A DNA stretch of 64,000 nucleotides from Capsulimonadaceae bacterium (GCA_965215505.1 OZ244065.1:5248001-5312000), one strand, 5' to 3'. Numbered from the stretch's first letter, positions 1 to 64,000 are shown. Program-made: numbers and translations. Notes: generated by a model not told the origin, from the letters alone.

Positions 1-1256
1 ACCAACTTCGCGCCCTTGCTCTGCAAGGCCGCCGCCAGCAGCTCCGCCGTGTTGTCCGTCCCGGCGTTCACCAGCACCGCGACGGGACAGGTGACCGGCG
101 CGTCCGGCGTCAGCGCGATCGGCTGGACCTTTTTGCCCTTGGTCTCGATGTAGCCCAAGGCGGGCGCGGCCGTCAGCCTGGCGGCGATGGCCGCGCTCAC
201 GTCGGTCTGCGCGCGCAGACCGCCAAGCGTGTTGCGGAGGTCGAGGACAAGCCCCTTGGGATCGTTCCCAAAACCCGCCAGGGCCGCCGCGAAGTCCTTG
301 TCGGCCGTGGGAGTGAACTGGGCGATCCTGATGTAGCCGATGCCGCCGGGCAGCGAGCGCGCCGTGATGGGGGAAACCGTCGTCGGGGTGGACGTGTCCA
401 GGGTCAGCGCGACCGGCTGCGCGACGCCCGCGCGCATCACGGTGAGCGCGACCGTCTTGGCGGCGGGGTCGTCCAGCTTGGTCTGGGCGTCGTTCAGAGA
501 AACCGAGTCGTCGATCTTCTTTTGCAGCGCCGTCACCGTCTTGTTGTAGGCGGGGGCGTCGTCCTGCAAGGCCTTCAGCGCCTTGGCCTGATCGTAGATG
601 TACTTGTCGTTATAGACCCACCCGCCGTTAATCATCGTGACCACGTCGCCGGGCTGGACTCCGGCCTTGTCGGCGGGGCCGCCCGGCACGGGGGCGATGA
701 CGACCAGGCGGTACTCGGTGTAAGCAGGGAGGTCCTTCGTCTTGGCGTGGGCGACGCTCCGGACGGCGAGAGGGGCACCGATGCCGAGGTAAGTGCCCCG
801 CGCCTCGTTGCCGAGTTCGGCGACTTCGGGGGCCTCCATGAAGCGCGAGTCGGGGTCCTGGAGCGAGGCGATCATGGCCGCCGCCGCGCCGTGGCCGAAC
901 TTGGCGTCGGTGGGAAGGGTGTCCACATAGTGCGCCTTGACCAGCCGGTAGACCCGCTCGAACGTCGCGCCCGGACCTTCGCCGGTGAGTTCTTCGGAGG
1001 CGTCACCCGCAGCGGGGCCACCCTCCGTCCCCTGGCTCGCCGCAACGGTCACGGGCCGCCCCGGAGCGGAGGCGAGGACGAGGGGCGAACGGGGCGCGGG
1101 GGCCGCCGCCGGGTGATACAGGTTATGGCCGGTGGGCCGGGCGGGGCCGAGGTGCGAACCGGCGGCGAAAGCCCCCGCCGCCAGGGCGCCGACCACGAGG
1201 ACGCCGACAAGACCGGTCGCGTTCCGCTTGCCGTCGCGGGTGGCGTACTCTTTCAA
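1..1256 (-). CDS. S41 family C-terminal processing peptidase-like protein with PDZ domain; 3' end lies beyond the window edge; probably catalytically inactive
   Basis: Not in the ORF track; translated by hand from TTG at 1256 (after GAAGGAAG). N-terminal hydrophobic stretch ([30 protein letters not shown]), then [12 protein letters not shown] and [22 protein letters not shown], matching the S41 DLRxNxGG and VLVNxxSASASE motifs. Confidence 0.8.
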
Positions 1257-1541
1257 ATTCTGCTTCCTTCTTTAGCGCCCCGCGGCCGCAGGGCGGCGGG
1301 AGTCGTGACCGAGATAGAGACATTCTCTTCAACAAGAATGGGCGGAGGACGGTTCCATGAGGGCACGCCCGAGAGCCAAAAAGACGCAATGCATTATACC
1401 ACTGTGCCCGGCCCGAGTCAACGCGGGCTTGTGCCGCGAATCGGCGCGGTTTCGGGTATCATAAACGCGGGACTCCCCTGCGTTTACGCGACCGCCGCCG
1501 CGCCGGGTTCCCGCACTCAGGAAGGATCTCCAATCCCGCTG

Positions 1542-3452
<1,911 letters not shown>

Positions 3453-3453
3453 A

Positions 3454-3837
3454 CTAACCCCGGCGCGAGCGCCGACCCTTCCCTGTTAGGGAAGGGGGAA
3501 GATCGACCATGAGGCAGCAAAATGGTGAACCACCAGTCTAGATGGAAAGTCCGGCTTGAAATCGCTGGCGATGGGGCGCTTCTCGGCGTCTTCTTGCTGG
3601 TCATGCTCCTCCTAATGTTGCCCCCGTTTCCGGTCGTTATGTGGACGGGTTCTTCCGGCGACTGGCTGAATGTCTTGCTCTACACCGCCTGCGCTGTAGC
3701 CATCGTGCGCTCACTCTATCGAGGATTTTCTGGCAAAACTCATAAGAAATCATAGCTGTTCTCAAATGGTCCCACTGCACAATGTTTGGCTTCACCCTTC
3801 CCTAACAGGGAAGGGTCGGCGCTCGCGCCGAGGTTAG
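3454..3837. repeat. Pair of 48-bp inverted REP-like repeats (3454-3501 and 3790-3837) bracketing a small ORF
   Basis: The reverse complement of the left arm matches the right arm at 46/48 nt; each arm contains the palindrome CCCTTCCCT-N3-AGGGAAGGG. Confidence 0.9.
3522..3755 (+). CDS. Small two-TM membrane protein, hypothetical
   Basis: 77-aa ORF with two hydrophobic segments; visibly more AT-rich than flanking genes. Confidence 0.55.
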   Translation: MVNHQSRWKVRLEIAGDGALLGVFLLVMLLLMLPPFPVVMWTGSSGDWLNVLLYTACAVAIVRSLYRGFSGKTHKKS

Positions 3838-3840
3838 GTC

Positions 3841-4452
3841 ATGTTCATCACCTTCGAGGGAGTGGAGGGCGCGGGCAAGACCACCCAGATCGCCCGGCTG
3901 GCGGCCCGGCTGCACGCGGGGGGCCGTCAGGACGTGCTGACCACGCGCGAGCCGGGCGACGGCCCGCTCGGCCAGGAGCTTCGCGCCCTCGCCCTGCACC
4001 CGCCGATGGGCATGGTCGTCGAGCCGCGCGCCGAGCTGCTCATCATGCTGGCCGACCGCGCCCAGCACGTCGGCCAGGTCATCCGGCCCCACCTCGCGGG
4101 CGGCGGCATCGTCATCTGTGACCGCTACGGTGACTCGAGCGTCGCCTATCAGGGACACGGCCGGGGCCTGGATGTCGGCGAGATCGTGCGCCTCAACGAG
4201 TACGCGACCGATGGCCTCCTGCCCGACCTGACTGTCCTACTGGACCTCGACCCGGCCGTCGGGCTGGCCCGGCAGCGGGAGCGCAGCGTCATGGAAGACC
4301 AGGCCCTGCCGTTCCACCAGCGCATCCGGGCCGGCTTCCTGGCCCTGGCCCGGTCCGCGCCCGCCCGCTGGCTCGTCCTGGACTCGGCCCGCCCGCCTGA
4401 GACGGTCCACGAGGACATCTGGGCGGCCGTCTCGGCTCGCCTTCCCGCCTAA
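3841..4452 (+). CDS. tmk: Thymidylate kinase
   Basis: MFITFEGVEGAGKTTQ, TREPG, ICDRY..SS.AYQG motifs. Confidence 0.97.
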   Translation: MFITFEGVEGAGKTTQIARLAARLHAGGRQDVLTTREPGDGPLGQELRALALHPPMGMVVEPRAELLIMLADRAQHVGQVIRPHLAGGGIVICDRYGDSSVAYQGHGRGLDVGEIVRLNEYATDGLLPDLTVLLDLDPAVGLARQRERSVMEDQALPFHQRIRAGFLALARSAPARWLVLDSARPPETVHEDIWAAVSARLPA

Positions 4453-4790
4453 TGAAACTCATTATCGCCATCACGCACGAGCGCGACAAACAGAAGCTAG
4501 CGGACGCCTTGCTGCAAGAGGGCCTGAGTTTCACCAAGCTCGGCAGCACGGGCGGCTTCCTGCGCCAGGGCAACGTCACCATCCTCATCGGCGTCGAGGA
4601 CGAGGACGCCGGGCGCGTTTTGGGCGTCATCAAAGACGCCTGCCGGACGTCCGAAGGCTTCGTCAACCTGCCCGGCCAGATGGTCGGCAGCGTCCCCGCC
4701 CTGGGCGCGTTCGCCCCGCACCCGGTCCGCGTCGAGGCCGGCGGCGCGGTTGCCTTCGTCTTGACCGTTGACAGCTTCGAGCGGTTCTGA
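4452..4790 (+). CDS. darA: Cyclic-di-AMP receptor, PII-like (DarA/PstA/YaaQ)
   Basis: MKLIIAI, TKLGSTGGFLRQGNVTILIG, GGAVAFVL..DSFERF; position between tmk and holB. Confidence 0.88.
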   Translation: MKLIIAITHERDKQKLADALLQEGLSFTKLGSTGGFLRQGNVTILIGVEDEDAGRVLGVIKDACRTSEGFVNLPGQMVGSVPALGAFAPHPVRVEAGGAVAFVLTVDSFERF

Positions 4791-4796
4791 GCGTTG

Positions 4797-4948
4797 CCCC
4801 CACCCCCGGTACTGCGTACCGACCCCTACCCCCGCAAGCGGGAGAGGGGTAGAGAAGGCTAACGCACTACCGATTTCCATTCTCATTTCCATTCTCAAGA
4901 CTCCTGCTCCCCTCTCCCGCTTGCGGGGGCAGGGGCGGGGGGTGGGGG
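4797..4948. repeat. Inverted pair of REP-like GC-rich palindromes (about 4797-4849 and 4907-4948)
   Basis: CCCCCACCCCC...CCCCGCAAGCGGGAGAGGGG faces CCCCTCTCCCGCTTGCGGGGG...GGGGGTGGGGG; the spacer carries ATTTCCATTCTC twice. Confidence 0.85.
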
Positions 4949-4957
4949 TCCTCATCC

Positions 4958-6037
4958 ATGTTCCAAAACATCCTCGGACAGCCTTACGCCGTGCGCGTGC
5001 TGGAAAACGCCCTGGAGAACGACCGCCTGGCCGGGTCGTACCTGTTCGTCGGCCCGGATGGGGTGGGGAAGGCGACGGCGGCGCGGCAGTTCGCCAAGCT
5101 GCTCTGCGGCGCGTCCACCGACACGGACCCGCTGGCCCGCGCCATTGACGCGGGGACGCTCCCCGATGTCCGCAGCCTCGACCCTCCCCCCTCCCACATC
5201 ACCAGCATCGCGCAGGTCTGGCCCCGACAGGGCCACAAAGACCATCCCCCCGATAATGCCCTGCTGCGCGACTTACAGTACGAGCCGATCTCCGCCCGCA
5301 AGCGCGTCTTCATCATCCATGACGCCGAGGGCCTGGGGCGCGGCGGCGCGGATGCCGGGAACAGCCTGCTGAAGACCCTGGAAGAGCCGCCCGCCTACGC
5401 CCACTTCCTGCTCACGGCGGCCTCGACCGGCGGCGTCATGCCCACTATCGTCTCCCGCTGCCAGGTCGTCCACTTCGGCCTGCTGCCCGCCGGGGAGATC
5501 GAGAGCGCCCTGCAATCCCGCTTCGGCGTCGCCCCCGCCCAGGCGCGCTTCCTGGCCGCCTATTCCGAAGGGAGACTGGGCCGCGCCGTCGCCCTGGCCC
5601 GCTCGCCCGCGCTGCTGTCTGGCCGCGAGGCCCTGCTGGACCTGGCCCACGACCTGCTGACGGCCCCGCCGATCAAGAGCTTCAAGCTGGGCGAGGAGTT
5701 CCGCAAGCTGGCCCCGAAGCTGAAGGCGGCGGGCGACGACGAGGCGGCGGAGGGGGCCGAGGAGAAGACGGGCCGGGAGCCGCTGACGCGGGCTTTGGAC
5801 CTCCTGGCGAGCTACTTCCGGGACGTCCTCTCTGCCGCCGTCGTGGGTCCGGCGCGGGCGTCCCTGGTGAATGTGGATCGGCGCGAGGAGATTCTGGGGC
5901 TGGTCGGCCGCTACCCCGCCGAGAGGACTGAGCGCGCCCTCGCCTTGCTGCTTGAGGTCCGGCAGGCCATCGAGCGCAACGCGAACAGCCAGCTCGCGCT
6001 GGATGTCCTGTTCACGCAGGTGGCGATGCTGACCTAG
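4958..6037 (+). CDS. holB: DNA polymerase III subunit delta'
   Basis: ILGQ, YLFVGPDGVGK, NSLLKTLEEPP, PTIVSRCQ motifs; follows tmk. Confidence 0.92.
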   Translation: MFQNILGQPYAVRVLENALENDRLAGSYLFVGPDGVGKATAARQFAKLLCGASTDTDPLARAIDAGTLPDVRSLDPPPSHITSIAQVWPRQGHKDHPPDNALLRDLQYEPISARKRVFIIHDAEGLGRGGADAGNSLLKTLEEPPAYAHFLLTAASTGGVMPTIVSRCQVVHFGLLPAGEIESALQSRFGVAPAQARFLAAYSEGRLGRAVALARSPALLSGREALLDLAHDLLTAPPIKSFKLGEEFRKLAPKLKAAGDDEAAEGAEEKTGREPLTRALDLLASYFRDVLSAAVVGPARASLVNVDRREEILGLVGRYPAERTERALALLLEVRQAIERNANSQLALDVLFTQVAMLT

Positions 6038-6495
6038 CGCCGGATCACCGCCCCGCCCTGCGCCACCTTCTCTAGCTCCGCCGACGCCTCCATCCGCACA
6101 CTGGAGTCGGCGTCCTTCGTCGCCAGGTCCGCCAGCGTCGCTTTGGCCGACAGACACTCCAGTGGGCGTTTGTAGCTGATGCCGGGCTGCTGGAGGATCA
6201 TGCCGATCCGCCTGACCGCTTCCAGGCGCGAGCCTGTACGGGTGTCGCGCGCCCTCCTCTCCAGGGCGGGCAGATAGTCCACCCCCGGCGTCGCCCGGTC
6301 GGGCACGTTCGCGCCGGCAAGCGCCTCCTCGCGCGGCCCGTCCACTGCGTAATACTTCACCACATAGACGGCGGGGGCAAGGAAAAGCGCCATACTGACG
6401 GCGAATGTGATCCGCATCAGCCACTTCCAGAAGGGCGGCAGAGTCGGCCTGGGCGGGGGAGGCTCATTCGGGGCTGGAGATGGTTGGGACGACAT
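6034..6495 (-). CDS. Hypothetical membrane-anchored protein with HEAT-like helices
   Basis: One TM helix, then RLEAVRRIG and DADSSVRMEASAEL. Confidence 0.6.
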   Translation of the reverse strand: MSSQPSPAPNEPPPPRPTLPPFWKWLMRITFAVSMALFLAPAVYVVKYYAVDGPREEALAGANVPDRATPGVDYLPALERRARDTRTGSRLEAVRRIGMILQQPGISYKRPLECLSAKATLADLATKDADSSVRMEASAELEKVAQGGAVIRR

Positions 6496-6512
6496 GCCTC
6501 CATTGTACCCGC

Positions 6513-7751
6513 CTAGAACCGCAGCAGTACCTGGAACGTCAGCCGGTGCCGCACCTGCCCGCCCATGTCGCGAGGCACGTCGCGTAGATACTGGTACAGG
6601 CCCCGGAAGGTCAGGTTCGCGCTGGAAGCGTAGGTCAGGCCCAGCGACTCGCGTGAGGCGCTGCTGTTGCCCGTCGGGTACACGAACAGCGACTGCGAGA
6701 GGGCCACGCTGGTACGGCCGGTGAACCGGTAGTCCCCTTCCCCGTAGTACCCCAGCACGCGCTGGTCGCCGTCCGCCCCTACGACGACCTCGCCGCGCGC
6801 CGTGGTCCGGTGGAAGCCGTAAGAGGCGTCGCCGCCGATTCGGCTCTTGCTGGTGAAGCCGCCGCGGTCCGCGCGGACGCGCCCCGAGGGGGGCAGCTCG
6901 ACGGCGAAGGGATTAGCGGCCGTCAGGTCGGTGATCGGCAGCCGCCCTTGCAGGAGTGACCCGCCGACGTTGACGACGCCGTTGCGGGTCGTGAAGGTCC
7001 GGCCCAGCCGGAAGGTCACGACGCGGTTCGGATTCACGTCCAGGTGATTCGGCCCGGTGCCGGTCGTCAGGGAGAAGTCGTAGTTGAGGTAGCCATAGAG
7101 CCGGCCCGAGAGCGCCAGCCCGAAGTCCGTCCGCAGGCCGAGCGACTGGGCGTAGAGCGGCTGGAGGATCAGCAGGTGCGGGTCGTACACCGCCAGCAGG
7201 CCGAACGGGATCTGGAACTGGCCCGCCTTCAGGTAGGCCGTCGAGTTGAAGTCCCGCTCGACCGGCAGCCGGTAGAGTACATAGGCTTCCCCGATCTGGA
7301 TGTCCTTCCCGTGCCCGACGTCGGGTGGGTCCTCCGCGATGACCTGGAAGAATACGTTGCCGCGTGCCTCGCCCTTGCGCGAGATCCGGTGCTGCAAGTC
7401 CAGCTCGGCCGTGTTGACCCAGACGCCGCCGCGCCGGCCCGTGTCGGACGTGCGCGTGCGGACGTCCAGCGCGCCGTTGACCAGCGCGCCGTGCCCGAGC
7501 GGGATGGGGTCGGGCAGCGGGACTTCGGGCGGCGGCTGGTCGGTCGCCGGCGGCAGCGAGGGACCGTCGGCGTCCGCGTCCGGCGATCGCAGATGGGGCG
7601 CGGCGGCCGTGGGGCCGGCGGCTGGCGCGGCTGGCGGCGCGGGCGCTTGACTCCGGGCGGCCAGGGGCGTCAGGAGCAGAGCCGCGCAGGCGGACAGGAC
7701 GGGGCTAAATCGAGGAAAAAATGGCATCAGCGGGCTAATCTCACTGGACAA
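6513..7751 (-). CDS. Outer-membrane beta-barrel (porin-like) protein; start may be 7727
   Basis: Signal peptide, Pro-rich linker, KAGQFQIPFG motif, alternating beta-strand pattern, C-terminal Phe (LTFQVLLRF). Confidence 0.7.
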   Translation of the reverse strand: MSSEISPLMPFFPRFSPVLSACAALLLTPLAARSQAPAPPAAPAAGPTAAAPHLRSPDADADGPSLPPATDQPPPEVPLPDPIPLGHGALVNGALDVRTRTSDTGRRGGVWVNTAELDLQHRISRKGEARGNVFFQVIAEDPPDVGHGKDIQIGEAYVLYRLPVERDFNSTAYLKAGQFQIPFGLLAVYDPHLLILQPLYAQSLGLRTDFGLALSGRLYGYLNYDFSLTTGTGPNHLDVNPNRVVTFRLGRTFTTRNGVVNVGGSLLQGRLPITDLTAANPFAVELPPSGRVRADRGGFTSKSRIGGDASYGFHRTTARGEVVVGADGDQRVLGYYGEGDYRFTGRTSVALSQSLFVYPTGNSSASRESLGLTYASSANLTFRGLYQYLRDVPRDMGGQVRHRLTFQVLLRF

Positions 7752-7912
7752 ACAGATGGGGGCATTCCTGGAAGCGGCTTTCTCTTGACACAGGGGCGTG
7801 ATTGTGACACAATGACAGACAGTTCATCTCCCGCAGATGTTTCACGAATTTCGGAACGACCCGTGCCCACCCAGACCACGCGCCGACGCGCAAAGATAGG
7901 CTTCCACCCTTG

Positions 7913-10519
7913 ATGGACTCCGCACCCAGCGCGCCCGTGATGACACTGGCCGAGCCGGCTGAAACCGCCGGGGAAGCGCCCGCCGCCAGCCAGGCCGACG
8001 CCCAGACCCAGGCCGATGCTCAGGCCGACACCCCGACCCGCGACGGGGGACTGGACCAGCACCTGGTCGCCCTGCATGAAGTCGTCGGGGCCGTCGCCCG
8101 CCAGAGCGACCCGCGCGCAACGCTGGCCCTCATCGCCGAGAAGGCCCGCCTCCTGACCGGCGCGGCCTCCGCCGCCGTCAGCCTCCTCGACGCCTCCCAG
8201 ACGCTGCTCGACTTCGCCGCCGTGGCCGGGGCGGACGCCGCCGACATCCTCGGCCAGACCGTGCGCGTCGCGGACGCCCTGGCCGGGCGGACCGCGCTGA
8301 CCGGCGAAGTATTCCTCACCCACAACCCCGACCCGAGCCAGCCCGAGGCCGGCACCGCCGACCCCACGGTCGCCGTCGGCGTGGGCGTCCGCTCGGCCAT
8401 GGTGGTGCCCCTTTATCTGGAAGGCAAGCCCGCCGGTGCCCTTTCCGTGCTGAACCGGCGCGGCGAGGGCGCGTTCAGCGGCGGCGACCTGCTCCGCCTC
8501 CAGACCCTGGCCGGCCTCGCCGCCCAGGCCCTGCGGCTGGACGGCCTGAAGCGGCAGGCGGCCCAGAAGCAGCAGGAACGCGACATCCTCTTCCGGGCCG
8601 CCCAGACCACTTCCTCGTCGCTGAACGTCCAGGACGTCCTGACCAGTGTGCTGGGCACCGTCTCGGGCAGCATGGACATGACGGCGGGGGCGGTCTATTT
8701 GCTCAACGACGAGCGGAACCGGCTCTATATCGGCGCGCACCGGGGCTTGGCCGAGGAGGACCAGGACCGGCAGCTCGCCGCCGACGGCACCAGTCAGGCC
8801 GCCCGTGCCCTCGCCTCCGGCCAGCCCCTGCGAGTCAATGATGTCGAGGAGAACGGCCCGGAAGACCTGCCGCTGCCGGGGATGCGCTCCCTCCTGCTCG
8901 CCCCCATGGTCGCCCGCTCCATCCCCGAAGGGCTTCTGGTCGTCGGCTCGCGCCAGGCGGGTGCCTACAGTGCTGCCGACGCCTCCCTGCTGTCCGCCGT
9001 CGCCAGTCAGGCCGCCGTCGCCCTGGAAAACGCCTGGCTCTATGAGGACGCCACGCGCCGCGCGCAGGAGGCCGCCGCCCTGTACGAGCTGTCCCAGTCG
9101 GTCGGGGCCACCCTGAACCTCAACCGCATGATCCACTTCGTCGCGGACAGCGTCCTGGCCCTGCTGCATGTGGACAAGTTCGCCCTGTTCCTCTATGACC
9201 CGGCCACGGACTGCCTCGAGATCAAGGTGTCCCGCAACATCCGCCGCGAGGCGGCCCAGGCCATGAAGCCGCGCATGGGCGAGGGCATCGCCGGGTGGGT
9301 GCTGGAGTTCGAGACGCCGACCGCCGTGCAGGACGTCGGGGCGGACCACCGCAACCGCTCCTGCCCCATCGACAACGAAGGGGTCACATCGCTCGTCAGC
9401 GTCCCGCTCCAGTCCGGCGACCACGTCATCGGGGTCCTCCACGCCATGAGCAGCCGCCGCCGCCTGTTCACCGTCGGCGAGATGGAGCTGCTCTATACCA
9501 TCGCCAACCAGACCGGGGCCGCCATCGCCAACGCCCGGATGTACGATGAGGCGCGGCAGAAGTCCGAGGAGATCCGCAAAGGCGTCCAGCGCATTGCCCG
9601 CGCCCTCGGCTCCTCCCTCGACGGCCGGCGCACCGCCCAGACCATCGCCGACCTCGCCCTGGAGATGACCGGGGCCGACCGCGCCCTGCTGTTCGCTTTG
9701 GACGCCCAGGGTACGCTCAGCGCACGGGCCGCCGTCAACTTCAAGTCCGCCCTCGCCGGGCTTGCCCCCATCCCCCTGTCGGACGGCGGGCGCGGCCCGG
9801 AAACGGCCACCTCCTTCGTCGCCCGGCGCGGGCGCTCACTGACCATCGAAGACTTCGCCAAAGACATGCGCTTCGTCCTCCCCGCCTTCGCCGCCCGTGA
9901 GCGCGTCGTGGGCTACCTCGGCGTGCCCCTGAAACTCGGGAAGGACGTGCTGGGCGTCCTGGAGGTCTACACGCGCGAGCCTCGGCGCTTCACGCCCGAC
10001 GAGATGCGCCTGATGATCACCTTCGCCAGCCAGGCCAGCGTGGGCCTGCAAAACGCGCTCCTGGTGGAGCAGGCCGGGCACCGCCTGGACGACCTCCAGG
10101 CGCTTGGGACCCTGGCCGAGATGGTGGCCCGGCGTCGGCCCGACGCGGAACTTTTCCCCACCGCTCTCCGTCTGCTGGGGGAAGCCGCCCGTGCCGACGC
10201 CGGGGTCCTCCGGCTGTACGCGCCGCTGGACCGTGCGGACGTCTACCGGCGAGGCGAGCGGGACGAAGACGGCCGGGAGATGGAGGCGCTGCTGCGTGAC
10301 CTGGCCGGCTTAGTGGAGGGCGCGGAGCAGACCGCGCCCGCTTCGCTCGACCACGCGATGCCGACGCTGGTCGCGCCGATCCCCGCCTCGCCCGGCCGGC
10401 CCGCGTGGGGCGTGCTGATCCTGGTCCGTGCGCCCCAGCACCCCGGATTCGATGGCCACGAGCGCCGCCTGGCGGAGACGGCGGCGAACCTGCTCTCGGC
10501 CCGCCTGAACCCCGTCTGA
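7913..10519 (+). CDS. Multi-GAF-domain protein with no recognisable output domain
   Basis: Four clear GAF repeats (S..VPL...G..G.L.V...F...E..LL...A.QAA.ALENA.L) plus a degenerate fifth; no HisKA, GGDEF or PP2C motifs. Confidence 0.85.
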   Translation: MDSAPSAPVMTLAEPAETAGEAPAASQADAQTQADAQADTPTRDGGLDQHLVALHEVVGAVARQSDPRATLALIAEKARLLTGAASAAVSLLDASQTLLDFAAVAGADAADILGQTVRVADALAGRTALTGEVFLTHNPDPSQPEAGTADPTVAVGVGVRSAMVVPLYLEGKPAGALSVLNRRGEGAFSGGDLLRLQTLAGLAAQALRLDGLKRQAAQKQQERDILFRAAQTTSSSLNVQDVLTSVLGTVSGSMDMTAGAVYLLNDERNRLYIGAHRGLAEEDQDRQLAADGTSQAARALASGQPLRVNDVEENGPEDLPLPGMRSLLLAPMVARSIPEGLLVVGSRQAGAYSAADASLLSAVASQAAVALENAWLYEDATRRAQEAAALYELSQSVGATLNLNRMIHFVADSVLALLHVDKFALFLYDPATDCLEIKVSRNIRREAAQAMKPRMGEGIAGWVLEFETPTAVQDVGADHRNRSCPIDNEGVTSLVSVPLQSGDHVIGVLHAMSSRRRLFTVGEMELLYTIANQTGAAIANARMYDEARQKSEEIRKGVQRIARALGSSLDGRRTAQTIADLALEMTGADRALLFALDAQGTLSARAAVNFKSALAGLAPIPLSDGGRGPETATSFVARRGRSLTIEDFAKDMRFVLPAFAARERVVGYLGVPLKLGKDVLGVLEVYTREPRRFTPDEMRLMITFASQASVGLQNALLVEQAGHRLDDLQALGTLAEMVARRRPDAELFPTALRLLGEAARADAGVLRLYAPLDRADVYRRGERDEDGREMEALLRDLAGLVEGAEQTAPASLDHAMPTLVAPIPASPGRPAWGVLILVRAPQHPGFDGHERRLAETAANLLSARLNPV

Positions 10520-10654
10520 GGCCCCCGCCTGGCTGGAGGCTTTGTAACCTTCCCGCAACCTGATGCCGCGATGTCCGTGCTGATATCGGACCATTAGCGG
10601 GTAGAGTTATGGATATACCCCCGCAAATACTGCCGCACCCACTGAAAGCGCCCA

Positions 10655-11119
10655 ATGCCGGAACAAACCATCGGTCAACCTCTGAGCAGTACCCTCCGCA
10701 TCGAAGTCCCCGCCACGGCGGAGAACGTGGGTCGGGCGCGGCGCGCGGTCGCCGGATTCCTGCGCGACTGGGCCTGGGAGGCGGATGACGCCGACTCGCT
10801 CCTGCTCGCCGTAGGCGAGGCCTGTAATAACGCCGTCAACTACGGCGGCCAGGGCCAGGCCAACCCGCGCCTGACCGTCTGCTGCCTGTCTCTGGACGGC
10901 TGCCGGCTTCAGGTGGATGTCCGCAACCAGGGCAATGGCTTTCACCCAGACCTGGACGTGTGCGGCCTGATGCCCGACGCTGACTTCGCAACGCACGGCC
11001 GGGGCTTCGGTCTCATGCTGGCCCTCGTGGACGATGTCCAGGTCCTCGCGGACGGGGATAACACCGTCGTGCGCCTGACCAAATCCAGGGCTGCCGGCTC
11101 AGTCCTCCCGAGATCATAG
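10655..11119 (+). CDS. Anti-sigma factor / Ser-Thr kinase, RsbW-like (HATPase_c_2)
   Basis: LAVGEACNNAVNYG (N box), VRNQGNGF, HGRGFGLMLALVDDV. Confidence 0.88.
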   Translation: MPEQTIGQPLSSTLRIEVPATAENVGRARRAVAGFLRDWAWEADDADSLLLAVGEACNNAVNYGGQGQANPRLTVCCLSLDGCRLQVDVRNQGNGFHPDLDVCGLMPDADFATHGRGFGLMLALVDDVQVLADGDNTVVRLTKSRAAGSVLPRS

Positions 11120-11171
11120 GCCGAAAATCGCCGTTATTTTTTTGCCAGGTCGGCTGAATCCCGTTTATATC

Positions 11172-11350
11172 TGGTATACTGTAAGCGAAACCGGGTTTCC
11201 CCCGGCAATTTCCTTCTTGCATCGGTCCGCTGCCTTCCGCTACGACTTCCTCGGCTCCTTCGGCTTCATTTCCGTCGTGTCTTTGAAATCTCCCGTGACG
11301 GCCTCACTGCTTGCGCGAGGAATCTGATACGCGAAAGGAGCCATTCCCTT
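11172..11350 (+). promoter_or_regulatory. Extended -10 promoter and ~165-nt 5' leader of RRM gene 1, conserved with the leader of RRM gene 2
   Basis: TGGTATACT at 11172-11180; ordered sequence blocks shared with 57248-57477 (minus strand). Confidence 0.65.
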
Positions 11351-11704
11351 ATGGCAACCAAACTCTACGTCGGCAATCTGAGCTATCAGACCAACGACCA
11401 GTCCCTGCACGATCTGTTCTCCGAAGCCGGCAGCGTCTCCAGCGCCCAGGTCGTCACCGACCGTGACACCGGCCAGTCTCGCGGCTTCGGCTTCGTCGAG
11501 ATGTCCACCGAGGCCGAGGCCCAGGCGGCCATCTCCGCCCTGAACGGCCGCAACGTGGACGGCCGCGCCCTGGCCGTCAACGAGTCCCGCCCGCGTGAAG
11601 GCGGCGGTGGCGGCGGCAGCCGTGGCGGCGGTGGTGGCTACGGCGGCGGTGGCCGCAGCGGCGGCGGTGGCGGCTACGGCGGCGGCGGCGGCAGCCGCTA
11701 CTAA
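11351..11704 (+). CDS. RNA-binding protein (RRM) with Gly-rich tail
   Basis: RNP2 LYVGNL, RNP1 RGFGFVEM, GGGGY tail; RBS AAAGGAG. Confidence 0.96.
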   Translation: MATKLYVGNLSYQTNDQSLHDLFSEAGSVSSAQVVTDRDTGQSRGFGFVEMSTEAEAQAAISALNGRNVDGRALAVNESRPREGGGGGGSRGGGGGYGGGGRSGGGGGYGGGGGSRY

Positions 11705-11715
11705 GATCGAACCAG

Positions 11716-11750
11716 GCGCGACCGGTCCCTTGCGGGCCGGTCGCGCTTCT
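11716..11750 (+). terminator. Probable intrinsic terminator
   Basis: GCGCGACCGGTCCC-ttgc-GGGCCGGTCGCGC followed by TTCTT. Confidence 0.6.
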
Positions 11751-11816
11751 TGGTCTGGCCCCCGCTTTGAACCGAGACGGCCTGCGCCGGGACGCAGGCA
11801 GAAACGCAGGGAAGGC

Positions 11817-12155
11817 ATGATGTCAAAAACCGTGATCCAAGATCTGACCAGCGGCTCCATGGAGGGCACCTTTGAAGAGGCCGTGACCTCCGTCCAGAAC
11901 TACGGCTTCTCGCAGTCTGTCTTTGAAGTGGAAAGGCTGGCCGACCCGAAGGCCGGACCCGCCGCAAAGTCCGAGGCCGGCGAAGTCCTGGTGCTGCGCC
12001 CGAGCGCGACCCAAGCCGGACACTCGCTGATGAAGCCCGGCGACCAGGTGCGCTGCCTGGGACTGCGGAAGACCGCCTCGGGCGGGCCGGGCCTGTATCG
12101 CATCCGCCGCATGGCGGAGGGACTGGGCCGGAAGACCATGACCGAACGAGTCTGA
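11817..12155 (+). CDS. Hypothetical protein (possibly OB-fold-like)
   Basis: Start reassigned to ATG 11817/11820 after GGGAAGG; the upstream poly-Ala part of the tracked ORF is an alternate frame of the RRM tail. Confidence 0.6.
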   Translation: MMSKTVIQDLTSGSMEGTFEEAVTSVQNYGFSQSVFEVERLADPKAGPAAKSEAGEVLVLRPSATQAGHSLMKPGDQVRCLGLRKTASGGPGLYRIRRMAEGLGRKTMTERV

Positions 12156-12190
12156 GGGATTCCTCCGACCGTCCATAAGGGAGACAAGCA

Positions 12191-12304
12191 ATGGGTGACA
12201 AACGCAAGCCGCTGAAGAAGAAAAAAGACGCGCCCGCAGCCGCCAAGCCGGTGCCCATCGAGGCGAAGCCCGCAGCGGCAGGCCCGAAAAAAGACGCCAG
12301 ATAG
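12191..12304 (+). CDS. Small basic Lys/Ala/Pro-rich protein (37 aa)
   Basis: MGDKRKPLKKKKDAPAAAKPVPIEAKPAAAGPKKDAR*; strong RBS TAAGGGAG; below the ORF-track size cutoff. Confidence 0.6.
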   Translation: MGDKRKPLKKKKDAPAAAKPVPIEAKPAAAGPKKDAR

Positions 12305-12433
12305 CCGCGGCACAGATCAGGCCGCAGTCCCGCCGCCCGGCAGGGCCATGAGGCCCTGCCGATTTTTCGTCCCCGAACCGGCGGGAGCGGGTATAATAGC
12401 CCTCGAAACGCGCACCGCGCGCAGTGAGGCGCT

Positions 12434-13771
12434 ATGGCTGACAACCCGATATCCGATCCCAACCCCGTCCCTTCCGCTCCCGGCCCGACGCCCGAGTCGT
12501 CCTTCAACCTCGACGCCCGCCGCCCGACCGGGAGGCCCGTCTACGAGTCCACCCTGCTGCCGCCGCGCAAGCGGCGTCGCTTCTCGCCCTGGCTGATCGT
12601 CCCCGGCCTGCTCGTCATCCTCGTCGCCATCCTTTATTTCCTCATCTTCGGCCCCAAGCCGCGCCGCATCGTGGACACAGCAGGCACCATAGTCTACGCC
12701 TCGGACGCCGGCTCGCCCGGCGTCACCCACCTGTGGAGCGCCCCGGCGGGCGGCGGCGCGGGGCACCCCCTGACCTCCGGGTCCGGGGGCGACTCTGCGC
12801 CCGCCTTCTCCGCCGACGGCAGCCAGATCGTGTTCCTGTCGAACCGCACCGGCGGGCAGAACCAGGTCTGGCTGATGGACGGCGACGGCAAGAACCCCAT
12901 CGCGGTGACGCGCGAGGGCGGTGCCAAAGCGGAGCCTGCCTTCGCTCCGGGCAGCAACTCCCTGCTCGGCTATCTGTCCGGCGCGTCCCTCGCCGTCCTC
13001 AACATCGGCAAGGGCGGTGCCTCCATCCTCCTGCCCGCCCCGGCCGGGCAGGCCGCCCGCCCCGATGCCACCGATTCCACGGACACCCGCCCGGTCCAGG
13101 CGTCGGACTCCACCGTGACGGCCTTCGCCTGGCAGCCGTCCGCCTCCGACCCGCTGAACCCCGGCCTCGCCGCCGTCCTGGACGTCGGGGGCATCCAGAC
13201 CCTGGCCGTCCTGCCGACCCTCGACGCCGCCCCGCGCCTGACCCAGAACGACAAGCCCGACGGCCCGCCGCTGGCCGCCGCCGACGGCCTCGCCCCCGCA
13301 TGGGCACCCGACGGGTCCAAGATGGCCGTCGCGCTGCTCCACGTCCAGGGGCTGGCCGGCGGGAAGAAAGCTTCCGGCCTGATCCAGTTCGACGCGCGCG
13401 GGACGGGGCAGGCGCCCCTCATCCCGATTATCCGGGACCCCGCGGTCGGCCCGCTCAACCCGGTCTATTCGCCGGACGGTGGCCTCATCGCCTTTGAAGT
13501 GTGGCGGCAGGCGGACCTCGCCAGCCGCACCCGCCTGGGGCTGTACATCATCCCCGCCGGGGGCGGCACGCCCAAGCTGATCGCCCCCGGCGATGCCGGG
13601 GCGGCCCAGTTCTCGCGCGACGGGCGTCAGATCTTTTTCCTCCGGCGGCGGGCCGACGGCGGGCACGACCTGTTCCAGGAGGGAGTAGACGGGACCGGCC
13701 CGGCTCGCCTCTCCGACGGCCGCTCCGACGTCACCGGCTTCGCCCTGTCCCCCCAGGCGGCCAAGCCTTGA
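12434..13771 (+). CDS. TolB-like PD40 beta-propeller protein, membrane anchored
   Basis: Repeated PAFSADG/PAWAPDG/PVYSPDG/FSRDG motifs after a TM helix. Confidence 0.85.
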   Translation: MADNPISDPNPVPSAPGPTPESSFNLDARRPTGRPVYESTLLPPRKRRRFSPWLIVPGLLVILVAILYFLIFGPKPRRIVDTAGTIVYASDAGSPGVTHLWSAPAGGGAGHPLTSGSGGDSAPAFSADGSQIVFLSNRTGGQNQVWLMDGDGKNPIAVTREGGAKAEPAFAPGSNSLLGYLSGASLAVLNIGKGGASILLPAPAGQAARPDATDSTDTRPVQASDSTVTAFAWQPSASDPLNPGLAAVLDVGGIQTLAVLPTLDAAPRLTQNDKPDGPPLAAADGLAPAWAPDGSKMAVALLHVQGLAGGKKASGLIQFDARGTGQAPLIPIIRDPAVGPLNPVYSPDGGLIAFEVWRQADLASRTRLGLYIIPAGGGTPKLIAPGDAGAAQFSRDGRQIFFLRRRADGGHDLFQEGVDGTGPARLSDGRSDVTGFALSPQAAKP

Positions 13772-13843
13772 AGAAGCTTTCCAGGCCGATCAAAGCCGCC
13801 CGGCCCGGCCCCCCTGCAACCGGCCTTCCTGCGACTGGAGTTC

Positions 13844-13872
13844 TTGCAAAGGGCGAACGCCTGTGGTATACT
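13844..13872 (+). promoter_or_regulatory. Sigma70-type promoter for the small gene and fliA
   Basis: TTGCAA-17 nt-TATACT with extended TG. Confidence 0.65.
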
Positions 13873-13931
13873 GGGGGACATTTAGAAAGTGACCAAGGCG
13901 CTTTCCCGCAGCCGGCCCCTGTTCCGCGCCG

Positions 13932-14249
13932 ATGAACCAATTTCTGGAACACCTGCCCTGGCGCGTGGCGTCCCTCGCTGGGCTGATGGTGGGCGCAATC
14001 AGCCTGGCCACCGGCGCGGACATCTGGGCGTGCCTGCTGCGCGTCGGGGCCGCCTTCTTTTTGTTCGGCGTGGTCGGCCTGGGCCTGCGCGCCGTGCTGC
14101 GGCAGAGCGCCGCCGTCACGCCGCCACCGCACGTCCCCGGCCCGCGCGGGGCGGACCACCGGGGCCAGCGCTTCGACCAAACGACGCCCGCCGACGAGGC
14201 TGGCCCGAATGCGCCCGCCGCCCCGAATGCTAATGACGTGAATAAGTGA
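13932..14249 (+). CDS. Small two-TM hypothetical protein
   Basis: Two hydrophobic helices; ends 13 nt before fliA. Confidence 0.7.
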   Translation: MNQFLEHLPWRVASLAGLMVGAISLATGADIWACLLRVGAAFFLFGVVGLGLRAVLRQSAAVTPPPHVPGPRGADHRGQRFDQTTPADEAGPNAPAAPNANDVNK

Positions 14250-14262
14250 TGTGAAGTAATCT

Positions 14263-15051
14263 ATGACAACCGCAGCCACCGTCAACCTCCCGGACCTCTG
14301 GAAACGCTTCAAGCAGCGCAAGGACCAGAAGGCGCGCGATCAGATCATCAACCACTACGCCTACCTCGTGAAGATCACCGCGGGCCGCGTCGTGACCAGC
14401 CTGCCGCCGAACCTGGAGCGCGACGACCTGGTCAGCGCGGGCGTCATGGGCCTCATCAAAGCCGTGGACCAGTTCGACGTCACCCGCCAGGTCAAATTCG
14501 AGACCTATGCCATCGCCCTGATCCGCGGTGCCATCCTGGAAATGCTGCGCGAGGAAGACTGGGTCCCCCGCTCGGTCCGCGACAACGTCAAGGCCCTGGA
14601 ACGCACCTATTACCAGCTCGAAGTCAAGCTGGGCCGGCCCGCCACCGAGGAGGAAGTCGCGACCGAGATGGGGCTGACCGAGGCCGAGCTGCTGAAGCTC
14701 CTGGTCAACACCAGTCGCGCCAACATCCTCTCCCTCGACGACACCCTTAATATCGGCGGCAGCGACGGCGAATCCCTGACCCGGCGCGACGCCCTCCAGG
14801 ATGAGAACGCCAACGTCGCCGCCGACGTCGAGGCCGCCGCCATGAAGACCTCGCTCGCCGCCGGCATCGACCGCCTCCCCGACCGCGAGCGGCTGGTCAT
14901 CTCCCTCTACTACTACGAGGGCCTGACCTTCAAGGAGATCGGCAAAGTCCTCACCGTCTCCGAATCCCGCGTCTACCAGCTCCACACCCAGGCCGTCCTG
15001 CGGATGCGCGGCTACCTCCAGCGCGACACCCCGCTGTTCCAGAAGAACTAG
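14263..15051 (+). CDS. fliA: FliA/WhiG family RNA polymerase sigma factor (sigma-28)
   Basis: DDLVSAGVMGLIKAV, FETYA...IRGAIL..LR..DWVPRSVR, LTFKEIG.VL.VSESRVYQLH. Confidence 0.95.
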   Translation: MTTAATVNLPDLWKRFKQRKDQKARDQIINHYAYLVKITAGRVVTSLPPNLERDDLVSAGVMGLIKAVDQFDVTRQVKFETYAIALIRGAILEMLREEDWVPRSVRDNVKALERTYYQLEVKLGRPATEEEVATEMGLTEAELLKLLVNTSRANILSLDDTLNIGGSDGESLTRRDALQDENANVAADVEAAAMKTSLAAGIDRLPDRERLVISLYYYEGLTFKEIGKVLTVSESRVYQLHTQAVLRMRGYLQRDTPLFQKN

Positions 15052-15154
15052 GCTCTCGCTTCTAGCCACGGTTTGCTATATTCGCCCTAGAATCAATGAC
15101 GCTGGGACTGTAAGGCATTACGATTGAGTTTCGCAAGAGGTTGGTAGCTGTATA

Positions 15155-16108
15155 ATGAAGCACAAGAACAAGTACGGCCTTAAACGTGACATTCCCAGCA
15201 GTGTCCGCAGGGAAATCAGGCAGCGTTGCGGCTTTGGGTGCGTAGTGTGCGGGATGGCGATCTACGAGTATCATCATTTTGATCCACCATATTGTGATGC
15301 AAAGCAGCATGACCATAATAAAATCATGCTGCTTTGTCCTGGTTGTCATACTCGTGCTACATCGGGTCTGTTATCAAATGATTTTCTTCTAAAGGCTAAC
15401 CAGAACCCGAAAGGCAAAGAACTAGGGTTTTCCTATTTCGGACTTGACATCGGGGAAAATCAGCCTCGTGTTAAGTTAGGCACACTCACGCTTTAATCTG
15501 TCAACAGCTTGATTGAGATTGGCTCTAGTCGTTTCTTCAACATACTTCCTCCTGAAGCACCTGGAGGCCCATTCCGTCTCACAGCATATTTTTTGAACAG
15601 ATATGGAAAATTAATTGCTCGTATCGAAGAAAATGAATGGCGTAGTATCGGCTCGAATTGGGATGTCGAGTTCACTGGCACTAAGATCACCGTTAGGGAA
15701 CAAAAAAGCGACATTGCCCTTGTGATTCGAGCGGATGCCCCACATGGCTTGATTGTTGAGAGAATGAATATGTGGTTTCAAGGAATGAATCTATCCATAG
15801 AAGATAATGGCGATTTCGTCATCAAAGGCCCAATGTGTGCGGGTGGTCTACAGAAACGTTTGTGCCTCCACAATGTGACCATCGAGAACGTCAAAGTTGG
15901 CCTCAAAATGCCTCATGGAGGTTCCAGTTACTGGAGAAACTTCTCTAATGAAGACCAGAACTATGATTGGCAACTCTCAGGCGATGGAAAGGGCGGTCTC
16001 GATTTTCAGCACCAACCGGTGACTCCTGGTGCCGTTCTTCGGCGTAAGCCCTATATAAGTTCGACGGAACTCACTCCAGGAGCAACAATATTCATTAATG
16101 AAAAGTAG
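15155..16108 (+). pseudogene. HNH-endonuclease-domain gene split by an in-frame TAA at 15494-15496
   Basis: CVVCG...YHHFDP...LLCPGCH; the ORFs at 15155 and 15509 share one frame with a single stop between them; AT-rich. Confidence 0.7.
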
Positions 16109-16204
16109 TGAAGATGTGCAGGCAAAGTTCGGCCGATATTCGGTGAATAAAGAGAATAATGGGATTAAAATTCTGCTGGTAGAACCAACTGCGCTATCTC
16201 CTTA

Positions 16205-16417
16205 TGTAGTGGGTATGGCACCCTGGACAGCTTCACAATCGTCTGGAAAGCGTCTGAAACCTCTCGCGAGGCGCTGGGCTATGAAGCCACACGGGACTAC
16301 TACAAGCGGCTGCCGAACTTCGAGCAGCTTTACGAGGCCGGGCACATCACGACCCTGTTTGACATGGTAGTCGGCATATTCCGAGGCCACGCCAACATCG
16401 ACCTCAGACTAGAATAA
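16205..16417 (+). pseudogene. 5'-truncated barstar-like (RNase inhibitor family) remnant
   Basis: Hand translation with no start codon: SGYGTLDSFTIVWKASETSREALGYEATRDYY...TLFDMVVGIFRGHANIDLRLE*, resembling the C-terminal part of barstar-family proteins (recalled similarity). Confidence 0.5.
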
Positions 16418-16851
16418 GCTGAAGCGCTACGGGCGAAGTCTTCGCTCAGAAAGGGAGCCGGCCATGCCGTTCCCATCCAATGTGTCCCGGCCCTCGCCGC
16501 CGGCATGCCTCCCCTGCTCGCCGCCGCACTCCCCCGCCCACTCGCCCGCCGACCGGCAGGCCGCCGCTCCGCTATCCGTGTGAGATGGGCGGCAGCCGGG
16601 AACCGCCAGCACTTCCAGTGCCGATGCTTCCATTCCTGATTAGGCAGGATTACGCGGGCCGTCCGTGGAACATTCGCGATCATGAGATCTTCCACAGGCC
16701 TCGGCCTGTCCAGCCTCCCCGTGGGTGCGGCTCTAGCCCCCCGGCCACCGTCGCGGGCAGACGCCGCGCCCGGCCTGTCGCCCGCCGCTCCGACGTTGTT
16801 CAGCCATTGACCCGCCGCCCCGCGCGGCAGACACCCAGAAAGAGTACTACC

Positions 16852-18477
16852 ATGAACCAAGCCAAGACTTTCGGCGCGACAGCGAGCCTGCTGTGGCTCC
16901 TCACCGGTGCCGGACAGGCCCAGCAGACCCCGGCCGCCCCCGCCCCGCCGGCCGCGCCCGACTACACGGCGCGCATCCTGACGCCCCCCGCGCCCGCCAC
17001 GCCGCGCATCAACGGGGCCGGCGTCTACGGTGAGCGGCCCGGCAGCCCGTTCCTTTACACCATCCCCGCCACCGGAGTCCGCCCCATGACGTTCTCCGCC
17101 CGTGGCCTGCCCAAAAGGTTGACCCTCGACCCGCAGACCGGGATCATCAGCGGAGTCGCCGCCACCGCAGGCGAGTCCAGCGTCCGGCTGACGGCGCGCA
17201 ACTCGCTCGGCACTAGTACCAGGACTCTGAAAATCGTCATCGGCGACAAGATCGCACTGACGCCGCCCCTCGGCTGGAATAGCTGGAACTCCTGGGCCGG
17301 CTCGGTAGACCAGGACAAGGTCCTGCGCTCGGCCCGCGTGCTGGTTTCGTCGGGCCTGATCAACCACGGCTGGAACTACGTCAACATTGACGACACCTGG
17401 CAGGGCGAGCGCACCGGCCCCGGCCACGCGCTTCAGGCGAACGCAAAATTCCCCGACATGAAGGGCCTGTGCGATCAGCTGCACGGCATGGGGCTGAAAG
17501 CCGGCATCTACTCGACTCCCTGGGTCACTTCCTACGCCGGCTATCCCGGCGGCTCCAGCGATGACCCGGCGGGGGCGTGGACGAAGGCGCAGGCCAATGA
17601 CCAGAACCACCACATCGCGCAGTACCGCTTCGACGAGGCCGACGCCAAACAGTGGGCCGCTTGGGGCTTCGACTACCTTAAGTACGACTGGAACCCCAAT
17701 GACACGGACAGCACCGCACGGATGGAGCAGGCCCTGCAAAAGAGCGGGCGCGACATCCCGTTGAGCCTTTCCAACTCCGCCCCGTTTGAACACGCCACGG
17801 ACTGGACCCGGCTCGCGAACGCCTGGCGCACCACGGGCGACATCGCCGACAGTTGGGGCCGCCCCCGCACCCGCTGGCAGCAGGGCATGGGGCAGATCGC
17901 CTTCTCCCAGGACCGCTGGGCACCCTTCTCCGGCCCCGGCCACTGGAACGACCCGGACATGCTCGTCCTGGGCACCGTCAGCCTGGCACAGCCGATGCAC
18001 CAGACCCACCTGACGGCGGACGAGCAGTACACGCACATCACGATGTGGAGCCTGCTCTCGGCCCCCATGCTCATCGGCTGCGACCTGGAAAAGCTCGACC
18101 CGTTCACCCTCAGCCTGCTCACGAACGATGAAGTCCTCGCCATAGACCAGGACGCGCTCGGCAAAGGGGCGGTCAAAGTCTCCGGGCCTGCCTTCACCGT
18201 CCCGCCGTATGGCGCTCCCCCCCAGGACAACCCCGGCGGCAACGCCATGGTCTATTCTAAGCCGCTGGAAGACGGCACCCTGGCCGTCGGCCTGTTCAAC
18301 GTCGGCCCCCAGGAGATGACCGTCACCGTCGGCTTCGCCGACCTGAAGCTGACCGGCCGCCAGCGCGTGCGCGACCTGTGGCGTCAGAAGGACCTCGGGG
18401 ACTTCCAGGGCAGCTACAGCGCCGCCGTGCCGTCGCACGGCACGGTGCTGGTCAAGATCGGCACCCCGCGCCGCTAG
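16852..18477 (+). CDS. Secreted alpha-galactosidase (GH27) with Ig-like domain
   Basis: Signal peptide; LTPPLGWNSWN, YVNIDDTWQ, FDYLKYDW, WRTTGDI, WNDPDML motifs. Confidence 0.93.
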   Translation: MNQAKTFGATASLLWLLTGAGQAQQTPAAPAPPAAPDYTARILTPPAPATPRINGAGVYGERPGSPFLYTIPATGVRPMTFSARGLPKRLTLDPQTGIISGVAATAGESSVRLTARNSLGTSTRTLKIVIGDKIALTPPLGWNSWNSWAGSVDQDKVLRSARVLVSSGLINHGWNYVNIDDTWQGERTGPGHALQANAKFPDMKGLCDQLHGMGLKAGIYSTPWVTSYAGYPGGSSDDPAGAWTKAQANDQNHHIAQYRFDEADAKQWAAWGFDYLKYDWNPNDTDSTARMEQALQKSGRDIPLSLSNSAPFEHATDWTRLANAWRTTGDIADSWGRPRTRWQQGMGQIAFSQDRWAPFSGPGHWNDPDMLVLGTVSLAQPMHQTHLTADEQYTHITMWSLLSAPMLIGCDLEKLDPFTLSLLTNDEVLAIDQDALGKGAVKVSGPAFTVPPYGAPPQDNPGGNAMVYSKPLEDGTLAVGLFNVGPQEMTVTVGFADLKLTGRQRVRDLWRQKDLGDFQGSYSAAVPSHGTVLVKIGTPRR

Positions 18478-18495
18478 AGCGGGAAGGGGTACTGC

Positions 18496-18825
18496 ATGTC
18501 CCATCACATGACCATCGCCGAAGCACTGGAGCAGGCGGGGCGGAAACTGGAAGAGCGGTACGGGAATGGCCCGATCCCTGTCACGGAGTTGCGGCAAGAG
18601 GCGGCAAGACTGGGTGGGCATCAAGAGGAGAGCATCCTCCCCTCTGACTTCTGCTATAACCGGACCAACCTAGGCATTTCACCCGCCGTTAAGCCTCTCT
18701 TCATTCAAGAGGGCCGGGGCCACTACCGGTACGTCGGCGCAAATCACCCCTACAGCGGGCCGGTCTTTCATAAAGCAAAGGGGCAGGCAGAGCGCCAGGT
18801 GGGGGATCGGAATCTAGACCGCTAG
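18496..18825 (+). CDS. Hypothetical protein (PSDxCYNRxN motif family), possibly C-terminally truncated
   Basis: PSDFCYNRTN...GHYRYVG.NHPYSG motif; stop overlaps the convergent ketosynthase stop. Confidence 0.6.
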   Translation: MSHHMTIAEALEQAGRKLEERYGNGPIPVTELRQEAARLGGHQEESILPSDFCYNRTNLGISPAVKPLFIQEGRGHYRYVGANHPYSGPVFHKAKGQAERQVGDRNLDR

Positions 18826-20069
18826 ACCCGCCCGAACACGAGGCAGGCGTTGATGCCGCCGAAGCCGAAGGAGTTGGACAGGATGTAATCCACGCGCTTC
18901 GTGCGGCCCTCGCGCTCCCGAATATAGTCCAGGTCGCAGGCCGGGTCAGGCTCCGAGAGGTTCAGCGTCGGCGGCAGCCAGTCGTCGCGCAGGCAGAGCA
19001 GCGAGATCGCCGCCTCCCAGGCCCCCGTCGCGCCCAGGGCGTGGCCGTGAAAGCCTTTGGTGCCGCTGATGGGGAGGGAGTAGGCCGATTCGCCGAATAC
19101 CTGCTTCAAAGCCAGCGTTTCGGTGCTGTCGTTGAGCGACGTGCTGGACCCGTGCGCGTTGACATAACCGACCTCGCCTGGCGTGACGTGCGCCCGCTCC
19201 AGGGCCAGTGCCATGCAGCGCGCGGCCTGTGCTCCATCCGCCCGTGGCTGGGTCATGTGGTAGGCGTCATTGGTGAAGGCGTGAGACAGGATTTCACCGT
19301 AAACCCGTGCCCCGCGCGCCTGGGCGTGGTCCATCTCTTCCAAAACCAGCATGGCCGCGCCCTCCGCCATGACGAACCCGTCGCGGTCCTTGTCGAAGGG
19401 GCGAGAAGCCGTCTGCGGATCGTCGTTGCGCTGGCTCATGGCCCGGATGATGGCGAACGCACCGTAGCAGAGCGGAGACAACGGCGCTTCGGAACCGCCC
19501 GCCAGCATCAGGTCGGCGCTGCCGTCCCGGATCAAATCCACGGCCCGCCCGATGGCGATGGGCGAGGCGGCGCACGAGTCGCCGTTGGCCGTCGCCGGGC
19601 CGGTGACGCCCAACTCGATGGCGACGTTGCACGACCCCGCCCCGTTGAAGACGCTCAGAGCCAGCATCGGGTTGACCCCGCGCGGCCCGTGCGCCAGGAA
19701 GGCCGGGTACTGCTCCTCGGCAAACCCGACGCCCCCCAGGGCGGTGCCCAGGCAGACGCCCACGCGGTCGCGGTCCTCGATACGGAGGTCCAGCCCCGCG
19801 TCCGCGACTGCCATTTTTGAGGCGGCGACGGCGAACTGCGAGAACTTGTCCAGCCGCTTCAGCTTCTTACCGTCTAAGTAAGGCGTAGGATCAAAGCCCT
19901 TTACCTGTGCGGCGATGTGGGTGACGAACGGGGACGTGTCGAAGTGAGTCACCGTGCCCACGGCGGATCGGCCCGCCCGCAGGCCCGCCCGCAGCCCGTC
20001 CACGCCCACGCCGATGGGCGTGATGATGCCCAGCCCTGTCACTACTACACGCCGTGTCATTTTGCTCAT
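18822..20069 (-). CDS. Beta-ketoacyl-ACP synthase II-like ketosynthase (FabF family)
   Basis: RRVVVTGLG, Cys-His-His triad (DSCAAS, NAHGSST, GHALGA), SNSFGFGG. Confidence 0.93.
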   Translation of the reverse strand: MSKMTRRVVVTGLGIITPIGVGVDGLRAGLRAGRSAVGTVTHFDTSPFVTHIAAQVKGFDPTPYLDGKKLKRLDKFSQFAVAASKMAVADAGLDLRIEDRDRVGVCLGTALGGVGFAEEQYPAFLAHGPRGVNPMLALSVFNGAGSCNVAIELGVTGPATANGDSCAASPIAIGRAVDLIRDGSADLMLAGGSEAPLSPLCYGAFAIIRAMSQRNDDPQTASRPFDKDRDGFVMAEGAAMLVLEEMDHAQARGARVYGEILSHAFTNDAYHMTQPRADGAQAARCMALALERAHVTPGEVGYVNAHGSSTSLNDSTETLALKQVFGESAYSLPISGTKGFHGHALGATGAWEAAISLLCLRDDWLPPTLNLSEPDPACDLDYIREREGRTKRVDYILSNSFGFGGINACLVFGRV

Positions 20070-20085
20070 AACCTCATCTTATCCG

Positions 20086-21123
20086 CTAGGCTGGGCGATC
20101 CGGGACCGGGCAATCTGCCAGGCTATCAAGCAACATGCTCGCACAAGCCTCATACCAGTGGCTGGGAACGATGCCCCGGTCTGAGGCATACATGCCCGCG
20201 TGATTAATAGCGTCGCCGGGCGCCTGCAAGTTGTTGCCGGATATCTGAATCGCAATCGTTCCCGCAGGCAGGGGAGTCACGATCTTCTCCTCGACATAAG
20301 CGGATCGAGCCGCACAGGCGGCCGCAAGAAGGCAGTAGCGCTCCGAGGCCGGCAGGTCGTTAACAGGCTTGCCGTCGTCGCCGTGTCGCCGACCGCTCTT
20401 AACAGTGTCTTCCGCATGGGTGTAAAAAGCAGACCATTCCTGCGGTTCGGCCTTGCCGCCCGCCGACCAACGCCGATACAGGGCCAGAACGTCTCGTACT
20501 GCCTTCAAGGCCGTGTCGCTCTCGTTGACCTGTGCGCCCGCATTTTCACGACCGGCGTTCTGAGTGGCAGCGCCTCCCGCCGCATCATTCCGGCCCAGTA
20601 TGCCGTGGGTGGGGTCGGACAGCGCCCACAAAACCAGCCACATCGGTGCCTGCCATAGACTTGCGCCGACCGGAACCGCCGCCCAGAATTGTTTCAGCCA
20701 GGGAATCTGCCGCTCCGGCGTCAAGCCTTTGGAAACTGCTCTGAGAACGCTCACCAAGGTAGGCGGAACCCCCAGCAGAGTGTTGAAGGCATTATCAACG
20801 GAATAACCGGCGACATAAATGCGTTGTTCAGAACCGCCATCAAGCAACAAGAGCAGACGCTGATCAACGGCACCCAGTGCGTACAAGGTGGACACGTCTC
20901 CGCTGATACATATCTCAGCGATGTCCTTCATTCGCACGATTTTTGGGTAAGGATTCAGGACGGTCCCGTGCTGCGCTCGCCTGTTCCACAGTTCTTGGAG
21001 CAGCATCGTCTTCAGCCCGGCGTCGCCCTGAGCCTCATACCACTGCATGCGCTCGAGTACTCTAACCTTCATTTCTGCATCGCCATGGAAGGCTATCATC
21101 CCTGAGTCATCAGGCAACATCAT
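20086..21123 (-). CDS. Hypothetical protein, lower GC
   Basis: 345-aa ORF; start overlaps the frameshift-corrected cyclase stop (ATGA). Confidence 0.7.
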   Translation of the reverse strand: MMLPDDSGMIAFHGDAEMKVRVLERMQWYEAQGDAGLKTMLLQELWNRRAQHGTVLNPYPKIVRMKDIAEICISGDVSTLYALGAVDQRLLLLLDGGSEQRIYVAGYSVDNAFNTLLGVPPTLVSVLRAVSKGLTPERQIPWLKQFWAAVPVGASLWQAPMWLVLWALSDPTHGILGRNDAAGGAATQNAGRENAGAQVNESDTALKAVRDVLALYRRWSAGGKAEPQEWSAFYTHAEDTVKSGRRHGDDGKPVNDLPASERYCLLAAACAARSAYVEEKIVTPLPAGTIAIQISGNNLQAPGDAINHAGMYASDRGIVPSHWYEACASMLLDSLADCPVPDRPA

Positions 21124-21610
21124 TTGTATGACCTCAAACCGTCCCGTTCCACAACTTGCTTGATCGTCGCCAGCGTCCGCCCCGCAATCGCATGGACGAA
21201 CTGATCCCCACCATGTCCCGCGCGAACCAGCCGTTCAGGAAGCCAAAAGAGTAGGTCAGGTCATGGCCGATCGTGACCTTGACGCCGCGCCCCCAGGGGT
21301 CGTCTTCCAGCGACCAGACCACCCACATCCCCGTCGCGACCCCGGCCGTATGCTTGAAATAGATGCGCCCCGCGCCCGGCTCGCAGACCTGAACGCTGCG
21401 CCAGCGCACGGGGAATGTGAGGCCCGGCAGGGGGAAGTCGGCCCGCCCGGCGGCCATTTCCACGACCTTGCGACTGCCGTCGTCCGTCCGCTCGAAGACG
21501 ATCACCTCCCGGTAGTGCGGCAGCAGGGTCGGCCAGTCCTGGATGTCGGCGGCGAGTTGGAAGATGCGTGACTTCGGCCCGCGCATATAAACGGTGTTCT
21601 CGGTGTGCAT
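21120..21610 (-). CDS. SRPBCC/START polyketide cyclase-like protein with an apparent 1-nt frameshift near the 3' end
   Basis: IFQLAADIQDWPTLLPHYR motif; one more G in the run at 21206-21209 gives the tail GDQFVHAIAGRTLATIKQVVE...* ending at 21120 (ORF-track stop is 21134). Confidence 0.8.
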
Positions 21611-21613
21611 GGT

Positions 21614-22831
21614 TTACAGAGAGGGCAGGGCGAGGCGGAGCGTGGAACAAGAGAACAGATCGGCGGGCCTTGCCAGGTCGCCGACTGTCCGCAGCAGCAC
21701 CTCCGTCAGAGGCTCGGATCGCCGCAGCCGCCCCGAAGCCCAGCCCAGCAGGACAGGGGAATGGACGACGCGCTGCACGGCGTCACACAGCCGGTAGCGC
21801 GGCAGCAGCTCGGCCCGCCGTGCGGCGTCGTAGCTCTGAAGGCAGCGGCGGCTGACATCGCCACGCGCCAGCGCCGCACCGATGGTCCGGGCCGCGAGCT
21901 GCGCCCCGCGCAAGGCGAAGAAAACCCCCTCGCCGGTGAAGGGGCTGATAAAGGTCGCCGCGTCGCCGACCAGAGCCGCGCCGTCGTCCGAGGCGCGCGT
22001 CGTCCAATGGCCGAAGCAGCCGACGCTCCGCAAAGGGCCGGCGGGGGCGGCCTCCCGGACCCACTCCCAGACTGCGGGGAAAGACACGCGCAGGCGCTCC
22101 TCGAAATATGCCTGACGCCGCCCCGCCATGCGCGCGGCCTCGGCCATGGGGACGACGATGTTGACGTTGCGCGTCCCCTCCGACCCGCAGGCCGCGCCGA
22201 CTCCGCAGCAGGCGTCGGACCGGTCACGCGGCAGGTGCATGGTGACGGAAGCATCCCAGGAGGCACTGTCGGCGTGGTAATGCATCACAAGCGCGAGCCG
22301 CTGGAGGCGCGGGATGGGCCGGACGACCCCCATCTCGCGCGCCAGCAGGGAGCGCGTCCCGTCCGCGCCGACCGTCACCTGGGCGCGGAACTCCTGTTCC
22401 GCACCGTCCGGGTGCAGCCCCACCGCCCCACAAATGCTGCCGCTGTGGCGCAGGATGCGTCGGACGTTGACGCCTTCAATGACGCGCGCCCCCGCCTCTT
22501 CCGCCGCGTCCCGCAGCACCTTGTCGGTGATGGTGCGCGGGCAGGCCAGGGCATCCGTCGGCCCGCTGAACGCCTTCGCCCGGTGGGGAACCACCGTCTC
22601 CCGCGTCAGCCGCGCCGCGCCGCCCGCCATCAGGCCGGGCAGGACGCCCAACTCGTCCCGCAGCAGGCCCACCGCGCCGGGCGTCAGGTACTCGCCGCAG
22701 GGCTTGTCGCGCGGGAAGGCCGCCCGGTCCAGCAAGGTGACGTCATAGCCCGCGCGGGCCAGGAAAAGGGCCGTGGCCGAACCCGCTGGCCCGGCCCCGA
22801 TCACGAGAACGTCTGAGGTGATGACGGACAA
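21614..22831 (-). CDS. FAD-dependent oxidoreductase (geranylgeranyl reductase/halogenase-like family)
   Basis: DVLVIGAGPAGS, FPRDKPCGE, VGADG, LVGDAA.FISPFTGEG. Confidence 0.9.
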   Translation of the reverse strand: MSVITSDVLVIGAGPAGSATALFLARAGYDVTLLDRAAFPRDKPCGEYLTPGAVGLLRDELGVLPGLMAGGAARLTRETVVPHRAKAFSGPTDALACPRTITDKVLRDAAEEAGARVIEGVNVRRILRHSGSICGAVGLHPDGAEQEFRAQVTVGADGTRSLLAREMGVVRPIPRLQRLALVMHYHADSASWDASVTMHLPRDRSDACCGVGAACGSEGTRNVNIVVPMAEAARMAGRRQAYFEERLRVSFPAVWEWVREAAPAGPLRSVGCFGHWTTRASDDGAALVGDAATFISPFTGEGVFFALRGAQLAARTIGAALARGDVSRRCLQSYDAARRAELLPRYRLCDAVQRVVHSPVLLGWASGRLRRSEPLTEVLLRTVGDLARPADLFSCSTLRLALPSL

Positions 22832-22870
22832 AAAGAACAGCCGATCTAAGCGCCGAGTGCTGCTATGGTT

Positions 22871-23590
22871 CTACCCGTTCTTGTCCTGGACTAAAGCGAC
22901 TCGGAAATACCAGTGCGCGTGTACCCGGACATTCGGGACGCCCGCCAGCCCGACCATCTTGCGGTACTCCGGCGGCGTGAAGGCGCGGCGGACGCTGGCG
23001 GGGGCATCGTGGCGGGTGAAGGGGTGGACGTTCAGGGCGGCCATGGAAGCCTGCACCCCCCAGAGGGTCGGGCGGTCGCGCCGCAGGTCGCTGACCACGA
23101 AGCCGCGCGTCGTGACCGCGTCCATGACGGACAGCAGCCGTGCGGACGCCTCGAAGCCGAGGTGGTGGAAAGCCAGCGCGCATAGCGCGAGGTGGAAGGA
23201 GCGCGGCGCGAAGGGCAGGGCCAGCGCGTCGGCCTGGACCAGAGACACGTCCGGCGCGGTTTCCCGCGCCATCCTTAACATCCCGGCGTGGTTGTCCACG
23301 GCAACAACCGTCAGGTCCAGGCCGCGCTTTTCGCCCCAGTCCAGCAGGGCGCGCGGGATGTCCCCCGACCCGGTGGCGATGTCCAGGATGCGGACGCTGC
23401 CCCCTGGGGGGACGTCCCGCAGAAGCCGGGCGACGTGATGAACGACCGTCTGCGTGCCGCCGAACAGCCGGTTCGTCAGCGCGACATCCCGCATGGAGCG
23501 TTCGAGTTCTGCGAACGGCTGGGCCGGGTCGTCAATGTCTTCCGGCTCATCCACGCGGGCAAGGGTCATCCACGACTCAAGCCACGACAT
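22871..23590 (-). CDS. Class I SAM-dependent methyltransferase-domain protein; start may be 23569
   Basis: E..DDP, NRLFGG, ILDIATGSGD, LAFHH, SDLRR, HDAPASVRRAFT. Confidence 0.85.
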   Translation of the reverse strand: MSWLESWMTLARVDEPEDIDDPAQPFAELERSMRDVALTNRLFGGTQTVVHHVARLLRDVPPGGSVRILDIATGSGDIPRALLDWGEKRGLDLTVVAVDNHAGMLRMARETAPDVSLVQADALALPFAPRSFHLALCALAFHHLGFEASARLLSVMDAVTTRGFVVSDLRRDRPTLWGVQASMAALNVHPFTRHDAPASVRRAFTPPEYRKMVGLAGVPNVRVHAHWYFRVALVQDKNG

Positions 23591-24872
23591 GCAAAGCCTC
23601 GGCCACGGCCTGCGCCGTCTCTTCCAGCAGGGCATCCGTGTGCGCCCCGCTGATGAACGCGGCCTCGAACTGCGATGGGGCGAAGTAAACGCCGCGTTCG
23701 AGCAAAGCGCGGAAGAAGGCCCCGTAACGCGCCGTGTCCGCCGTCTTGGCGCTCGCGAAGTCGATCACCTTGGCGTCGGTGAAGAACAGAGTCATCATCG
23801 AGCCGAGCCGGTTGATGCGGTGCGGGATGCCCAGCCGCGTCGCCGCCTCCTTGGTCCGGTGTGCCAGTGTGTGCATCCGGTGGTGCATGTCCGTGTACAG
23901 CGTCGCCTTCTGCTCATCCAGCATCGTGAGCTGCGCCAGACCCGCCGCCACGGCTAGAGGGTTCCCCGAAAGAGTCCCCGCCTGGTAGACCGGCCCGACC
24001 GGCGCGACCGTGTCCATGATGTCCGCCCGGCCCCCATAGGCGGCCAGCGGCAGGCCCCCGCCGATGATCTTGCCCAGCGCGGTCAGGTCCGGCGTGATGC
24101 CGAACAGCTCCTGCGCGCCGCCGTAGGCCAGCCGGAAGCCCGTGATCACCTCGTCGAACAGCAGAAGCGCCCCGTCCGCCCGCGTCAGGTCGCGCAGGGC
24201 GTGCAGGAAGTCCGCGCGGGGCGTCACCACGCCCATGTTGCCCGCCACGGGTTCCAGCATGACGCAGGCGACCTCGCCGCGGTGGGCCAGCATCGCCGCA
24301 CGCAAAGCCCCCGCGTCATTGTAGGGCAGAGTGAGCGTGTCCAGCGTGAGGTTCCTGGGGACGCCCGCCGAGTCCGGCAGATCAAACGTCGTCAGGCCCG
24401 ACCCCGCTTTCGCCAGAAACCCGTCCGAGTGCCCGTGATAGTTGCCTTCGAACTTGATGATCTTATCGCGCCTCGTGAAGCCGCGTGCCAGCCGGACCGC
24501 GCTCATCACGGCCTCCGTCCCCGAGCTGACCAGACGGACCTTCTCCACGGAAGGCACGGCGGCCACGATCTTCTGCGCCAGCCTGACCTCGGCTTCGGTG
24601 CTGGCCCCGAACGATGTCCCCCGTGCGGCAGCCTCCGTCACCGCCTGGATGATCCGGGGCGGCGCGTGGCCGAAGATCAAAGGCCCCCAGGACATCACAT
24701 GGTCAATGTAGCGGTTGCCGTCCACGTCGAAGATATACGGCCCCTCGCCGCGCTGCATGAACAGAGGGTCGCCGCCGACGCTTTTGAAGGCCCGGACGGG
24801 CGAATTGACGCCGCCGGGGATGACGCGCTGGGCCTCGGCGAAGAGCCGGGCGGAGTTTTTATGGGACTGCAT
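23577..24872 (-). CDS. hemL: Glutamate-1-semialdehyde 2,1-aminomutase
   Basis: IPGGVNSPVRAF, SSGTEA, FDEVITGFR, LGKIIGGGLP, YQAGTLSGNP. Confidence 0.97.
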   Translation of the reverse strand: MQSHKNSARLFAEAQRVIPGGVNSPVRAFKSVGGDPLFMQRGEGPYIFDVDGNRYIDHVMSWGPLIFGHAPPRIIQAVTEAAARGTSFGASTEAEVRLAQKIVAAVPSVEKVRLVSSGTEAVMSAVRLARGFTRRDKIIKFEGNYHGHSDGFLAKAGSGLTTFDLPDSAGVPRNLTLDTLTLPYNDAGALRAAMLAHRGEVACVMLEPVAGNMGVVTPRADFLHALRDLTRADGALLLFDEVITGFRLAYGGAQELFGITPDLTALGKIIGGGLPLAAYGGRADIMDTVAPVGPVYQAGTLSGNPLAVAAGLAQLTMLDEQKATLYTDMHHRMHTLAHRTKEAATRLGIPHRINRLGSMMTLFFTDAKVIDFASAKTADTARYGAFFRALLERGVYFAPSQFEAAFISGAHTDALLEETAQAVAEALHVVA

Positions 24873-25060
24873 GGGCTGAGTTTTCTAACCGACTTCTGTG
24901 GGGGCCGCAGGAATCGGGATGTTCGGCTGGCGATGACGTGTTCCCGTTCCACTCGCCGCCGGCACCTTGAGTGTTGTGCGGGGCCTCCGTGCCATGATGG
25001 CTACAGTATACCCGCCTTCCGTGTCACTCCGCCATGCCCGCCCTCGTCACACCGGCCGCT

Positions 25061-25087
25061 TCAAAAAGAGGCGCGTCCTGCCGATAT
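25061..25087 (+). promoter_or_regulatory. Sigma-28-type promoter, likely leaderless
   Basis: TCAA-15 nt-GCCGATAT, 7 nt before ATG 25095. Confidence 0.65.
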
Positions 25088-25094
25088 ATCTAAC

Positions 25095-27224
25095 ATGCCG
25101 CCGTCCCGTCCGCACACCTGGGTTAGAACGGGTGTTACCCTCACGCTCGCGTTCCACGCCTGCTATGCCGCCTGGCTCCTGATGCCGCTGCCCAGACACG
25201 TCCTCCTCCTCGGTGACGACGCGCTGGAAACGGCGGGTGCCCTGCTCGCGACCCTGTTCTGCTTCTGCGGCGGACTTTGGAAGTCGAGAACACAGGGGCA
25301 GCCGCGCCGGATTGCTTTGTTCTGCGGCCTGGGCCTGTTCTGTTACGCCTTCCAGCAGGTGTACATCATTTACCCGGACTTCGCGCACCGCCGCGCCCCG
25401 GTTTCGCGCCTGACTGCCGACGTGGTTTCCCTCGCCACTTATCCGCTCCTGCTGCTCGGGATCTGGCGGCTGCCCCGGCGGCCACTCTCCTTGTCCTCAC
25501 ACCTGCGTATCTCACTCGACGGACTGATGATCATCACCGCCGCCCTGACCTTCAGCTGGTATTTCTTGATGGGGCCTGCGGTGCTGATGGGGCATCAGAA
25601 TCTGGAAGGGAAAATCATCAGCGTCGCCTACCCACTGGCGGACCTGCTGCTCATCGCCTGTCTCCTGCTCCTCGGGGACGGCATGAAAAGCCTGCGCCCC
25701 GTGGTGACCCTGTTCTCGGCGGGCCTCCTCAGCGTGGTCACGTCGGACTGCGTCTTCGGCTACCGCCTGCTGCACGGCCTGTGGCAAAACGGCTCGCTGC
25801 TGGACATCGGCTGGTCGCTCGGCTTTATGCCCATCGGAGCGGCCGCCGCCGCCGCCCAGAGAATGCCGGCTGAGGCCGCCGAGGAAGGGCCGGAATACGC
25901 GCCCGCCCTCTGGAAGTCGCTCCTCCCTTATGCGATCCTGCCATGCGTGGCCGTCCTCATCCTCTACACGCAGCACGCGCCGGGGCGCGCGCTGCTGCGC
26001 CACGGCGTCCTGTGGGGCGGGCTGGCCCTGGTCGGCCTGGTCCTCGCACGCCAGGTGCTGGCGATCTTGGAGAACCGGGAGTTGAACGGGCGGCTCCAGT
26101 CGCTGGCGACGACGGACCCGCTGACCGGCCTAGTCAACCACCGCGTTTTCCACAAGCGTCTGGCCGAAGAGGCCGAGCGCGCACGCCTGGAGGGCCGGCC
26201 CGTCGCCGTGGTGGTGCTTGACTTAGACAACTTTAAGTTCTTCAACGACGCATACGGCCACGCCGTCGGGGACGATGTCCTGCGCCGCGTCGCCGCCGCC
26301 CTCACGGCTTGTACTCGTTCTTATGACACAGTCGCACGCTTCGGAGGGGATGAGTTCGCCCTGGTGATGCCGCAAGGGCAGGGGGGGGAGAGATCGGTTT
26401 CCGCTCAGGAGCTGCACGCACACATCGCGGAGCGGCTGGGGGACCTTTCCTACCTGCCGTTGGGCGGCGAGACGCCGATCCCCCTGACGGTGTCGCTCGG
26501 GATCGCGCTCTTCCCCGATGACGCCGACACGCACTTTGAAGCCCTCGAGATCGCCGACACGCGCCTGCGACACTCCAAGACCGGCGCGACGGACCGGCCC
26601 GTGGACGCCCTCTGCCGGGACCTGACTCACTCCGTCACCGGGTTCGCCATGCTCAACGCGCTCGTCACGGCGGTGGACAACAAAGACCGGTACACACGCC
26701 GTCACTCCGAGGACGTTCTGGCTCACAGCCTCCTGATCGCTGATCAGTTGGGGCTGGATGCGGAAACAAGGCACACGCTCCAGGTCGCCGCCCTGCTGCA
26801 CGATGTCGGCAAGATCGGCGTCCCCGACGCGGTCCTGCGGAAGCCTGGGAGGCTCAACGAGGAGGAGTACGAGGCTATCCGGCAGCACCCTATGATGGGC
26901 GCAGTGATCGTCGGGGCCGTGCCCGGATTCGAGTACACGCTGGACGTGGTACGGCACCACCACGAGCGCTGGGACGGCATGGGCTACCCCTTCGGCCTGC
27001 ATGGCGAGGAGACGCCGCTCCTCGCCCGCCTGGTCGCGGTCGCCGACGCCTTCTCGGCTATGACCATGGACCGCCCCTATCGGAAAGGGATGGACCGGGA
27101 GAAGGCACTCTCCGTGCTGGAAACAGGGGCTGGGACACAGTGGGACCCCAATTGTGTCCGGGCACTGTTGCACTGCCATCGCTCGGCGGAAGACAGGCTG
27201 GAGCCGGTGGCGCGCGCCGCCTGA
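25095..27224 (+). CDS. Membrane-bound diguanylate cyclase (GGDEF) / HD-GYP phosphodiesterase
   Basis: About nine TM helices; DLDNFK.FND.YGH, RSYD I-site, GGDEF; HDVGKIG, HHERWDGMGYP. Confidence 0.93.
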   Translation: MPPSRPHTWVRTGVTLTLAFHACYAAWLLMPLPRHVLLLGDDALETAGALLATLFCFCGGLWKSRTQGQPRRIALFCGLGLFCYAFQQVYIIYPDFAHRRAPVSRLTADVVSLATYPLLLLGIWRLPRRPLSLSSHLRISLDGLMIITAALTFSWYFLMGPAVLMGHQNLEGKIISVAYPLADLLLIACLLLLGDGMKSLRPVVTLFSAGLLSVVTSDCVFGYRLLHGLWQNGSLLDIGWSLGFMPIGAAAAAAQRMPAEAAEEGPEYAPALWKSLLPYAILPCVAVLILYTQHAPGRALLRHGVLWGGLALVGLVLARQVLAILENRELNGRLQSLATTDPLTGLVNHRVFHKRLAEEAERARLEGRPVAVVVLDLDNFKFFNDAYGHAVGDDVLRRVAAALTACTRSYDTVARFGGDEFALVMPQGQGGERSVSAQELHAHIAERLGDLSYLPLGGETPIPLTVSLGIALFPDDADTHFEALEIADTRLRHSKTGATDRPVDALCRDLTHSVTGFAMLNALVTAVDNKDRYTRRHSEDVLAHSLLIADQLGLDAETRHTLQVAALLHDVGKIGVPDAVLRKPGRLNEEEYEAIRQHPMMGAVIVGAVPGFEYTLDVVRHHHERWDGMGYPFGLHGEETPLLARLVAVADAFSAMTMDRPYRKGMDREKALSVLETGAGTQWDPNCVRALLHCHRSAEDRLEPVARAA

Positions 27225-27269
27225 CTCCCAAAAAAATAATTTTCAGCAGGCAGGCAGAAATACCGGATT

Positions 27270-27285
27270 TGGCATGCTTTGTGCA
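27270..27285 (+). promoter_or_regulatory. Sigma-54 (-24/-12) promoter
   Basis: TGGCATGCTTTGTGCA matches TGGCACG-N4-TTGCW spacing. Confidence 0.6.
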
Positions 27286-27336
27286 GTGTTGGAAAGTGAG
27301 CTGATGTTGGGCTGATCACACCACAGGAGAGTTAGA

Positions 27337-28143
27337 ATGATCAACACGAAGCGCACTTCTACCCTCGCCGCAGCCGCCTTGGGCCTGCTGTGTTTTGCCC
27401 TGCCCCCCGCACGGGCCGCCGGCCCCGTGATCTACGGCGGCGGCGCGGGTGCCACCGATCCGACGGCGGGACCCGGCCAGGCGCACCCCAACACGGACGC
27501 CGCCCGCGGCCAGTTCGATGCCGCCGCCTCCGGCTTCGGCACACTGACCCAACTCACGTTCGAGCCGGTGGCGCTTAACGCCACGAACTTCACGACCAAC
27601 GGAGTCACCATCACCGGGGCCAACAATGCCGGCGGCGTCTCCAATTCAAGCAGCACGATCACCGGCTTCAACACCACGGCGGGCGGCTCGAAGTTCCTAC
27701 AGCTGTTTGCCAACAACTCCTCGGCTGCCGTAACGGAGACGTTCACCTTCAGCAATGCCAGCCCAATCACGGCCTTCGGCGCGACCTTCACCGGCGTCGG
27801 CACAGCCTCCGGCTCCACGCTGATCACGTTCAACGATGGCACAACCCAATCCGTAAATCTGCTCGGAAGCTCGCTGGGCGGCACCCTCTTCTTTGGCTTT
27901 ACCGATGCGAACCCCGCTACGTCCATCAAGTCGGTGACGCTGGGCGTCTATCCGGTCAATGGCGGCACCATTGGCGACATCATCGGCGTAGACGACGTGC
28001 TGCTCTATAACGGCGTGCCCAGTACGCCGACGATCGGGGCCGTGCCGGAGCCGTCCGAAACCGCCACGCTGGCGCTCGGCGGCGTCATGCTCGGCGGCCT
28101 GGTCCTGCTGGCCCGCAAGCGCCGCACGGCGCGTGCCTTCTGA
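27337..28143 (+). CDS. PEP-CTERM sorting domain protein
   Basis: Signal peptide; C-terminal VPEPS, TM helix, RKRR. Confidence 0.92.
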   Translation: MINTKRTSTLAAAALGLLCFALPPARAAGPVIYGGGAGATDPTAGPGQAHPNTDAARGQFDAAASGFGTLTQLTFEPVALNATNFTTNGVTITGANNAGGVSNSSSTITGFNTTAGGSKFLQLFANNSSAAVTETFTFSNASPITAFGATFTGVGTASGSTLITFNDGTTQSVNLLGSSLGGTLFFGFTDANPATSIKSVTLGVYPVNGGTIGDIIGVDDVLLYNGVPSTPTIGAVPEPSETATLALGGVMLGGLVLLARKRRTARAF

Positions 28144-28167
28144 GACGCGACCCGCCCAAAAACGAGG

Positions 28168-28197
28168 AGGCCCCGGCGCGTTGCGCCGGGGCCTTTT
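28168..28197. terminator. Intrinsic terminator between convergent genes
   Basis: AGGCCCCGGCGC-gtt-GCGCCGGGGCCT followed by TTT. Confidence 0.75.
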
Positions 28198-28208
28198 CTG
28201 ACTGCGTC

Positions 28209-29666
28209 TCACACCCGCTCCACCAGCCCCAGCCCGGCGTCTATCAACTCCTGCACCTTTGCCTGCGTGGACGACTCGGCGTAGACGCGCACCACGGGTT
28301 CAGTCCCCGACGCTCTGAGGAGCAGCCAAGCGTCGTTCTCGAACAGGAACTTGGTGCCGTCCGTCCGGTCTATCTTCAGCACCTTCAGCCCGGCGATCTC
28401 GTCCGGGTTGTCCTCTTTGAGCGACTGGACGACGGCGGGCATCTTGGCCGGGTCCGGGTGCAGGTCCACGCGCTGGTACTCGTGCGGGCCGAACTCCGCC
28501 ATCAACTCGGCGATCTGCTCCTCCAGCCGCTTCTTCCGGGTCGCCATCGTTTCCAGCAGCAGCAGGGACATCAGGGGGCCGTCGCGCTCCGGGATAAAAC
28601 CCTGGACGCCGATGCCCCCGGACTCCTCGCCGCCGATCAGCACGTCCTCTTTCAGCATCCAGTCGCAGATGTTCTTGAAGCCGATGGGGACGACGTGCAG
28701 GGCCAGCCCGTACTTGGCGCACAGCTTGTCGATCAGCGTGGTCGTCGAAACCGTCTTGACGACGCTCCCGTGCTGGCCCTTGTCCTCGTAAAGATGCCGC
28801 AGGAGGAGGGCAAAGATGCGGTGGCTGTCCACGAAATTGCCGTCCGCATCCATCGCGCCCACCCGGTCGGCGTCGCCGTCAACCGCCAGCCCTATGTCGG
28901 CCCGGCTCGCCAGAACGGCCTCCTTGAGCGGGCCGAGGTTCTGCGCAATGGGTTCCGGATTGATGCCGCCGAAGAACGGGTTCCGGTCCCGGCAAATCTC
29001 CTCGATCTCAACCCCCGCGCCGCGCAGGATGTCCGAAAGGTAGCCGCTTCCGCTGCCGTGCATCGGGTCGGCTACGATCTTGAACCCGCCGCCGGCGATC
29101 TTCTCCAGGTCCACCATCCCGCGCAGACCGTCGAAGTAGGCGGGACGCAGGTCCCGCGTCTCGACTTTGCCCGCCGCGTCGGAGGCCACATCCACGGTAA
29201 ACCGCCCCTTGTCAAGCAGCGCGTTCAGCTCCTTGACGATCTCATCCACCATGCTCGGCAGGGCCGACCCGCCGTAGCCGGCCTTGATCTTCAGCCCGTT
29301 GAATTGCGGCGGGTTGTGCGAGGCGGTGATCATGATCCCGCCCTTGGCGTTCGCCTTGTGCGCGTTGTAGGAAATGGAAGGCGAGGAGCAGGACTGAGCC
29401 GACAGCACCGCCTTCAGCCCAGAGTTCGCGGCCACCTTCGCGGCCTCGACGGCAAAATACTCCGACTGCGAGCGGTTGTCGTAGCCGACAAACAGAACCG
29501 GCTCGCCAGGGACATCGGGCCGCAGGAAGTAGTTGACGACGGCCTGCGAAACCAGCCGGACGTTCGCGCCGGTGAAATTGTCGGCGATGATGCCGCGCCA
29601 GCCGTCGGTCCCGAACGAAATCTGCTGCCGGAGCGCCGCCGCCTGCTGGTCCTGTTCTTCGGTCAT
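28209..29666 (-). CDS. Phosphoglucomutase/phosphomannomutase
   Basis: FGTDGWRG, ITASHNP, DGDADR, GGEESGG, RASGTEP. Confidence 0.95.
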   Translation of the reverse strand: MTEEQDQQAAALRQQISFGTDGWRGIIADNFTGANVRLVSQAVVNYFLRPDVPGEPVLFVGYDNRSQSEYFAVEAAKVAANSGLKAVLSAQSCSSPSISYNAHKANAKGGIMITASHNPPQFNGLKIKAGYGGSALPSMVDEIVKELNALLDKGRFTVDVASDAAGKVETRDLRPAYFDGLRGMVDLEKIAGGGFKIVADPMHGSGSGYLSDILRGAGVEIEEICRDRNPFFGGINPEPIAQNLGPLKEAVLASRADIGLAVDGDADRVGAMDADGNFVDSHRIFALLLRHLYEDKGQHGSVVKTVSTTTLIDKLCAKYGLALHVVPIGFKNICDWMLKEDVLIGGEESGGIGVQGFIPERDGPLMSLLLLETMATRKKRLEEQIAELMAEFGPHEYQRVDLHPDPAKMPAVVQSLKEDNPDEIAGLKVLKIDRTDGTKFLFENDAWLLLRASGTEPVVRVYAESSTQAKVQELIDAGLGLVERV

Positions 29667-29693
29667 TGCTGTGTGATCTCTCTTGAAGCGTTT

Positions 29694-30794
29694 CTATTCC
29701 AATGTTTGCAGCGCCTGATGCGCCAGATGAACGGACAGCACCGACTCGGCCCCCTGGTTGACGTTCAGGCCGTGTTCCGTGAGGGCGTCCGCCACCCCGC
29801 CCGTTTTGGAGTCGTACACCGGCAGGGCATGGAGGTTTTTGCCCTCGTACCAGCCGAAGGCATCCCAGGCTGCCTGCCGGAAACGGGCTTCGCCGGTCGC
29901 GTGCCAGGCCTCGACGCAGCACTCCACCAGCGCGCCCGCGTCCACCGGCTGCTGGTCGAAGCGCGCGGGCGACTCATCGGTCCGCAGGAACCAGCCGCGC
30001 GTGGTCAGGCGCGCGTTTCCCACCGGGTCGTGCCCGCCCTGGGCATTGCGCGTCTTCTTCAGCAGGAAGTCCAGCGACTCGGCGGCGATCCGCGCATACC
30101 TCGGCTCTCCGGGGAAGAGGCGCGCAGCGGCGAAGAGGGCCTGGGGCAATCGGGCGTTGCAGTACGTCATGCCTTCTTCAAACCAGTGCCACGCCGCATC
30201 CGCATTTGTCTCATAAGAAGCGACAAGGACGTCCGCCGCCTCTTTGATACGCGCATCATCGAGCCGGGCGGCGGCCAGGCCCAGGATGACGAAGGCGTGG
30301 GCGCGCAGATACCACGGGTTCAGCCCACTGATGGCGGGCAGCGAGCGGCGCAGCAGCGTCTCGGCCACAGGACGCGGCGCGAACGGTGCATCCACAGCAT
30401 GGGCGACTCCCAAGCCCCAAAAGGTGCGACCGAACGAGTCGTCGCTCCCGACCGAGTCCAGCCAGCGGCCGTTCGCATCACAGAAATTGTGGTAGCGGCC
30501 CGCACCCCCGCCCTCCACGATGGCCGCTTTCTCAATAAACCGGAAGCAGGCCCGCGCCAACCGCTCGGAGAACAGCGGCTCGACGCCCTGCTCCCAGTAA
30601 CGCAGCCCGACGATCAGGCCGCGCGCCTCGTCGTCAATGGAATACCCGTGGCGCTCGTGGGGGCGGCACCCCTCCGCGTGCTGCCACAGGCCGATGTCGG
30701 TCAGCAGGCAGTCCAAGTGCCCGAAGTTCGGTGGGGCCGCATCCCGCTCCGGTGCGGGCTGCGGGCGACTCACTCGGTCAAACTGCATTGTCAT
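29694..30794 (-). CDS. Six-hairpin (alpha/alpha) glycosidase-like protein associated with a GT4
   Basis: G..QHA, GYSIDDEAR, SDDSFGR..WGLG, WFE..MTYCNARLP, FDQQPVD, NQGAES motifs. Confidence 0.8.
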   Translation of the reverse strand: MTMQFDRVSRPQPAPERDAAPPNFGHLDCLLTDIGLWQHAEGCRPHERHGYSIDDEARGLIVGLRYWEQGVEPLFSERLARACFRFIEKAAIVEGGGAGRYHNFCDANGRWLDSVGSDDSFGRTFWGLGVAHAVDAPFAPRPVAETLLRRSLPAISGLNPWYLRAHAFVILGLAAARLDDARIKEAADVLVASYETNADAAWHWFEEGMTYCNARLPQALFAAARLFPGEPRYARIAAESLDFLLKKTRNAQGGHDPVGNARLTTRGWFLRTDESPARFDQQPVDAGALVECCVEAWHATGEARFRQAAWDAFGWYEGKNLHALPVYDSKTGGVADALTEHGLNVNQGAESVLSVHLAHQALQTLE

Positions 30795-30822
30795 GGCACG
30801 TCTCCTTGGGCCTTCCCCTGTT

Positions 30823-32103
30823 CTATCCGGCCGCCGTCACGACGACCGGGGCGGGTGCCCACACTTCGCCCTCGCGGACCATCTCGCTCAGGCCGGGGAT
30901 CGCGATCGCATCCATCGCCGCCCGGTGATTGACCCATCTCTCATCCAGCATCTCCGTGAACAGTTTGGTGTACTGGATGCCGACCGACTGCCACGTCATG
31001 GAGCGGCCGTACTCATACGCCTTGCGGCGCGTCTCCTCGTAAAGCCTGTCGTCGGTCAGCAGGTGCCCGATGATCTCGGACAGCCTCGCCGAGTCCCGGA
31101 AGGGGTACAGGAAGCCGCGCCCCTCGGCCAGCAGCTCCTCGGCGTACAGGTAGGGCGTCGAGACGATCACCTTCCCCGTCACCATCGCATAGGCCAGCGT
31201 CCCCGAGGTGATCTGGTGCGGGTTGGCGTAGTACGGCGTGATGTAGATGTCGGTCGCCAGCAGATAGTCTATCAGCTCCTGGAGCGTCAGGTACTTGTCC
31301 ACAAACTTGACGTTCCGGGTCAGCCCCAGCTCCTCCACCTGCTTGACCAGGCCCTCGCGATACCACTCGCCCTCTTTGCGCTTGACGACGGGGTGCGTCT
31401 GTCCCAGGACCAGGTAAGTGGCCTGCGGCTCCTTCTCGACGACCGCCGGCATGGCGGCGATGGCGTCCTCGATCCCCTTGTTCGGCGAGATCAGGCCGAA
31501 CGTGGACAGGATGCGGCGGCCCTCCAGCCCGAGCTTCGCCTTGGCGGCGTTCTCGGCGTGGAAGGGCGCGTTGGGTGCCCCGTGCGGAATGAAGCGGATC
31601 TTGCTCGGCGCGATGCCGTAGACCTCTTGTAGCAGCTCGACGGCCTTGTGCGCCATGACGACGAAGCAGGAGACGTGGGCCTCCATGTCCTTCAGGATGC
31701 GGCGCTGAGGCTCCGAAGGGGAGGGAAGGACCGTGTGCAGGGTGACCGCGACCGGCATGGTGACGGCGCGGATCAGGTCCAGGACGTACTCCCCATGGTC
31801 GCCGCCGAAGATGCCATACTCGTGCTGCACCGAAAGCAGGCTGACGCGGTGTTTGTCCAGCAGCTTGGCGGCGCGCGTGTAGTCCGACCGGTTCTCCTTC
31901 TCGATGGTGTAGACGACCTTGCTGTCTGGGTGCGGCTCGGACGGCGCGGCGTCGTCCACCGCGAACACGATGGACCGCCAGCCGGACAGGTCCGTGGAGT
32001 TCACGACGTCGAGGGTGAAGGTGGCGATGCCGCATTCCTTGGGCGGGTACGTCCCTACATAGGCGATCTTGTGCCGCCTCGCGAGATTGGGGTAGGCGCT
32101 CAT
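30823..32103 (-). CDS. Glycosyltransferase family 4
   Basis: GTYPPKECGIATF, QHEYGIFGG, FGLISPNKG, SGTLAYA..GK...STPY; RBS GAGGAGG before ATG 32103. Confidence 0.92.
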   Translation of the reverse strand: MSAYPNLARRHKIAYVGTYPPKECGIATFTLDVVNSTDLSGWRSIVFAVDDAAPSEPHPDSKVVYTIEKENRSDYTRAAKLLDKHRVSLLSVQHEYGIFGGDHGEYVLDLIRAVTMPVAVTLHTVLPSPSEPQRRILKDMEAHVSCFVVMAHKAVELLQEVYGIAPSKIRFIPHGAPNAPFHAENAAKAKLGLEGRRILSTFGLISPNKGIEDAIAAMPAVVEKEPQATYLVLGQTHPVVKRKEGEWYREGLVKQVEELGLTRNVKFVDKYLTLQELIDYLLATDIYITPYYANPHQITSGTLAYAMVTGKVIVSTPYLYAEELLAEGRGFLYPFRDSARLSEIIGHLLTDDRLYEETRRKAYEYGRSMTWQSVGIQYTKLFTEMLDERWVNHRAAMDAIAIPGLSEMVREGEVWAPAPVVVTAAG

Positions 32104-32332
32104 GGGTGTGATGACCTCCTCGCGCGGCGGGGCCGCGCGGTAACACAACTTACGTTACACTGTCGAAGATTGCCGACATTGGCAACTTGTGTCGGATGGC
32201 CGAACCTGATTGAGTCGTGCCGGGGGTGGCGTTCGTGTCAGGGCCGGACGGGGAAGCCGGGAGCCATAAAAATGCGGCCCAACCGACTGTACATAAGACT
32301 ATACCTGGAAAAGAGGCTTCTTTAAACCTGGA

Positions 32333-32893
32333 TCAGCGGCAGCAGGAGGCGAGCAGGGAGGAGAGGAACAGGCACGGCAGCAGCAGGCCCGTCCCGTCGC
32401 CCCCCACATCGGGGACGCCGGGCAGGCCGCCGGGGCTGCCGCCCGCGTGCGGGGCAAGCCCCTTGAGCAGGGGTGCAAGGAAGCCAAGCAGGACGGAGAA
32501 TGCGATCGAATTAAGGACCGTCCCCAGCACGCTCCAGCCGATGGTCATCCAGCCGATCTGCGTCTTGCGCGGGTCATCCAGCATCAGGAAGACGATGCCG
32601 ACCGGCAGGCCGATGTAAGGGAACAGCATCCCGAGGGCCGCCGCCGCCTTGGGTGCCAGGGCGGACTCGGCGGCTGGCCTCGACGCGAACGTCCGCTGGG
32701 CGGGCGTGATGCCGGGGAGTGGCGGAGGGAGCGGCGCGGCGAGGGCCTCAGCCGACCCCGCCGGGACGGCTTTCAGCGCCCGCCCGCACTGCCAGCAGGC
32801 CGCTGAGGCGGGGAAGTTGTTCGCGCCGCAGTACAGGCAGCGCACCCGCCCGGCCTCACCGCCGGGTCCCGTGTTGGAAGGGGAGACGGCCAT
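32333..32893 (-). CDS. Zinc-ribbon membrane protein
   Basis: CLYCG..N...CWQCG, then TM helices. Confidence 0.7.
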   Translation of the reverse strand: MAVSPSNTGPGGEAGRVRCLYCGANNFPASAACWQCGRALKAVPAGSAEALAAPLPPPLPGITPAQRTFASRPAAESALAPKAAAALGMLFPYIGLPVGIVFLMLDDPRKTQIGWMTIGWSVLGTVLNSIAFSVLLGFLAPLLKGLAPHAGGSPGGLPGVPDVGGDGTGLLLPCLFLSSLLASCCR

Positions 32894-33172
32894 CTACTTG
32901 AGGTTCGGGTCCCCGGCCGGCTTGTCGGTGTCCACGGAGACCGCCCGCCCGCCGTGCGCCGGCTGGACGCTCGTCCTGCCCAGGTCCTGACCGTTCAGGT
33001 AGAACAGCAGTGCCGCCAGCAGCAGGACCGCCAGGGCGATGCCCGCGATCCGCCGCCAGTCCCCGGCCCGGCTGGCCGGGACCACCGGCTGCTCCAGGCC
33101 TGTATCCCGGCCGACGGAGTTGAATTTGGGGACACCCCCGAGGAACTCTTGATTCTGCTTTCGTTCAGCCAT
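32894..33172 (-). CDS. Small single-TM hypothetical protein
   Basis: 92-aa ORF abutting the next gene. Confidence 0.65.
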   Translation of the reverse strand: MAERKQNQEFLGGVPKFNSVGRDTGLEQPVVPASRAGDWRRIAGIALAVLLLAALLFYLNGQDLGRTSVQPAHGGRAVSVDTDKPAGDPNLK

Positions 33173-33293
33173 AATAACAGTATGCTACCCGAATCAGGCT
33201 CAAAACCGAGCCGAAATCCCCGAAACTTTTGGCTCCCCTGGTTGTCATAGGGTGTGAGTACGATTTAAGCGCGGAAAGGCACGAATTTCCTCA

Positions 33294-34391
33294 ATGAACT
33301 GGACGTTTTGGACGCGGACCCCACCGATAGAGCCTGACGACTGTGAGACAATTGACCCGCTGCTGTCGCTGTACGCCGACGGGATGACCTCCCTCGATGA
33401 ATCCGCCCGTGTGGAAGTCCACCTGCCCGGCTGCGCGTCCTGCCGCGAGTCGCTGGCCTGGATGCGGGCGACCCGCTTCGCCCTCGCCTCCCGCCCGGTC
33501 GCGCTGCCGCCCGCCGACCTGCGCGTCCGCATCGCCGAAGCCATCGCCGCCTCGTCCGCCGCGCCGGTCCCCGCCACGTTCACCACCCGCCGCGCCTTCG
33601 CCCTGCGTCCGGCCCTCGCCGCCGCCGCCTCGTTCGTCATGCTCGGCGTCGTCGGCTACGGCCTGCTGAATCACCCGCCGCCCGCCGCCGTACAGCCCGT
33701 GACACCGCCGCGGTTGGCCGCCACGCCGCGCGTCACCACTGCCGCGCCTGTCGTCAAGACGGCACCCGGCGTCAAGATGCACCTGACGCCGCACCCGTCG
33801 GCCCAGTCCAAGCACACGCGCCTCGACCCGGACCGGATCGCCAGCACCCGGCCGACTGAGGCCGCACCCGCCCCGGCGGTCGTGAAGACGCACGCCCCCG
33901 CGAAGCCCGGCCCCCGGATGCTTGCCGGCATCGCGCCCATCATGGCCCCTGAGAAGGTGCGGCCCGCAGCCGACAGGAAGCCGGCCCCGCATCGGCTCCG
34001 CCCTGAGCTGATGGCGACGAACAAAGGCCTATCCCCTGCCGCCGAGACGCGCAAGGTGCTGGTCGTCAAGCCTGAACCCAAGCACACCGACATGGCCGTC
34101 GCCGAGGCTCCGCACCCTCAGACACTCTCCGCGCCCGCAATCATCGAGAAGCAGCCCATCATCACGCATGACCCGGCCCCGGTCGTCGCTGTCGCCAGCA
34201 GCAACGAAAGCCGCGTTCAGACGGCTGAGGAACACGTTGTTATCAGGTTAAATCACGCCGCCGCGCAAGTCATGGGGCATATGAGCCTTGCTAGAGATAA
34301 TGGAGGCGCGACGGCCATCAGGACTATGATTGAACAAGACAGGACTCCCGGCCCCGACATGACACGCGGATCGTTCGGTAGTCCCCGATAG
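33294..34391 (+). CDS. zf-HC2 (ZAS) anti-sigma-factor-like membrane protein
   Basis: C...LLSLYADG...VEVHLPGCASC (HxxxCxxC), TM helix, Pro/Ala-rich C-terminus. Confidence 0.8.
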   Translation: MNWTFWTRTPPIEPDDCETIDPLLSLYADGMTSLDESARVEVHLPGCASCRESLAWMRATRFALASRPVALPPADLRVRIAEAIAASSAAPVPATFTTRRAFALRPALAAAASFVMLGVVGYGLLNHPPPAAVQPVTPPRLAATPRVTTAAPVVKTAPGVKMHLTPHPSAQSKHTRLDPDRIASTRPTEAAPAPAVVKTHAPAKPGPRMLAGIAPIMAPEKVRPAADRKPAPHRLRPELMATNKGLSPAAETRKVLVVKPEPKHTDMAVAEAPHPQTLSAPAIIEKQPIITHDPAPVVAVASSNESRVQTAEEHVVIRLNHAAAQVMGHMSLARDNGGATAIRTMIEQDRTPGPDMTRGSFGSPR

Positions 34392-34537
34392 ATAAAACGG
34401 GCGGCGAACTTTCTGCCGCCGGGCGCGTCTTTACCAGCAAGAAGCCTCGGCGGCCTGCCGGAGCAGCAAACAAGTTACCCGTCGCTCTCCTGGAGAGTAG
34501 TGGGCGCTGAAAACTTTTCATATCAAAAGGAACAACA

Positions 34538-35320
34538 ATGACCCAGCCGAACCGAAACGCCGCGAAGGCCGGCTTCACCCTGATCGAGCTGCTCGTCGTC
34601 ATCGCCATCATCGCGATACTCGCGGCGATCCTTTTCCCCGTCTTCCAGAGCGTCCGCGAGAACGCCCGCCGGACCCAGTGCCTCAGCAACATGAAGCAGC
34701 TCGGGCTGGCGATCACCCAGTACACCCAGGACAGCGACGAGCGGATGCCCAACTTCACCGACGGCAATCCGGGGAACGGACTTCTCGGCGGCTGGGACTA
34801 CTACACCGGCTATGGCAGCGCCGCGACCGTGAAGTTCGACCCCACGCAGGGCAGCCTGTACCCCTTCATCAAGAGCAAAGGCGTCTACGTCTGCCCCGAT
34901 GATACGACCGGCCAGAACACCGGCACCTCCTACGCGATCAACTCCTGCCTCGCCGGCAACGTCCGGGACACGGCCTCGATGCTGAGGATCGGGAAGAACA
35001 TCGCCACCATTGACAGCCCCTCGGCCACCCTGCTGTTCTGCGAGGAAGGCGCGGGTGCCGGCAGCGCGTCCACCAACGACGCCTACTTCAGCTACCCCTC
35101 GCCCGACCACGTCGCGATCCGTCACCGGGGAGGCGGCGTCTTCGGCTTCATTGACGGCCACGCCAAGTACCTCCAGCTTGACGCCGGCAGCCCCAACGCC
35201 GCCTCCCCCGCCGCCGACCTCAAGGTCTACAACATGCAGGACGGCCTCGACCCCACGAACACGGCCGGCGTCCCGCTGCCCGCCCCGAATGGCACCGGCG
35301 GCGGCCTCTGCTCCAACTGA
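34538..35320 (+). CDS. Prepilin-type N-terminal cleavage / DUF1559 / H-X9-DG protein
   Basis: [47 protein letters not shown]. Confidence 0.92.
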
Positions 35321-35344
35321 CCTGGACCCCCCTCCCGGCCGTCG

Positions 35345-35384
35345 TGCCCCCCGCCTCCTGCCTCTAAGGCAGGAGCGGGGGGCA
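35345..35384. repeat. GC-rich hairpin (REP-like or terminator)
   Basis: TGCCCCCCGC(C)TCCTGCCT-cta-AGGCAGGAGCGGGGGGCA; no U tract. Confidence 0.5.
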
Positions 35385-35448
35385 TCCGTCTGTCTGCCGG
35401 GAACCTCTCCCGCCCCGCCCGGTGTTCTGAGGCACGGGAGAGCAAGAA

Positions 35449-36255
35449 ATGACGATGTATCTGCGGCGGCGGGCCGGCTTCTCCGCCGGGTTCCGCCGCC
35501 CGCCGCCCGGCGAGACCGGGCGCGGACACGACTATCTGTGCGAGCTGACCGTCGGCGGCGAGATCGCCCCCGAGACGGGCATGGTGATCAACATCAAGGA
35601 CGTGGACGCCGTCCTGAAAGCGCACGTCGTCGGCCCGCTCGCCGGGAAGCTGCTGGACGCGGAAGTCCCCGCCTTCCTGGACACGCCCCCGACCCCGGAA
35701 AACCTCGTCCGCCTGATCTGGGGACGCTGCGCCCCCGCACTGCCCCCGCAGAGCGCCCTCGCCCGCGTCACCCTCTGGGCGACTTCCACAATGCGCGCAG
35801 AGCTGTCCGCGCTTCAGAATCCCCAGGAGAGGCCCATGCTGACCGTCACCCGCACCTATGATTTCTCCGCCTCGCACCGGCTGAACTCGGCCGCGCTGTC
35901 CGCCGAGGAGAACGCCGACATCTTCGGCAAATGCAACTGGGAGAACGGGCACGGACACAACTACGAGGTCGAGGTGACACTGGCCGGCGACCCCGACCCG
36001 CGCACCGGGTTACTCTGGGACCTTGACCACCTGGACCGGATCGTGGACGAAGAGGTCTTGAAGCCTTACGACCACAAGCACCTTAACTACGACGCCGCAG
36101 ACTTCCGCGACCTGAACCCGACCTCGGAGAACCTGACCCGCGTGGTGTGGGACAACCTCTCGCGGCGTTTAGGGCAAGAAGACCTGGGCCGCGCCCGCCT
36201 CTACCGCGTGGCGGTGCGGGAGACGGCCCGCAATTATTTCGAGTGCTATGGCTGA
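35449..36255 (+). CDS. queD: 6-carboxytetrahydropterin synthase, tandem two-domain
   Basis: C-terminal domain FSASHRL...GKC...GHGHNY, NPTSEN, VRET; degenerate N-terminal copy (FSAG, GHDY, PTPEN). Confidence 0.85.
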
Positions 36256-36961
36256 CGGAAGACGGCCATTTAGGAAGACGTGTATCGTGACACAACTGAA
36301 CGGATTTGAGAAGCGGGGGCTGGAGACGGTGGAAGTCCTCCCGCCGCGCGAAGCCGCGCATACCAACGGGAATGCGGTCGGGAAGGTCCGGCCAAGCCAG
36401 GAGATGATCGAGGGCCACTACCGTGACCTCCTCGCCTTCGTCGGCGAGGACCCCGACCGCGAGGGCCTGCTGCGGACCCCCCACCGCGCCGCCGAGGCAC
36501 TGAAGTATCTGACGCAGGGCTACGGCCAGGACGTCCACACCCTGCTGAACGGCGCGATCTTCCACGAAGACTATGAAGACATGGTGGTCGTCAAGGACAT
36601 CGAGTTCTACAGTCAATGTGAACACCATATTTTGCCGTTTTTTGGCAAGGTCCATGTCGCCTACATCCCCAACGGGCGCATCGTCGGCCTGTCCAAAATT
36701 CCTCGGCTCGTGGACATGTTCGCGCGCCGGTTGCAGGTGCAGGAGCGGCTGACGACCCAGATCGCCGAGGCCCTGGAGGCTGCCCTGGAGCCGCGTGGCG
36801 TCGCCGTCGTCGTCGAGGGCACACACATGTGCATGCGGATGCGCGGCGTCCAGAAGCAGGAGGCGACCATGATCACCTCGCACGTCATGGGCGTCTTCCG
36901 AACGGACCGTGCCACGCGCCAGGAGTTCATGGCGCTGGTGAAGGGCAACGGCCACCGCTGA
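36248..36961 (+). CDS. folE: GTP cyclohydrolase I
   Basis: [46 protein letters not shown]. Confidence 0.97.
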
Positions 36962-37079
36962 TGCCGGCCGGTGATGTCAGCTGGCGCGGGAACCGGAGGC
37001 CTCTCCCCCGTGTTCCTCTGATAGCGAGAGATGATGTGGCCTCCGCAGCCGGCGGACTGGCCGACCAAGGAGAAGAAGC

Positions 37080-37406
37080 ATGAGCGCAGTCCCCGCCGTT
37101 TCCACCGCCGAGTTCGACAAGCAGGTCCTGGAGTCTGAAATGCCTGTTCTGGTGGACTTTTGGGCCGTCTGGTGCGGCCCCTGCCGTACCATCGCCCCCG
37201 TTGTGGATGCCGTCGCGGAAGAGTTCGCGGGCCGCGCGAAGGTTTTCAAGCTGAATGTGGACGAGAATCCCGAGATCGCGGGCCGCTACGGTGTCCAGAG
37301 CATCCCGACCCTGATCGTCTTCAAGGCCGGCCAGAAGGTCGGCCAGCTCGCCGGTGCCCAGAACACGCGGCAGACCATCGGGGCCGCCCTGTCCGAGCAT
37401 GTCTGA
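37080..37406 (+). CDS. trxA: Thioredoxin
   Basis: [16 protein letters not shown]. Confidence 0.95.
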
Positions 37407-37465
37407 ACGACCGACCCCAAGCCATTTTCTAAATAAACCACTGTCTATATCAAGGAGAAGTTCGA

Positions 37466-37789
37466 ATGAGTAATGCCAGCGCCGTCACGACGGCCAATTT
37501 CGAGAAGGAAGTCTTGCAGTCCGATGTCCCCGTCCTCGTGGATTTCTGGGCACCCTGGTGCCCCCCCTGCCGTGCCATCGGCCCCACCCTGGATGCCCTC
37601 GCCGATGAGTACCAGGGCAAGGCCAAAGTAGTCAAGGTGGACGTGGACGATGAGCCGGAAGTCGCCTCGCGCTACGGCGTCAGCAGCATCCCCGCACTGC
37701 TGCTGTTCAAGGGCGGCGAGCAGGTCGGCCAGCTCGTCGGCGCGCATCCGAAGACGAGCATCGCCAATCTTATCACGAACGCCCTCTAA
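37466..37789 (+). CDS. Thioredoxin paralog (WCPPC)
   Basis: VDFWAPWCPPC, SIPAL; RBS AAGGAG. Confidence 0.93.
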   Translation: MSNASAVTTANFEKEVLQSDVPVLVDFWAPWCPPCRAIGPTLDALADEYQGKAKVVKVDVDDEPEVASRYGVSSIPALLLFKGGEQVGQLVGAHPKTSIANLITNAL

Positions 37790-37802
37790 GAACTGGAACA
37801 AC

Positions 37803-37839
37803 AAAAGCCGCCCCGCGCAGATGCGCGGGGCGGCTTTTT
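37803..37839. terminator. Bidirectional intrinsic terminator
   Basis: AAAAGCCGCCCCGCGCA-ga-TGCGCGGGGCGGCTTTTT. Confidence 0.9.
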
Positions 37840-37850
37840 CCGTTTGGGAG

Positions 37851-38690
37851 CTACCGGGATTGGGGCGGCGGCGGCTGCCCGAAGCCCTGGTTATGCACCA
37901 CCTCGCGGCTGTCATTGTCGCCCGTCGGCGGGTTCAGGACCTTGAACGGGTACACGCTGCGCCCGTCCTGATAGCCCGTCACGCCGTAGGTGGGGTAGGG
38001 GGCATCGCGCGTCACCGTCCACGCCGCCGGGTTGTCTTTGTCCTTTATGTCCCCGCCGCCCTTAAGGCTGCGGACATACGCCACCGCCGCCCACCTCTCG
38101 TTAGGCGTCAGCCAGTGCCGGAAGCCGGGCATCTTGCCCTGACCCATTGTGATATGCCAGAACATCGCCCCGTCCGAGATATGCTGCACCAGGGGCGCGG
38201 CCAGATCCGGCGGGTGGGGGACTAAGTACTGCCCCACCGTGCCGTAGCCGTACCCGCCTGGGTTGTGGCACTGTACGCACCGGTTGTAGAACAGCACCTG
38301 ACCCGACCGGACGACGTGCGGATCCTCCGGCAGTGGGCTTTTCAGGGCATCCACGGCCGCCGGGGCAGGCTCATACCGGGCGTTGTCGGAGAGGTTCGGC
38401 GGCGGCAGCGTCGGCTCCTTGGAAGGGAACTGGTTCAGGCGCACTCCCCCGCTGTACTTCGCCTCCGTATCGCCCGGCAGCTTCACCTGCGCGCCATACG
38501 CAATCGAGGCCACCGGCCGCGCGTCCGTCGGCAGGATGGCGTCGCCCGCCGAAACCGACTCCTGCGGCGGCGCGGCGCGGGGCGCGTCCAGCGGCGTATA
38601 GTTCGGCTGGCGGTACATCTGGTTGCCGCAGCCGGTCAGCGCGAGGAGGCCAAAAAGGCCGCCCGCGCTCTGTAACAGATTACTTCTCAT
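37851..38690 (-). CDS. actE: Alternative complex III monoheme cytochrome c lipoprotein
   Basis: Lipobox LTGC, M..QP, single CVQCH, GKMPG axial Met. Confidence 0.8.
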   Translation of the reverse strand: MRSNLLQSAGGLFGLLALTGCGNQMYRQPNYTPLDAPRAAPPQESVSAGDAILPTDARPVASIAYGAQVKLPGDTEAKYSGGVRLNQFPSKEPTLPPPNLSDNARYEPAPAAVDALKSPLPEDPHVVRSGQVLFYNRCVQCHNPGGYGYGTVGQYLVPHPPDLAAPLVQHISDGAMFWHITMGQGKMPGFRHWLTPNERWAAVAYVRSLKGGGDIKDKDNPAAWTVTRDAPYPTYGVTGYQDGRSVYPFKVLNPPTGDNDSREVVHNQGFGQPPPPQSR

Positions 38691-38715
38691 GCAACTACAT
38701 TCTAATCACGCGCTT

Positions 38716-39243
38716 TCATTCAAAGCTGCGCGCGTCGTGCCGAACATCCGTCGCGCCGGCCTCACGGCAGAAGCGCTCCGCCCGCGTGGCCTGCTTCTCG
38801 TCGGCGCAGTGGGCGGCGATGCCGATCAGGCCCTCCGAGATGCGCGGGTCATAGACCTTTGCCCGCCAGTTCGGCAGGCGCATCTCGAACAGGGCCGCGA
38901 AGAAGGCCGCCGAGAGTGCGAACAGCATCATCATCTCGTAGGCAATGATGCCGGTCGGCGGGACCGGCGAGATCGGCTTGCCGCCCACCCGGATCAGGTA
39001 GAGCTGGGCGGACCCCGCCGCCAGGGCGATCCCGAACCCGATCCCGACCAGCGCGAACAGAATGGTGATCAGGGGCAGCCGGATCGGCGACCTATCCGCC
39101 TCCAGCACGCCCTCGGGAAAAGGCACCGAGGACAGCACCATCAGGTCCTCCGAGGCCGCGCCCCCTTCGCTCCGCAGCCGGTTGAGCGCGTTCGCCGCCT
39201 GGTCGATCTCCTCGAACAGTCCGAGTACCGTTGTTTCAGCCAT
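38716..39243 (-). CDS. actD: Alternative complex III subunit D (DUF3341)
   Basis: VLGLF, SSVPF, VGGKP, IIAYEMMMLF, YDPRISEG. Confidence 0.85.
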   Translation of the reverse strand: MAETTVLGLFEEIDQAANALNRLRSEGGAASEDLMVLSSVPFPEGVLEADRSPIRLPLITILFALVGIGFGIALAAGSAQLYLIRVGGKPISPVPPTGIIAYEMMMLFALSAAFFAALFEMRLPNWRAKVYDPRISEGLIGIAAHCADEKQATRAERFCREAGATDVRHDARSFE

Positions 39244-39321
39244 CGTTTCCAACTTCTAAGGGAATGTGTTTGCATTACCCAAAAGGGACGGCCGTCAAAC
39301 CCGTCACTCCCCCAAGATCGG

Positions 39322-41118
39322 CTATTCCAGTGTGTGTCCGACGCAGGTCCAGGAGAGGATGTCGTACTGGGTGGTGGTCGTCGGAAAAGCGGGTGGGGGG
39401 TTAGTCGCCAGGCGTCCGTCGTAGTGGCGCTCAGTGGAAAGGCCGCTCGTCAGCAGGCCCCCGGCGGACAGGGTGCCGAAGCCGCCGCCGTGTCTGACGA
39501 TGAAACTGCCGACCTGTCTGAACGTGCCCAGAGGCCGCGTCGTCACGCCAGTCGCGTCACAGGTGTTGAACGCCAGAATGGCCGCGTCAACCTCGACGGC
39601 GGTCAGCGGCAGGCTGTTCGAGTCCCGATCAACCACCTCGACCGTGTTGGAGATCAGGCCCAGCGTCCCCGCCTGCTGCGTCAGGATCGTGTTCAAAGGC
39701 TGCGTCAGCGGCAGGGAAAGGAGCGCGCTGTATTGGAGGCTGCCGTCAATGTTCATGTTCCTGCCGGCATCGGTTGCGATGGTCAGGTGGTTGCTGGGGA
39801 GGAGCGCGCCCAAAACCTGGTTGTCCAGGATCGTCCCGTGGAGGCCGCCGGATTTGGGGGCGGACTGGCTTCCGATGTTCCCATCACAGTAGATCACGCC
39901 ATTCCCGATGCCGACATAGAAGGTGATGAGGGGCAGCGCGAAGGACCGTGTGACGACCACCGTCGTCTGATTGAGCAGGCCGTTAAGCAGGACTGTGGTC
40001 GTGAATGGTCCCACGCCGTCCTGCTGCTGGATGCTGATGGATTGGACATTGCCCGCCCCGACCGCCAGCGTCATTTCCTGCACGTCGCCGTGGACGTAGA
40101 TGCCGCCGACCGTGGTGCCGCCGCTGATCCCGCTGGTGAGGACGCCGTTGAGCAGACTCGTGACCAGCCCGCCGCCCCCGCCGCTTGGGATAGTCACGCC
40201 GACCGCCGTTGGCGCGGGCGTTCCGGCAAGCGCCGCCAGTTTCTGCGGCGTGCTGTCGGCGGGGAAGGCGATCGTCGGCGTCCCGCAATGCACCGATGCC
40301 GCCCCGCCCGCAGCGAGGGAAGACCAGTCGGCCGTGGTGTGTGGACTCGTGGCGGCCGTGGGGGTGCTGAGGAACCAGTTGACATGGGTGCCGGACATGG
40401 TCACCGCGTCCGCCGCGCCGTCACTGAAGATCGGCTGGGGCGCGGCCGTCTTCCACAGGATGTTGTTCACGACGCCGCCCGGACTGCCGTCGGGGTTGGA
40501 GTTGTTGCAGTGGACCGGGCCGTCGAAGCCGGTCACGCCGCTGATCCAGTAAGCGTCCGGCGCGGACTGATCGGAAAAGTAGTTGTATTTGGCGAAGCTG
40601 ACCTGCTGGACCTCGGCCTCGACGGTCTGCACGGACGCCCCGCAGGTGCCTATCGCCTCGATCAGATACTTCTTCGGGGCCGACCCCGAATTGCCGCCGC
40701 CGGGGTAGACACGGATGCTGAACGTATGGGCGGCATCCGGGTAGCTCACGACCGCGCGCTGCGGGCTGCCGGCGAGGGATGCCCCCCAGAGGGTCGGCGC
40801 GAACGCCTGGGTCTGGGAAGGGGGCGCGGCCTGAGTGTGCAGCCACTGAAGCGTCAGTTCGACGCCCGAGGCGGCGAGTTCGGAGGCGGTCGTCGCCTGC
40901 GCGCGCGCCGCCGTCATCTGCAAGGAATTACCCGCCGTCGCCGCCCCACCGCCGCCGCTGGTGCCGGGGACCAGCGTGATCCCGATCAGCATCGCGGTCA
41001 TCAGCCCCAGCAGGACCAGCATCGTCAGGGCGAACGCCATGCCGCGACGCCGCCCCCGCCTAGTCGGAGCGCAGGGGCGTGTTCGTGGCTCCGTAGGTGG
41101 GCGTCGGGTTTGGCTCAT
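39322..41118 (-). CDS. PilX/GspK-like large minor pilin
   Basis: Basic leader RRRRG|MAFALTML with no Glu5; AASGVE, YLIEAIG, FDGPVHCN, YDGRL..NPPPAFP. Confidence 0.7.
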   Translation of the reverse strand: MSQTRRPPTEPRTRPCAPTRRGRRRGMAFALTMLVLLGLMTAMLIGITLVPGTSGGGGAATAGNSLQMTAARAQATTASELAASGVELTLQWLHTQAAPPSQTQAFAPTLWGASLAGSPQRAVVSYPDAAHTFSIRVYPGGGNSGSAPKKYLIEAIGTCGASVQTVEAEVQQVSFAKYNYFSDQSAPDAYWISGVTGFDGPVHCNNSNPDGSPGGVVNNILWKTAAPQPIFSDGAADAVTMSGTHVNWFLSTPTAATSPHTTADWSSLAAGGAASVHCGTPTIAFPADSTPQKLAALAGTPAPTAVGVTIPSGGGGGLVTSLLNGVLTSGISGGTTVGGIYVHGDVQEMTLAVGAGNVQSISIQQQDGVGPFTTTVLLNGLLNQTTVVVTRSFALPLITFYVGIGNGVIYCDGNIGSQSAPKSGGLHGTILDNQVLGALLPSNHLTIATDAGRNMNIDGSLQYSALLSLPLTQPLNTILTQQAGTLGLISNTVEVVDRDSNSLPLTAVEVDAAILAFNTCDATGVTTRPLGTFRQVGSFIVRHGGGFGTLSAGGLLTSGLSTERHYDGRLATNPPPAFPTTTTQYDILSWTCVGHTLE

Positions 41119-41887
41119 GGTCTAGGTTCAGTTCATGGTCCCGCGACAGGACGCACTTGCCGATGACGGGCACCTGCTGGCTCCCCGCCGTCATCTCGCT
41201 GGTCTGGGTGCCGCGCAGGGACGAGTAGTAGGCGCTGACGAGGCGGACTTCCAGTTGGTAGGGGAACTGTTGCGCGCCGGACGAGTCGGCGGGCCGCTGG
41301 AACTGGACGGCGCCGGCCGAGGCCGGGCTGAGGCTGGCGAGCAGCGCCCTGCCGACCGGCTGCCCCAACTCCGCCCCACTCAGCCAGAGATAGCCGCCGG
41401 ATGCGGCGTTAGGAGTGCCGTCGCTGTTCGCGCGGTAGATCCATAAGACGCTGGCGGGCGAGGACGTTGCGGAGCGGTCGTAGGCGGGGGGCATGAGGAG
41501 ACTCCCGTTCCCGCCCGCCACCGAGGGGGAACCCGAGGCCGGGGAGACCAGCTCAACGCCCGTGTCCAGCAGGGAGCCGCCCGCAGTCGTCTGGAACGCG
41601 CCGGGCGCCTGCCCCCCCGGCGAGGTCCACCAGGCGTCCTCCGGCAGAGCCAGCCAGTGTGCCTCTTCGACGTCTCTGGCGATGTGCTGCACCGCGTTGG
41701 CCGCGTCGGTCGTGGCGTAACACGCGGCCCCGCTCTGGACGGTGATCTGCGCCGAGGCGACATAAAGGTCAACCGCCCCTAGGAAAAGCAGCAGCGTGAG
41801 CGAACCGCCGACGATGACCTCGACGAGCGTGAACCCTCGCCGCGCTCTCCCCTGCTGCCTTTTCCCCTGCTGTCTGTTCCTAGTCAT
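41060..41887 (-). CDS. Type IV minor pilin (PilW-like)
   Basis: RRG|FTLVEVIV class III signal peptide. Confidence 0.8.
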   Translation of the reverse strand: MTRNRQQGKRQQGRARRGFTLVEVIVGGSLTLLLFLGAVDLYVASAQITVQSGAACYATTDAANAVQHIARDVEEAHWLALPEDAWWTSPGGQAPGAFQTTAGGSLLDTGVELVSPASGSPSVAGGNGSLLMPPAYDRSATSSPASVLWIYRANSDGTPNAASGGYLWLSGAELGQPVGRALLASLSPASAGAVQFQRPADSSGAQQFPYQLEVRLVSAYYSSLRGTQTSEMTAGSQQVPVIGKCVLSRDHELNLDHEPNPTPTYGATNTPLRSD

Positions 41888-41912
41888 GTTCTCGCTGCTC
41901 CCTCGCACCCGG

Positions 41913-42446
41913 TCAGGAGTGCGGCATCTGGATGACCAGGCCGGTGAGGCTGTAACCGCCTGCGGCGGCCGCACCCGCAGGCCAGTGCAGGGCCACCGTC
42001 ACGCTGTCCACCGTGCCTGCCGGGACGGTCGCGTTCAGCGAGGCGTAGTCGGTGACGGTCAGTGTGGCCGTTGTCCCCTGGAGGAACACCCCCTGCCCGC
42101 TGGAATCCGCCAGCAGGCGGTCGCAGGCGGTGAAGTTCGCCGTGTAGGGCACCCCGAGACTCGTACTCGTGCCCGCATCAATGATGCCGAGCGAGGCCAG
42201 TGTCGCCGGGCTTTGCAGCGCTTGGAAGCCGGCCCCGCGAATCTGCATCAGTTTATGCTGCGCCAGGGCCGACGCCTGCGCGTAGTGGCCGCTCACGCGC
42301 GCCGACAGCAATGTCATGGGTAGCACAGCGGCGAAGAGCAGGCCCATCATCACGAAGATGCCCAGCGCGAACACCGCCTCGAAGAGCGTGAATCCGCGCC
42401 CGGAAGCATCGCGAGACCTGTGCGGTGTTCGTGTGATTGTTCTCAT
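41913..42446 (-). CDS. Type IV minor pilin (PilV-like)
   Basis: GRG|FTLFEAVFAL; ASALAQHKLMQIR; VTVALHW. Confidence 0.8.
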   Translation of the reverse strand: MRTITRTPHRSRDASGRGFTLFEAVFALGIFVMMGLLFAAVLPMTLLSARVSGHYAQASALAQHKLMQIRGAGFQALQSPATLASLGIIDAGTSTSLGVPYTANFTACDRLLADSSGQGVFLQGTTATLTVTDYASLNATVPAGTVDSVTVALHWPAGAAAAGGYSLTGLVIQMPHS

Positions 42447-42455
42447 CCATCATCA

Positions 42456-42543
42456 TTATCGCGCCTCGGCGCGGTTTCTTTAGGGCTGCCGGCTTGCTGG
42501 AGTGCCCGAATGCTCTACAGTGGCCCGGCATTTTTGCCGATAC
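42456..42543. promoter_or_regulatory. Divergent sigma-28-like promoters
   Basis: Minus strand TAAA-N15-CGCGATAA (42482-42456); plus strand TACA-N16-GCCGATAC (42516-42543). Confidence 0.5.
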
Positions 42544-42574
42544 TCTCACGAGACGCATGGCACCCCCGGTCGCG

Positions 42575-42623
42575 GAAAGTTGGTGCAGAAGTTAATGCAG
42601 AAAGTTGATGCAGGAAGTCAATG
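42575..42623 (+). repeat. Imperfect 12-13-bp tandem repeat (3.5 copies) before the kinase start
   Basis: AAAGTTGGTGCAG / AAGTTAATGCAG / AAAGTTGATGCAG / GAAGTCAATG. Confidence 0.75.
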
Positions 42624-45600
42624 ACGAGCGATACCCCTGACGCTTCCAAAGAGGCCTACCGCCTGAACGCGCTCTGCCAACTCCAGATCCTAGACAGCGC
42701 GCGGGAGCAGGAGTATGATGACCTGGTCGAGATCGCCGCCGCCATCTGCGGGACGCCCGTCGCTCTGATCACGCTGCTGGACGAGAACCGCCAGTGGTTC
42801 AAAGCCAGCGTCGGCGTGTCCATGACGCAGACGGCGCGGAGCGACTCCTTCTGTAACCACGCGATCTCCCAGACCGAGCTGTTCGTCGTCCCCGACCTCG
42901 CCGCCGACGCGCGCTTCGCAGGAAACCCGTTCGTCGCCGGCGAGCCGCATGTACGCTTTTACGCCGGGATGCCGCTGATCACCCCGGAAGGCCACGCGTT
43001 GGGGACGCTCTGCGTCCTCGACGTCGTTCCTCGCGAACTGACCCCGACGCAGAAACGCACCTTACAGGCCCTGGGCCGTCAGGTGATCAGCCTGCTGGAA
43101 CTGCGGCGCAGCGTTGTACGCATGGAACGGAACATGGCCGAGCGCGCGCATGTGCAGGCCGCCCTCCGGGAAAGCGAGGCGCGGCTGCGTGAAACCGACG
43201 CGGCCCTCCAGTTCGCCTGCAAAGCGGGGCGGATAGGCCTCTGGGAGAGCAATCTGGAATCGGGCAAGACGACTTGGTCCGCCGGCAATGCGCGGCTGTT
43301 CGGGATGGAATTGGAAGACTTCGACGGTTCCCCGGAGATGACGCTCGGGCGCGTCCATCCCGATGACCGTGCCCTCCTTAAGCGCGAAAGCGCTCTCGCG
43401 GTCCTGAACCTCACGCCCTTGAAACTGGAACTGCGCGCGCTGCACCCGGACGGGACCATCCGCTGGATTCTGCTCAGCGCGGAGGTCGTCACGGATGAGT
43501 CCGGACGCCCCCTTCGGTTGAGCGGTTCGGCAACGGACATCACCGAGCGCAGGGAAGCGGAGGAAGCGCGCGGGCGGAGCGAGGAGTGGCTGCGGACGGT
43601 GGTCGCGGGGGCACCGCTGGTCCTGTTCTCTCTGGATGCCGCCGGGAGGTTTACGGTCTCTGAGGGGAAGGGCCTGGAGCGGATCGGGATGCTGTCCGGA
43701 CAAGTAGTGGGGCAATCCGCTTACGATTTGTATGCCGGTTTCCCGGAAGTTCTGGGGCATCTGGAGCGCGCCTACGACGGCGAGGCATTCAATGTGCGGG
43801 CAGACATTGGTGCCCTGACGTTTGAAACCTGGTACTCCCCGGTGTTCGGAGAGGACGGCCACGTCGCCGGCGTGATCGGCGTTGCGTGTGACATCACCGA
43901 AAGCCGTAATGCCGAGCGAATGCTGCGTAACAGCGAGGCCCGGTTCCAGGCATTCATGGATAACAGCCCGACGATGGCTTATGTCAAAGACGATGAAGGC
44001 CGCTATGTGTACTGCAATGACGCTTTCGATCGTCTGCATCAGTTGCCTTCGGGCGAGTGCCTCGGGAAAACGGCCCTGGATCTATGGCCCGGTGCCGTGG
44101 GGGAAAAACTGCACACGGACACGCTGGACACGCTGGCCCAGGACCGCCTCACCGAGACCGTCGCCGTGATCCCGAGGCGCGGGGGCGGTTCCCAGCACCT
44201 GCTGACGTTCCGGTTCACCTTCCAGGACAGCGCCGGATCGGCATTCGTGGGGTGTATCGCGGTGGATGTCTCCGAGCAGGTGCGGGCAGAGAGGCAGTGG
44301 GAGGACACGCAGCAGCAGTTGGAAGAGACGCTGTCGCAGTTGAACGCCATCCTGGAAGCGACGGTGGATGGCCTTTTGGTCCTCGGCAACCAGGGCAGCC
44401 AGACGCGGGTCTTGCGCGCCAGTGGCACCTTCGATGAGATGTGGCACATCCCGGAAGAACTGACCGGGGGCAAGGACGCCGCCGGGCATCTTGCGTTTGT
44501 CGCCGGTCAGGTCACTGACCCCGATGCCTTCAGAGCCAGGGCGTTTTATCTGAACACGCACTTTGAAGAGGCCAGCTTTGACACCCTGAACCTCAAGGAC
44601 GGGCGAATTTTCGAGCGGTATTCGCGTCCGCTGCTCATCCAGGGGGCCTTCGCGGGGCGCGTCTATAGTTTCCGGGACGTCACCCAGCAGGAGCAGAGCC
44701 GGCAGGACCTGATCCGCGCGAAGAACCACGCGCTGGCCTCCGCCCAGGCCAAATCCGAGTTCCTCGCCAACATGAGCCATGAGATACGCACGCCGATGAA
44801 CGGCATCCTAGGCATGACCGACCTTCTGCTGGCGACGCCGCTGCTGCCGCAGCAGAGGCACCAAGCCGTGACCGTCAAGAACAGCGCCAACAGCCTGCTG
44901 ACGATCGTGAACGACATCCTCGACTTCAGCAAGATTGAGGCCGGCAAGCTGATTCTAGAGGCGGTGCCGTTCAGCATCCCCCAGGTTATGCGGGAAGTGA
45001 AAGACCTCCTCGGCCCGCGCGCGGAAGAAAAGAACGTCGCCCTCCTCTGCTCCCTGCCGCCGGACTTCCCGTCGGCCGTGTGCGGCGATGCGGCGCGGCT
45101 GCGCCAGATACTCACGAATCTGGTCGGCAACGCCCTGAAGTTCACCGAGCGCGGCCAGGTGGTCATGGAGGCGCGCGTGCTGCGGGAGACACCCACCCAC
45201 GTCGAGTTCCGTCTGTCCGTGCGCGACACCGGAATCGGCATCGCCAAAGACCGGCAGACGGCCATCTTCGACAGTTTCACACAGGAGGACGGCAGCATCA
45301 CCCGCCGCTACGGCGGGACCGGGCTGGGCCTGGCGATCTGCCTGCGGCTGACGGACCTCATGGCGGGGCGCATCGGGCTGGAAAGCGAACCCGGATGGGG
45401 CAGCGAGTTCTGGCTGACCGTGACTTTGGAAAAGACGACCGCAGTGCTGGACGAAGCGGCGGCCGCCCCTTCGACCGAAACGGAGCCGCTGGGGCTGCGC
45501 GTCCTGTTGGTGGAGGACAACATCATCAACCAGGAAGTGGCCTGCGGCTTCCTGGAGATGTGGGGCTGTATCGTGGATGTCGCCGACAACGGCTGGAAGG

Positions 45601-46322
45601 CCTGCCTGGCCGTCCGCGCGAAGACGTATGACTTGGCCTTGATGGACGTCCAGATGCCCGAGATGGATGGCCGCCAGGCGACCGCGGATATCCGTGGGCG
45701 CGAGCGCGGGACGGCGCGGCGCCTGCCGATCATCGCCATGACGGCCCACAACATGCAGGGCGACCGCGAACAGTGCCTCGCCTGCGGCATGGACGACTAC
45801 GTCTCCAAGCCGGTCGACCCGAAACAACTGCTGGCCGCCCTCAAGCGCTGGGGCGGCCCCGCCCTGGGCGGGGCGGTCCCGCCTGCCCCGGAAGTTCCGC
45901 CCGCCCCGACAGTCATTCCGGCTCCGGAGCCTCCGCCGGCCCCGGAAAGGCTGCCGGAAGGCCTGCCGGTGCTGGACATCGAGCGCCTGCACAAGAGCTG
46001 TGCGGGCAAAGCGAAGCTGGAACGGAGGATCATGACGGAGACCCTGCGGCTGACCCCGCAGATCCTGGACCGTCTGCGCGCGGCGGTCGGCGCGGCGGAC
46101 GCCGACCCGACCCGGTTCGAGGCACACACCCTCAAAGGCAGCAGCCGCACCCTCGGCGCGGAGGCGCTGGGGAACGCCGCGTCCCTCCTGGAAGAGGCAG
46201 CAAAGGCGGGCGATCTGGCCGACGCGCCCGCACTGCTGGGCCGGATACAGGCGGACTGGACGGCACTGAGCGCGCGTCTCGAGGATTGCCTGACCCGCGA
46301 ACCCTGGAAAGACGCCCTATGA
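42621..46322 (+). CDS. Cytoplasmic hybrid sensor histidine kinase (GAF-PASx4-HisKA-HATPase-REC-HPt)
   Basis: RFYAGMPL (GAF), VHPDDR (PAS), [47 protein letters not shown]; no TM helices seen. Confidence 0.93.
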
Positions 46323-48454
46323 ACATACTCGTCGTCGAAGATGATCCCATCTCGGGGCTGGTGCTTACGACGGCATTGGAGGACCTCGGACACGTCATCA
46401 CCCTGCGCGGGAATGGGCAGGAGGCATGGTCTCTGCTCCAGTCAGACCACTTCGCCGTGGTCATCTCCGACTGGATGATGCCCCAGATGGACGGCCTGGA
46501 ACTGTGCCGCCACGTCCGGGGCCAGGCCGATTTCACCTACTTCATCCTGCTGACCGTCAAAGGCCTGCCTGAAGAGCGCCTGGAGGCGCTGGAGGCCGGC
46601 GCGGACGACTTCCTAATCAAGCCGCTCGACCCCGCCGAACTCGTGGCGCGCATGGAGGTAGCCCGGCGCATCCTGGCTTTGAAGGCGGAACTGAAGGTGA
46701 AGGCCGCGCCCGGCCCGATGCAGCGCCAGAACGTGGACCTCGGCGATGTCTTGGTTTCGCGCGGGGTCCTGAGCCGCTTACAGCTCGCACAGCTCGTGGA
46801 GCAGGAGCTGATCCCGCCGGCACAACTGGCGGCGGCCATCCTGGAACGAGGCTGGGTGGACGAAGAAAATATCACCCAGGCGCGCAGCCTGGTGATGGAC
46901 GTCCCCTATGTGGCGCTGGACGCGGAAACCATGGATCCCTTCGTCCTGTCGCTCGTCCCACATGAGATCGCGCAGTTTTATAAGCTGGTGCCGCTGTCGC
47001 TGATGGACGATGACCGGAAGCGGCTCCGGGTGGCGATGGCAAACCCCTGGAACATCGAAGCCATTGACTGGGTGCAGCGCGAGACGCGCCGCCCGGTCGA
47101 GCCGCTGCTCGCCAGCGACACGGCCATCGGGCGCGCGCTGAAGCGGGCCTACCAGGACGTCCAGGACGTGGTCCACGATGCGGTCATGAACAATGCCCTG
47201 TCGCAGGCCACCGTCGAGACGGTTTCCAAGGGCAACCTGATCGACACGGTGGACGCGCGCGAGCTGCTCCGCCAGAGTGACCAGGCCCCCATCATCCGGT
47301 TTGTCAACACGATGCTGGCCGATGCCGTCCATCGCGGGGCCTCCGACGTCCACATCGAGCCGGGCAAAGACGATTTTCAGATATTTTACCGGGTGGACGG
47401 GAAACTCCACCGCGTCCGCACCGTGACCGGGTCCTTCCTCGCCCCGGTGACCTCCCGGATGAAACTCATGGCCGAGATGGACATCGCCGAACGGCGGCTG
47501 CCCCAGGACGGACACGTCGCCCTGCGTATCGCCGAGAAAGTCGTGGACATGCGCCTTTCCACCCTGCCGACACAGTTCGGCGAGCGCGTGGTCATCCGCG
47601 TCCTGGACCGCTCGGTCGCCTGCCTCCAGCTCGAACAGCTCGGCCTGGCCCCGAACAACAAGCGTGCCGTGGCCCAGCTCATCCATAAGCCCCACGGCAT
47701 CGTCCTCGTCACCGGTCCGACCGGGAGCGGCAAAACGACCACGCTGTATGCCGCCCTGAACGCGCTGATCCAAGAGAGCCGGACCGGCCTGGGCCGCAAG
47801 AACATCCTGACCTGTGAGGACCCGATCGAGTACCAGATCGACGGCATCAGCCAGTCCAACGTCAACGAGCGGGCCGGGCTGACTTTCGCGCGCCAACTCC
47901 GCGCCATCCTGCGTCAAGATCCGGACGTCATCCTGATCGGGGAGATCCGGGACGCCGAGACGGCCGACATCGCCTTCCGCGCCGCCATGACCGGCCACCT
48001 GGTTCTGTCCACGCTGCACTGCAATGAGGCCGCCGGGGCCGTCAGCCGCCTGATGGATCTCGGCGTGGCTCCCTACCTGATCGCCTCATCACTCGCCGGC
48101 GTGGTCGCGCAGCGGCTCGTCCCGCGACTCTGCCTGCACTGCCGCCGCGCCTACACGCCGCCGCCCGACGAGCTGGCCGTGTTCGCCGCGCCGCCCGAGC
48201 GCCTCTACGCGCCCGTCGGCTGCGGCCAATGCCATGAGATAGGTCTGAAAGGGCGGATCGCGATCCACGAGGTCATGGTGTGCGACGACGACATCCAGGA
48301 GAGGATCATGGCCCACGAGGACACGCGCCTCATCCGCTCGGCGGCCCTGTCCGCAGGCATGACTCTGATGGTCAGCGACGGCCTGGAGAAAGTCAGCCAG
48401 GGCCTCGTGCAGCTCGAAGACGTCCTATGGCGGACAGGCCGCCTGGAAAAATGA
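46319..48454 (+). CDS. REC-domain-fused PilB/GspE family assembly ATPase
   Basis: ATGA overlap with the kinase; REC (VVEDD, SDWMMP, LLT, KP); [41 protein letters not shown], CxxC...CxxC. Confidence 0.92.
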
Positions 48455-48498
48455 CCGGGCGGCGTACCACCCGGTCATCCCCTCACCTAATCATCCCC

Positions 48499-49932
48499 TC
48501 ACCCAATCGTGTCTTCGCGCATCGTCACCGGGACGTCCGCGCCGCCGACGCGCTGGACGCCCTCGGCGTGTTCGCCCTCGCGGTACTCCCACATCGAGAC
48601 GATGGGGATGAACTTCGTCAGCAACGTGTACAGGAACCCGAACAGCCCGTAAGCCCCGACCGTGATCACGAGGTCCGGCCAGGCCGGCGTGTAGTTGCCC
48701 CAGGTCAACCGGTTCCGCGCGACGCTCGGCACGACCACCAGGATGCGCTCGGAGAACATGGCGATGTTGACCGCGACGCCGACGCCGAGCATCGCCCAGG
48801 GCGACCGCCGGACCTGCTTGAACAGCAGCGCGACCACCGGGACCAGGACCGCGAAGATCGGCAGCAGGATTAGCACCCACTTGTAGCCGTCGAATAGGAA
48901 GTGGACGTAGTTCTCGTGGTCCGGGTCGCGCGAGAACCAGTCCGACCAGACATCGCCGCCGAAGAAGTACGACCAGAACAGCGCGATGAACAGCAGGATC
49001 TTCCCGATGTTGTCGAAGTGCATCGGCAGGATGTACTGCTCCAGGTGGAACACCCAGCGCAGCAGGCACATGACCACGCACACCGCACCCGCTCCGGACA
49101 GCAGAGCGCCGCAGACGAAGTAGGGCGCGAAGATGTTGGAGTGCCACCCCGGCACGATGCTCATGCCGAAGTCCCAGCCGACGATGGTGTGTAGCGAGAC
49201 GAAGACAGGGATGATCATCACCGTCAGGATGCCGAACAGCACCTTCAGCCGCCGCCACTCCCGGTCGGTCCCGCGCCAGCCCAGAGCCAGGACCGTGTAA
49301 AGGGCGTTCCGCCAGCCGAAAGTCCGCTCGCGCAATGTCGCGAAGTCCGGGACGATCCCCGAGAACCAGAAAATGACGCTCGTAATCAAGTAGACGCCGA
49401 TGGCCGTCGCATCCCAGATCAGCGGGCTTTTGTAGTCCGGCCATAGCTGCCGCTCGTTCGGGAACGGGATGAAGTAGTAGAACAGCCAGTTCCGCCCGAT
49501 GTGCAGCAGCGGGAAGACGCCCGCCACGGCCAGCGCGCAGACGGTCAGAGTCTCCGCCAGCCGCGTCAAGGACCGCCGCCACCCCGCGTGGAGCAGCCGC
49601 AGGATCGCCGAGATCATCGTCCCGGACAGCGCGACGCCCGCCCAGAAGATGAAGTTCGCGATGTCCAGGCCCCAGTAGACCGGCCGGTCCATGCCCCAGA
49701 CGCCCATGCCCTGATAGAGCTGCCAGCCGAACGTCAGCACCGCCGCCCCGAGGATCGAGGCGAAGAAGCCCAGCACGGCCCACCAGCGCCAGTTCGTCTG
49801 GAGGACCGAGTTCGTCAGGTCCGAGTTCACCTGGGCGGCGGGCGGCACGGGCAGGTGGACCGCCGCCGTGTCCCGGAGCGGGATGTCTTGTGTCGTTAAA
49901 ACGCGGTCGATGTCACGTTCCAGCAGTCCCAT
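48499..49932 (-). CDS. actC: Alternative complex III quinol-binding NrfD-family subunit
   Basis: WGLDIANFIFW, RLAE, LHIGRNW, PNERQLWP, SPLIWD, SLHTIVGWDF, PGWHS. Confidence 0.88.
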   Translation of the reverse strand: MGLLERDIDRVLTTQDIPLRDTAAVHLPVPPAAQVNSDLTNSVLQTNWRWWAVLGFFASILGAAVLTFGWQLYQGMGVWGMDRPVYWGLDIANFIFWAGVALSGTMISAILRLLHAGWRRSLTRLAETLTVCALAVAGVFPLLHIGRNWLFYYFIPFPNERQLWPDYKSPLIWDATAIGVYLITSVIFWFSGIVPDFATLRERTFGWRNALYTVLALGWRGTDREWRRLKVLFGILTVMIIPVFVSLHTIVGWDFGMSIVPGWHSNIFAPYFVCGALLSGAGAVCVVMCLLRWVFHLEQYILPMHFDNIGKILLFIALFWSYFFGGDVWSDWFSRDPDHENYVHFLFDGYKWVLILLPIFAVLVPVVALLFKQVRRSPWAMLGVGVAVNIAMFSERILVVVPSVARNRLTWGNYTPAWPDLVITVGAYGLFGFLYTLLTKFIPIVSMWEYREGEHAEGVQRVGGADVPVTMREDTIG

Positions 49933-49969
49933 ACGTTTTCTCTTCTAATTCTCGTTTAGTGATTGTCTT

Positions 49970-51376
49970 CTAGTTCTCCCACATGGGAGGGTCTTCCACC
50001 ATCACCGTGACCGTCGTGTTCCCCATGCGCCGCTCCGCCGTGCGCGTCCGCTCCTTGCTCGTGCCCCACCAGGACATGATCGGGAAGTAGCGCGCGCCGA
50101 TCAGGAACGTCAGCACGAACATGGCCGTGATGCCGAAGAAGACGACGATGGCCGGGCCGGTCGGCAGCAGCGGCTCCATCCCGTACTTCGGCGCGAACGT
50201 CGGCACCGTGTCCAGATACCGCTGGCAGGTGATCCCGGTCAGGACCAGGATGCTGATGCCGCAGAGCGCCCAGCGCCGCTTGCGGTTCCGGGGGAACAGG
50301 TTGCCGAAGATCGGCGCGGCCGAGCAGCCCACCACCATCAGCCCGACCAGGATGGGGAACGCGACCGTGCGGCTCTGCTGGAGGTTCCACTCGCTCGGGA
50401 TGTGCCCGTACCAGGCCGTCAGGAAGTCGCAGATGCGGAAGTACGTCCAGATGAGCGCCAGGCCCACCATGAACTTGCCCAGGTTGTCGTACTGCGAGTC
50501 GGTGAAAAACCCGCGCCCGCGCAGCAGCCGGTTCACGACCGTCATCAGCAGCACGGCCATCGCCACCGCCCCCAGCACCGAGCCGAGCGTGTACAGCGGC
50601 GCGAAGATGCTCGAATCCCAGTCCCGCGCGGCGGCCAGTTGGAAGTCCCAGCCGAGAACGGTCTGCGACCCGACGAAAGAAGCGACGACGCCGATGACCA
50701 TGACGCCCTCCGCCCGCCGCAGGATGCGCCACTGGTAATCCGCCCCGACCCACTTGACTTTCCCCCAGCGTGTCACGCGGTCATAGAGCTTTTTCTCCTT
50801 GGAGCCGTCCGGGGCGCGGTCGCGCAGCATGGCGAAGTCCGGCAGGGCGGTCAGGAACAGCAGGAACCAGCCCGCCAGGAAGGCCGTGCCGACCATGACG
50901 GCGTCCCAGCCGAGCGGCGTAGATACGCGCCACACGTTGTCCCGGTACTCGGCGGCTCCCAGGGCATAAATCTCCCGCCGCGCGATCAGCATCAGTGGCA
51001 GCAGCAGCGGCCCCCACAGCCCGAACAGCGATCCCATGTCCAGCAGGCGGTTCAGCGGGTAGCGCCACGAGGCGTGGGACAGCCGCAGGATGGCGGACAA
51101 GGCCACCATCCCCTGCGACAGCCCGATCCAGAACAGCAGTGAAACCAGCGAGACGTGCCAGAAGCCGGGGTCGTTGCGGTGACCGCCGAACCAGCCATAC
51201 CCGTAGATGATAAACCCGGCCAGGATGACCAGCGCGAAACACGACCAGGTCGTGATCCGCAGCTTCGTCAGCCGGGACTTGTGCGGGTCCTCAAGCACCA
51301 GCCGCAGCGGCTCATAGGCGTTCGCATCCAGGGCGACCCCGCGCGGCGAGTTCAGAATGCTTTCTTCGTCAAACAT
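49970..51376 (-). CDS. actF: Second NrfD-family membrane subunit (ActF-like)
   Basis: Paralogous to actC (FWIGLSQG..ALSAILRL, LGWDF) but lacks the HxGR quinol-site His. Confidence 0.7.
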   Translation of the reverse strand: MFDEESILNSPRGVALDANAYEPLRLVLEDPHKSRLTKLRITTWSCFALVILAGFIIYGYGWFGGHRNDPGFWHVSLVSLLFWIGLSQGMVALSAILRLSHASWRYPLNRLLDMGSLFGLWGPLLLPLMLIARREIYALGAAEYRDNVWRVSTPLGWDAVMVGTAFLAGWFLLFLTALPDFAMLRDRAPDGSKEKKLYDRVTRWGKVKWVGADYQWRILRRAEGVMVIGVVASFVGSQTVLGWDFQLAAARDWDSSIFAPLYTLGSVLGAVAMAVLLMTVVNRLLRGRGFFTDSQYDNLGKFMVGLALIWTYFRICDFLTAWYGHIPSEWNLQQSRTVAFPILVGLMVVGCSAAPIFGNLFPRNRKRRWALCGISILVLTGITCQRYLDTVPTFAPKYGMEPLLPTGPAIVVFFGITAMFVLTFLIGARYFPIMSWWGTSKERTRTAERRMGNTTVTVMVEDPPMWEN

Positions 51377-51379
51377 GGC

Positions 51380-52243
51380 TTATGCCGCCGCCTCCGCGTC
51401 CGCCTCGTCCACGGACTTCAGATAGACGATCGCGGGCGAAGTCCCCAGCTCTTCCAGCAGCCGGAACCGCCGCGAGTCGTTCCACAGCTTGGCGACCGTC
51501 CAGTCCGTCTTCGGGTCGAACTCCGGCTCGCCCTGCGCCTTCGGGCGGGTCTTGACGTTCCCGAAGGTGATCGCCTTGGGCGGGCAGGCCTGCGCGCAGG
51601 CGACTGTGAATTCGTCCGGCTCCAGCTCCCGGTCCTCCGCCCCCGCCTTCTCCTCGGCCCTCCGGATGCGCTGGACGCAGAAGGTACACTTCTCCATCAC
51701 ACCCTTCTCGCGCACGGTCACGTCCGGGTTCAAGTGCTGGTTCAGCGGCTCGTCCCACGAATGCTCGAACCAGTTGAACACGCGGACGTCATACGGGCAG
51801 TTGTTGCCGCAGTAGCGCGTCCCCACGCACCGGTTATAGACCATCGCGTTCAATCCTTCGGGATTGTGATAGGTCGCATAGACCGGGCAGACCGGCTCGC
51901 ACGGCGCATTGTCGCAGTGCTGGCAGGGGATCGGCATGAACCGGGCCTTGACGTTCGGGTATTTGCCCTCCCAGTAACGCTCGACGCGAATCCATTGGTG
52001 CAGCCGGCCCTGATGCGCCTGCTGCTCGCCGACGACCGGGATGTTGTTCTCCATGGCGCAGGCCGCCTCGCAGGCGTGGCAGCCCGTGCAGCGGTCCAGG
52101 TCAATGACCATGCCCCACTTGCGCGTGACGCGGCCGTCTTCATAATCCTGAATATACGGGGAAGCCTTGCGCTCCGAGGGGCCTTCGCCCGAGCTGCTCG
52201 GACCGCCGTTGCGCTCTTTCCCGAGTTCTGTTCCGTCCGGCAT
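51380..52243 (-). CDS. ACIII iron-sulfur subunit (ActB2, 4Fe-4S dicluster)
   Basis: WGMVIDLDRCTGCHAC..AC..EN, CQHC..APCEPVCP, CVGTRYCGNNCPY, MEKCTFC. Confidence 0.92.
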   Translation of the reverse strand: MPDGTELGKERNGGPSSSGEGPSERKASPYIQDYEDGRVTRKWGMVIDLDRCTGCHACEAACAMENNIPVVGEQQAHQGRLHQWIRVERYWEGKYPNVKARFMPIPCQHCDNAPCEPVCPVYATYHNPEGLNAMVYNRCVGTRYCGNNCPYDVRVFNWFEHSWDEPLNQHLNPDVTVREKGVMEKCTFCVQRIRRAEEKAGAEDRELEPDEFTVACAQACPPKAITFGNVKTRPKAQGEPEFDPKTDWTVAKLWNDSRRFRLLEELGTSPAIVYLKSVDEADAEAAA

Positions 52244-52260
52244 TTTCGACTGTCTTTCTA

Positions 52261-54729
52261 CTACTCGGCCGCCCCCGGCTCGCCGGGGTTCTCCACGGTG
52301 CCGGGCGCGCGCTTGAACATGGAGCCGTCTGCCTGCGGAGCGCCCAGGACCTGGGCCGGGGCCTTCTTCCACTCCTTGGCGGTCGTGTGGATCAGGTGCT
52401 TGACCGCATCCGGCTCCCCGCCACCCGGCCGGTCCTGCGCCAGCACCAGCGTCGAGCCGTGCGGATCATAGCCGCTCTTGGCGTCCGCCACCTTCTTCAA
52501 GGTCACGGTCGTCGCGCCGTAAGCCAGCGCGCCCGTTTGGACGTCCGCCGTCGGGTCCAGGATGGCGAGCGGGTTCTGCCCGCGCCCCGCCGCGTTGCGC
52601 CCGTAGACCTCGTGCCCCTGCCCGATCGGCATGGCGACCGCTTGGGGGTTGATGCCGGGGTAGGGGACGGCGGGGACATCCACCGACCCGTGCGCCGTCG
52701 TCAGCCGCACGATGTCGCCGGTACGGATGCCCAGGGAGTGCGCGACCTCCATGTTGATCTCCACCCAGGAGTTCCAGACCGCCATCGTCATCGGGTCCGG
52801 GTTTTCCTGCATCCACCCCAGGTTGGCATGCCGCCCGTCGTGGTTGTAGATGTTCGGGTACAGATGCAGCGCGAACGCCCCCGCTCCCCTCTGACTCCCC
52901 TCTCCCGGCACGGGGGAGGGGCGGGGGGTGGGGGCAGTCACAGCCCGCGTCGCCGCGCCCGTCGTCCAAGCCCCGCCCGTGGCGAGCGCTCCCACCCACG
53001 CCGGGTCGTTCTCGGTCGTGTCGGCGGCGAGGTCGGCCTGCCCGATGCCCGCCCACGTCCGCCGCACGGCGGCCCGCGTGTCGGCGTCCGTCAGAGTCTT
53101 GCCCATCCGGCCCGCGATGTCGGTCAGCAGTCCGCCCAAGGGCCGCGTGTCCATCCACGGCACGAATACCTGGTGGTCCTGCACCTGCCCGTGCCCGCCG
53201 ACGAACTGCGGGTCAATGATCGGCTGCCGCAGGGTCGCCAGGTGTACCCCCGCCGGGATGACCGGCGGGACGTGGTCCCCCCAATCCTCCAGGAACGTCC
53301 GCGTCGGAAGGACGACATCGGCATGGGCCGTCGTCTCGTCCTCGAAGGGCGTCATCGCCGCGACAAACGACACCTTCGCCAAAGCCTCGGTGAACCCCGT
53401 CGCCGTCGGCAGCGTGAACACCGGGTTCGGCTGGCCCAAAATCAGCAGCGCACCGACTTGCCCAGATTGCATGGCCTGTACCAACTGCTGAATGCCCTTG
53501 AAGCCGACCCCGTCCGTGCCGGCGGCAGCGGGCGCGGCGATCCCCGCCGTCCCGAACCCCACACACCGGCTCCCCACCTGCGCGTTCAATGCTTCAACCG
53601 CCGTAAACGCCGCCGTCGCATTGGCCGAATTCATCAATCCGTTGCCGGGGACTGCCACCGCGCGCGCCCCAGCCGTCCGCATCGCGTCCGCGATGCTCTG
53701 GATCTGCACCTCGGTCAATCCGGACGCCGACGCTGCCTGAGCCATGGGAACGCCCGCGCCGCCCAGCGCAGCCCCGACCGCTGACGCCACGACCGCCTCC
53801 GTGCCCGGATTGCAAGGCAGCCACACGTCCGCCTTCGCCGCCGTCATGCTCATGCGCGGGCCGACATAGACAAACCGCCCGTGTTCGCCCTGCGCCCGGC
53901 GCGGCCCCTGCCGGAAGTCGCCGAACAGGCGGTTGTAATAGACGGGCGAAGGCCACGCCTCCAGGAAGTCGCCGCCGAACGAGACGATCAGGTCCGCCTC
54001 GTCGAGCTGATAGGCCGGCACCTGGTCGCGCCCGTAGACCGACCGCGAGGCAGCCCGCCAGGGGGCGTCGTCCAGCAGCGAATAGGTAAAGACAGTCGCG
54101 CCAATCACCCCGGCGAACTCCCGGATCAGACGCATCTGCGTCGGGGAATGGCCGAACTCCTGCGCGTCGGCCAAAATGGCGACCCGGCCCGACGCGCCTC
54201 GCAGGCCCTTAACGACCCGGCCCAGGGCCGGCTCCCACTCAGACTGTGTGGCCGAGACTTCGGTGATCTTCGCGCGACCGTCCGGCGGGTTGGCGTCCTT
54301 GTCCCGGTCCCGCGTGAACGTCGCGCCCCGCCGGTCGTGCAGGGCGGGGACGCGCAGCCGGTCCGGGTTGTACAGGTGCTGCAAGGCCGTCTGGCCCCGC
54401 GCACAGGAGCCGCCCCGGCTGACCGGGTGGGCGGGGTTGCCCTCGACTTTGAGCGCCCGCCCGCTCATCGTCCGGACCAGGAGGCCGCACCCCGCTGGAC
54501 ACATCTGGCAGACCGTGGCGAAGTACTGCGGCACGCCGTCCTGGTAGCCGTCGGGCTGGTTCAGGTAGGGGTAGACGCGGTTGTCATAGCCCCCGTACTG
54601 GCCGGTGACCTCCGCCCGGTAGAGGCCGGGGTTGTAGCGGCTCAGGGGACGGACTTCGCAGCCGGAGGCGGCGACCGCGCCGCCGACCACGGTGAGCTGT
54701 ATGAATTTGCGCCGACTGATCTCGGTCAT
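52261..54729 (-). CDS. ACIII molybdopterin-oxidoreductase-like subunit (ActB1)
   Basis: Tat signal SRRKFI and lipobox ASGC; CQMCPAGC, KVEGNP.HP, DGRHAN.GWMQE.PDP. Confidence 0.88.
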   Translation of the reverse strand: MTEISRRKFIQLTVVGGAVAASGCEVRPLSRYNPGLYRAEVTGQYGGYDNRVYPYLNQPDGYQDGVPQYFATVCQMCPAGCGLLVRTMSGRALKVEGNPAHPVSRGGSCARGQTALQHLYNPDRLRVPALHDRRGATFTRDRDKDANPPDGRAKITEVSATQSEWEPALGRVVKGLRGASGRVAILADAQEFGHSPTQMRLIREFAGVIGATVFTYSLLDDAPWRAASRSVYGRDQVPAYQLDEADLIVSFGGDFLEAWPSPVYYNRLFGDFRQGPRRAQGEHGRFVYVGPRMSMTAAKADVWLPCNPGTEAVVASAVGAALGGAGVPMAQAASASGLTEVQIQSIADAMRTAGARAVAVPGNGLMNSANATAAFTAVEALNAQVGSRCVGFGTAGIAAPAAAGTDGVGFKGIQQLVQAMQSGQVGALLILGQPNPVFTLPTATGFTEALAKVSFVAAMTPFEDETTAHADVVLPTRTFLEDWGDHVPPVIPAGVHLATLRQPIIDPQFVGGHGQVQDHQVFVPWMDTRPLGGLLTDIAGRMGKTLTDADTRAAVRRTWAGIGQADLAADTTENDPAWVGALATGGAWTTGAATRAVTAPTPRPSPVPGEGSQRGAGAFALHLYPNIYNHDGRHANLGWMQENPDPMTMAVWNSWVEINMEVAHSLGIRTGDIVRLTTAHGSVDVPAVPYPGINPQAVAMPIGQGHEVYGRNAAGRGQNPLAILDPTADVQTGALAYGATTVTLKKVADAKSGYDPHGSTLVLAQDRPGGGEPDAVKHLIHTTAKEWKKAPAQVLGAPQADGSMFKRAPGTVENPGEPGAAE
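52895..52934. repeat. REP-like palindrome located in frame within actB1
   Basis: CTCCCCTCTCCCG-gca-CGGGGGAGGGGCGGGGGGTGGGGG, near-identical to 4907-4948. Confidence 0.8.
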
Positions 54730-54756
54730 AGGGTGGAAGCTCTTCTAAAGACTCGC

Positions 54757-55317
54757 CTAATAGTGGCAGGTATAGCAGTCAACGGACGCCTGATACGGCT
54801 GGAACTTCTTCTCGTACTGCCGGTGGCAGGAGATGCACCAGCCCATGTTCATCTCAATCGGCTGGTAGACGACATACATGCTGCCGACGTTGCCGTGGCA
54901 GGTGGCGCAGGCGATGCCCGCGCCGACATGGGCGGAGTGGACGAAGTGGACGTAGCCCGGCTGCTGGTTGACCCGCACCCAGGGGACCGGCTGCTGGGCG
55001 ATGTAGTACTGCCGGATTCGCGCGATCTGCGGGTGCGTGATGGAGATGTTCTTGTGGCAGCCCCAGCAGACCTCGATGGGCGGGTAGTTGGCGTAGCGCG
55101 AAGCCGCCGCCGTCCAGTGGCAGTAGGCGCACGGAATGTGCAGCTCGTTGACGTGGACGCGGTGGTAGAACGCGACGGGCTGGGTCGGGCCGGGCGAGCC
55201 GATCCAGTTGGTCTTGCGCTCGTGCGTCGTTTCCGGCCAGAAGAAGGCGAGACTGAGCAGTGCCAGCAGGAGAACGCTGGCAACGGAAAAGAGGCGGATG
55301 AAAACGGGGCGGGTCAC
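54757..55317 (-). CDS. actA: ACIII pentaheme cytochrome c
   Basis: N-terminal TM; QPVAFYH..H; five CxxCH (CAYCH, CWGCH, CATCH, CISCH, CYTCH). Confidence 0.92.
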   Translation of the reverse strand: MTRPVFIRLFSVASVLLLALLSLAFFWPETTHERKTNWIGSPGPTQPVAFYHRVHVNELHIPCAYCHWTAAASRYANYPPIEVCWGCHKNISITHPQIARIRQYYIAQQPVPWVRVNQQPGYVHFVHSAHVGAGIACATCHGNVGSMYVVYQPIEMNMGWCISCHRQYEKKFQPYQASVDCYTCHY

Positions 55318-55472
55318 TCCAAGTGGTCCCTTTTCTAAGAAGGCTCGCGAAAGACGGAGAGAAGGTCGAAGCGAAGGTTACAAATCACGACGGACCATGA
55401 TGGATCGCGTCGGTGTTATCTACCCGGCCCTGCCGGGGCATCAAACTCTCTCGCTTTCTAGTTTACCTGAGT

Positions 55473-55509
55473 TTGTGAAAGTTTGCACATTCTTTTTTTG
55501 TGGTATAAT
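55473..55509. promoter_or_regulatory. Rex/CRP-FNR-like operator next to an extended -10 promoter
   Basis: TTGTGAA-agtt-TGCACAT at 55473-55490; TGGTATAAT at 55501-55509. Confidence 0.6.
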
Positions 55510-55518
55510 CTCGCCGTT

Positions 55519-55833
55519 ATGGACCCAACCCCAACCCAGTTCATCGCCCTCTGCGCGATCTTCATCGGCGTCCACGTCGTCGCCCTGCCCGCCTTCGTCT
55601 GGGCCGTGCGGCGCGGACAGTTCCGCGGCCGGGAGCAGCGCGAATGGCACCTGGACGACTCGGACACCCTGACCGCACCGCCCGGCCTGTCCCCGCGCAA
55701 CGCCGTCAAGGCGCGCTGGATGGTCGGCGTACTCGGCACACTCGGCGTCCTGATGATCGCCTCGGTCTTCCTGGTGATGTTCGTCGCTCTGAACGCGACC
55801 GCCCACCCAGCGACCGGCAAGTGCCCCTTCTGA
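55519..55833 (+). CDS. CcoS-like (cbb3 oxidase maturation) membrane protein with extra TM helix
   Basis: AFVWAVRRGQF motif. Confidence 0.6.
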   Translation: MDPTPTQFIALCAIFIGVHVVALPAFVWAVRRGQFRGREQREWHLDDSDTLTAPPGLSPRNAVKARWMVGVLGTLGVLMIASVFLVMFVALNATAHPATGKCPF

Positions 55834-55854
55834 GGGCTTAGAAGAGGAGACGCC

Positions 55855-56130
55855 ATGGCAATCATGCAGGGTGGAGACACCTTCTTCTGGTTCTGGATCA
55901 CGGCCCTGACCACAGTCGGCGCGGTCCTGGCCGTCTGGTATTATGTCATCGTCGGCCGCGACCGCAAGCCGCGCAAGCAGCGGCGCGGCGAGGAGACCCT
56001 GGAGCGGTTCGGGAGCATCGAGGAGGACCGCGCGCCCATCCCCAAGTTCCTGATCTGGACCTACTTCGGCGTCGGCCTGTGGGCATTGGGCTACATCCTC
56101 TGGACGGGCATTGAAGGGATCGGTATGTAA
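55855..56130 (+). CDS. Small membrane protein resembling the CcoP N-terminal domain
   Basis: GSIEEDRAPIPKFLIWTYFG...ALGY resembles GIEEYDNPLP.WW; no heme motif; RBS GAGGAG. Confidence 0.6.
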   Translation: MAIMQGGDTFFWFWITALTTVGAVLAVWYYVIVGRDRKPRKQRRGEETLERFGSIEEDRAPIPKFLIWTYFGVGLWALGYILWTGIEGIGM

Positions 56131-56735
56131 TGGCTGGTTTCGCCGCCGCGCTTCAGTCCTTCCGGCACCTCCTCGCCCCGCCCGCCCGCCCGAACCGCCT
56201 CCTAGCAAAGCGCCGGGTGCGCCTGTTCGCCGCCGCCGGCGCGGGGTCTGCGGGCGGTTTCGTCCTGCTCGCCGTCTATTACGCCACCCTGGGCCTCCTG
56301 CCCTCCGCCTTCGCCTACCCGACGACCGAGTACCCCGTCTCCGCCTGGGCGCACCGGCTCGACCTGGCGCAGTTCGCCGGGACGTTCCTGTACCCGCCCC
56401 TCCCGTCCCCGCTGACCTGGTGGCTCGGGCTGGTCGTCTTGTTCGGGACCTTCACCGCCCTGGGCGTGGTTTACGCGATCCTGCTGACCTGGACCTTGCA
56501 GACCTCTGACATCAAGAAGGGATTGGGCCTCGGCTTTGCCCTCTTTTTCGGGCTTGCCGCGACGCTCTCGATCGCCAACGGCGTCCACCCGGCAATCATG
56601 CGGAACACGCTCCCCGACACCGGCGTCTTCCTGATCGGCTGGTCGTCCCTCGCGACCCTGCAACTGCTTCTCGTCCATCTGCTCTACGGGGCGACCGTCG
56701 GCGTACTCTATCAGCGCTTCTCCGAACGCAGCTAA
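56130..56735 (+). CDS. Multi-pass membrane hypothetical protein
   Basis: About four TM helices, HLLYGATVG; TAATG coupling to the previous gene. Confidence 0.75.
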   Translation: MAGFAAALQSFRHLLAPPARPNRLLAKRRVRLFAAAGAGSAGGFVLLAVYYATLGLLPSAFAYPTTEYPVSAWAHRLDLAQFAGTFLYPPLPSPLTWWLGLVVLFGTFTALGVVYAILLTWTLQTSDIKKGLGLGFALFFGLAATLSIANGVHPAIMRNTLPDTGVFLIGWSSLATLQLLLVHLLYGATVGVLYQRFSERS

Positions 56736-56767
56736 GACCGCCGGAAACAGAAAAGCGGGAAACAGAA

Positions 56768-56801
56768 AAGCGGGCCGGGTCCAATTGGACCCGGCCCGCT
56801 T
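56768..56801. terminator. Perfect 34-bp palindrome; terminator for the minus-strand RRM gene
   Basis: AAGCGGGCCGGGTCCAATTGGACCCGGCCCGCTT, preceded by a duplicated GAAACAGAAAAGCGG. Confidence 0.8.
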
Positions 56802-56815
56802 CCTTGTGTGAGCGA

Positions 56816-57247
56816 CTAGTACCGGTCGCTGCCGCCGCCGCGACCGCCACGGCCACCGCCGCCGCCGCCGTAGCCGCCACCGCCGCCGCCGTAGCCGCCG
56901 CTGTCACGGCCGCCGCCGCCGCCGCCGCCGTAGCTGCCGCCGCCACCGCCGCCGCCGTAACCGCCGCCGCCGCCACGGCTGCCGCCGCCGCCACCGCCCT
57001 CACGCGGGCGGGACTCGTTGACGACGAGGGCGCGGCCCCCGACGTTGCGACCGTTGATGGCCGCGATGGCCTGCTGGGCCTCGTCTTCGCTCGCCATCTC
57101 GACGAAGCCGAAGCCGCGGGCCTGGCCGGTATAGCGGTCGGTGACCACCTGGGCGCTGGAGACGTTGCCCGCCTCGGAGAACAGGTCATGGAGCTGCTGG
57201 TCGGTCATCTGATAGCTCAGGTTGCCGACGTAGAGTTTGGTTGCCAT
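56816..57247 (-). CDS. RNA-binding protein (RRM) with Gly-rich tail, paralog of 11351
   Basis: LYVGNL, RGFGFVEM, long GGGGY tail. Confidence 0.96.
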   Translation of the reverse strand: MATKLYVGNLSYQMTDQQLHDLFSEAGNVSSAQVVTDRYTGQARGFGFVEMASEDEAQQAIAAINGRNVGGRALVVNESRPREGGGGGGSRGGGGGYGGGGGGGSYGGGGGGGRDSGGYGGGGGGYGGGGGGRGGRGGGSDRY

Positions 57248-57497
57248 TCTAAGTAATGGTCCCTTTCGGTGTGTGACGCGCTCCCCGAAGACATCCGGAA
57301 GCTGAGATCAAATTGCCTTCTTCTCGTCGTTTCTCGTCGTAGAACAGCCAACATTTCGGAGGTCTCGGACACGTCGGCAACACCGAAGGAACCGGAGCGA
57401 CACGGAAGCGGGCAGCGGACCGAATGCGAAAATGGAAGGCCACCGGGACTTTTCCCGGCATCGGTGTCATTATACCACGCCTCACATGTAAGCGCAA
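57248..57497 (-). promoter_or_regulatory. Sigma70 promoter and ~215-nt 5' leader of RRM gene 2
   Basis: TTGCGC-17 nt-TATAAT (57497-57469); blocks shared with 11172-11350. Confidence 0.65.
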
Positions 57498-57551
57498 ACA
57501 TTATTTGCCCCAATCTTTTGCCGCGCCAGGCTGATTCTGCCCTTCCCGCTC

Positions 57552-57581
57552 TTGACAACGCCCCGCCCGATACGGTAACAT
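57552..57581 (+). promoter_or_regulatory. Sigma70 promoter for tRNA-Thr/Tyr
   Basis: TTGACA-18 nt-TAACAT. Confidence 0.65.
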
Positions 57582-57606
57582 ATTCGGGCGTTTCGTCAAT
57601 GCACGG

Positions 57607-57680
57607 GCCGGGATAGCTCAGTTGGCCAGAGCGGCTGTTTTGTAAACAGCGGGTCGCGGGTTCGAATCCTGTTCCCGGCT
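57607..57680 (+). tRNA. tRNA-Thr(TGT)
   Basis: Acceptor GCCGGGA/TCCCGGC, anticodon arm GCTGT-TT-TGT-AA-ACAGC, TTCGAAT loop; no encoded CCA. Confidence 0.95.
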
Positions 57681-57705
57681 TGACATAGTTTCGCAACAAA
57701 AGCAT

Positions 57706-57788
57706 GGGTCGGTGTCCGAGTGGTTAAAGGAGGCGGTCTGTAAAATCGTCGGCGCAAGCCTACACAAGTTCGAAACTTGTCCGGCCCA
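57706..57788 (+). tRNA. tRNA-Tyr(GTA)
   Basis: Acceptor GGGTCGG/CCGGCCC, CT-GTA-AA loop, long variable arm, TTCGAAA loop. Confidence 0.95.
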
Positions 57789-57797
57789 TCAAAACCG

Positions 57798-57833
57798 CGC
57801 CCGCGCTTCAATCCCAAGAAGCGCGGGCGTTTT
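57798..57833 (+). terminator. Intrinsic terminator
   Basis: CGCCCGCGCTTC-N8-GAAGCGCGGGCG followed by TTTT. Confidence 0.85.
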
Positions 57834-57856
57834 GTTGTTCCGTCCCCGCACGGCCC

Positions 57857-57885
57857 TTGACAAACGCCGCACTTTTCAGTATAAT
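57857..57885 (+). promoter_or_regulatory. Consensus sigma70 promoter for tRNA-Thr(GGT)
   Basis: TTGACA-17 nt-TATAAT. Confidence 0.9.
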
Positions 57886-57920
57886 CATGCCTCCGGTCAA
57901 GGCAGACTGCTCCCTTTCCC

Positions 57921-57992
57921 GCCCACTTAGCTCAGTGGTAGAGCACTTCTTTGGTAAAGAAGAGGTCAAGGGTCCGATTCCCTTAGTGGGCT
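57921..57992 (+). tRNA. tRNA-Thr(GGT)
   Basis: Acceptor GCCCACT/AGTGGGC, CTTCT-TT-GGT-AA-AGAAG; T-loop TCCGATT. Confidence 0.93.
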
Positions 57993-58013
57993 GTATCCCA
58001 GCCGTTTTGCCCG

Positions 58014-58050
58014 GAAAGCGCCCCAGATTTTAGATCTGGGGCGCTTTCTT
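58014..58050 (+). terminator. Intrinsic terminator
   Basis: GAAAGCGCCCCAGAT-N5-ATCTGGGGCGCTTTC followed by TT. Confidence 0.85.
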
Positions 58051-58125
58051 GTGTTTCGTCAGGCAGGAGGAGACGGGGGCGAGTCCGTTGAACTACCGCG
58101 TGGCAAGCGTGAGCCACTTTAGAAA

Positions 58126-58674
58126 GTGATCGCCAGGAAGCAACCCATGACCGCACCCTTGCCGCCAGACCCGATGCCGCTCACCGAAACCTGGGCGCGG
58201 GCGGCCCGTGAACTGGAATTGAGGCTCGCCATCGCCGACCGTGATGAGCGAACAGGCCCCTACCTTGAGCTGATGCGGAACCTGCGCCCTCTCGTGGATT
58301 TGACGCAGCAGATCGCCGCCACCAAGTACGCGCAGTCCTACCGGGCGGGAACGTCTCTGCGGGAGACGCTCATGATCTCCACCGCAGCGCAGCATCGCTT
58401 GGAACCCGACGAGCCTTACATCACGGTCAGCATCGAGCGCACTGCACGCGGCACGTTCGGCCTGTGCATTCTGTACTATGGGGGCCGGGAGGCAAGTGAA
58501 AGCCTCCAGGCGCTTGTTAAGACCTATGGCACTGATGACCACCAGATGATCGAGAAGAACCTCCGGCGGGACCTGACGAAATTCTACTACCCCTGCGAAT
58601 GTGCCGACGCTTGGGATACTTTGCAGCCCCTGATGGTGCGGCTCTGGAACGAGACGCACCCGTGGTTCGGCTGA
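58126..58674 (+). CDS. Hypothetical protein; start may be ATG 58148
   Basis: 182-aa ORF with protein-like composition. Confidence 0.6.
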   Translation: MIARKQPMTAPLPPDPMPLTETWARAARELELRLAIADRDERTGPYLELMRNLRPLVDLTQQIAATKYAQSYRAGTSLRETLMISTAAQHRLEPDEPYITVSIERTARGTFGLCILYYGGREASESLQALVKTYGTDDHQMIEKNLRRDLTKFYYPCECADAWDTLQPLMVRLWNETHPWFG

Positions 58675-58734
58675 TGAAAAGGAGCGAAGTAGGCAGTGGG
58701 TAGCGGGAGGGCCTGAGAGGTCAAAGGGTTAGTC

Positions 58735-59223
58735 GTGTTCAACGAAGATGTTCCTCCGCTCGAGCGCGTCTACCGGGGCGGGCGGATCAGTCTTCTTGTT
58801 CTCGACCGCGCTCAGATCGCTGACCTCGCACCCGAGGTGCCTTACCTCGTCATCTCCGTGACCGACCCGGATCGGCCGGACGCCTCGCTTCAGGCGACTT
58901 CGCTCCTGCGGGCCGTTCTGCGGCTCAGGTTCCACGACAACGCGCCGACGGTGGACATACCGGGGCTAGAGGGTTTTCCGATCGGCGCGGAGGCGGAAGC
59001 ACGGATGACGAGGGAGGATGCTCAGGCGACTCTTGCCTTCGTCCGAGAACATCTCGATACGGTGGAACTGATCGTCTGCCAGTGCGAGGCAGCGGTCAGC
59101 CGTTCGGCGGGAATCGCGGCGGCTCTATCGCGCATCCTCCAGGGCGATGACGGTTTCTTCTTCGCCAACTACTGGCCCAACAAGTGGGTCTACCGCGCCA
59201 TTCTGGACGCATCGGTACAATAG
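58735..59223 (+). CDS. Predicted protein-tyrosine/dual-specificity phosphatase-like protein
   Basis: VISVTDP, LRLRFHD, CEAAVSRS (Cx5R), PNKWVY. Confidence 0.8.
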   Translation: MFNEDVPPLERVYRGGRISLLVLDRAQIADLAPEVPYLVISVTDPDRPDASLQATSLLRAVLRLRFHDNAPTVDIPGLEGFPIGAEAEARMTREDAQATLAFVREHLDTVELIVCQCEAAVSRSAGIAAALSRILQGDDGFFFANYWPNKWVYRAILDASVQ

Positions 59224-59229
59224 TGCCTG

Positions 59230-61023
59230 TCACTCATGGAACCGGACGTACCCCGTCTCCTCGCCCTGCGCGCGCATCCGCACCAGCTTGGCCGACGTGT
59301 GACGCATCCCGTGACCGTCCGCCCAGGACTGGAGCCGCGCCATCATCTGCCCCAGCGTCTCGCTCGGCCCGTGCAGTTTCGGCAGGACTTTCTGCGTCAC
59401 CTGCAAGTCCAGTGCCAGCAGGAAATTCGCTTCAGGCTCCGACAGCAGCAGCCCCGCGCCCGTCTCCCCGTCGAAGCCGTTGGCGAGGAACATCAGCACG
59501 TCGTCGCGGACCCGGTAGGCGAAGTGCAGGCGGTGCGCGTAGAGAGTCTCGTTGATCGCCTGGAGCGCGGCCAGGGCGCGGTCGGGAAACGCGGCGTCGA
59601 GCCGCGACAGCCGCTCCCGTGCCCGGCTCACGCTCGCCACGCGCGCGTTCAGGAAAAGCACCTGCCGGGCCGCAGGCGATGCCCCCAGGTCCTCGTCAAG
59701 CCGCGCGGACCCCTTGCCGCCGATCACCCCGTCCAGCACAGGCGGCTCGTCGAAGTCAAGCGTGTTCGCCCGGTCCAGAACTTTACGGGAGAAGCCGTGC
59801 GTCGTTTCGTCCACGTTCACCGTCCCCGTCACGAACAGGTTGGGCGGCAGGACGAGGTCCGGCACGTCCTCGTGCAGTGGGATTCGGTGCCCGCGCGACT
59901 CCAGGGCCGACAGGTAATCCGCCAGATAGTGTTCGACGCGCGCCAGGTTCATCTCGTCCAGGCAGACGAAATACGCCCGCTGCCGGTTCTCGGGCAGCGC
60001 GGCCCGACGGGCGATTTCCAGGAACGGAGTGGAGACGTAGCGGTTCGCGAGCAGGTTGTGGTAGCCGAACAGCGCCGCCGAGTCGTTCCAGTCGGGACGG
60101 ACGGGCAGAAGCCGGAACTGCCCGGCGTGGTGCCCCGTCATCGCCTCCGCGAACAATTCGGCCAGCCTCGTCTTGCCGGTCCCCGAGACGCCCGAGAGGA
60201 TGGCGAACGGCTTCGTCTTGAGCGCGACATAGTACGACCGCAGGCGGTAAGCCGGGAAGGTGAAGCCCTGCCCGAGCGCGTACTCTTCCAGGGCCGCAAG
60301 CAGCGTCGTCTCGGTCAGCGTGGCCAGAACGCCCTCGCCATACCCCGCGCCCGGCTCCCGCACCCGCGCGGCGATAGGCGGCGCAGTCACGGCAGGGACG
60401 TCGGCCCGCAGCCCGGCGTCCACTTCGGGATAGGTCGCCAGCCCCAGCGCCTCGCGGATCTGCTCGTACACGACGAACAGGGCCAGCAGGTTTTGTGCCG
60501 CATCCGGGGAACCCGTTTCGGGCAGGGCAAACCCGTACCGTTCGGCGGCCTCCGCCAGCGCCTCACGCCGCTGCTCGGCGGTCAGCCCGAGGCGGCGCAA
60601 GGCGGGGCGCGTGACAAGGGGGTAGGTGTCGGGGGCGAAGGCGCAGAGCAGGGCGGAGGCCGTCTGTGTCCCCGTGCCGCGCACGCTGAGGAAGGCGCGC
60701 AGGCGGTCCAGGAGAGTTTCTGTGCCGAACAGCAGGCGGCGCAGGCGGTCGTCAAACCCGTTCGGGTCATTCGCATAGAGCCGCCGGGAGAGGTTGGTGT
60801 TCGGGGCGAGTTCCGAGGCCGCCCGCAGCAGCCGCGCCCGCTCCTCCTCGGTCAGCAGACGGCCCGCCTTTAGCCCGCTCCCGGAGAGCGCCGCGCCGAA
60901 GGCGAGCGCCGCCCGCGACTGCGCCTCGCGCCGCCTCCAGAAATCAAAGCGTCGCTCCCCTTCGTCCTGGCCGGCGCGGATCGCCGCCAGCCGGGCGCGC
61001 TGGGTATCGTTGAGGGTGAACAT
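59230..61023 (-). CDS. McrB-like AAA+ NTPase with an uncharacterised N-terminal domain
   Basis: FAILSGVSGTGKT, VRPDW, LDEMNLARVEHY, GTVNVDETT..FS.KVLDRA, QKVLPKL. Confidence 0.88.
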   Translation of the reverse strand: MFTLNDTQRARLAAIRAGQDEGERRFDFWRRREAQSRAALAFGAALSGSGLKAGRLLTEEERARLLRAASELAPNTNLSRRLYANDPNGFDDRLRRLLFGTETLLDRLRAFLSVRGTGTQTASALLCAFAPDTYPLVTRPALRRLGLTAEQRREALAEAAERYGFALPETGSPDAAQNLLALFVVYEQIREALGLATYPEVDAGLRADVPAVTAPPIAARVREPGAGYGEGVLATLTETTLLAALEEYALGQGFTFPAYRLRSYYVALKTKPFAILSGVSGTGKTRLAELFAEAMTGHHAGQFRLLPVRPDWNDSAALFGYHNLLANRYVSTPFLEIARRAALPENRQRAYFVCLDEMNLARVEHYLADYLSALESRGHRIPLHEDVPDLVLPPNLFVTGTVNVDETTHGFSRKVLDRANTLDFDEPPVLDGVIGGKGSARLDEDLGASPAARQVLFLNARVASVSRARERLSRLDAAFPDRALAALQAINETLYAHRLHFAYRVRDDVLMFLANGFDGETGAGLLLSEPEANFLLALDLQVTQKVLPKLHGPSETLGQMMARLQSWADGHGMRHTSAKLVRMRAQGEETGYVRFHE

Positions 61024-61080
61024 GATGCCATCTGCCGATTGTTGAGGCTTACTGGCATCTATTATACCCCAAGCAGCCTC

Positions 61081-61719
61081 TTAATCGGCGCGGTGGCCTG
61101 TCACCACATACAGCGGGTCGGACCGGCCCGGACGCGGGCTGATGTCCGCCCCCTCGACCTGATCCCATCCCCCGCTCTGCTCGAAATACAGCCCGACGAG
61201 GGCGATGTGCTGGCTGTCGTCGGTCCCCAGCCAGAGCCGTGTCGCCTTGGTCGGGAAGCAGCGGTTGGAGAACGAGACGATGAACTGCCCGCCGGGCCGC
61301 AGGACGCGCCGGACCTCGGTGAACACCTCGACCGGATGCAGCAAATACTGGACGCTGACCGTGCAAAGCGCCACGTCAAACGACTCGTCCGCATAGGGGA
61401 GGGTGGGGTCATCGTTCAGGCTGTGGACGACATGGTCCGTGAGCTGCGCGTTCGCCGCCATCTCCGCCCCGTTCATGCCCAGCCCGACCACATGGTGGCA
61501 CCGGGCGCGGACGTCCGGCGGCAGGTGCGTCAGATACGCCGACATCAGATCCAGCACGTCCGCGCCGTCCGGCACGCGCGGGCGGAAGAACTCGCCTAGG
61601 GCGGCGATCGCCGCGTCATCAATGTGCGCCACCAGGCGCGGCGACTGGTAAAATTGGAAGTCCGAGGACTCGTCCTGCCGCCGGAAATACTGGTCGGGGA
61701 TGTTCTCTACGCGCATCAC
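61081..61719 (-). CDS. SAM-dependent methyltransferase
   Basis: FY..PRLVAHID, VLDLMS, SVQYL, SFSNRCFPTKA. Confidence 0.9.
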   Translation of the reverse strand: MMRVENIPDQYFRRQDESSDFQFYQSPRLVAHIDDAAIAALGEFFRPRVPDGADVLDLMSAYLTHLPPDVRARCHHVVGLGMNGAEMAANAQLTDHVVHSLNDDPTLPYADESFDVALCTVSVQYLLHPVEVFTEVRRVLRPGGQFIVSFSNRCFPTKATRLWLGTDDSQHIALVGLYFEQSGGWDQVEGADISPRPGRSDPLYVVTGHRAD

Positions 61720-61741
61720 AGGATGCTTTCTAATGTCTGCC

Positions 61742-62365
61742 CTAATCGCAGCGGTCTAGCTGCAAGCACTCGATGAAGAAGGCCGCCAGCCGCTGGTGGC
61801 CCTCGTCGTTCAGATGCGCCTCGTCGGCGGAGAGGGCAGCGAAGTTCCGGGCGTCAATACCCGAGTTCTCCCAGGCGTCGGCCAGCTTCAGCCCGTACCG
61901 GTCGGCCAGGTGCCGCACCACGCCGTTGTAGTCTTCCAGGACCAGCCCCAGCGCGTTAGGCGTCTCGGCGTCCGCCCGGTAGACCAGCGTACTCAGGGCG
62001 ACCTGCGCGTCCGGCAGGTTCTCGATCAGCCCGCGCAGGACCGTGTCATAGTCCCACAGGAACGTCCCCTGCCGGAACTGGCCCGCCTCACCCAGCGGCT
62101 TGCCGGCAGCGAAGTCGTTGGCCCCGTACAAAATGACCACGAGGCTCGGGGCCGCATGAAGCACGTCCGGGACGCGCCCGATGCCGCTCTCCTCGTCCAC
62201 AATCATGCCCCTGTCGTCCCGCCCGGTCATGCATGTCCCGCCAATACCGAGGTTGATCTCTTCCCACCCCAACGCCTGGCAGATCAATGTGCTGAACCGC
62301 TTGTCAGGCGAAGAAGCCCCGTCCCCCTGCACCGTGGACGCCCCAAAAAACACCGCTTTAGTCAT
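61742..62365 (-). CDS. SGNH/GDSL hydrolase
   Basis: FFGAST, NLGIGG, YGAND, DEAHLN. Confidence 0.88.
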   Translation of the reverse strand: MTKAVFFGASTVQGDGASSPDKRFSTLICQALGWEEINLGIGGTCMTGRDDRGMIVDEESGIGRVPDVLHAAPSLVVILYGANDFAAGKPLGEAGQFRQGTFLWDYDTVLRGLIENLPDAQVALSTLVYRADAETPNALGLVLEDYNGVVRHLADRYGLKLADAWENSGIDARNFAALSADEAHLNDEGHQRLAAFFIECLQLDRCD

Positions 62366-62393
62366 TGCCGATTATCCCCGCTCCGGCGGGAAC

Positions 62394-62765
62394 TCAACCC
62401 GTCGCCAGCGCCTGGATCAGCTCCACCCGGTTGCCGAACGGGTCCCGGAACTCGAACCGTGTATAGCCCGGAATGGGGACGCCTTCCAAAGCCGCGATTC
62501 CCTCCCGCCCCAGCCGCTCGCGCCATGCCTCTAGATCATCCACCAGATAAGCCAGGTGCGCCTTCGTCGCCGCCCGCTCCACCCCGTCCTCCACCCCGAC
62601 ATGCACCTGCTGCCCGCCCACCTCCACCCAGAAGCCGCCGCGCGCCGCCAGTGACTCGGGCTTCGGCGTCTCAGCCAGCCCCAGCACGCCGCAGTAAAAC
62701 CGCCGCGCGTCTTCCTCCGCGCCCGTCGGGATGGTGATCTGCGCGTGGTGCAGGCCGAGTATCAT
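62394..62765 (-). CDS. VOC/glyoxalase family protein
   Basis: LHHAQI, ARRFY..VLGL, AHLAY, DPFGNRVEL. Confidence 0.92.
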   Translation of the reverse strand: MILGLHHAQITIPTGAEEDARRFYCGVLGLAETPKPESLAARGGFWVEVGGQQVHVGVEDGVERAATKAHLAYLVDDLEAWRERLGREGIAALEGVPIPGYTRFEFRDPFGNRVELIQALATG

Positions 62766-62776
62766 AGGGCTGTTCC

Positions 62777-63703
62777 TCACGTCTCTTGTAAATCCACAGA
62801 GTAAAGGCTGTTTGTCGTCACCAAATACAGGCGTGACCCTCTCCCAAAGGCGTTCATAAACCCTATGACCGCGCCATCTTCGGAGACAGCCTGACGTTCT
62901 TCTTTAGCAAGTTCTCCATCCTCCGACTGATAAAGATGCACGACGAATAGCTTGTCTCTTTGGCCGTAGCCGCCCGTGAACAGTGCGCGATCTTTCCAGA
63001 CAGCAACAGCATCCGCGCCGTGTATCGGGTTGTTGTCCCACCTGCGCCTAATCTGCCCGTTCTGCACCCTGACCAGTGGGAAGTTTGTATAGGGACAGAG
63101 CCATGCTTCCTCATCACCCACAACATTGAGCGCGTAACAGTCCGCAATCATCCACTCATTCGCCGCATTGAAGTTAAACCTTTGGACACCCTTATCGTCA
63201 AAGACAGCAAGGCCGGCGCTGCCGAGCGCCGCATCTGCATTGCCGAAGACGCCCTCATCGAAATAGCTCACCCATATTTGGCCGCTTGACGTTGTCTGAA
63301 CGTCCTTGATGCCGTCCCCCAGAGGCATCGTGTGGAGCAGTTTCCCCTCCGCTGAGTAGATGTGGCCGTTAGCATTCAGGTCGCCATCCGCCCGCGTCCG
63401 CACGAGGAGCCATCTGCCTTCTGGGAGGGGTTGGGCACGGTAGAAGTCGTCATGCGCTTCGGCAATGTCTACGACCTCCCAGCCGGTTTCAACTTCATGG
63501 TAGATACGCGAACGGGTAGGCCGGCGCGTGACCCCTCCGGCAGACTTGGGGACTCTCTCACGCACCCGCTGATAGTAGGGCTTCTGTTCCATCGCCACGA
63601 TGATCGCCCCGCCCGATGGCCCTACCGAGACGGCGACCCTATGCCAGTCTGAGACGATGGAGGTGAAATCTACGATGTGACGCGCGGCAAGAGGTTGGAT
63701 CAT
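62777..63703 (-). CDS. Conserved hypothetical beta-rich protein
   Basis: GDGIKDV, IWVSYFDEGVFG, IADCYALNV; lower GC. Confidence 0.75.
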   Translation of the reverse strand: MIQPLAARHIVDFTSIVSDWHRVAVSVGPSGGAIIVAMEQKPYYQRVRERVPKSAGGVTRRPTRSRIYHEVETGWEVVDIAEAHDDFYRAQPLPEGRWLLVRTRADGDLNANGHIYSAEGKLLHTMPLGDGIKDVQTTSSGQIWVSYFDEGVFGNADAALGSAGLAVFDDKGVQRFNFNAANEWMIADCYALNVVGDEEAWLCPYTNFPLVRVQNGQIRRRWDNNPIHGADAVAVWKDRALFTGGYGQRDKLFVVHLYQSEDGELAKEERQAVSEDGAVIGFMNAFGRGSRLYLVTTNSLYSVDLQET

Positions 63704-63711
63704 TCAGGGCC

Positions 63712-64000
63712 TCACCGCTCAACATCGCCCCGATGCCACCGAAGGCCCCCTGGCAGCGGCTCGGCGGCGTACTCCAAATGGATGACGCGCCGGTGGCGTG
63801 GCGACTGCGAGGCCGACGACGCATGGAGCAGCAGGGGGCGCATCAGTAGCGCCCCGCCGCTCGGGACGGGGCAGGGGACGCTCGCCGTCTGCGTCCGCCG
63901 CTGCTGGATTTCCGCCGCCGTCAGCCTGCCGCCTAGATGAGAACCCGGCAGGACCAGCAGCGGGCCATTCGTCTCGTCGCAGTCGTCCAGGTGCAGGCGC
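63712..64000 (-). CDS. Phytanoyl-CoA dioxygenase family protein; 5' part beyond the window
   Basis: Hand translation RLHLDDCDETNGPLLVLPGSH...LMRPLLLHASS...RRVIHLEY. Confidence 0.88.
   Translation of the reverse strand, partial: RLHLDDCDETNGPLLVLPGSHLGGRLTAAEIQQRRTQTASVPCPVPSGGALLMRPLLLHASSASQSPRHRRVIHLEYAAEPLPGGLRWHRGDVER

Follow-up and report, generated by a model that had tools for sequence, protein, structure and literature searches.

Comparative analysis of a 64,000-nucleotide stretch of DNA (the window) from a Capsulimonadaceae bacterium points to a spare pilus motor that, in this bacterial group, is probably controlled by direct phosphorylation, rather than by the usual c-di-GMP signal. 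The explanation as a whole, a phosphorelay of four steps with an accessory type IV pilus extension motor as its end point, appears to us reasonably likely; the features from which it is derived are collected in Table 1.

Table 1. Features of the kinase-motor-pilin block and its surroundings (positions counted from the first letter of the window).
Feature	Position	Strand	Basis
actD and actE of alternative complex III	37851..39243	-	Pfam ActD and cytochrome c
PilX-like minor pilin, 598 aa, large C-terminal domain, G-MAFAL without Glu5	39322..41118	-	Atlas; orthologs
PilW-like minor pilin, 275 aa, G-FTLVE	41060..41887	-	sequence; genus relatives
PilV-like minor pilin, 177 aa, class III signal G-FTLFE	41913..42446	-	sequence; orthologs; paralog
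Weaker sigma28-like site facing pilV, CTAAAG-N13-GCGCGATAA (predicted)	42456..42483	-	matrix rank 176/5330; shuffles
Sigma28 (FliA/WhiG)-like site facing kinase, CTACAG-N14-TGCCGATAC (predicted)	42515..42543	+	matrix rank 10/5330
Soluble hybrid (unorthodox) histidine kinase, 1233 aa	42621..46322	+	Pfam, motifs
REC-MshEN-PilB/GspE-family ATPase, 711 aa	46319..48454	+	Pfam, motifs, model, fold matches
Hairpin, probable terminator, between convergent ATPase and nrfD-like genes	48447..48482		fold -25.8 kcal/mol, minus strand
Upstream part of alternative complex III operon: actA, actB, FeS subunit, two NrfD-like subunits	48499..55317	-	Pfam
FliA/WhiG-family sigma factor, in trans	14263..15051	+	TIGR02479 over cut-off

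The hybrid kinase and the receiver-fused motor

A preliminary description of this block proposed that a hybrid kinase with a terminal HPt domain overlaps a pilus assembly ATPase through an ATGA, and that the ATPase begins with a receiver (REC) domain complete in its key residues; Pfam and the sequence bear out both statements. The kinase has the domain order GAF-PAS(x3-4)-HisKA-HATPase_c-REC-HPt (GAF 29-155, HisKA 710-775, HATPase_c 822-937, REC 961-1074 and HPt 1142-1218, Pfam), with the relay residues His720, Asp1009 and His1169 placed as in an unorthodox HisKA-HATPase-REC-HPt kinase. Its best NCBIfam likenesses, BarA, TorS and ArcB, all fall under cut-off (BarA 425 against 890 bits), and the NCRF LOV motif is absent from 16/16 kinases. 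The kinase stop and ATPase start share positions 46319-46322, from which the ATPase runs as a single reading frame with REC at residues 3-112, MshEN at 194-280 and T2SSE at 319-703 (Pfam). The fusion anticipated in the preliminary description is thus present, but the receiver precedes the MshEN/N1 domain and does not replace it. This REC contains the acidic pocket E7-D8-D9, the phospho-acceptor D51 (codon 46469-46471), T79 and K101, and is modelled by AF2 as a (beta/alpha)5 fold with a pLDDT of about 90; the model leaves its placement on the motor unfixed (pTM 0.48). The T2SSE core (PF00437, E 7.6e-135) carries Walker A at 466, the Asp box at 500, Walker B at 535 and the His box at 559, and the combination of PF05157 (MshEN) with a four-Cys zinc motif (CxxC...CxxC) from residue 605 is that of an extension ATPase, neither the N1/MshEN domain nor the zinc motif being known from PilT.

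A missed stop or frameshift, the artefact named in the preliminary description, is ruled out as the origin of the fusion by the single frame, by homologs (REC, MshEN and T2SSE are all present in 33 of the 120 homolog clusters listed), by a match spanning REC and MshEN in 18/71 genomes of the order, the host's own counted, and by contigs from 3/4 sequencing runs that bridge the kinase/REC/MshEN junction.

Identification of the motor as PilB or GspE cannot be read from NCBIfam, which scores the ATPase almost equally as PilB (TIGR02538, 550.2 against a cut-off of 675.65 bits) and GspE (TIGR02533, 550.6 against 630.25), under cut-off in both cases. Fold matches are to PilF, PilB and GspE, Vibrio GspE being among the top ones, and the genome contains a gsp operon, all of which would suit a motor that drives type II secretion in the role of GspE, with the pilin-like trio as pseudopilins. 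We regard this as highly improbable, as the ATPase core falls among PilB-type accessory motors, away from the GspE of the genome, and the trio is paralogous to a trio at the major-pilin locus, with no match to the gsp pseudopilins at E 1e-5. In trees of ATPase cores from which long-branch rows were left out, a single clade (100/99) unites the accessory PilBs with and without REC, separate from GspE and from the motor of the pilB-pilT-pilC-pilD set. The REC-ATPase is an accessory PilB paralog and not the motor of the core type IVa pilus operon: the pilT/pilC/pilD and pilMNOPQ operons sit elsewhere with their own motors, and the REC-ATPase is not encoded there. A REC-less sister PilB in the same genome has a core 61% identical to that of the REC-ATPase. 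Service to type IV pili is, with considerable confidence, the predicted function of the motor and, as had been expected, the other pilus parts (PilC, PilD, PilM/N/O-like, secretin and major-pilin-like genes) are found outside the block.

An arrangement new here, and peculiar to the host species, is that the block interrupts the alternative complex III operon, separating actD/actE, which now follow pilX on the minus strand, from the remainder; nrfD and actD are adjacent in 29/29 relatives. An assembly chimera was rejected at these junctions, the left being bridged by contigs of 4/4 runs and the right by those of at least 3/4. A mobile element (IS or integrative) was also rejected, since Pfam and gene neighbourhood revealed no recombinase gene in the block and the repeats listed include none running end to end; a plasmid search gave no match over the full length. 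The GC3 of the block is 0.83-0.87 against a genome median of 0.89, so that it is not clearly foreign. The hairpin at the ATPase end was not listed by the terminator scan, and a 13-nt tandem duplication adjoins it.

Gene linkage, pilin-like genes and predicted promoters

The kinase, REC-PilB and pilins had been taken for one module, of which the kinase link stands and the pilin link does not hold beyond the genus. The kinase adjoins REC-PilB in 15/17 relatives, across two families and with variable gene order, translational coupling of the two genes being retained in both families; the pilin trio is adjacent in 7/7 relatives of the host's genus and 0/10 elsewhere, so the conserved unit is kinase plus REC-PilB. 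The HPt His motif is found in 14 of the 15 linked kinases (the contig of the remaining one ends early), and the REC residues are intact in all 15 kinase-linked copies. In the two copies without a linked kinase they are altered: G019 has EGD as its acidic pocket and Arg in place of the Lys, and G033 has Glu in place of the Asp, its pocket and Lys being gone. Neither of these genomes, 91% and 87% complete, respectively, gave a match to the HPt query, and both hold other HPt proteins. As the relatives share kinship, the counts of 15/17 and 2/2 reflect few events, and the correlation of kinase and motor distances (rho 0.70-0.73) likewise mirrors nothing more than kinship. Within the genus, a close kinase ortholog and the fusion co-occur in the same 7/23 relatives; the fusion is patchy (8/24 genus genomes) and frameshifted in one copy (G056), and is therefore dispensable. 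The DWxMP-type receiver pattern has two matches in the host genome, the other being a 417-aa protein without a REC-like start, and no second called gene there has this type in a plausible REC. Across 401 sampled genomes of the phylum (five candidates scored per genome), no full-length match was found beyond the order.

The three PilV/W/X-like genes diverge from the kinase as first described, but Pfam lends the assignment no support, with no match for the two proteins scanned; NCBIfam gave a weak ComGE match for the PilV-like protein only and none for the PilW-like one. For the PilX-like protein, the first Atlas match is 'PilX N-terminal domain-containing' (score 0.97), with PilX_N on 15-16% of cluster members; its single-sequence model (pLDDT 34) is unusable. 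Minor pilins carry a class III signal peptide, with Glu5 in PilV and PilW and none in PilX, and the three class III signals listed in Table 1 are kept in 7/7 relatives. In the absence of Pfam matches, the naming of the trio thus rests on the signal motif, the Atlas lead and the main-locus paralogy.

PilV-like orthologs 59-63% identical occupy the same place in 7/7 genus relatives. The trio could nevertheless be a passenger, sharing a divergent promoter in one genus and feeding a common pilus pool under any motor, as its lack of adjacency outside the genus and the occurrence of PilX-like homologs in 53/71 genomes, frequently in at least two copies, would lead one to expect; we find this entirely plausible, if short of probable, and it leaves room for our preferred reading of the kinase-motor pair. 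Two observations point the other way, namely that PilX-like orthologs 55-61% identical are confined to the seven genus relatives that bear the module (47% being the most that any other homolog attains), and that block order is constant at differing chromosomal sites. That the linked pilins form the preferred tip set of the motor is possible, and we advance it tentatively.

The block also presents predicted sigma28-like sites toward the kinase and, weaker, toward the pilins, which are new here. The promoter matrix was trained on 7 relatives only, and its ranks are among 5330 upstream regions of the host genome. The predicted sites are of the conserved TAAA-N15/16-GCCGATAA type expected of a sigma28 regulon (consensus from PMC8325347), and fliA is present. 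The score of the pilV-facing site is reached by 1/200 shuffles, and the site clearly exceeds shuffles in only 3/8 genus copies. Top ranks include cheY, fliL, another PilB and a major-pilin-like gene, and five GGDEF genes stand in the top 20 against 31/5330 genome-wide (p 7e-8); flagellin ranks 361/5330. Seventeen sites score at least 16, compared with 6 and 3 in wrong-spacing controls. The FliA/WhiG-family factor, which alone passes the TIGR02479 cut-off among 16 genome matches, is the candidate reader of both sites; a sigma70 scan returned two sites, at chance level and none at the block.

A putative relay to the motor

The MshEN c-di-GMP motif is described as a tandem 24-residue RLGxxLVxxGxxxxxxLxxxLxxQ (PMC10333796, PMC5013675), in which, for MshE, a single change at Arg9 or Gln32 costs up to fivefold (PMC5013675). 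At ATPase residues 140-192 this motif is decayed: 6/12 key positions are kept and the equivalents of Arg9, Gln32, Arg38, Gly40 and Gln61 are lost, which is not the pattern predicted for an MshEN c-di-GMP receptor. Key positions number 11/12 in 10/10 scored REC-less sisters, 9-10/12 in 7/7 scored genome copies of REC-PilB from other genera and 4-7/12 in 7/7 scored REC-PilB copies of the host's genus. That REC-PilB, itself at 6/12, nests among REC-less PilBs that retain the motif is new here, and its loss in the genus may mean that control passed to a different activating input.

The same receiver type recurs elsewhere. In a census of 47 DWxMP-type REC loci, drawn from a genome-collection scan that yielded REC matches of other phyla only, 22 lie no more than 6 kb from an ORF that bears an HPt, and the outputs are GGDEF (11), PP2C (8), HD-GYP (2), kinase (1) and other (25). 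A Rubrobacter-type REC-PilB fusion is found in 90 of 120 clusters of a separate listing; a single clade for host and Rubrobacter-type fusions is rejected (p-AU 2e-85), and this second, independent fusion in Rubrobacter-like bacteria, as judged from sequence, is new here. A metagenome scan gave one REC-fused locus among 80, with an HPt-like ORF overlapping its start.

No DNA-binding regulator lies within the block, in agreement with the preliminary description. We propose that the GAF/PAS array would sense a cytoplasmic cue and that phosphate would flow from His720 via Asp1009 and His1169 to Asp51 of PilB. Phosphorylation would pair the REC/alpha5 arms, a step modelled on PleD and WspR, in which the alpha5 helix of the REC is long, and would free or position the N1 domain, allowing the hexamer to engage the shared PilC/PilM platform, the step predicted to be under c-di-GMP in the sister motor. 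Synthesis of the motor would belong to the sigma28 (motile) state, and in the host's genus an additional PilV/W/X priming set would accompany it. Its origin may have been an output swap, in which a cassette of kinase-HPt and DWxMP-type REC, serving GGDEF, HD-GYP or PP2C enzymes elsewhere, was fused to a PilB. We are fairly confident that the predicted relay ends on Asp51, and lean slightly towards phosphorylation activating, rather than inhibiting, the motor.

Were phosphate at Asp51 instead a brake or tag, it would inhibit, relocate or destabilise the motor, or make a dominant-negative subunit with the sister PilB, mixed rings being plausible because of the identity between the two cores. The kinase-less, REC-decayed copies, in which the ATPase is whole and 10/12 MshEN positions remain, would fit such phosphate-free activity. 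We nonetheless consider a brake unlikely, given that the genus, having lost the c-di-GMP motif, may well rely on a different activating input and that Asp>Glu in G033 would fit a locked-on form, the latter a weak point from a single case in which the remaining site is lost too. A further alternative casts the REC as a phosphate sink or kinase dock, with the motor co-expressed and CheY, a REC-GGDEF or a REC-HD-GYP protein as the true output. The HPt could serve at least two other phosphorelay routes in the host genome (CheY, other REC proteins), the same sigma28-like regulon includes cheY together with several GGDEF genes, and motor-less, stand-alone HPt relatives occur in 2 genus genomes; yet coupling of kinase and motor is retained in both families, REC decay accompanies loss of the neighbouring kinase, and an HPt ORF likewise lies at the start of the second independent fusion (one locus), which together make this reading improbable.

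More broadly, and in our view rather doubtfully, direct phosphorylation of the motor may exemplify an extension motor repeatedly rewired from c-di-GMP to phosphorelay through the same receiver type on a local PilB, giving a set of interchangeable sigma28-expressed motors that each answer to a separate input, the present one building pili with a tip complex of its own. This would accord with a trade-off in which the genus has a live Asp and a dead c-di-GMP site, the kinase-less copies show the converse with the site mostly kept, and others have both; P0019 (source name Capsulimonas corticalis), a relative from a described species, keeps most of both inputs. If true, repeated rewiring would amount to motor swapping as a means of choosing pilus type.

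Comparison with known systems

The statement that no characterised system of this kind is known holds in that our literature search found no study of receiver-fused PilB function; the architecture itself, however, is already catalogued, and response-regulator census reviews may list it. REC-MshEN-T2SSE is entered for beta-, gamma- and delta-proteobacteria, e.g. Geobacter metallireducens Gmet_3473 (Wang 2016, PMC5013675, Suppl. Table 4), which has the same domain order as the ATPase here, a likeness of catalogued architecture only. That entry gives no reference, kinase partner, promoter or function, whereas a kinase and predicted promoter sites accompany the motor here; Armatimonadota has no occurrence in the available supplements of PMC5013675. 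The design thus being catalogued and seemingly widespread, it is attractive for testing more than astonishing. Known PilB inputs are c-di-GMP and separate adaptors, and a native phospho-switch would offer a clean handle on the N-terminus, whose switching is described as poorly understood (PMC11656802): D51A, D51E and BeF3- would set its state at will, with the REC-bearing motor and its REC-less sister (cores 61% identical) as a natural comparison pair within one genome.

The promoters resemble those of the Rubrobacter radiotolerans WhiG/FliA regulon, where TAAA / GCCGATAA precedes pil and DGC/PDE genes (PMC8325347, PMC12871210); sigma28-family promoters lie by pil genes in both, mapped via transcription starts in R. 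radiotolerans and predicted here. The available text of these two accounts mentions neither PilB nor a receiver fusion. The kinase shares with BarA, ArcB, TorS and EvgS a His-Asp-His relay within a single chain; unlike them, it starts with GAF/PAS domains, shows no membrane sensor in its domain map and has as partner an ATPase rather than a DNA-binding regulator.

Response regulators are reported to act in trans on the pilus motor in the case of Synechocystis PatA/PATAN proteins (bioRxiv 2021.06.11.447907), as do PilG/PilH of Pil-Chp and FimX (PMC11656802). These systems and, by prediction, the present one carry a two-component signal to PilB/PilC without transcription; the former, as described in these sources, are separate proteins, fed by a CheA-like kinase or with a dead REC (FimX), whereas here a putatively live REC lies within the motor and the predicted donor is an HPt-bearing hybrid kinase. 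Extension ATPases controlled by c-di-GMP include MshE (Vibrio cholerae), PilB (Myxococcus xanthus), PilF (Thermus) and PilB2 (Clostridium perfringens) (PMC5013675, PMC11656802). As far as these sources describe them, they have in common with the motor here an MshEN/N1 domain before the PilB core and an N-terminal signal input; the motor here differs in that positions of the c-di-GMP motif are lost and a phospho-receiver precedes MshEN in the same chain.

Receiver, relay and ancestry of the motor

The block is composed as the preliminary description had it, with a hybrid kinase carrying an HPt domain, a REC-fused ATPase and pilin-like genes on the opposite strand. The kinase holds the relay residues His720, Asp1009 and His1169, and its stop codon overlaps the start of the ATPase (ATGA). 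The receiver site of the latter is complete (E7-D8-D9, D51, T79, K101), and motif inspection found every motor motif. In an AF2 model built from a 30-row alignment (pLDDT 80.9, pTM 0.48) the REC domain adopts a confident fold with a long fifth helix (105-128), joined to the other domains by floppy linkers. The fusion itself is genuine, as REC, MshEN and T2SSE occur together in 33 of 120 listed homolog clusters and contigs of independent studies bridge it. The source names of homologs (Capsulimonas, Armatimonadota) suggest that the host belongs to the latter phylum.

Features of the block and its surroundings
Feature	Window position	Length	Content
Block	39322-48454	9.1 kb	
Hybrid kinase	42621-46322	1233 aa	GAF, PAS, HisKA, HATPase_c, REC, HPt (domain search)
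REC-fused ATPase		711 aa	REC 3-112, MshEN 194-280, T2SSE 319-703 (domain search)
FliA/WhiG-family sigma factor gene	14263-15051		Stands alone; scanned neighbours not flagellar
Small biosynthetic-looking cluster	18822-24872		Ketoacyl synthase, polyketide cyclase, FAD oxidoreductase/halogenase-like, methyltransferase, class III aminotransferase
Pterin and thioredoxin genes	35449-37789		Double-domain 6-pyruvoyl tetrahydropterin synthase (Pfam), GTP cyclohydrolase I-like (by eye), two tandem thioredoxins, 61% identical
Region of the interrupted alternative complex III operon	37851-55317		Block between second NrfD-like gene and actD
Right junction	48470-48500		13-nt word in tandem; 4 genomic copies

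Within the order, 18 of 71 genomes, our own counted, show a match spanning REC and MshEN; beyond it, 401 sampled genomes of the phylum gave no full-length match under shallow scoring. Comparison of neighbourhoods at the loci of 17 relatives bears out the proposed co-occurrence, a hybrid kinase adjoining the REC-PilB in 15 (upstream in 14, downstream in one). All 15 kinase-linked copies keep the REC site, and it is damaged in both copies that have no neighbouring kinase: G019 has an EGD pocket and Lys replaced by Arg, and G033 has Asp replaced by Glu, with pocket and Lys gone. These counts reflect few independent events. The kinase HPt as query gave no match at E 1e-8 in either of these two genomes, which are incomplete and contain other HPt proteins. 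That phosphorylation acts as a brake or tag on the motor we consider unlikely; a REC domain serving as a phosphate sink is less probable again. One further copy (genome G056, L031:11001-13140) is frameshifted in the N2 region, a pseudogene or an assembly error, and two genus genomes lacking the motor fusion encode a stand-alone 123-aa HPt akin to that of the kinase (L219:1179-1550, L220:6149-6520).

In a 15-row ATPase-core tree the REC motors form one clade (100/99) with a REC-less accessory PilB of the same genome (contig C1, position 5344217), whose core is 61% identical to that of the REC motor. Core-operon PilB and GspE fall outside this clade, and three other such trees agree, long-branch rows having been left out in three of the four, the 15-row tree included. 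A fold search returned PilF, PilB and GspE cores, and the ATPase belongs to the PilB/GspE family, outside the PilB and GspE equivalogs; service in secretion is very improbable. A single fusion origin within the order is not rejected (p-AU 0.20). At the 12 key positions of the MshE motif (PMC5013675; three rows were skipped by the script), the c-di-GMP site is matched at 11 in 10/10 scored REC-less sisters, at 9-10 in 7/7 scored genome copies of other genera and at 4-7 in 7/7 scored genus copies (6 in our own REC-PilB); copies without a kinase hold 10. Judged by this motif, the ATPase is probably not a c-di-GMP receptor.

The block is real and conserved, and its sequence suggests that it behaves like a phosphorelay-gated PilB. 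Most likely, phosphate would pass from His720 through Asp1009 and His1169 to Asp51. The receiving protein would be an accessory motor for pili, made in the sigma28 state, with phosphorylation replacing the gating that c-di-GMP would perform in the sister motor. Residues, linkage, decay patterns, ancestry and promoter-like sites are seen in the sequences; the phosphotransfer and its direction of control are what we infer here. The motor REC is of the DWxMP type, which in other phyla often lies behind an HPt-bearing kinase and has GGDEF, PP2C or HD-GYP outputs; an HPt ORF lies close by at 22 of the 47 motif-bearing loci (77 loci fetched). The simple reading of its origin would be an output swap of kinase-HPt/REC onto PilB. 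When 1.8 billion representatives were searched with a profile, a second REC-MshEN-PilB family surfaced. All three domains occur in 90 of the 120 relatives listed for its member P0212, the source names of some being Rubrobacteraceae. This family clusters with its own REC-less PilBs, and a joint clade of both families is rejected (p-AU 2e-85). A locus of this type was recovered once (1/80), with an HPt-like ORF overlapping its start. The family is large and includes P0212, P0268-P0359 and L221:382-2921, some members having extra MshEN repeats.

Pilins and the remaining machinery

The three genes running opposite to the kinase carry class III signal motifs. They are divergent from it in 7/7 genus relatives and in 0/10 others (one contig of the latter stops near the kinase start), and a close PilX subtype (55-61%) is restricted to those seven, PilX-like paralogs occurring in 53 of 71 genomes, usually within the major-pilin locus. 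Because this linkage and subtype are confined to one genus, kinase and motor are the older unit, to which the pilin trio was added there. Of the three-part module first proposed, the kinase-ATPase pair therefore stands and the pilin link does not extend beyond the genus. The motor may use the linked pilins; that they are passengers, a matter separate from the kinase-motor question, has only slightly less than an even chance.

The rest of the machine is encoded elsewhere in the genome, as had been anticipated: pilB-pilT-pilC-pilD-like genes, pilM/N/O-like genes with a secretin, a gsp operon and major-pilin-like genes were located, named by eye and BLAST (secretins by profile), and the motor would presumably find its platform among them. 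The genome also holds six further PilB/GspE-type ATPases (C1:1270209, 2115466, 3791962, 4838756, 5344217 and 6088015), that at 3791962 with an N-terminus resembling, by eye, a Clp N-terminal domain, together with six PilT-like or related matches and 58 prepilin-like genes from a pattern search. At the major-pilin locus (C1:5392790-5399139) and at L214, L215, L216, L217 and L218 in relatives, a TMEM260-like O-mannosyltransferase gene lies between pilin genes. This arrangement, which the family conserves, is a candidate system for glycosylating pilins; the same loci hold one or two PilV/W/X trios.

Promoter-like sites and chromosomal setting

pilV and the kinase lie 174 bases apart, and each strand of this gap carries a conserved motif. 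Scored against 5330 upstream regions of the genome with a promoter matrix trained solely on seven relatives, the kinase-facing site ranks 10, and GGDEF genes account for 5 of the top 20 compared with 31 of 5330 overall (p 7e-8). A domain scan of 19 chosen genes (ranks 1-38) plus the PilX paralog identified cheY, fliL, two MCPs, a PilB, a pilin and a kinase, alongside five or six unrelated genes. The site consensus, CTAAAG...TGCCGATAA, matches the sigma28 consensus of PMC8325347, and the one FliA/WhiG gene above cut-off lies within the window. Nevertheless, flagellin ranks 361, and top-threshold sites number 17 against 6 and 3 in wrong-spacing controls, both of which count against a sigma28 reading. 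The pilV-facing site is equalled by at most 1/200 shuffles in 3/8 genus copies and by 5-44 of 200 in the rest, scores that are partly circular for the seven training relatives; outside the genus, 4/9 loci have a site at 2/200 or better. The predicted sigma28-like regulon is rich in GGDEF/HD-GYP genes, with cheY, fliL, MCPs, pilins and two accessory PilBs (C1:1270209 and the gene before C1:5344217); the core pilB-pilT-pilC-pilD operon ranks just 481.

In our own species the block interrupts the alternative complex III operon, separating an NrfD-like gene and actD that adjoin in 29/29 relatives' loci; block copies in the genus lie within this operon in 0/7. The left junction is spanned by contigs of 4/4 runs, the right one by listed pieces of 3/4. 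Gene and repeat inspection revealed no recombinase gene and, among the repeats listed, no end repeat at the block, which relocates as a unit. Since actD-actE now trail pilX by 79 bases on the same strand, the respiratory complex may have become partly tied to a sigma28 promoter.

Comparison with known systems

The REC-MshEN-T2SSE architecture is already catalogued for beta-, gamma- and delta-proteobacteria in the supplement of Wang et al. 2016 (PMC5013675), where the entry names Gmet_3473 and gives no reference. We found no functional study of a receiver-fused PilB in literature accessible outside subscription, nor, within the same reach, the wiring, the c-di-GMP-site trade-off, the independent origins or the sigma28 link in print. 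A 2024 review of PilB control (PMC11656802) treats c-di-GMP, PilZ/FimX, Pil-Chp and PdeK-PdeR in its passages on the point, where receiver-fused PilB is absent and 'receiver' has 0 occurrences. PatA-type regulators, as described in bioRxiv 2021.06.11.447907, differ from the present arrangement in acting on PilB1 in trans.
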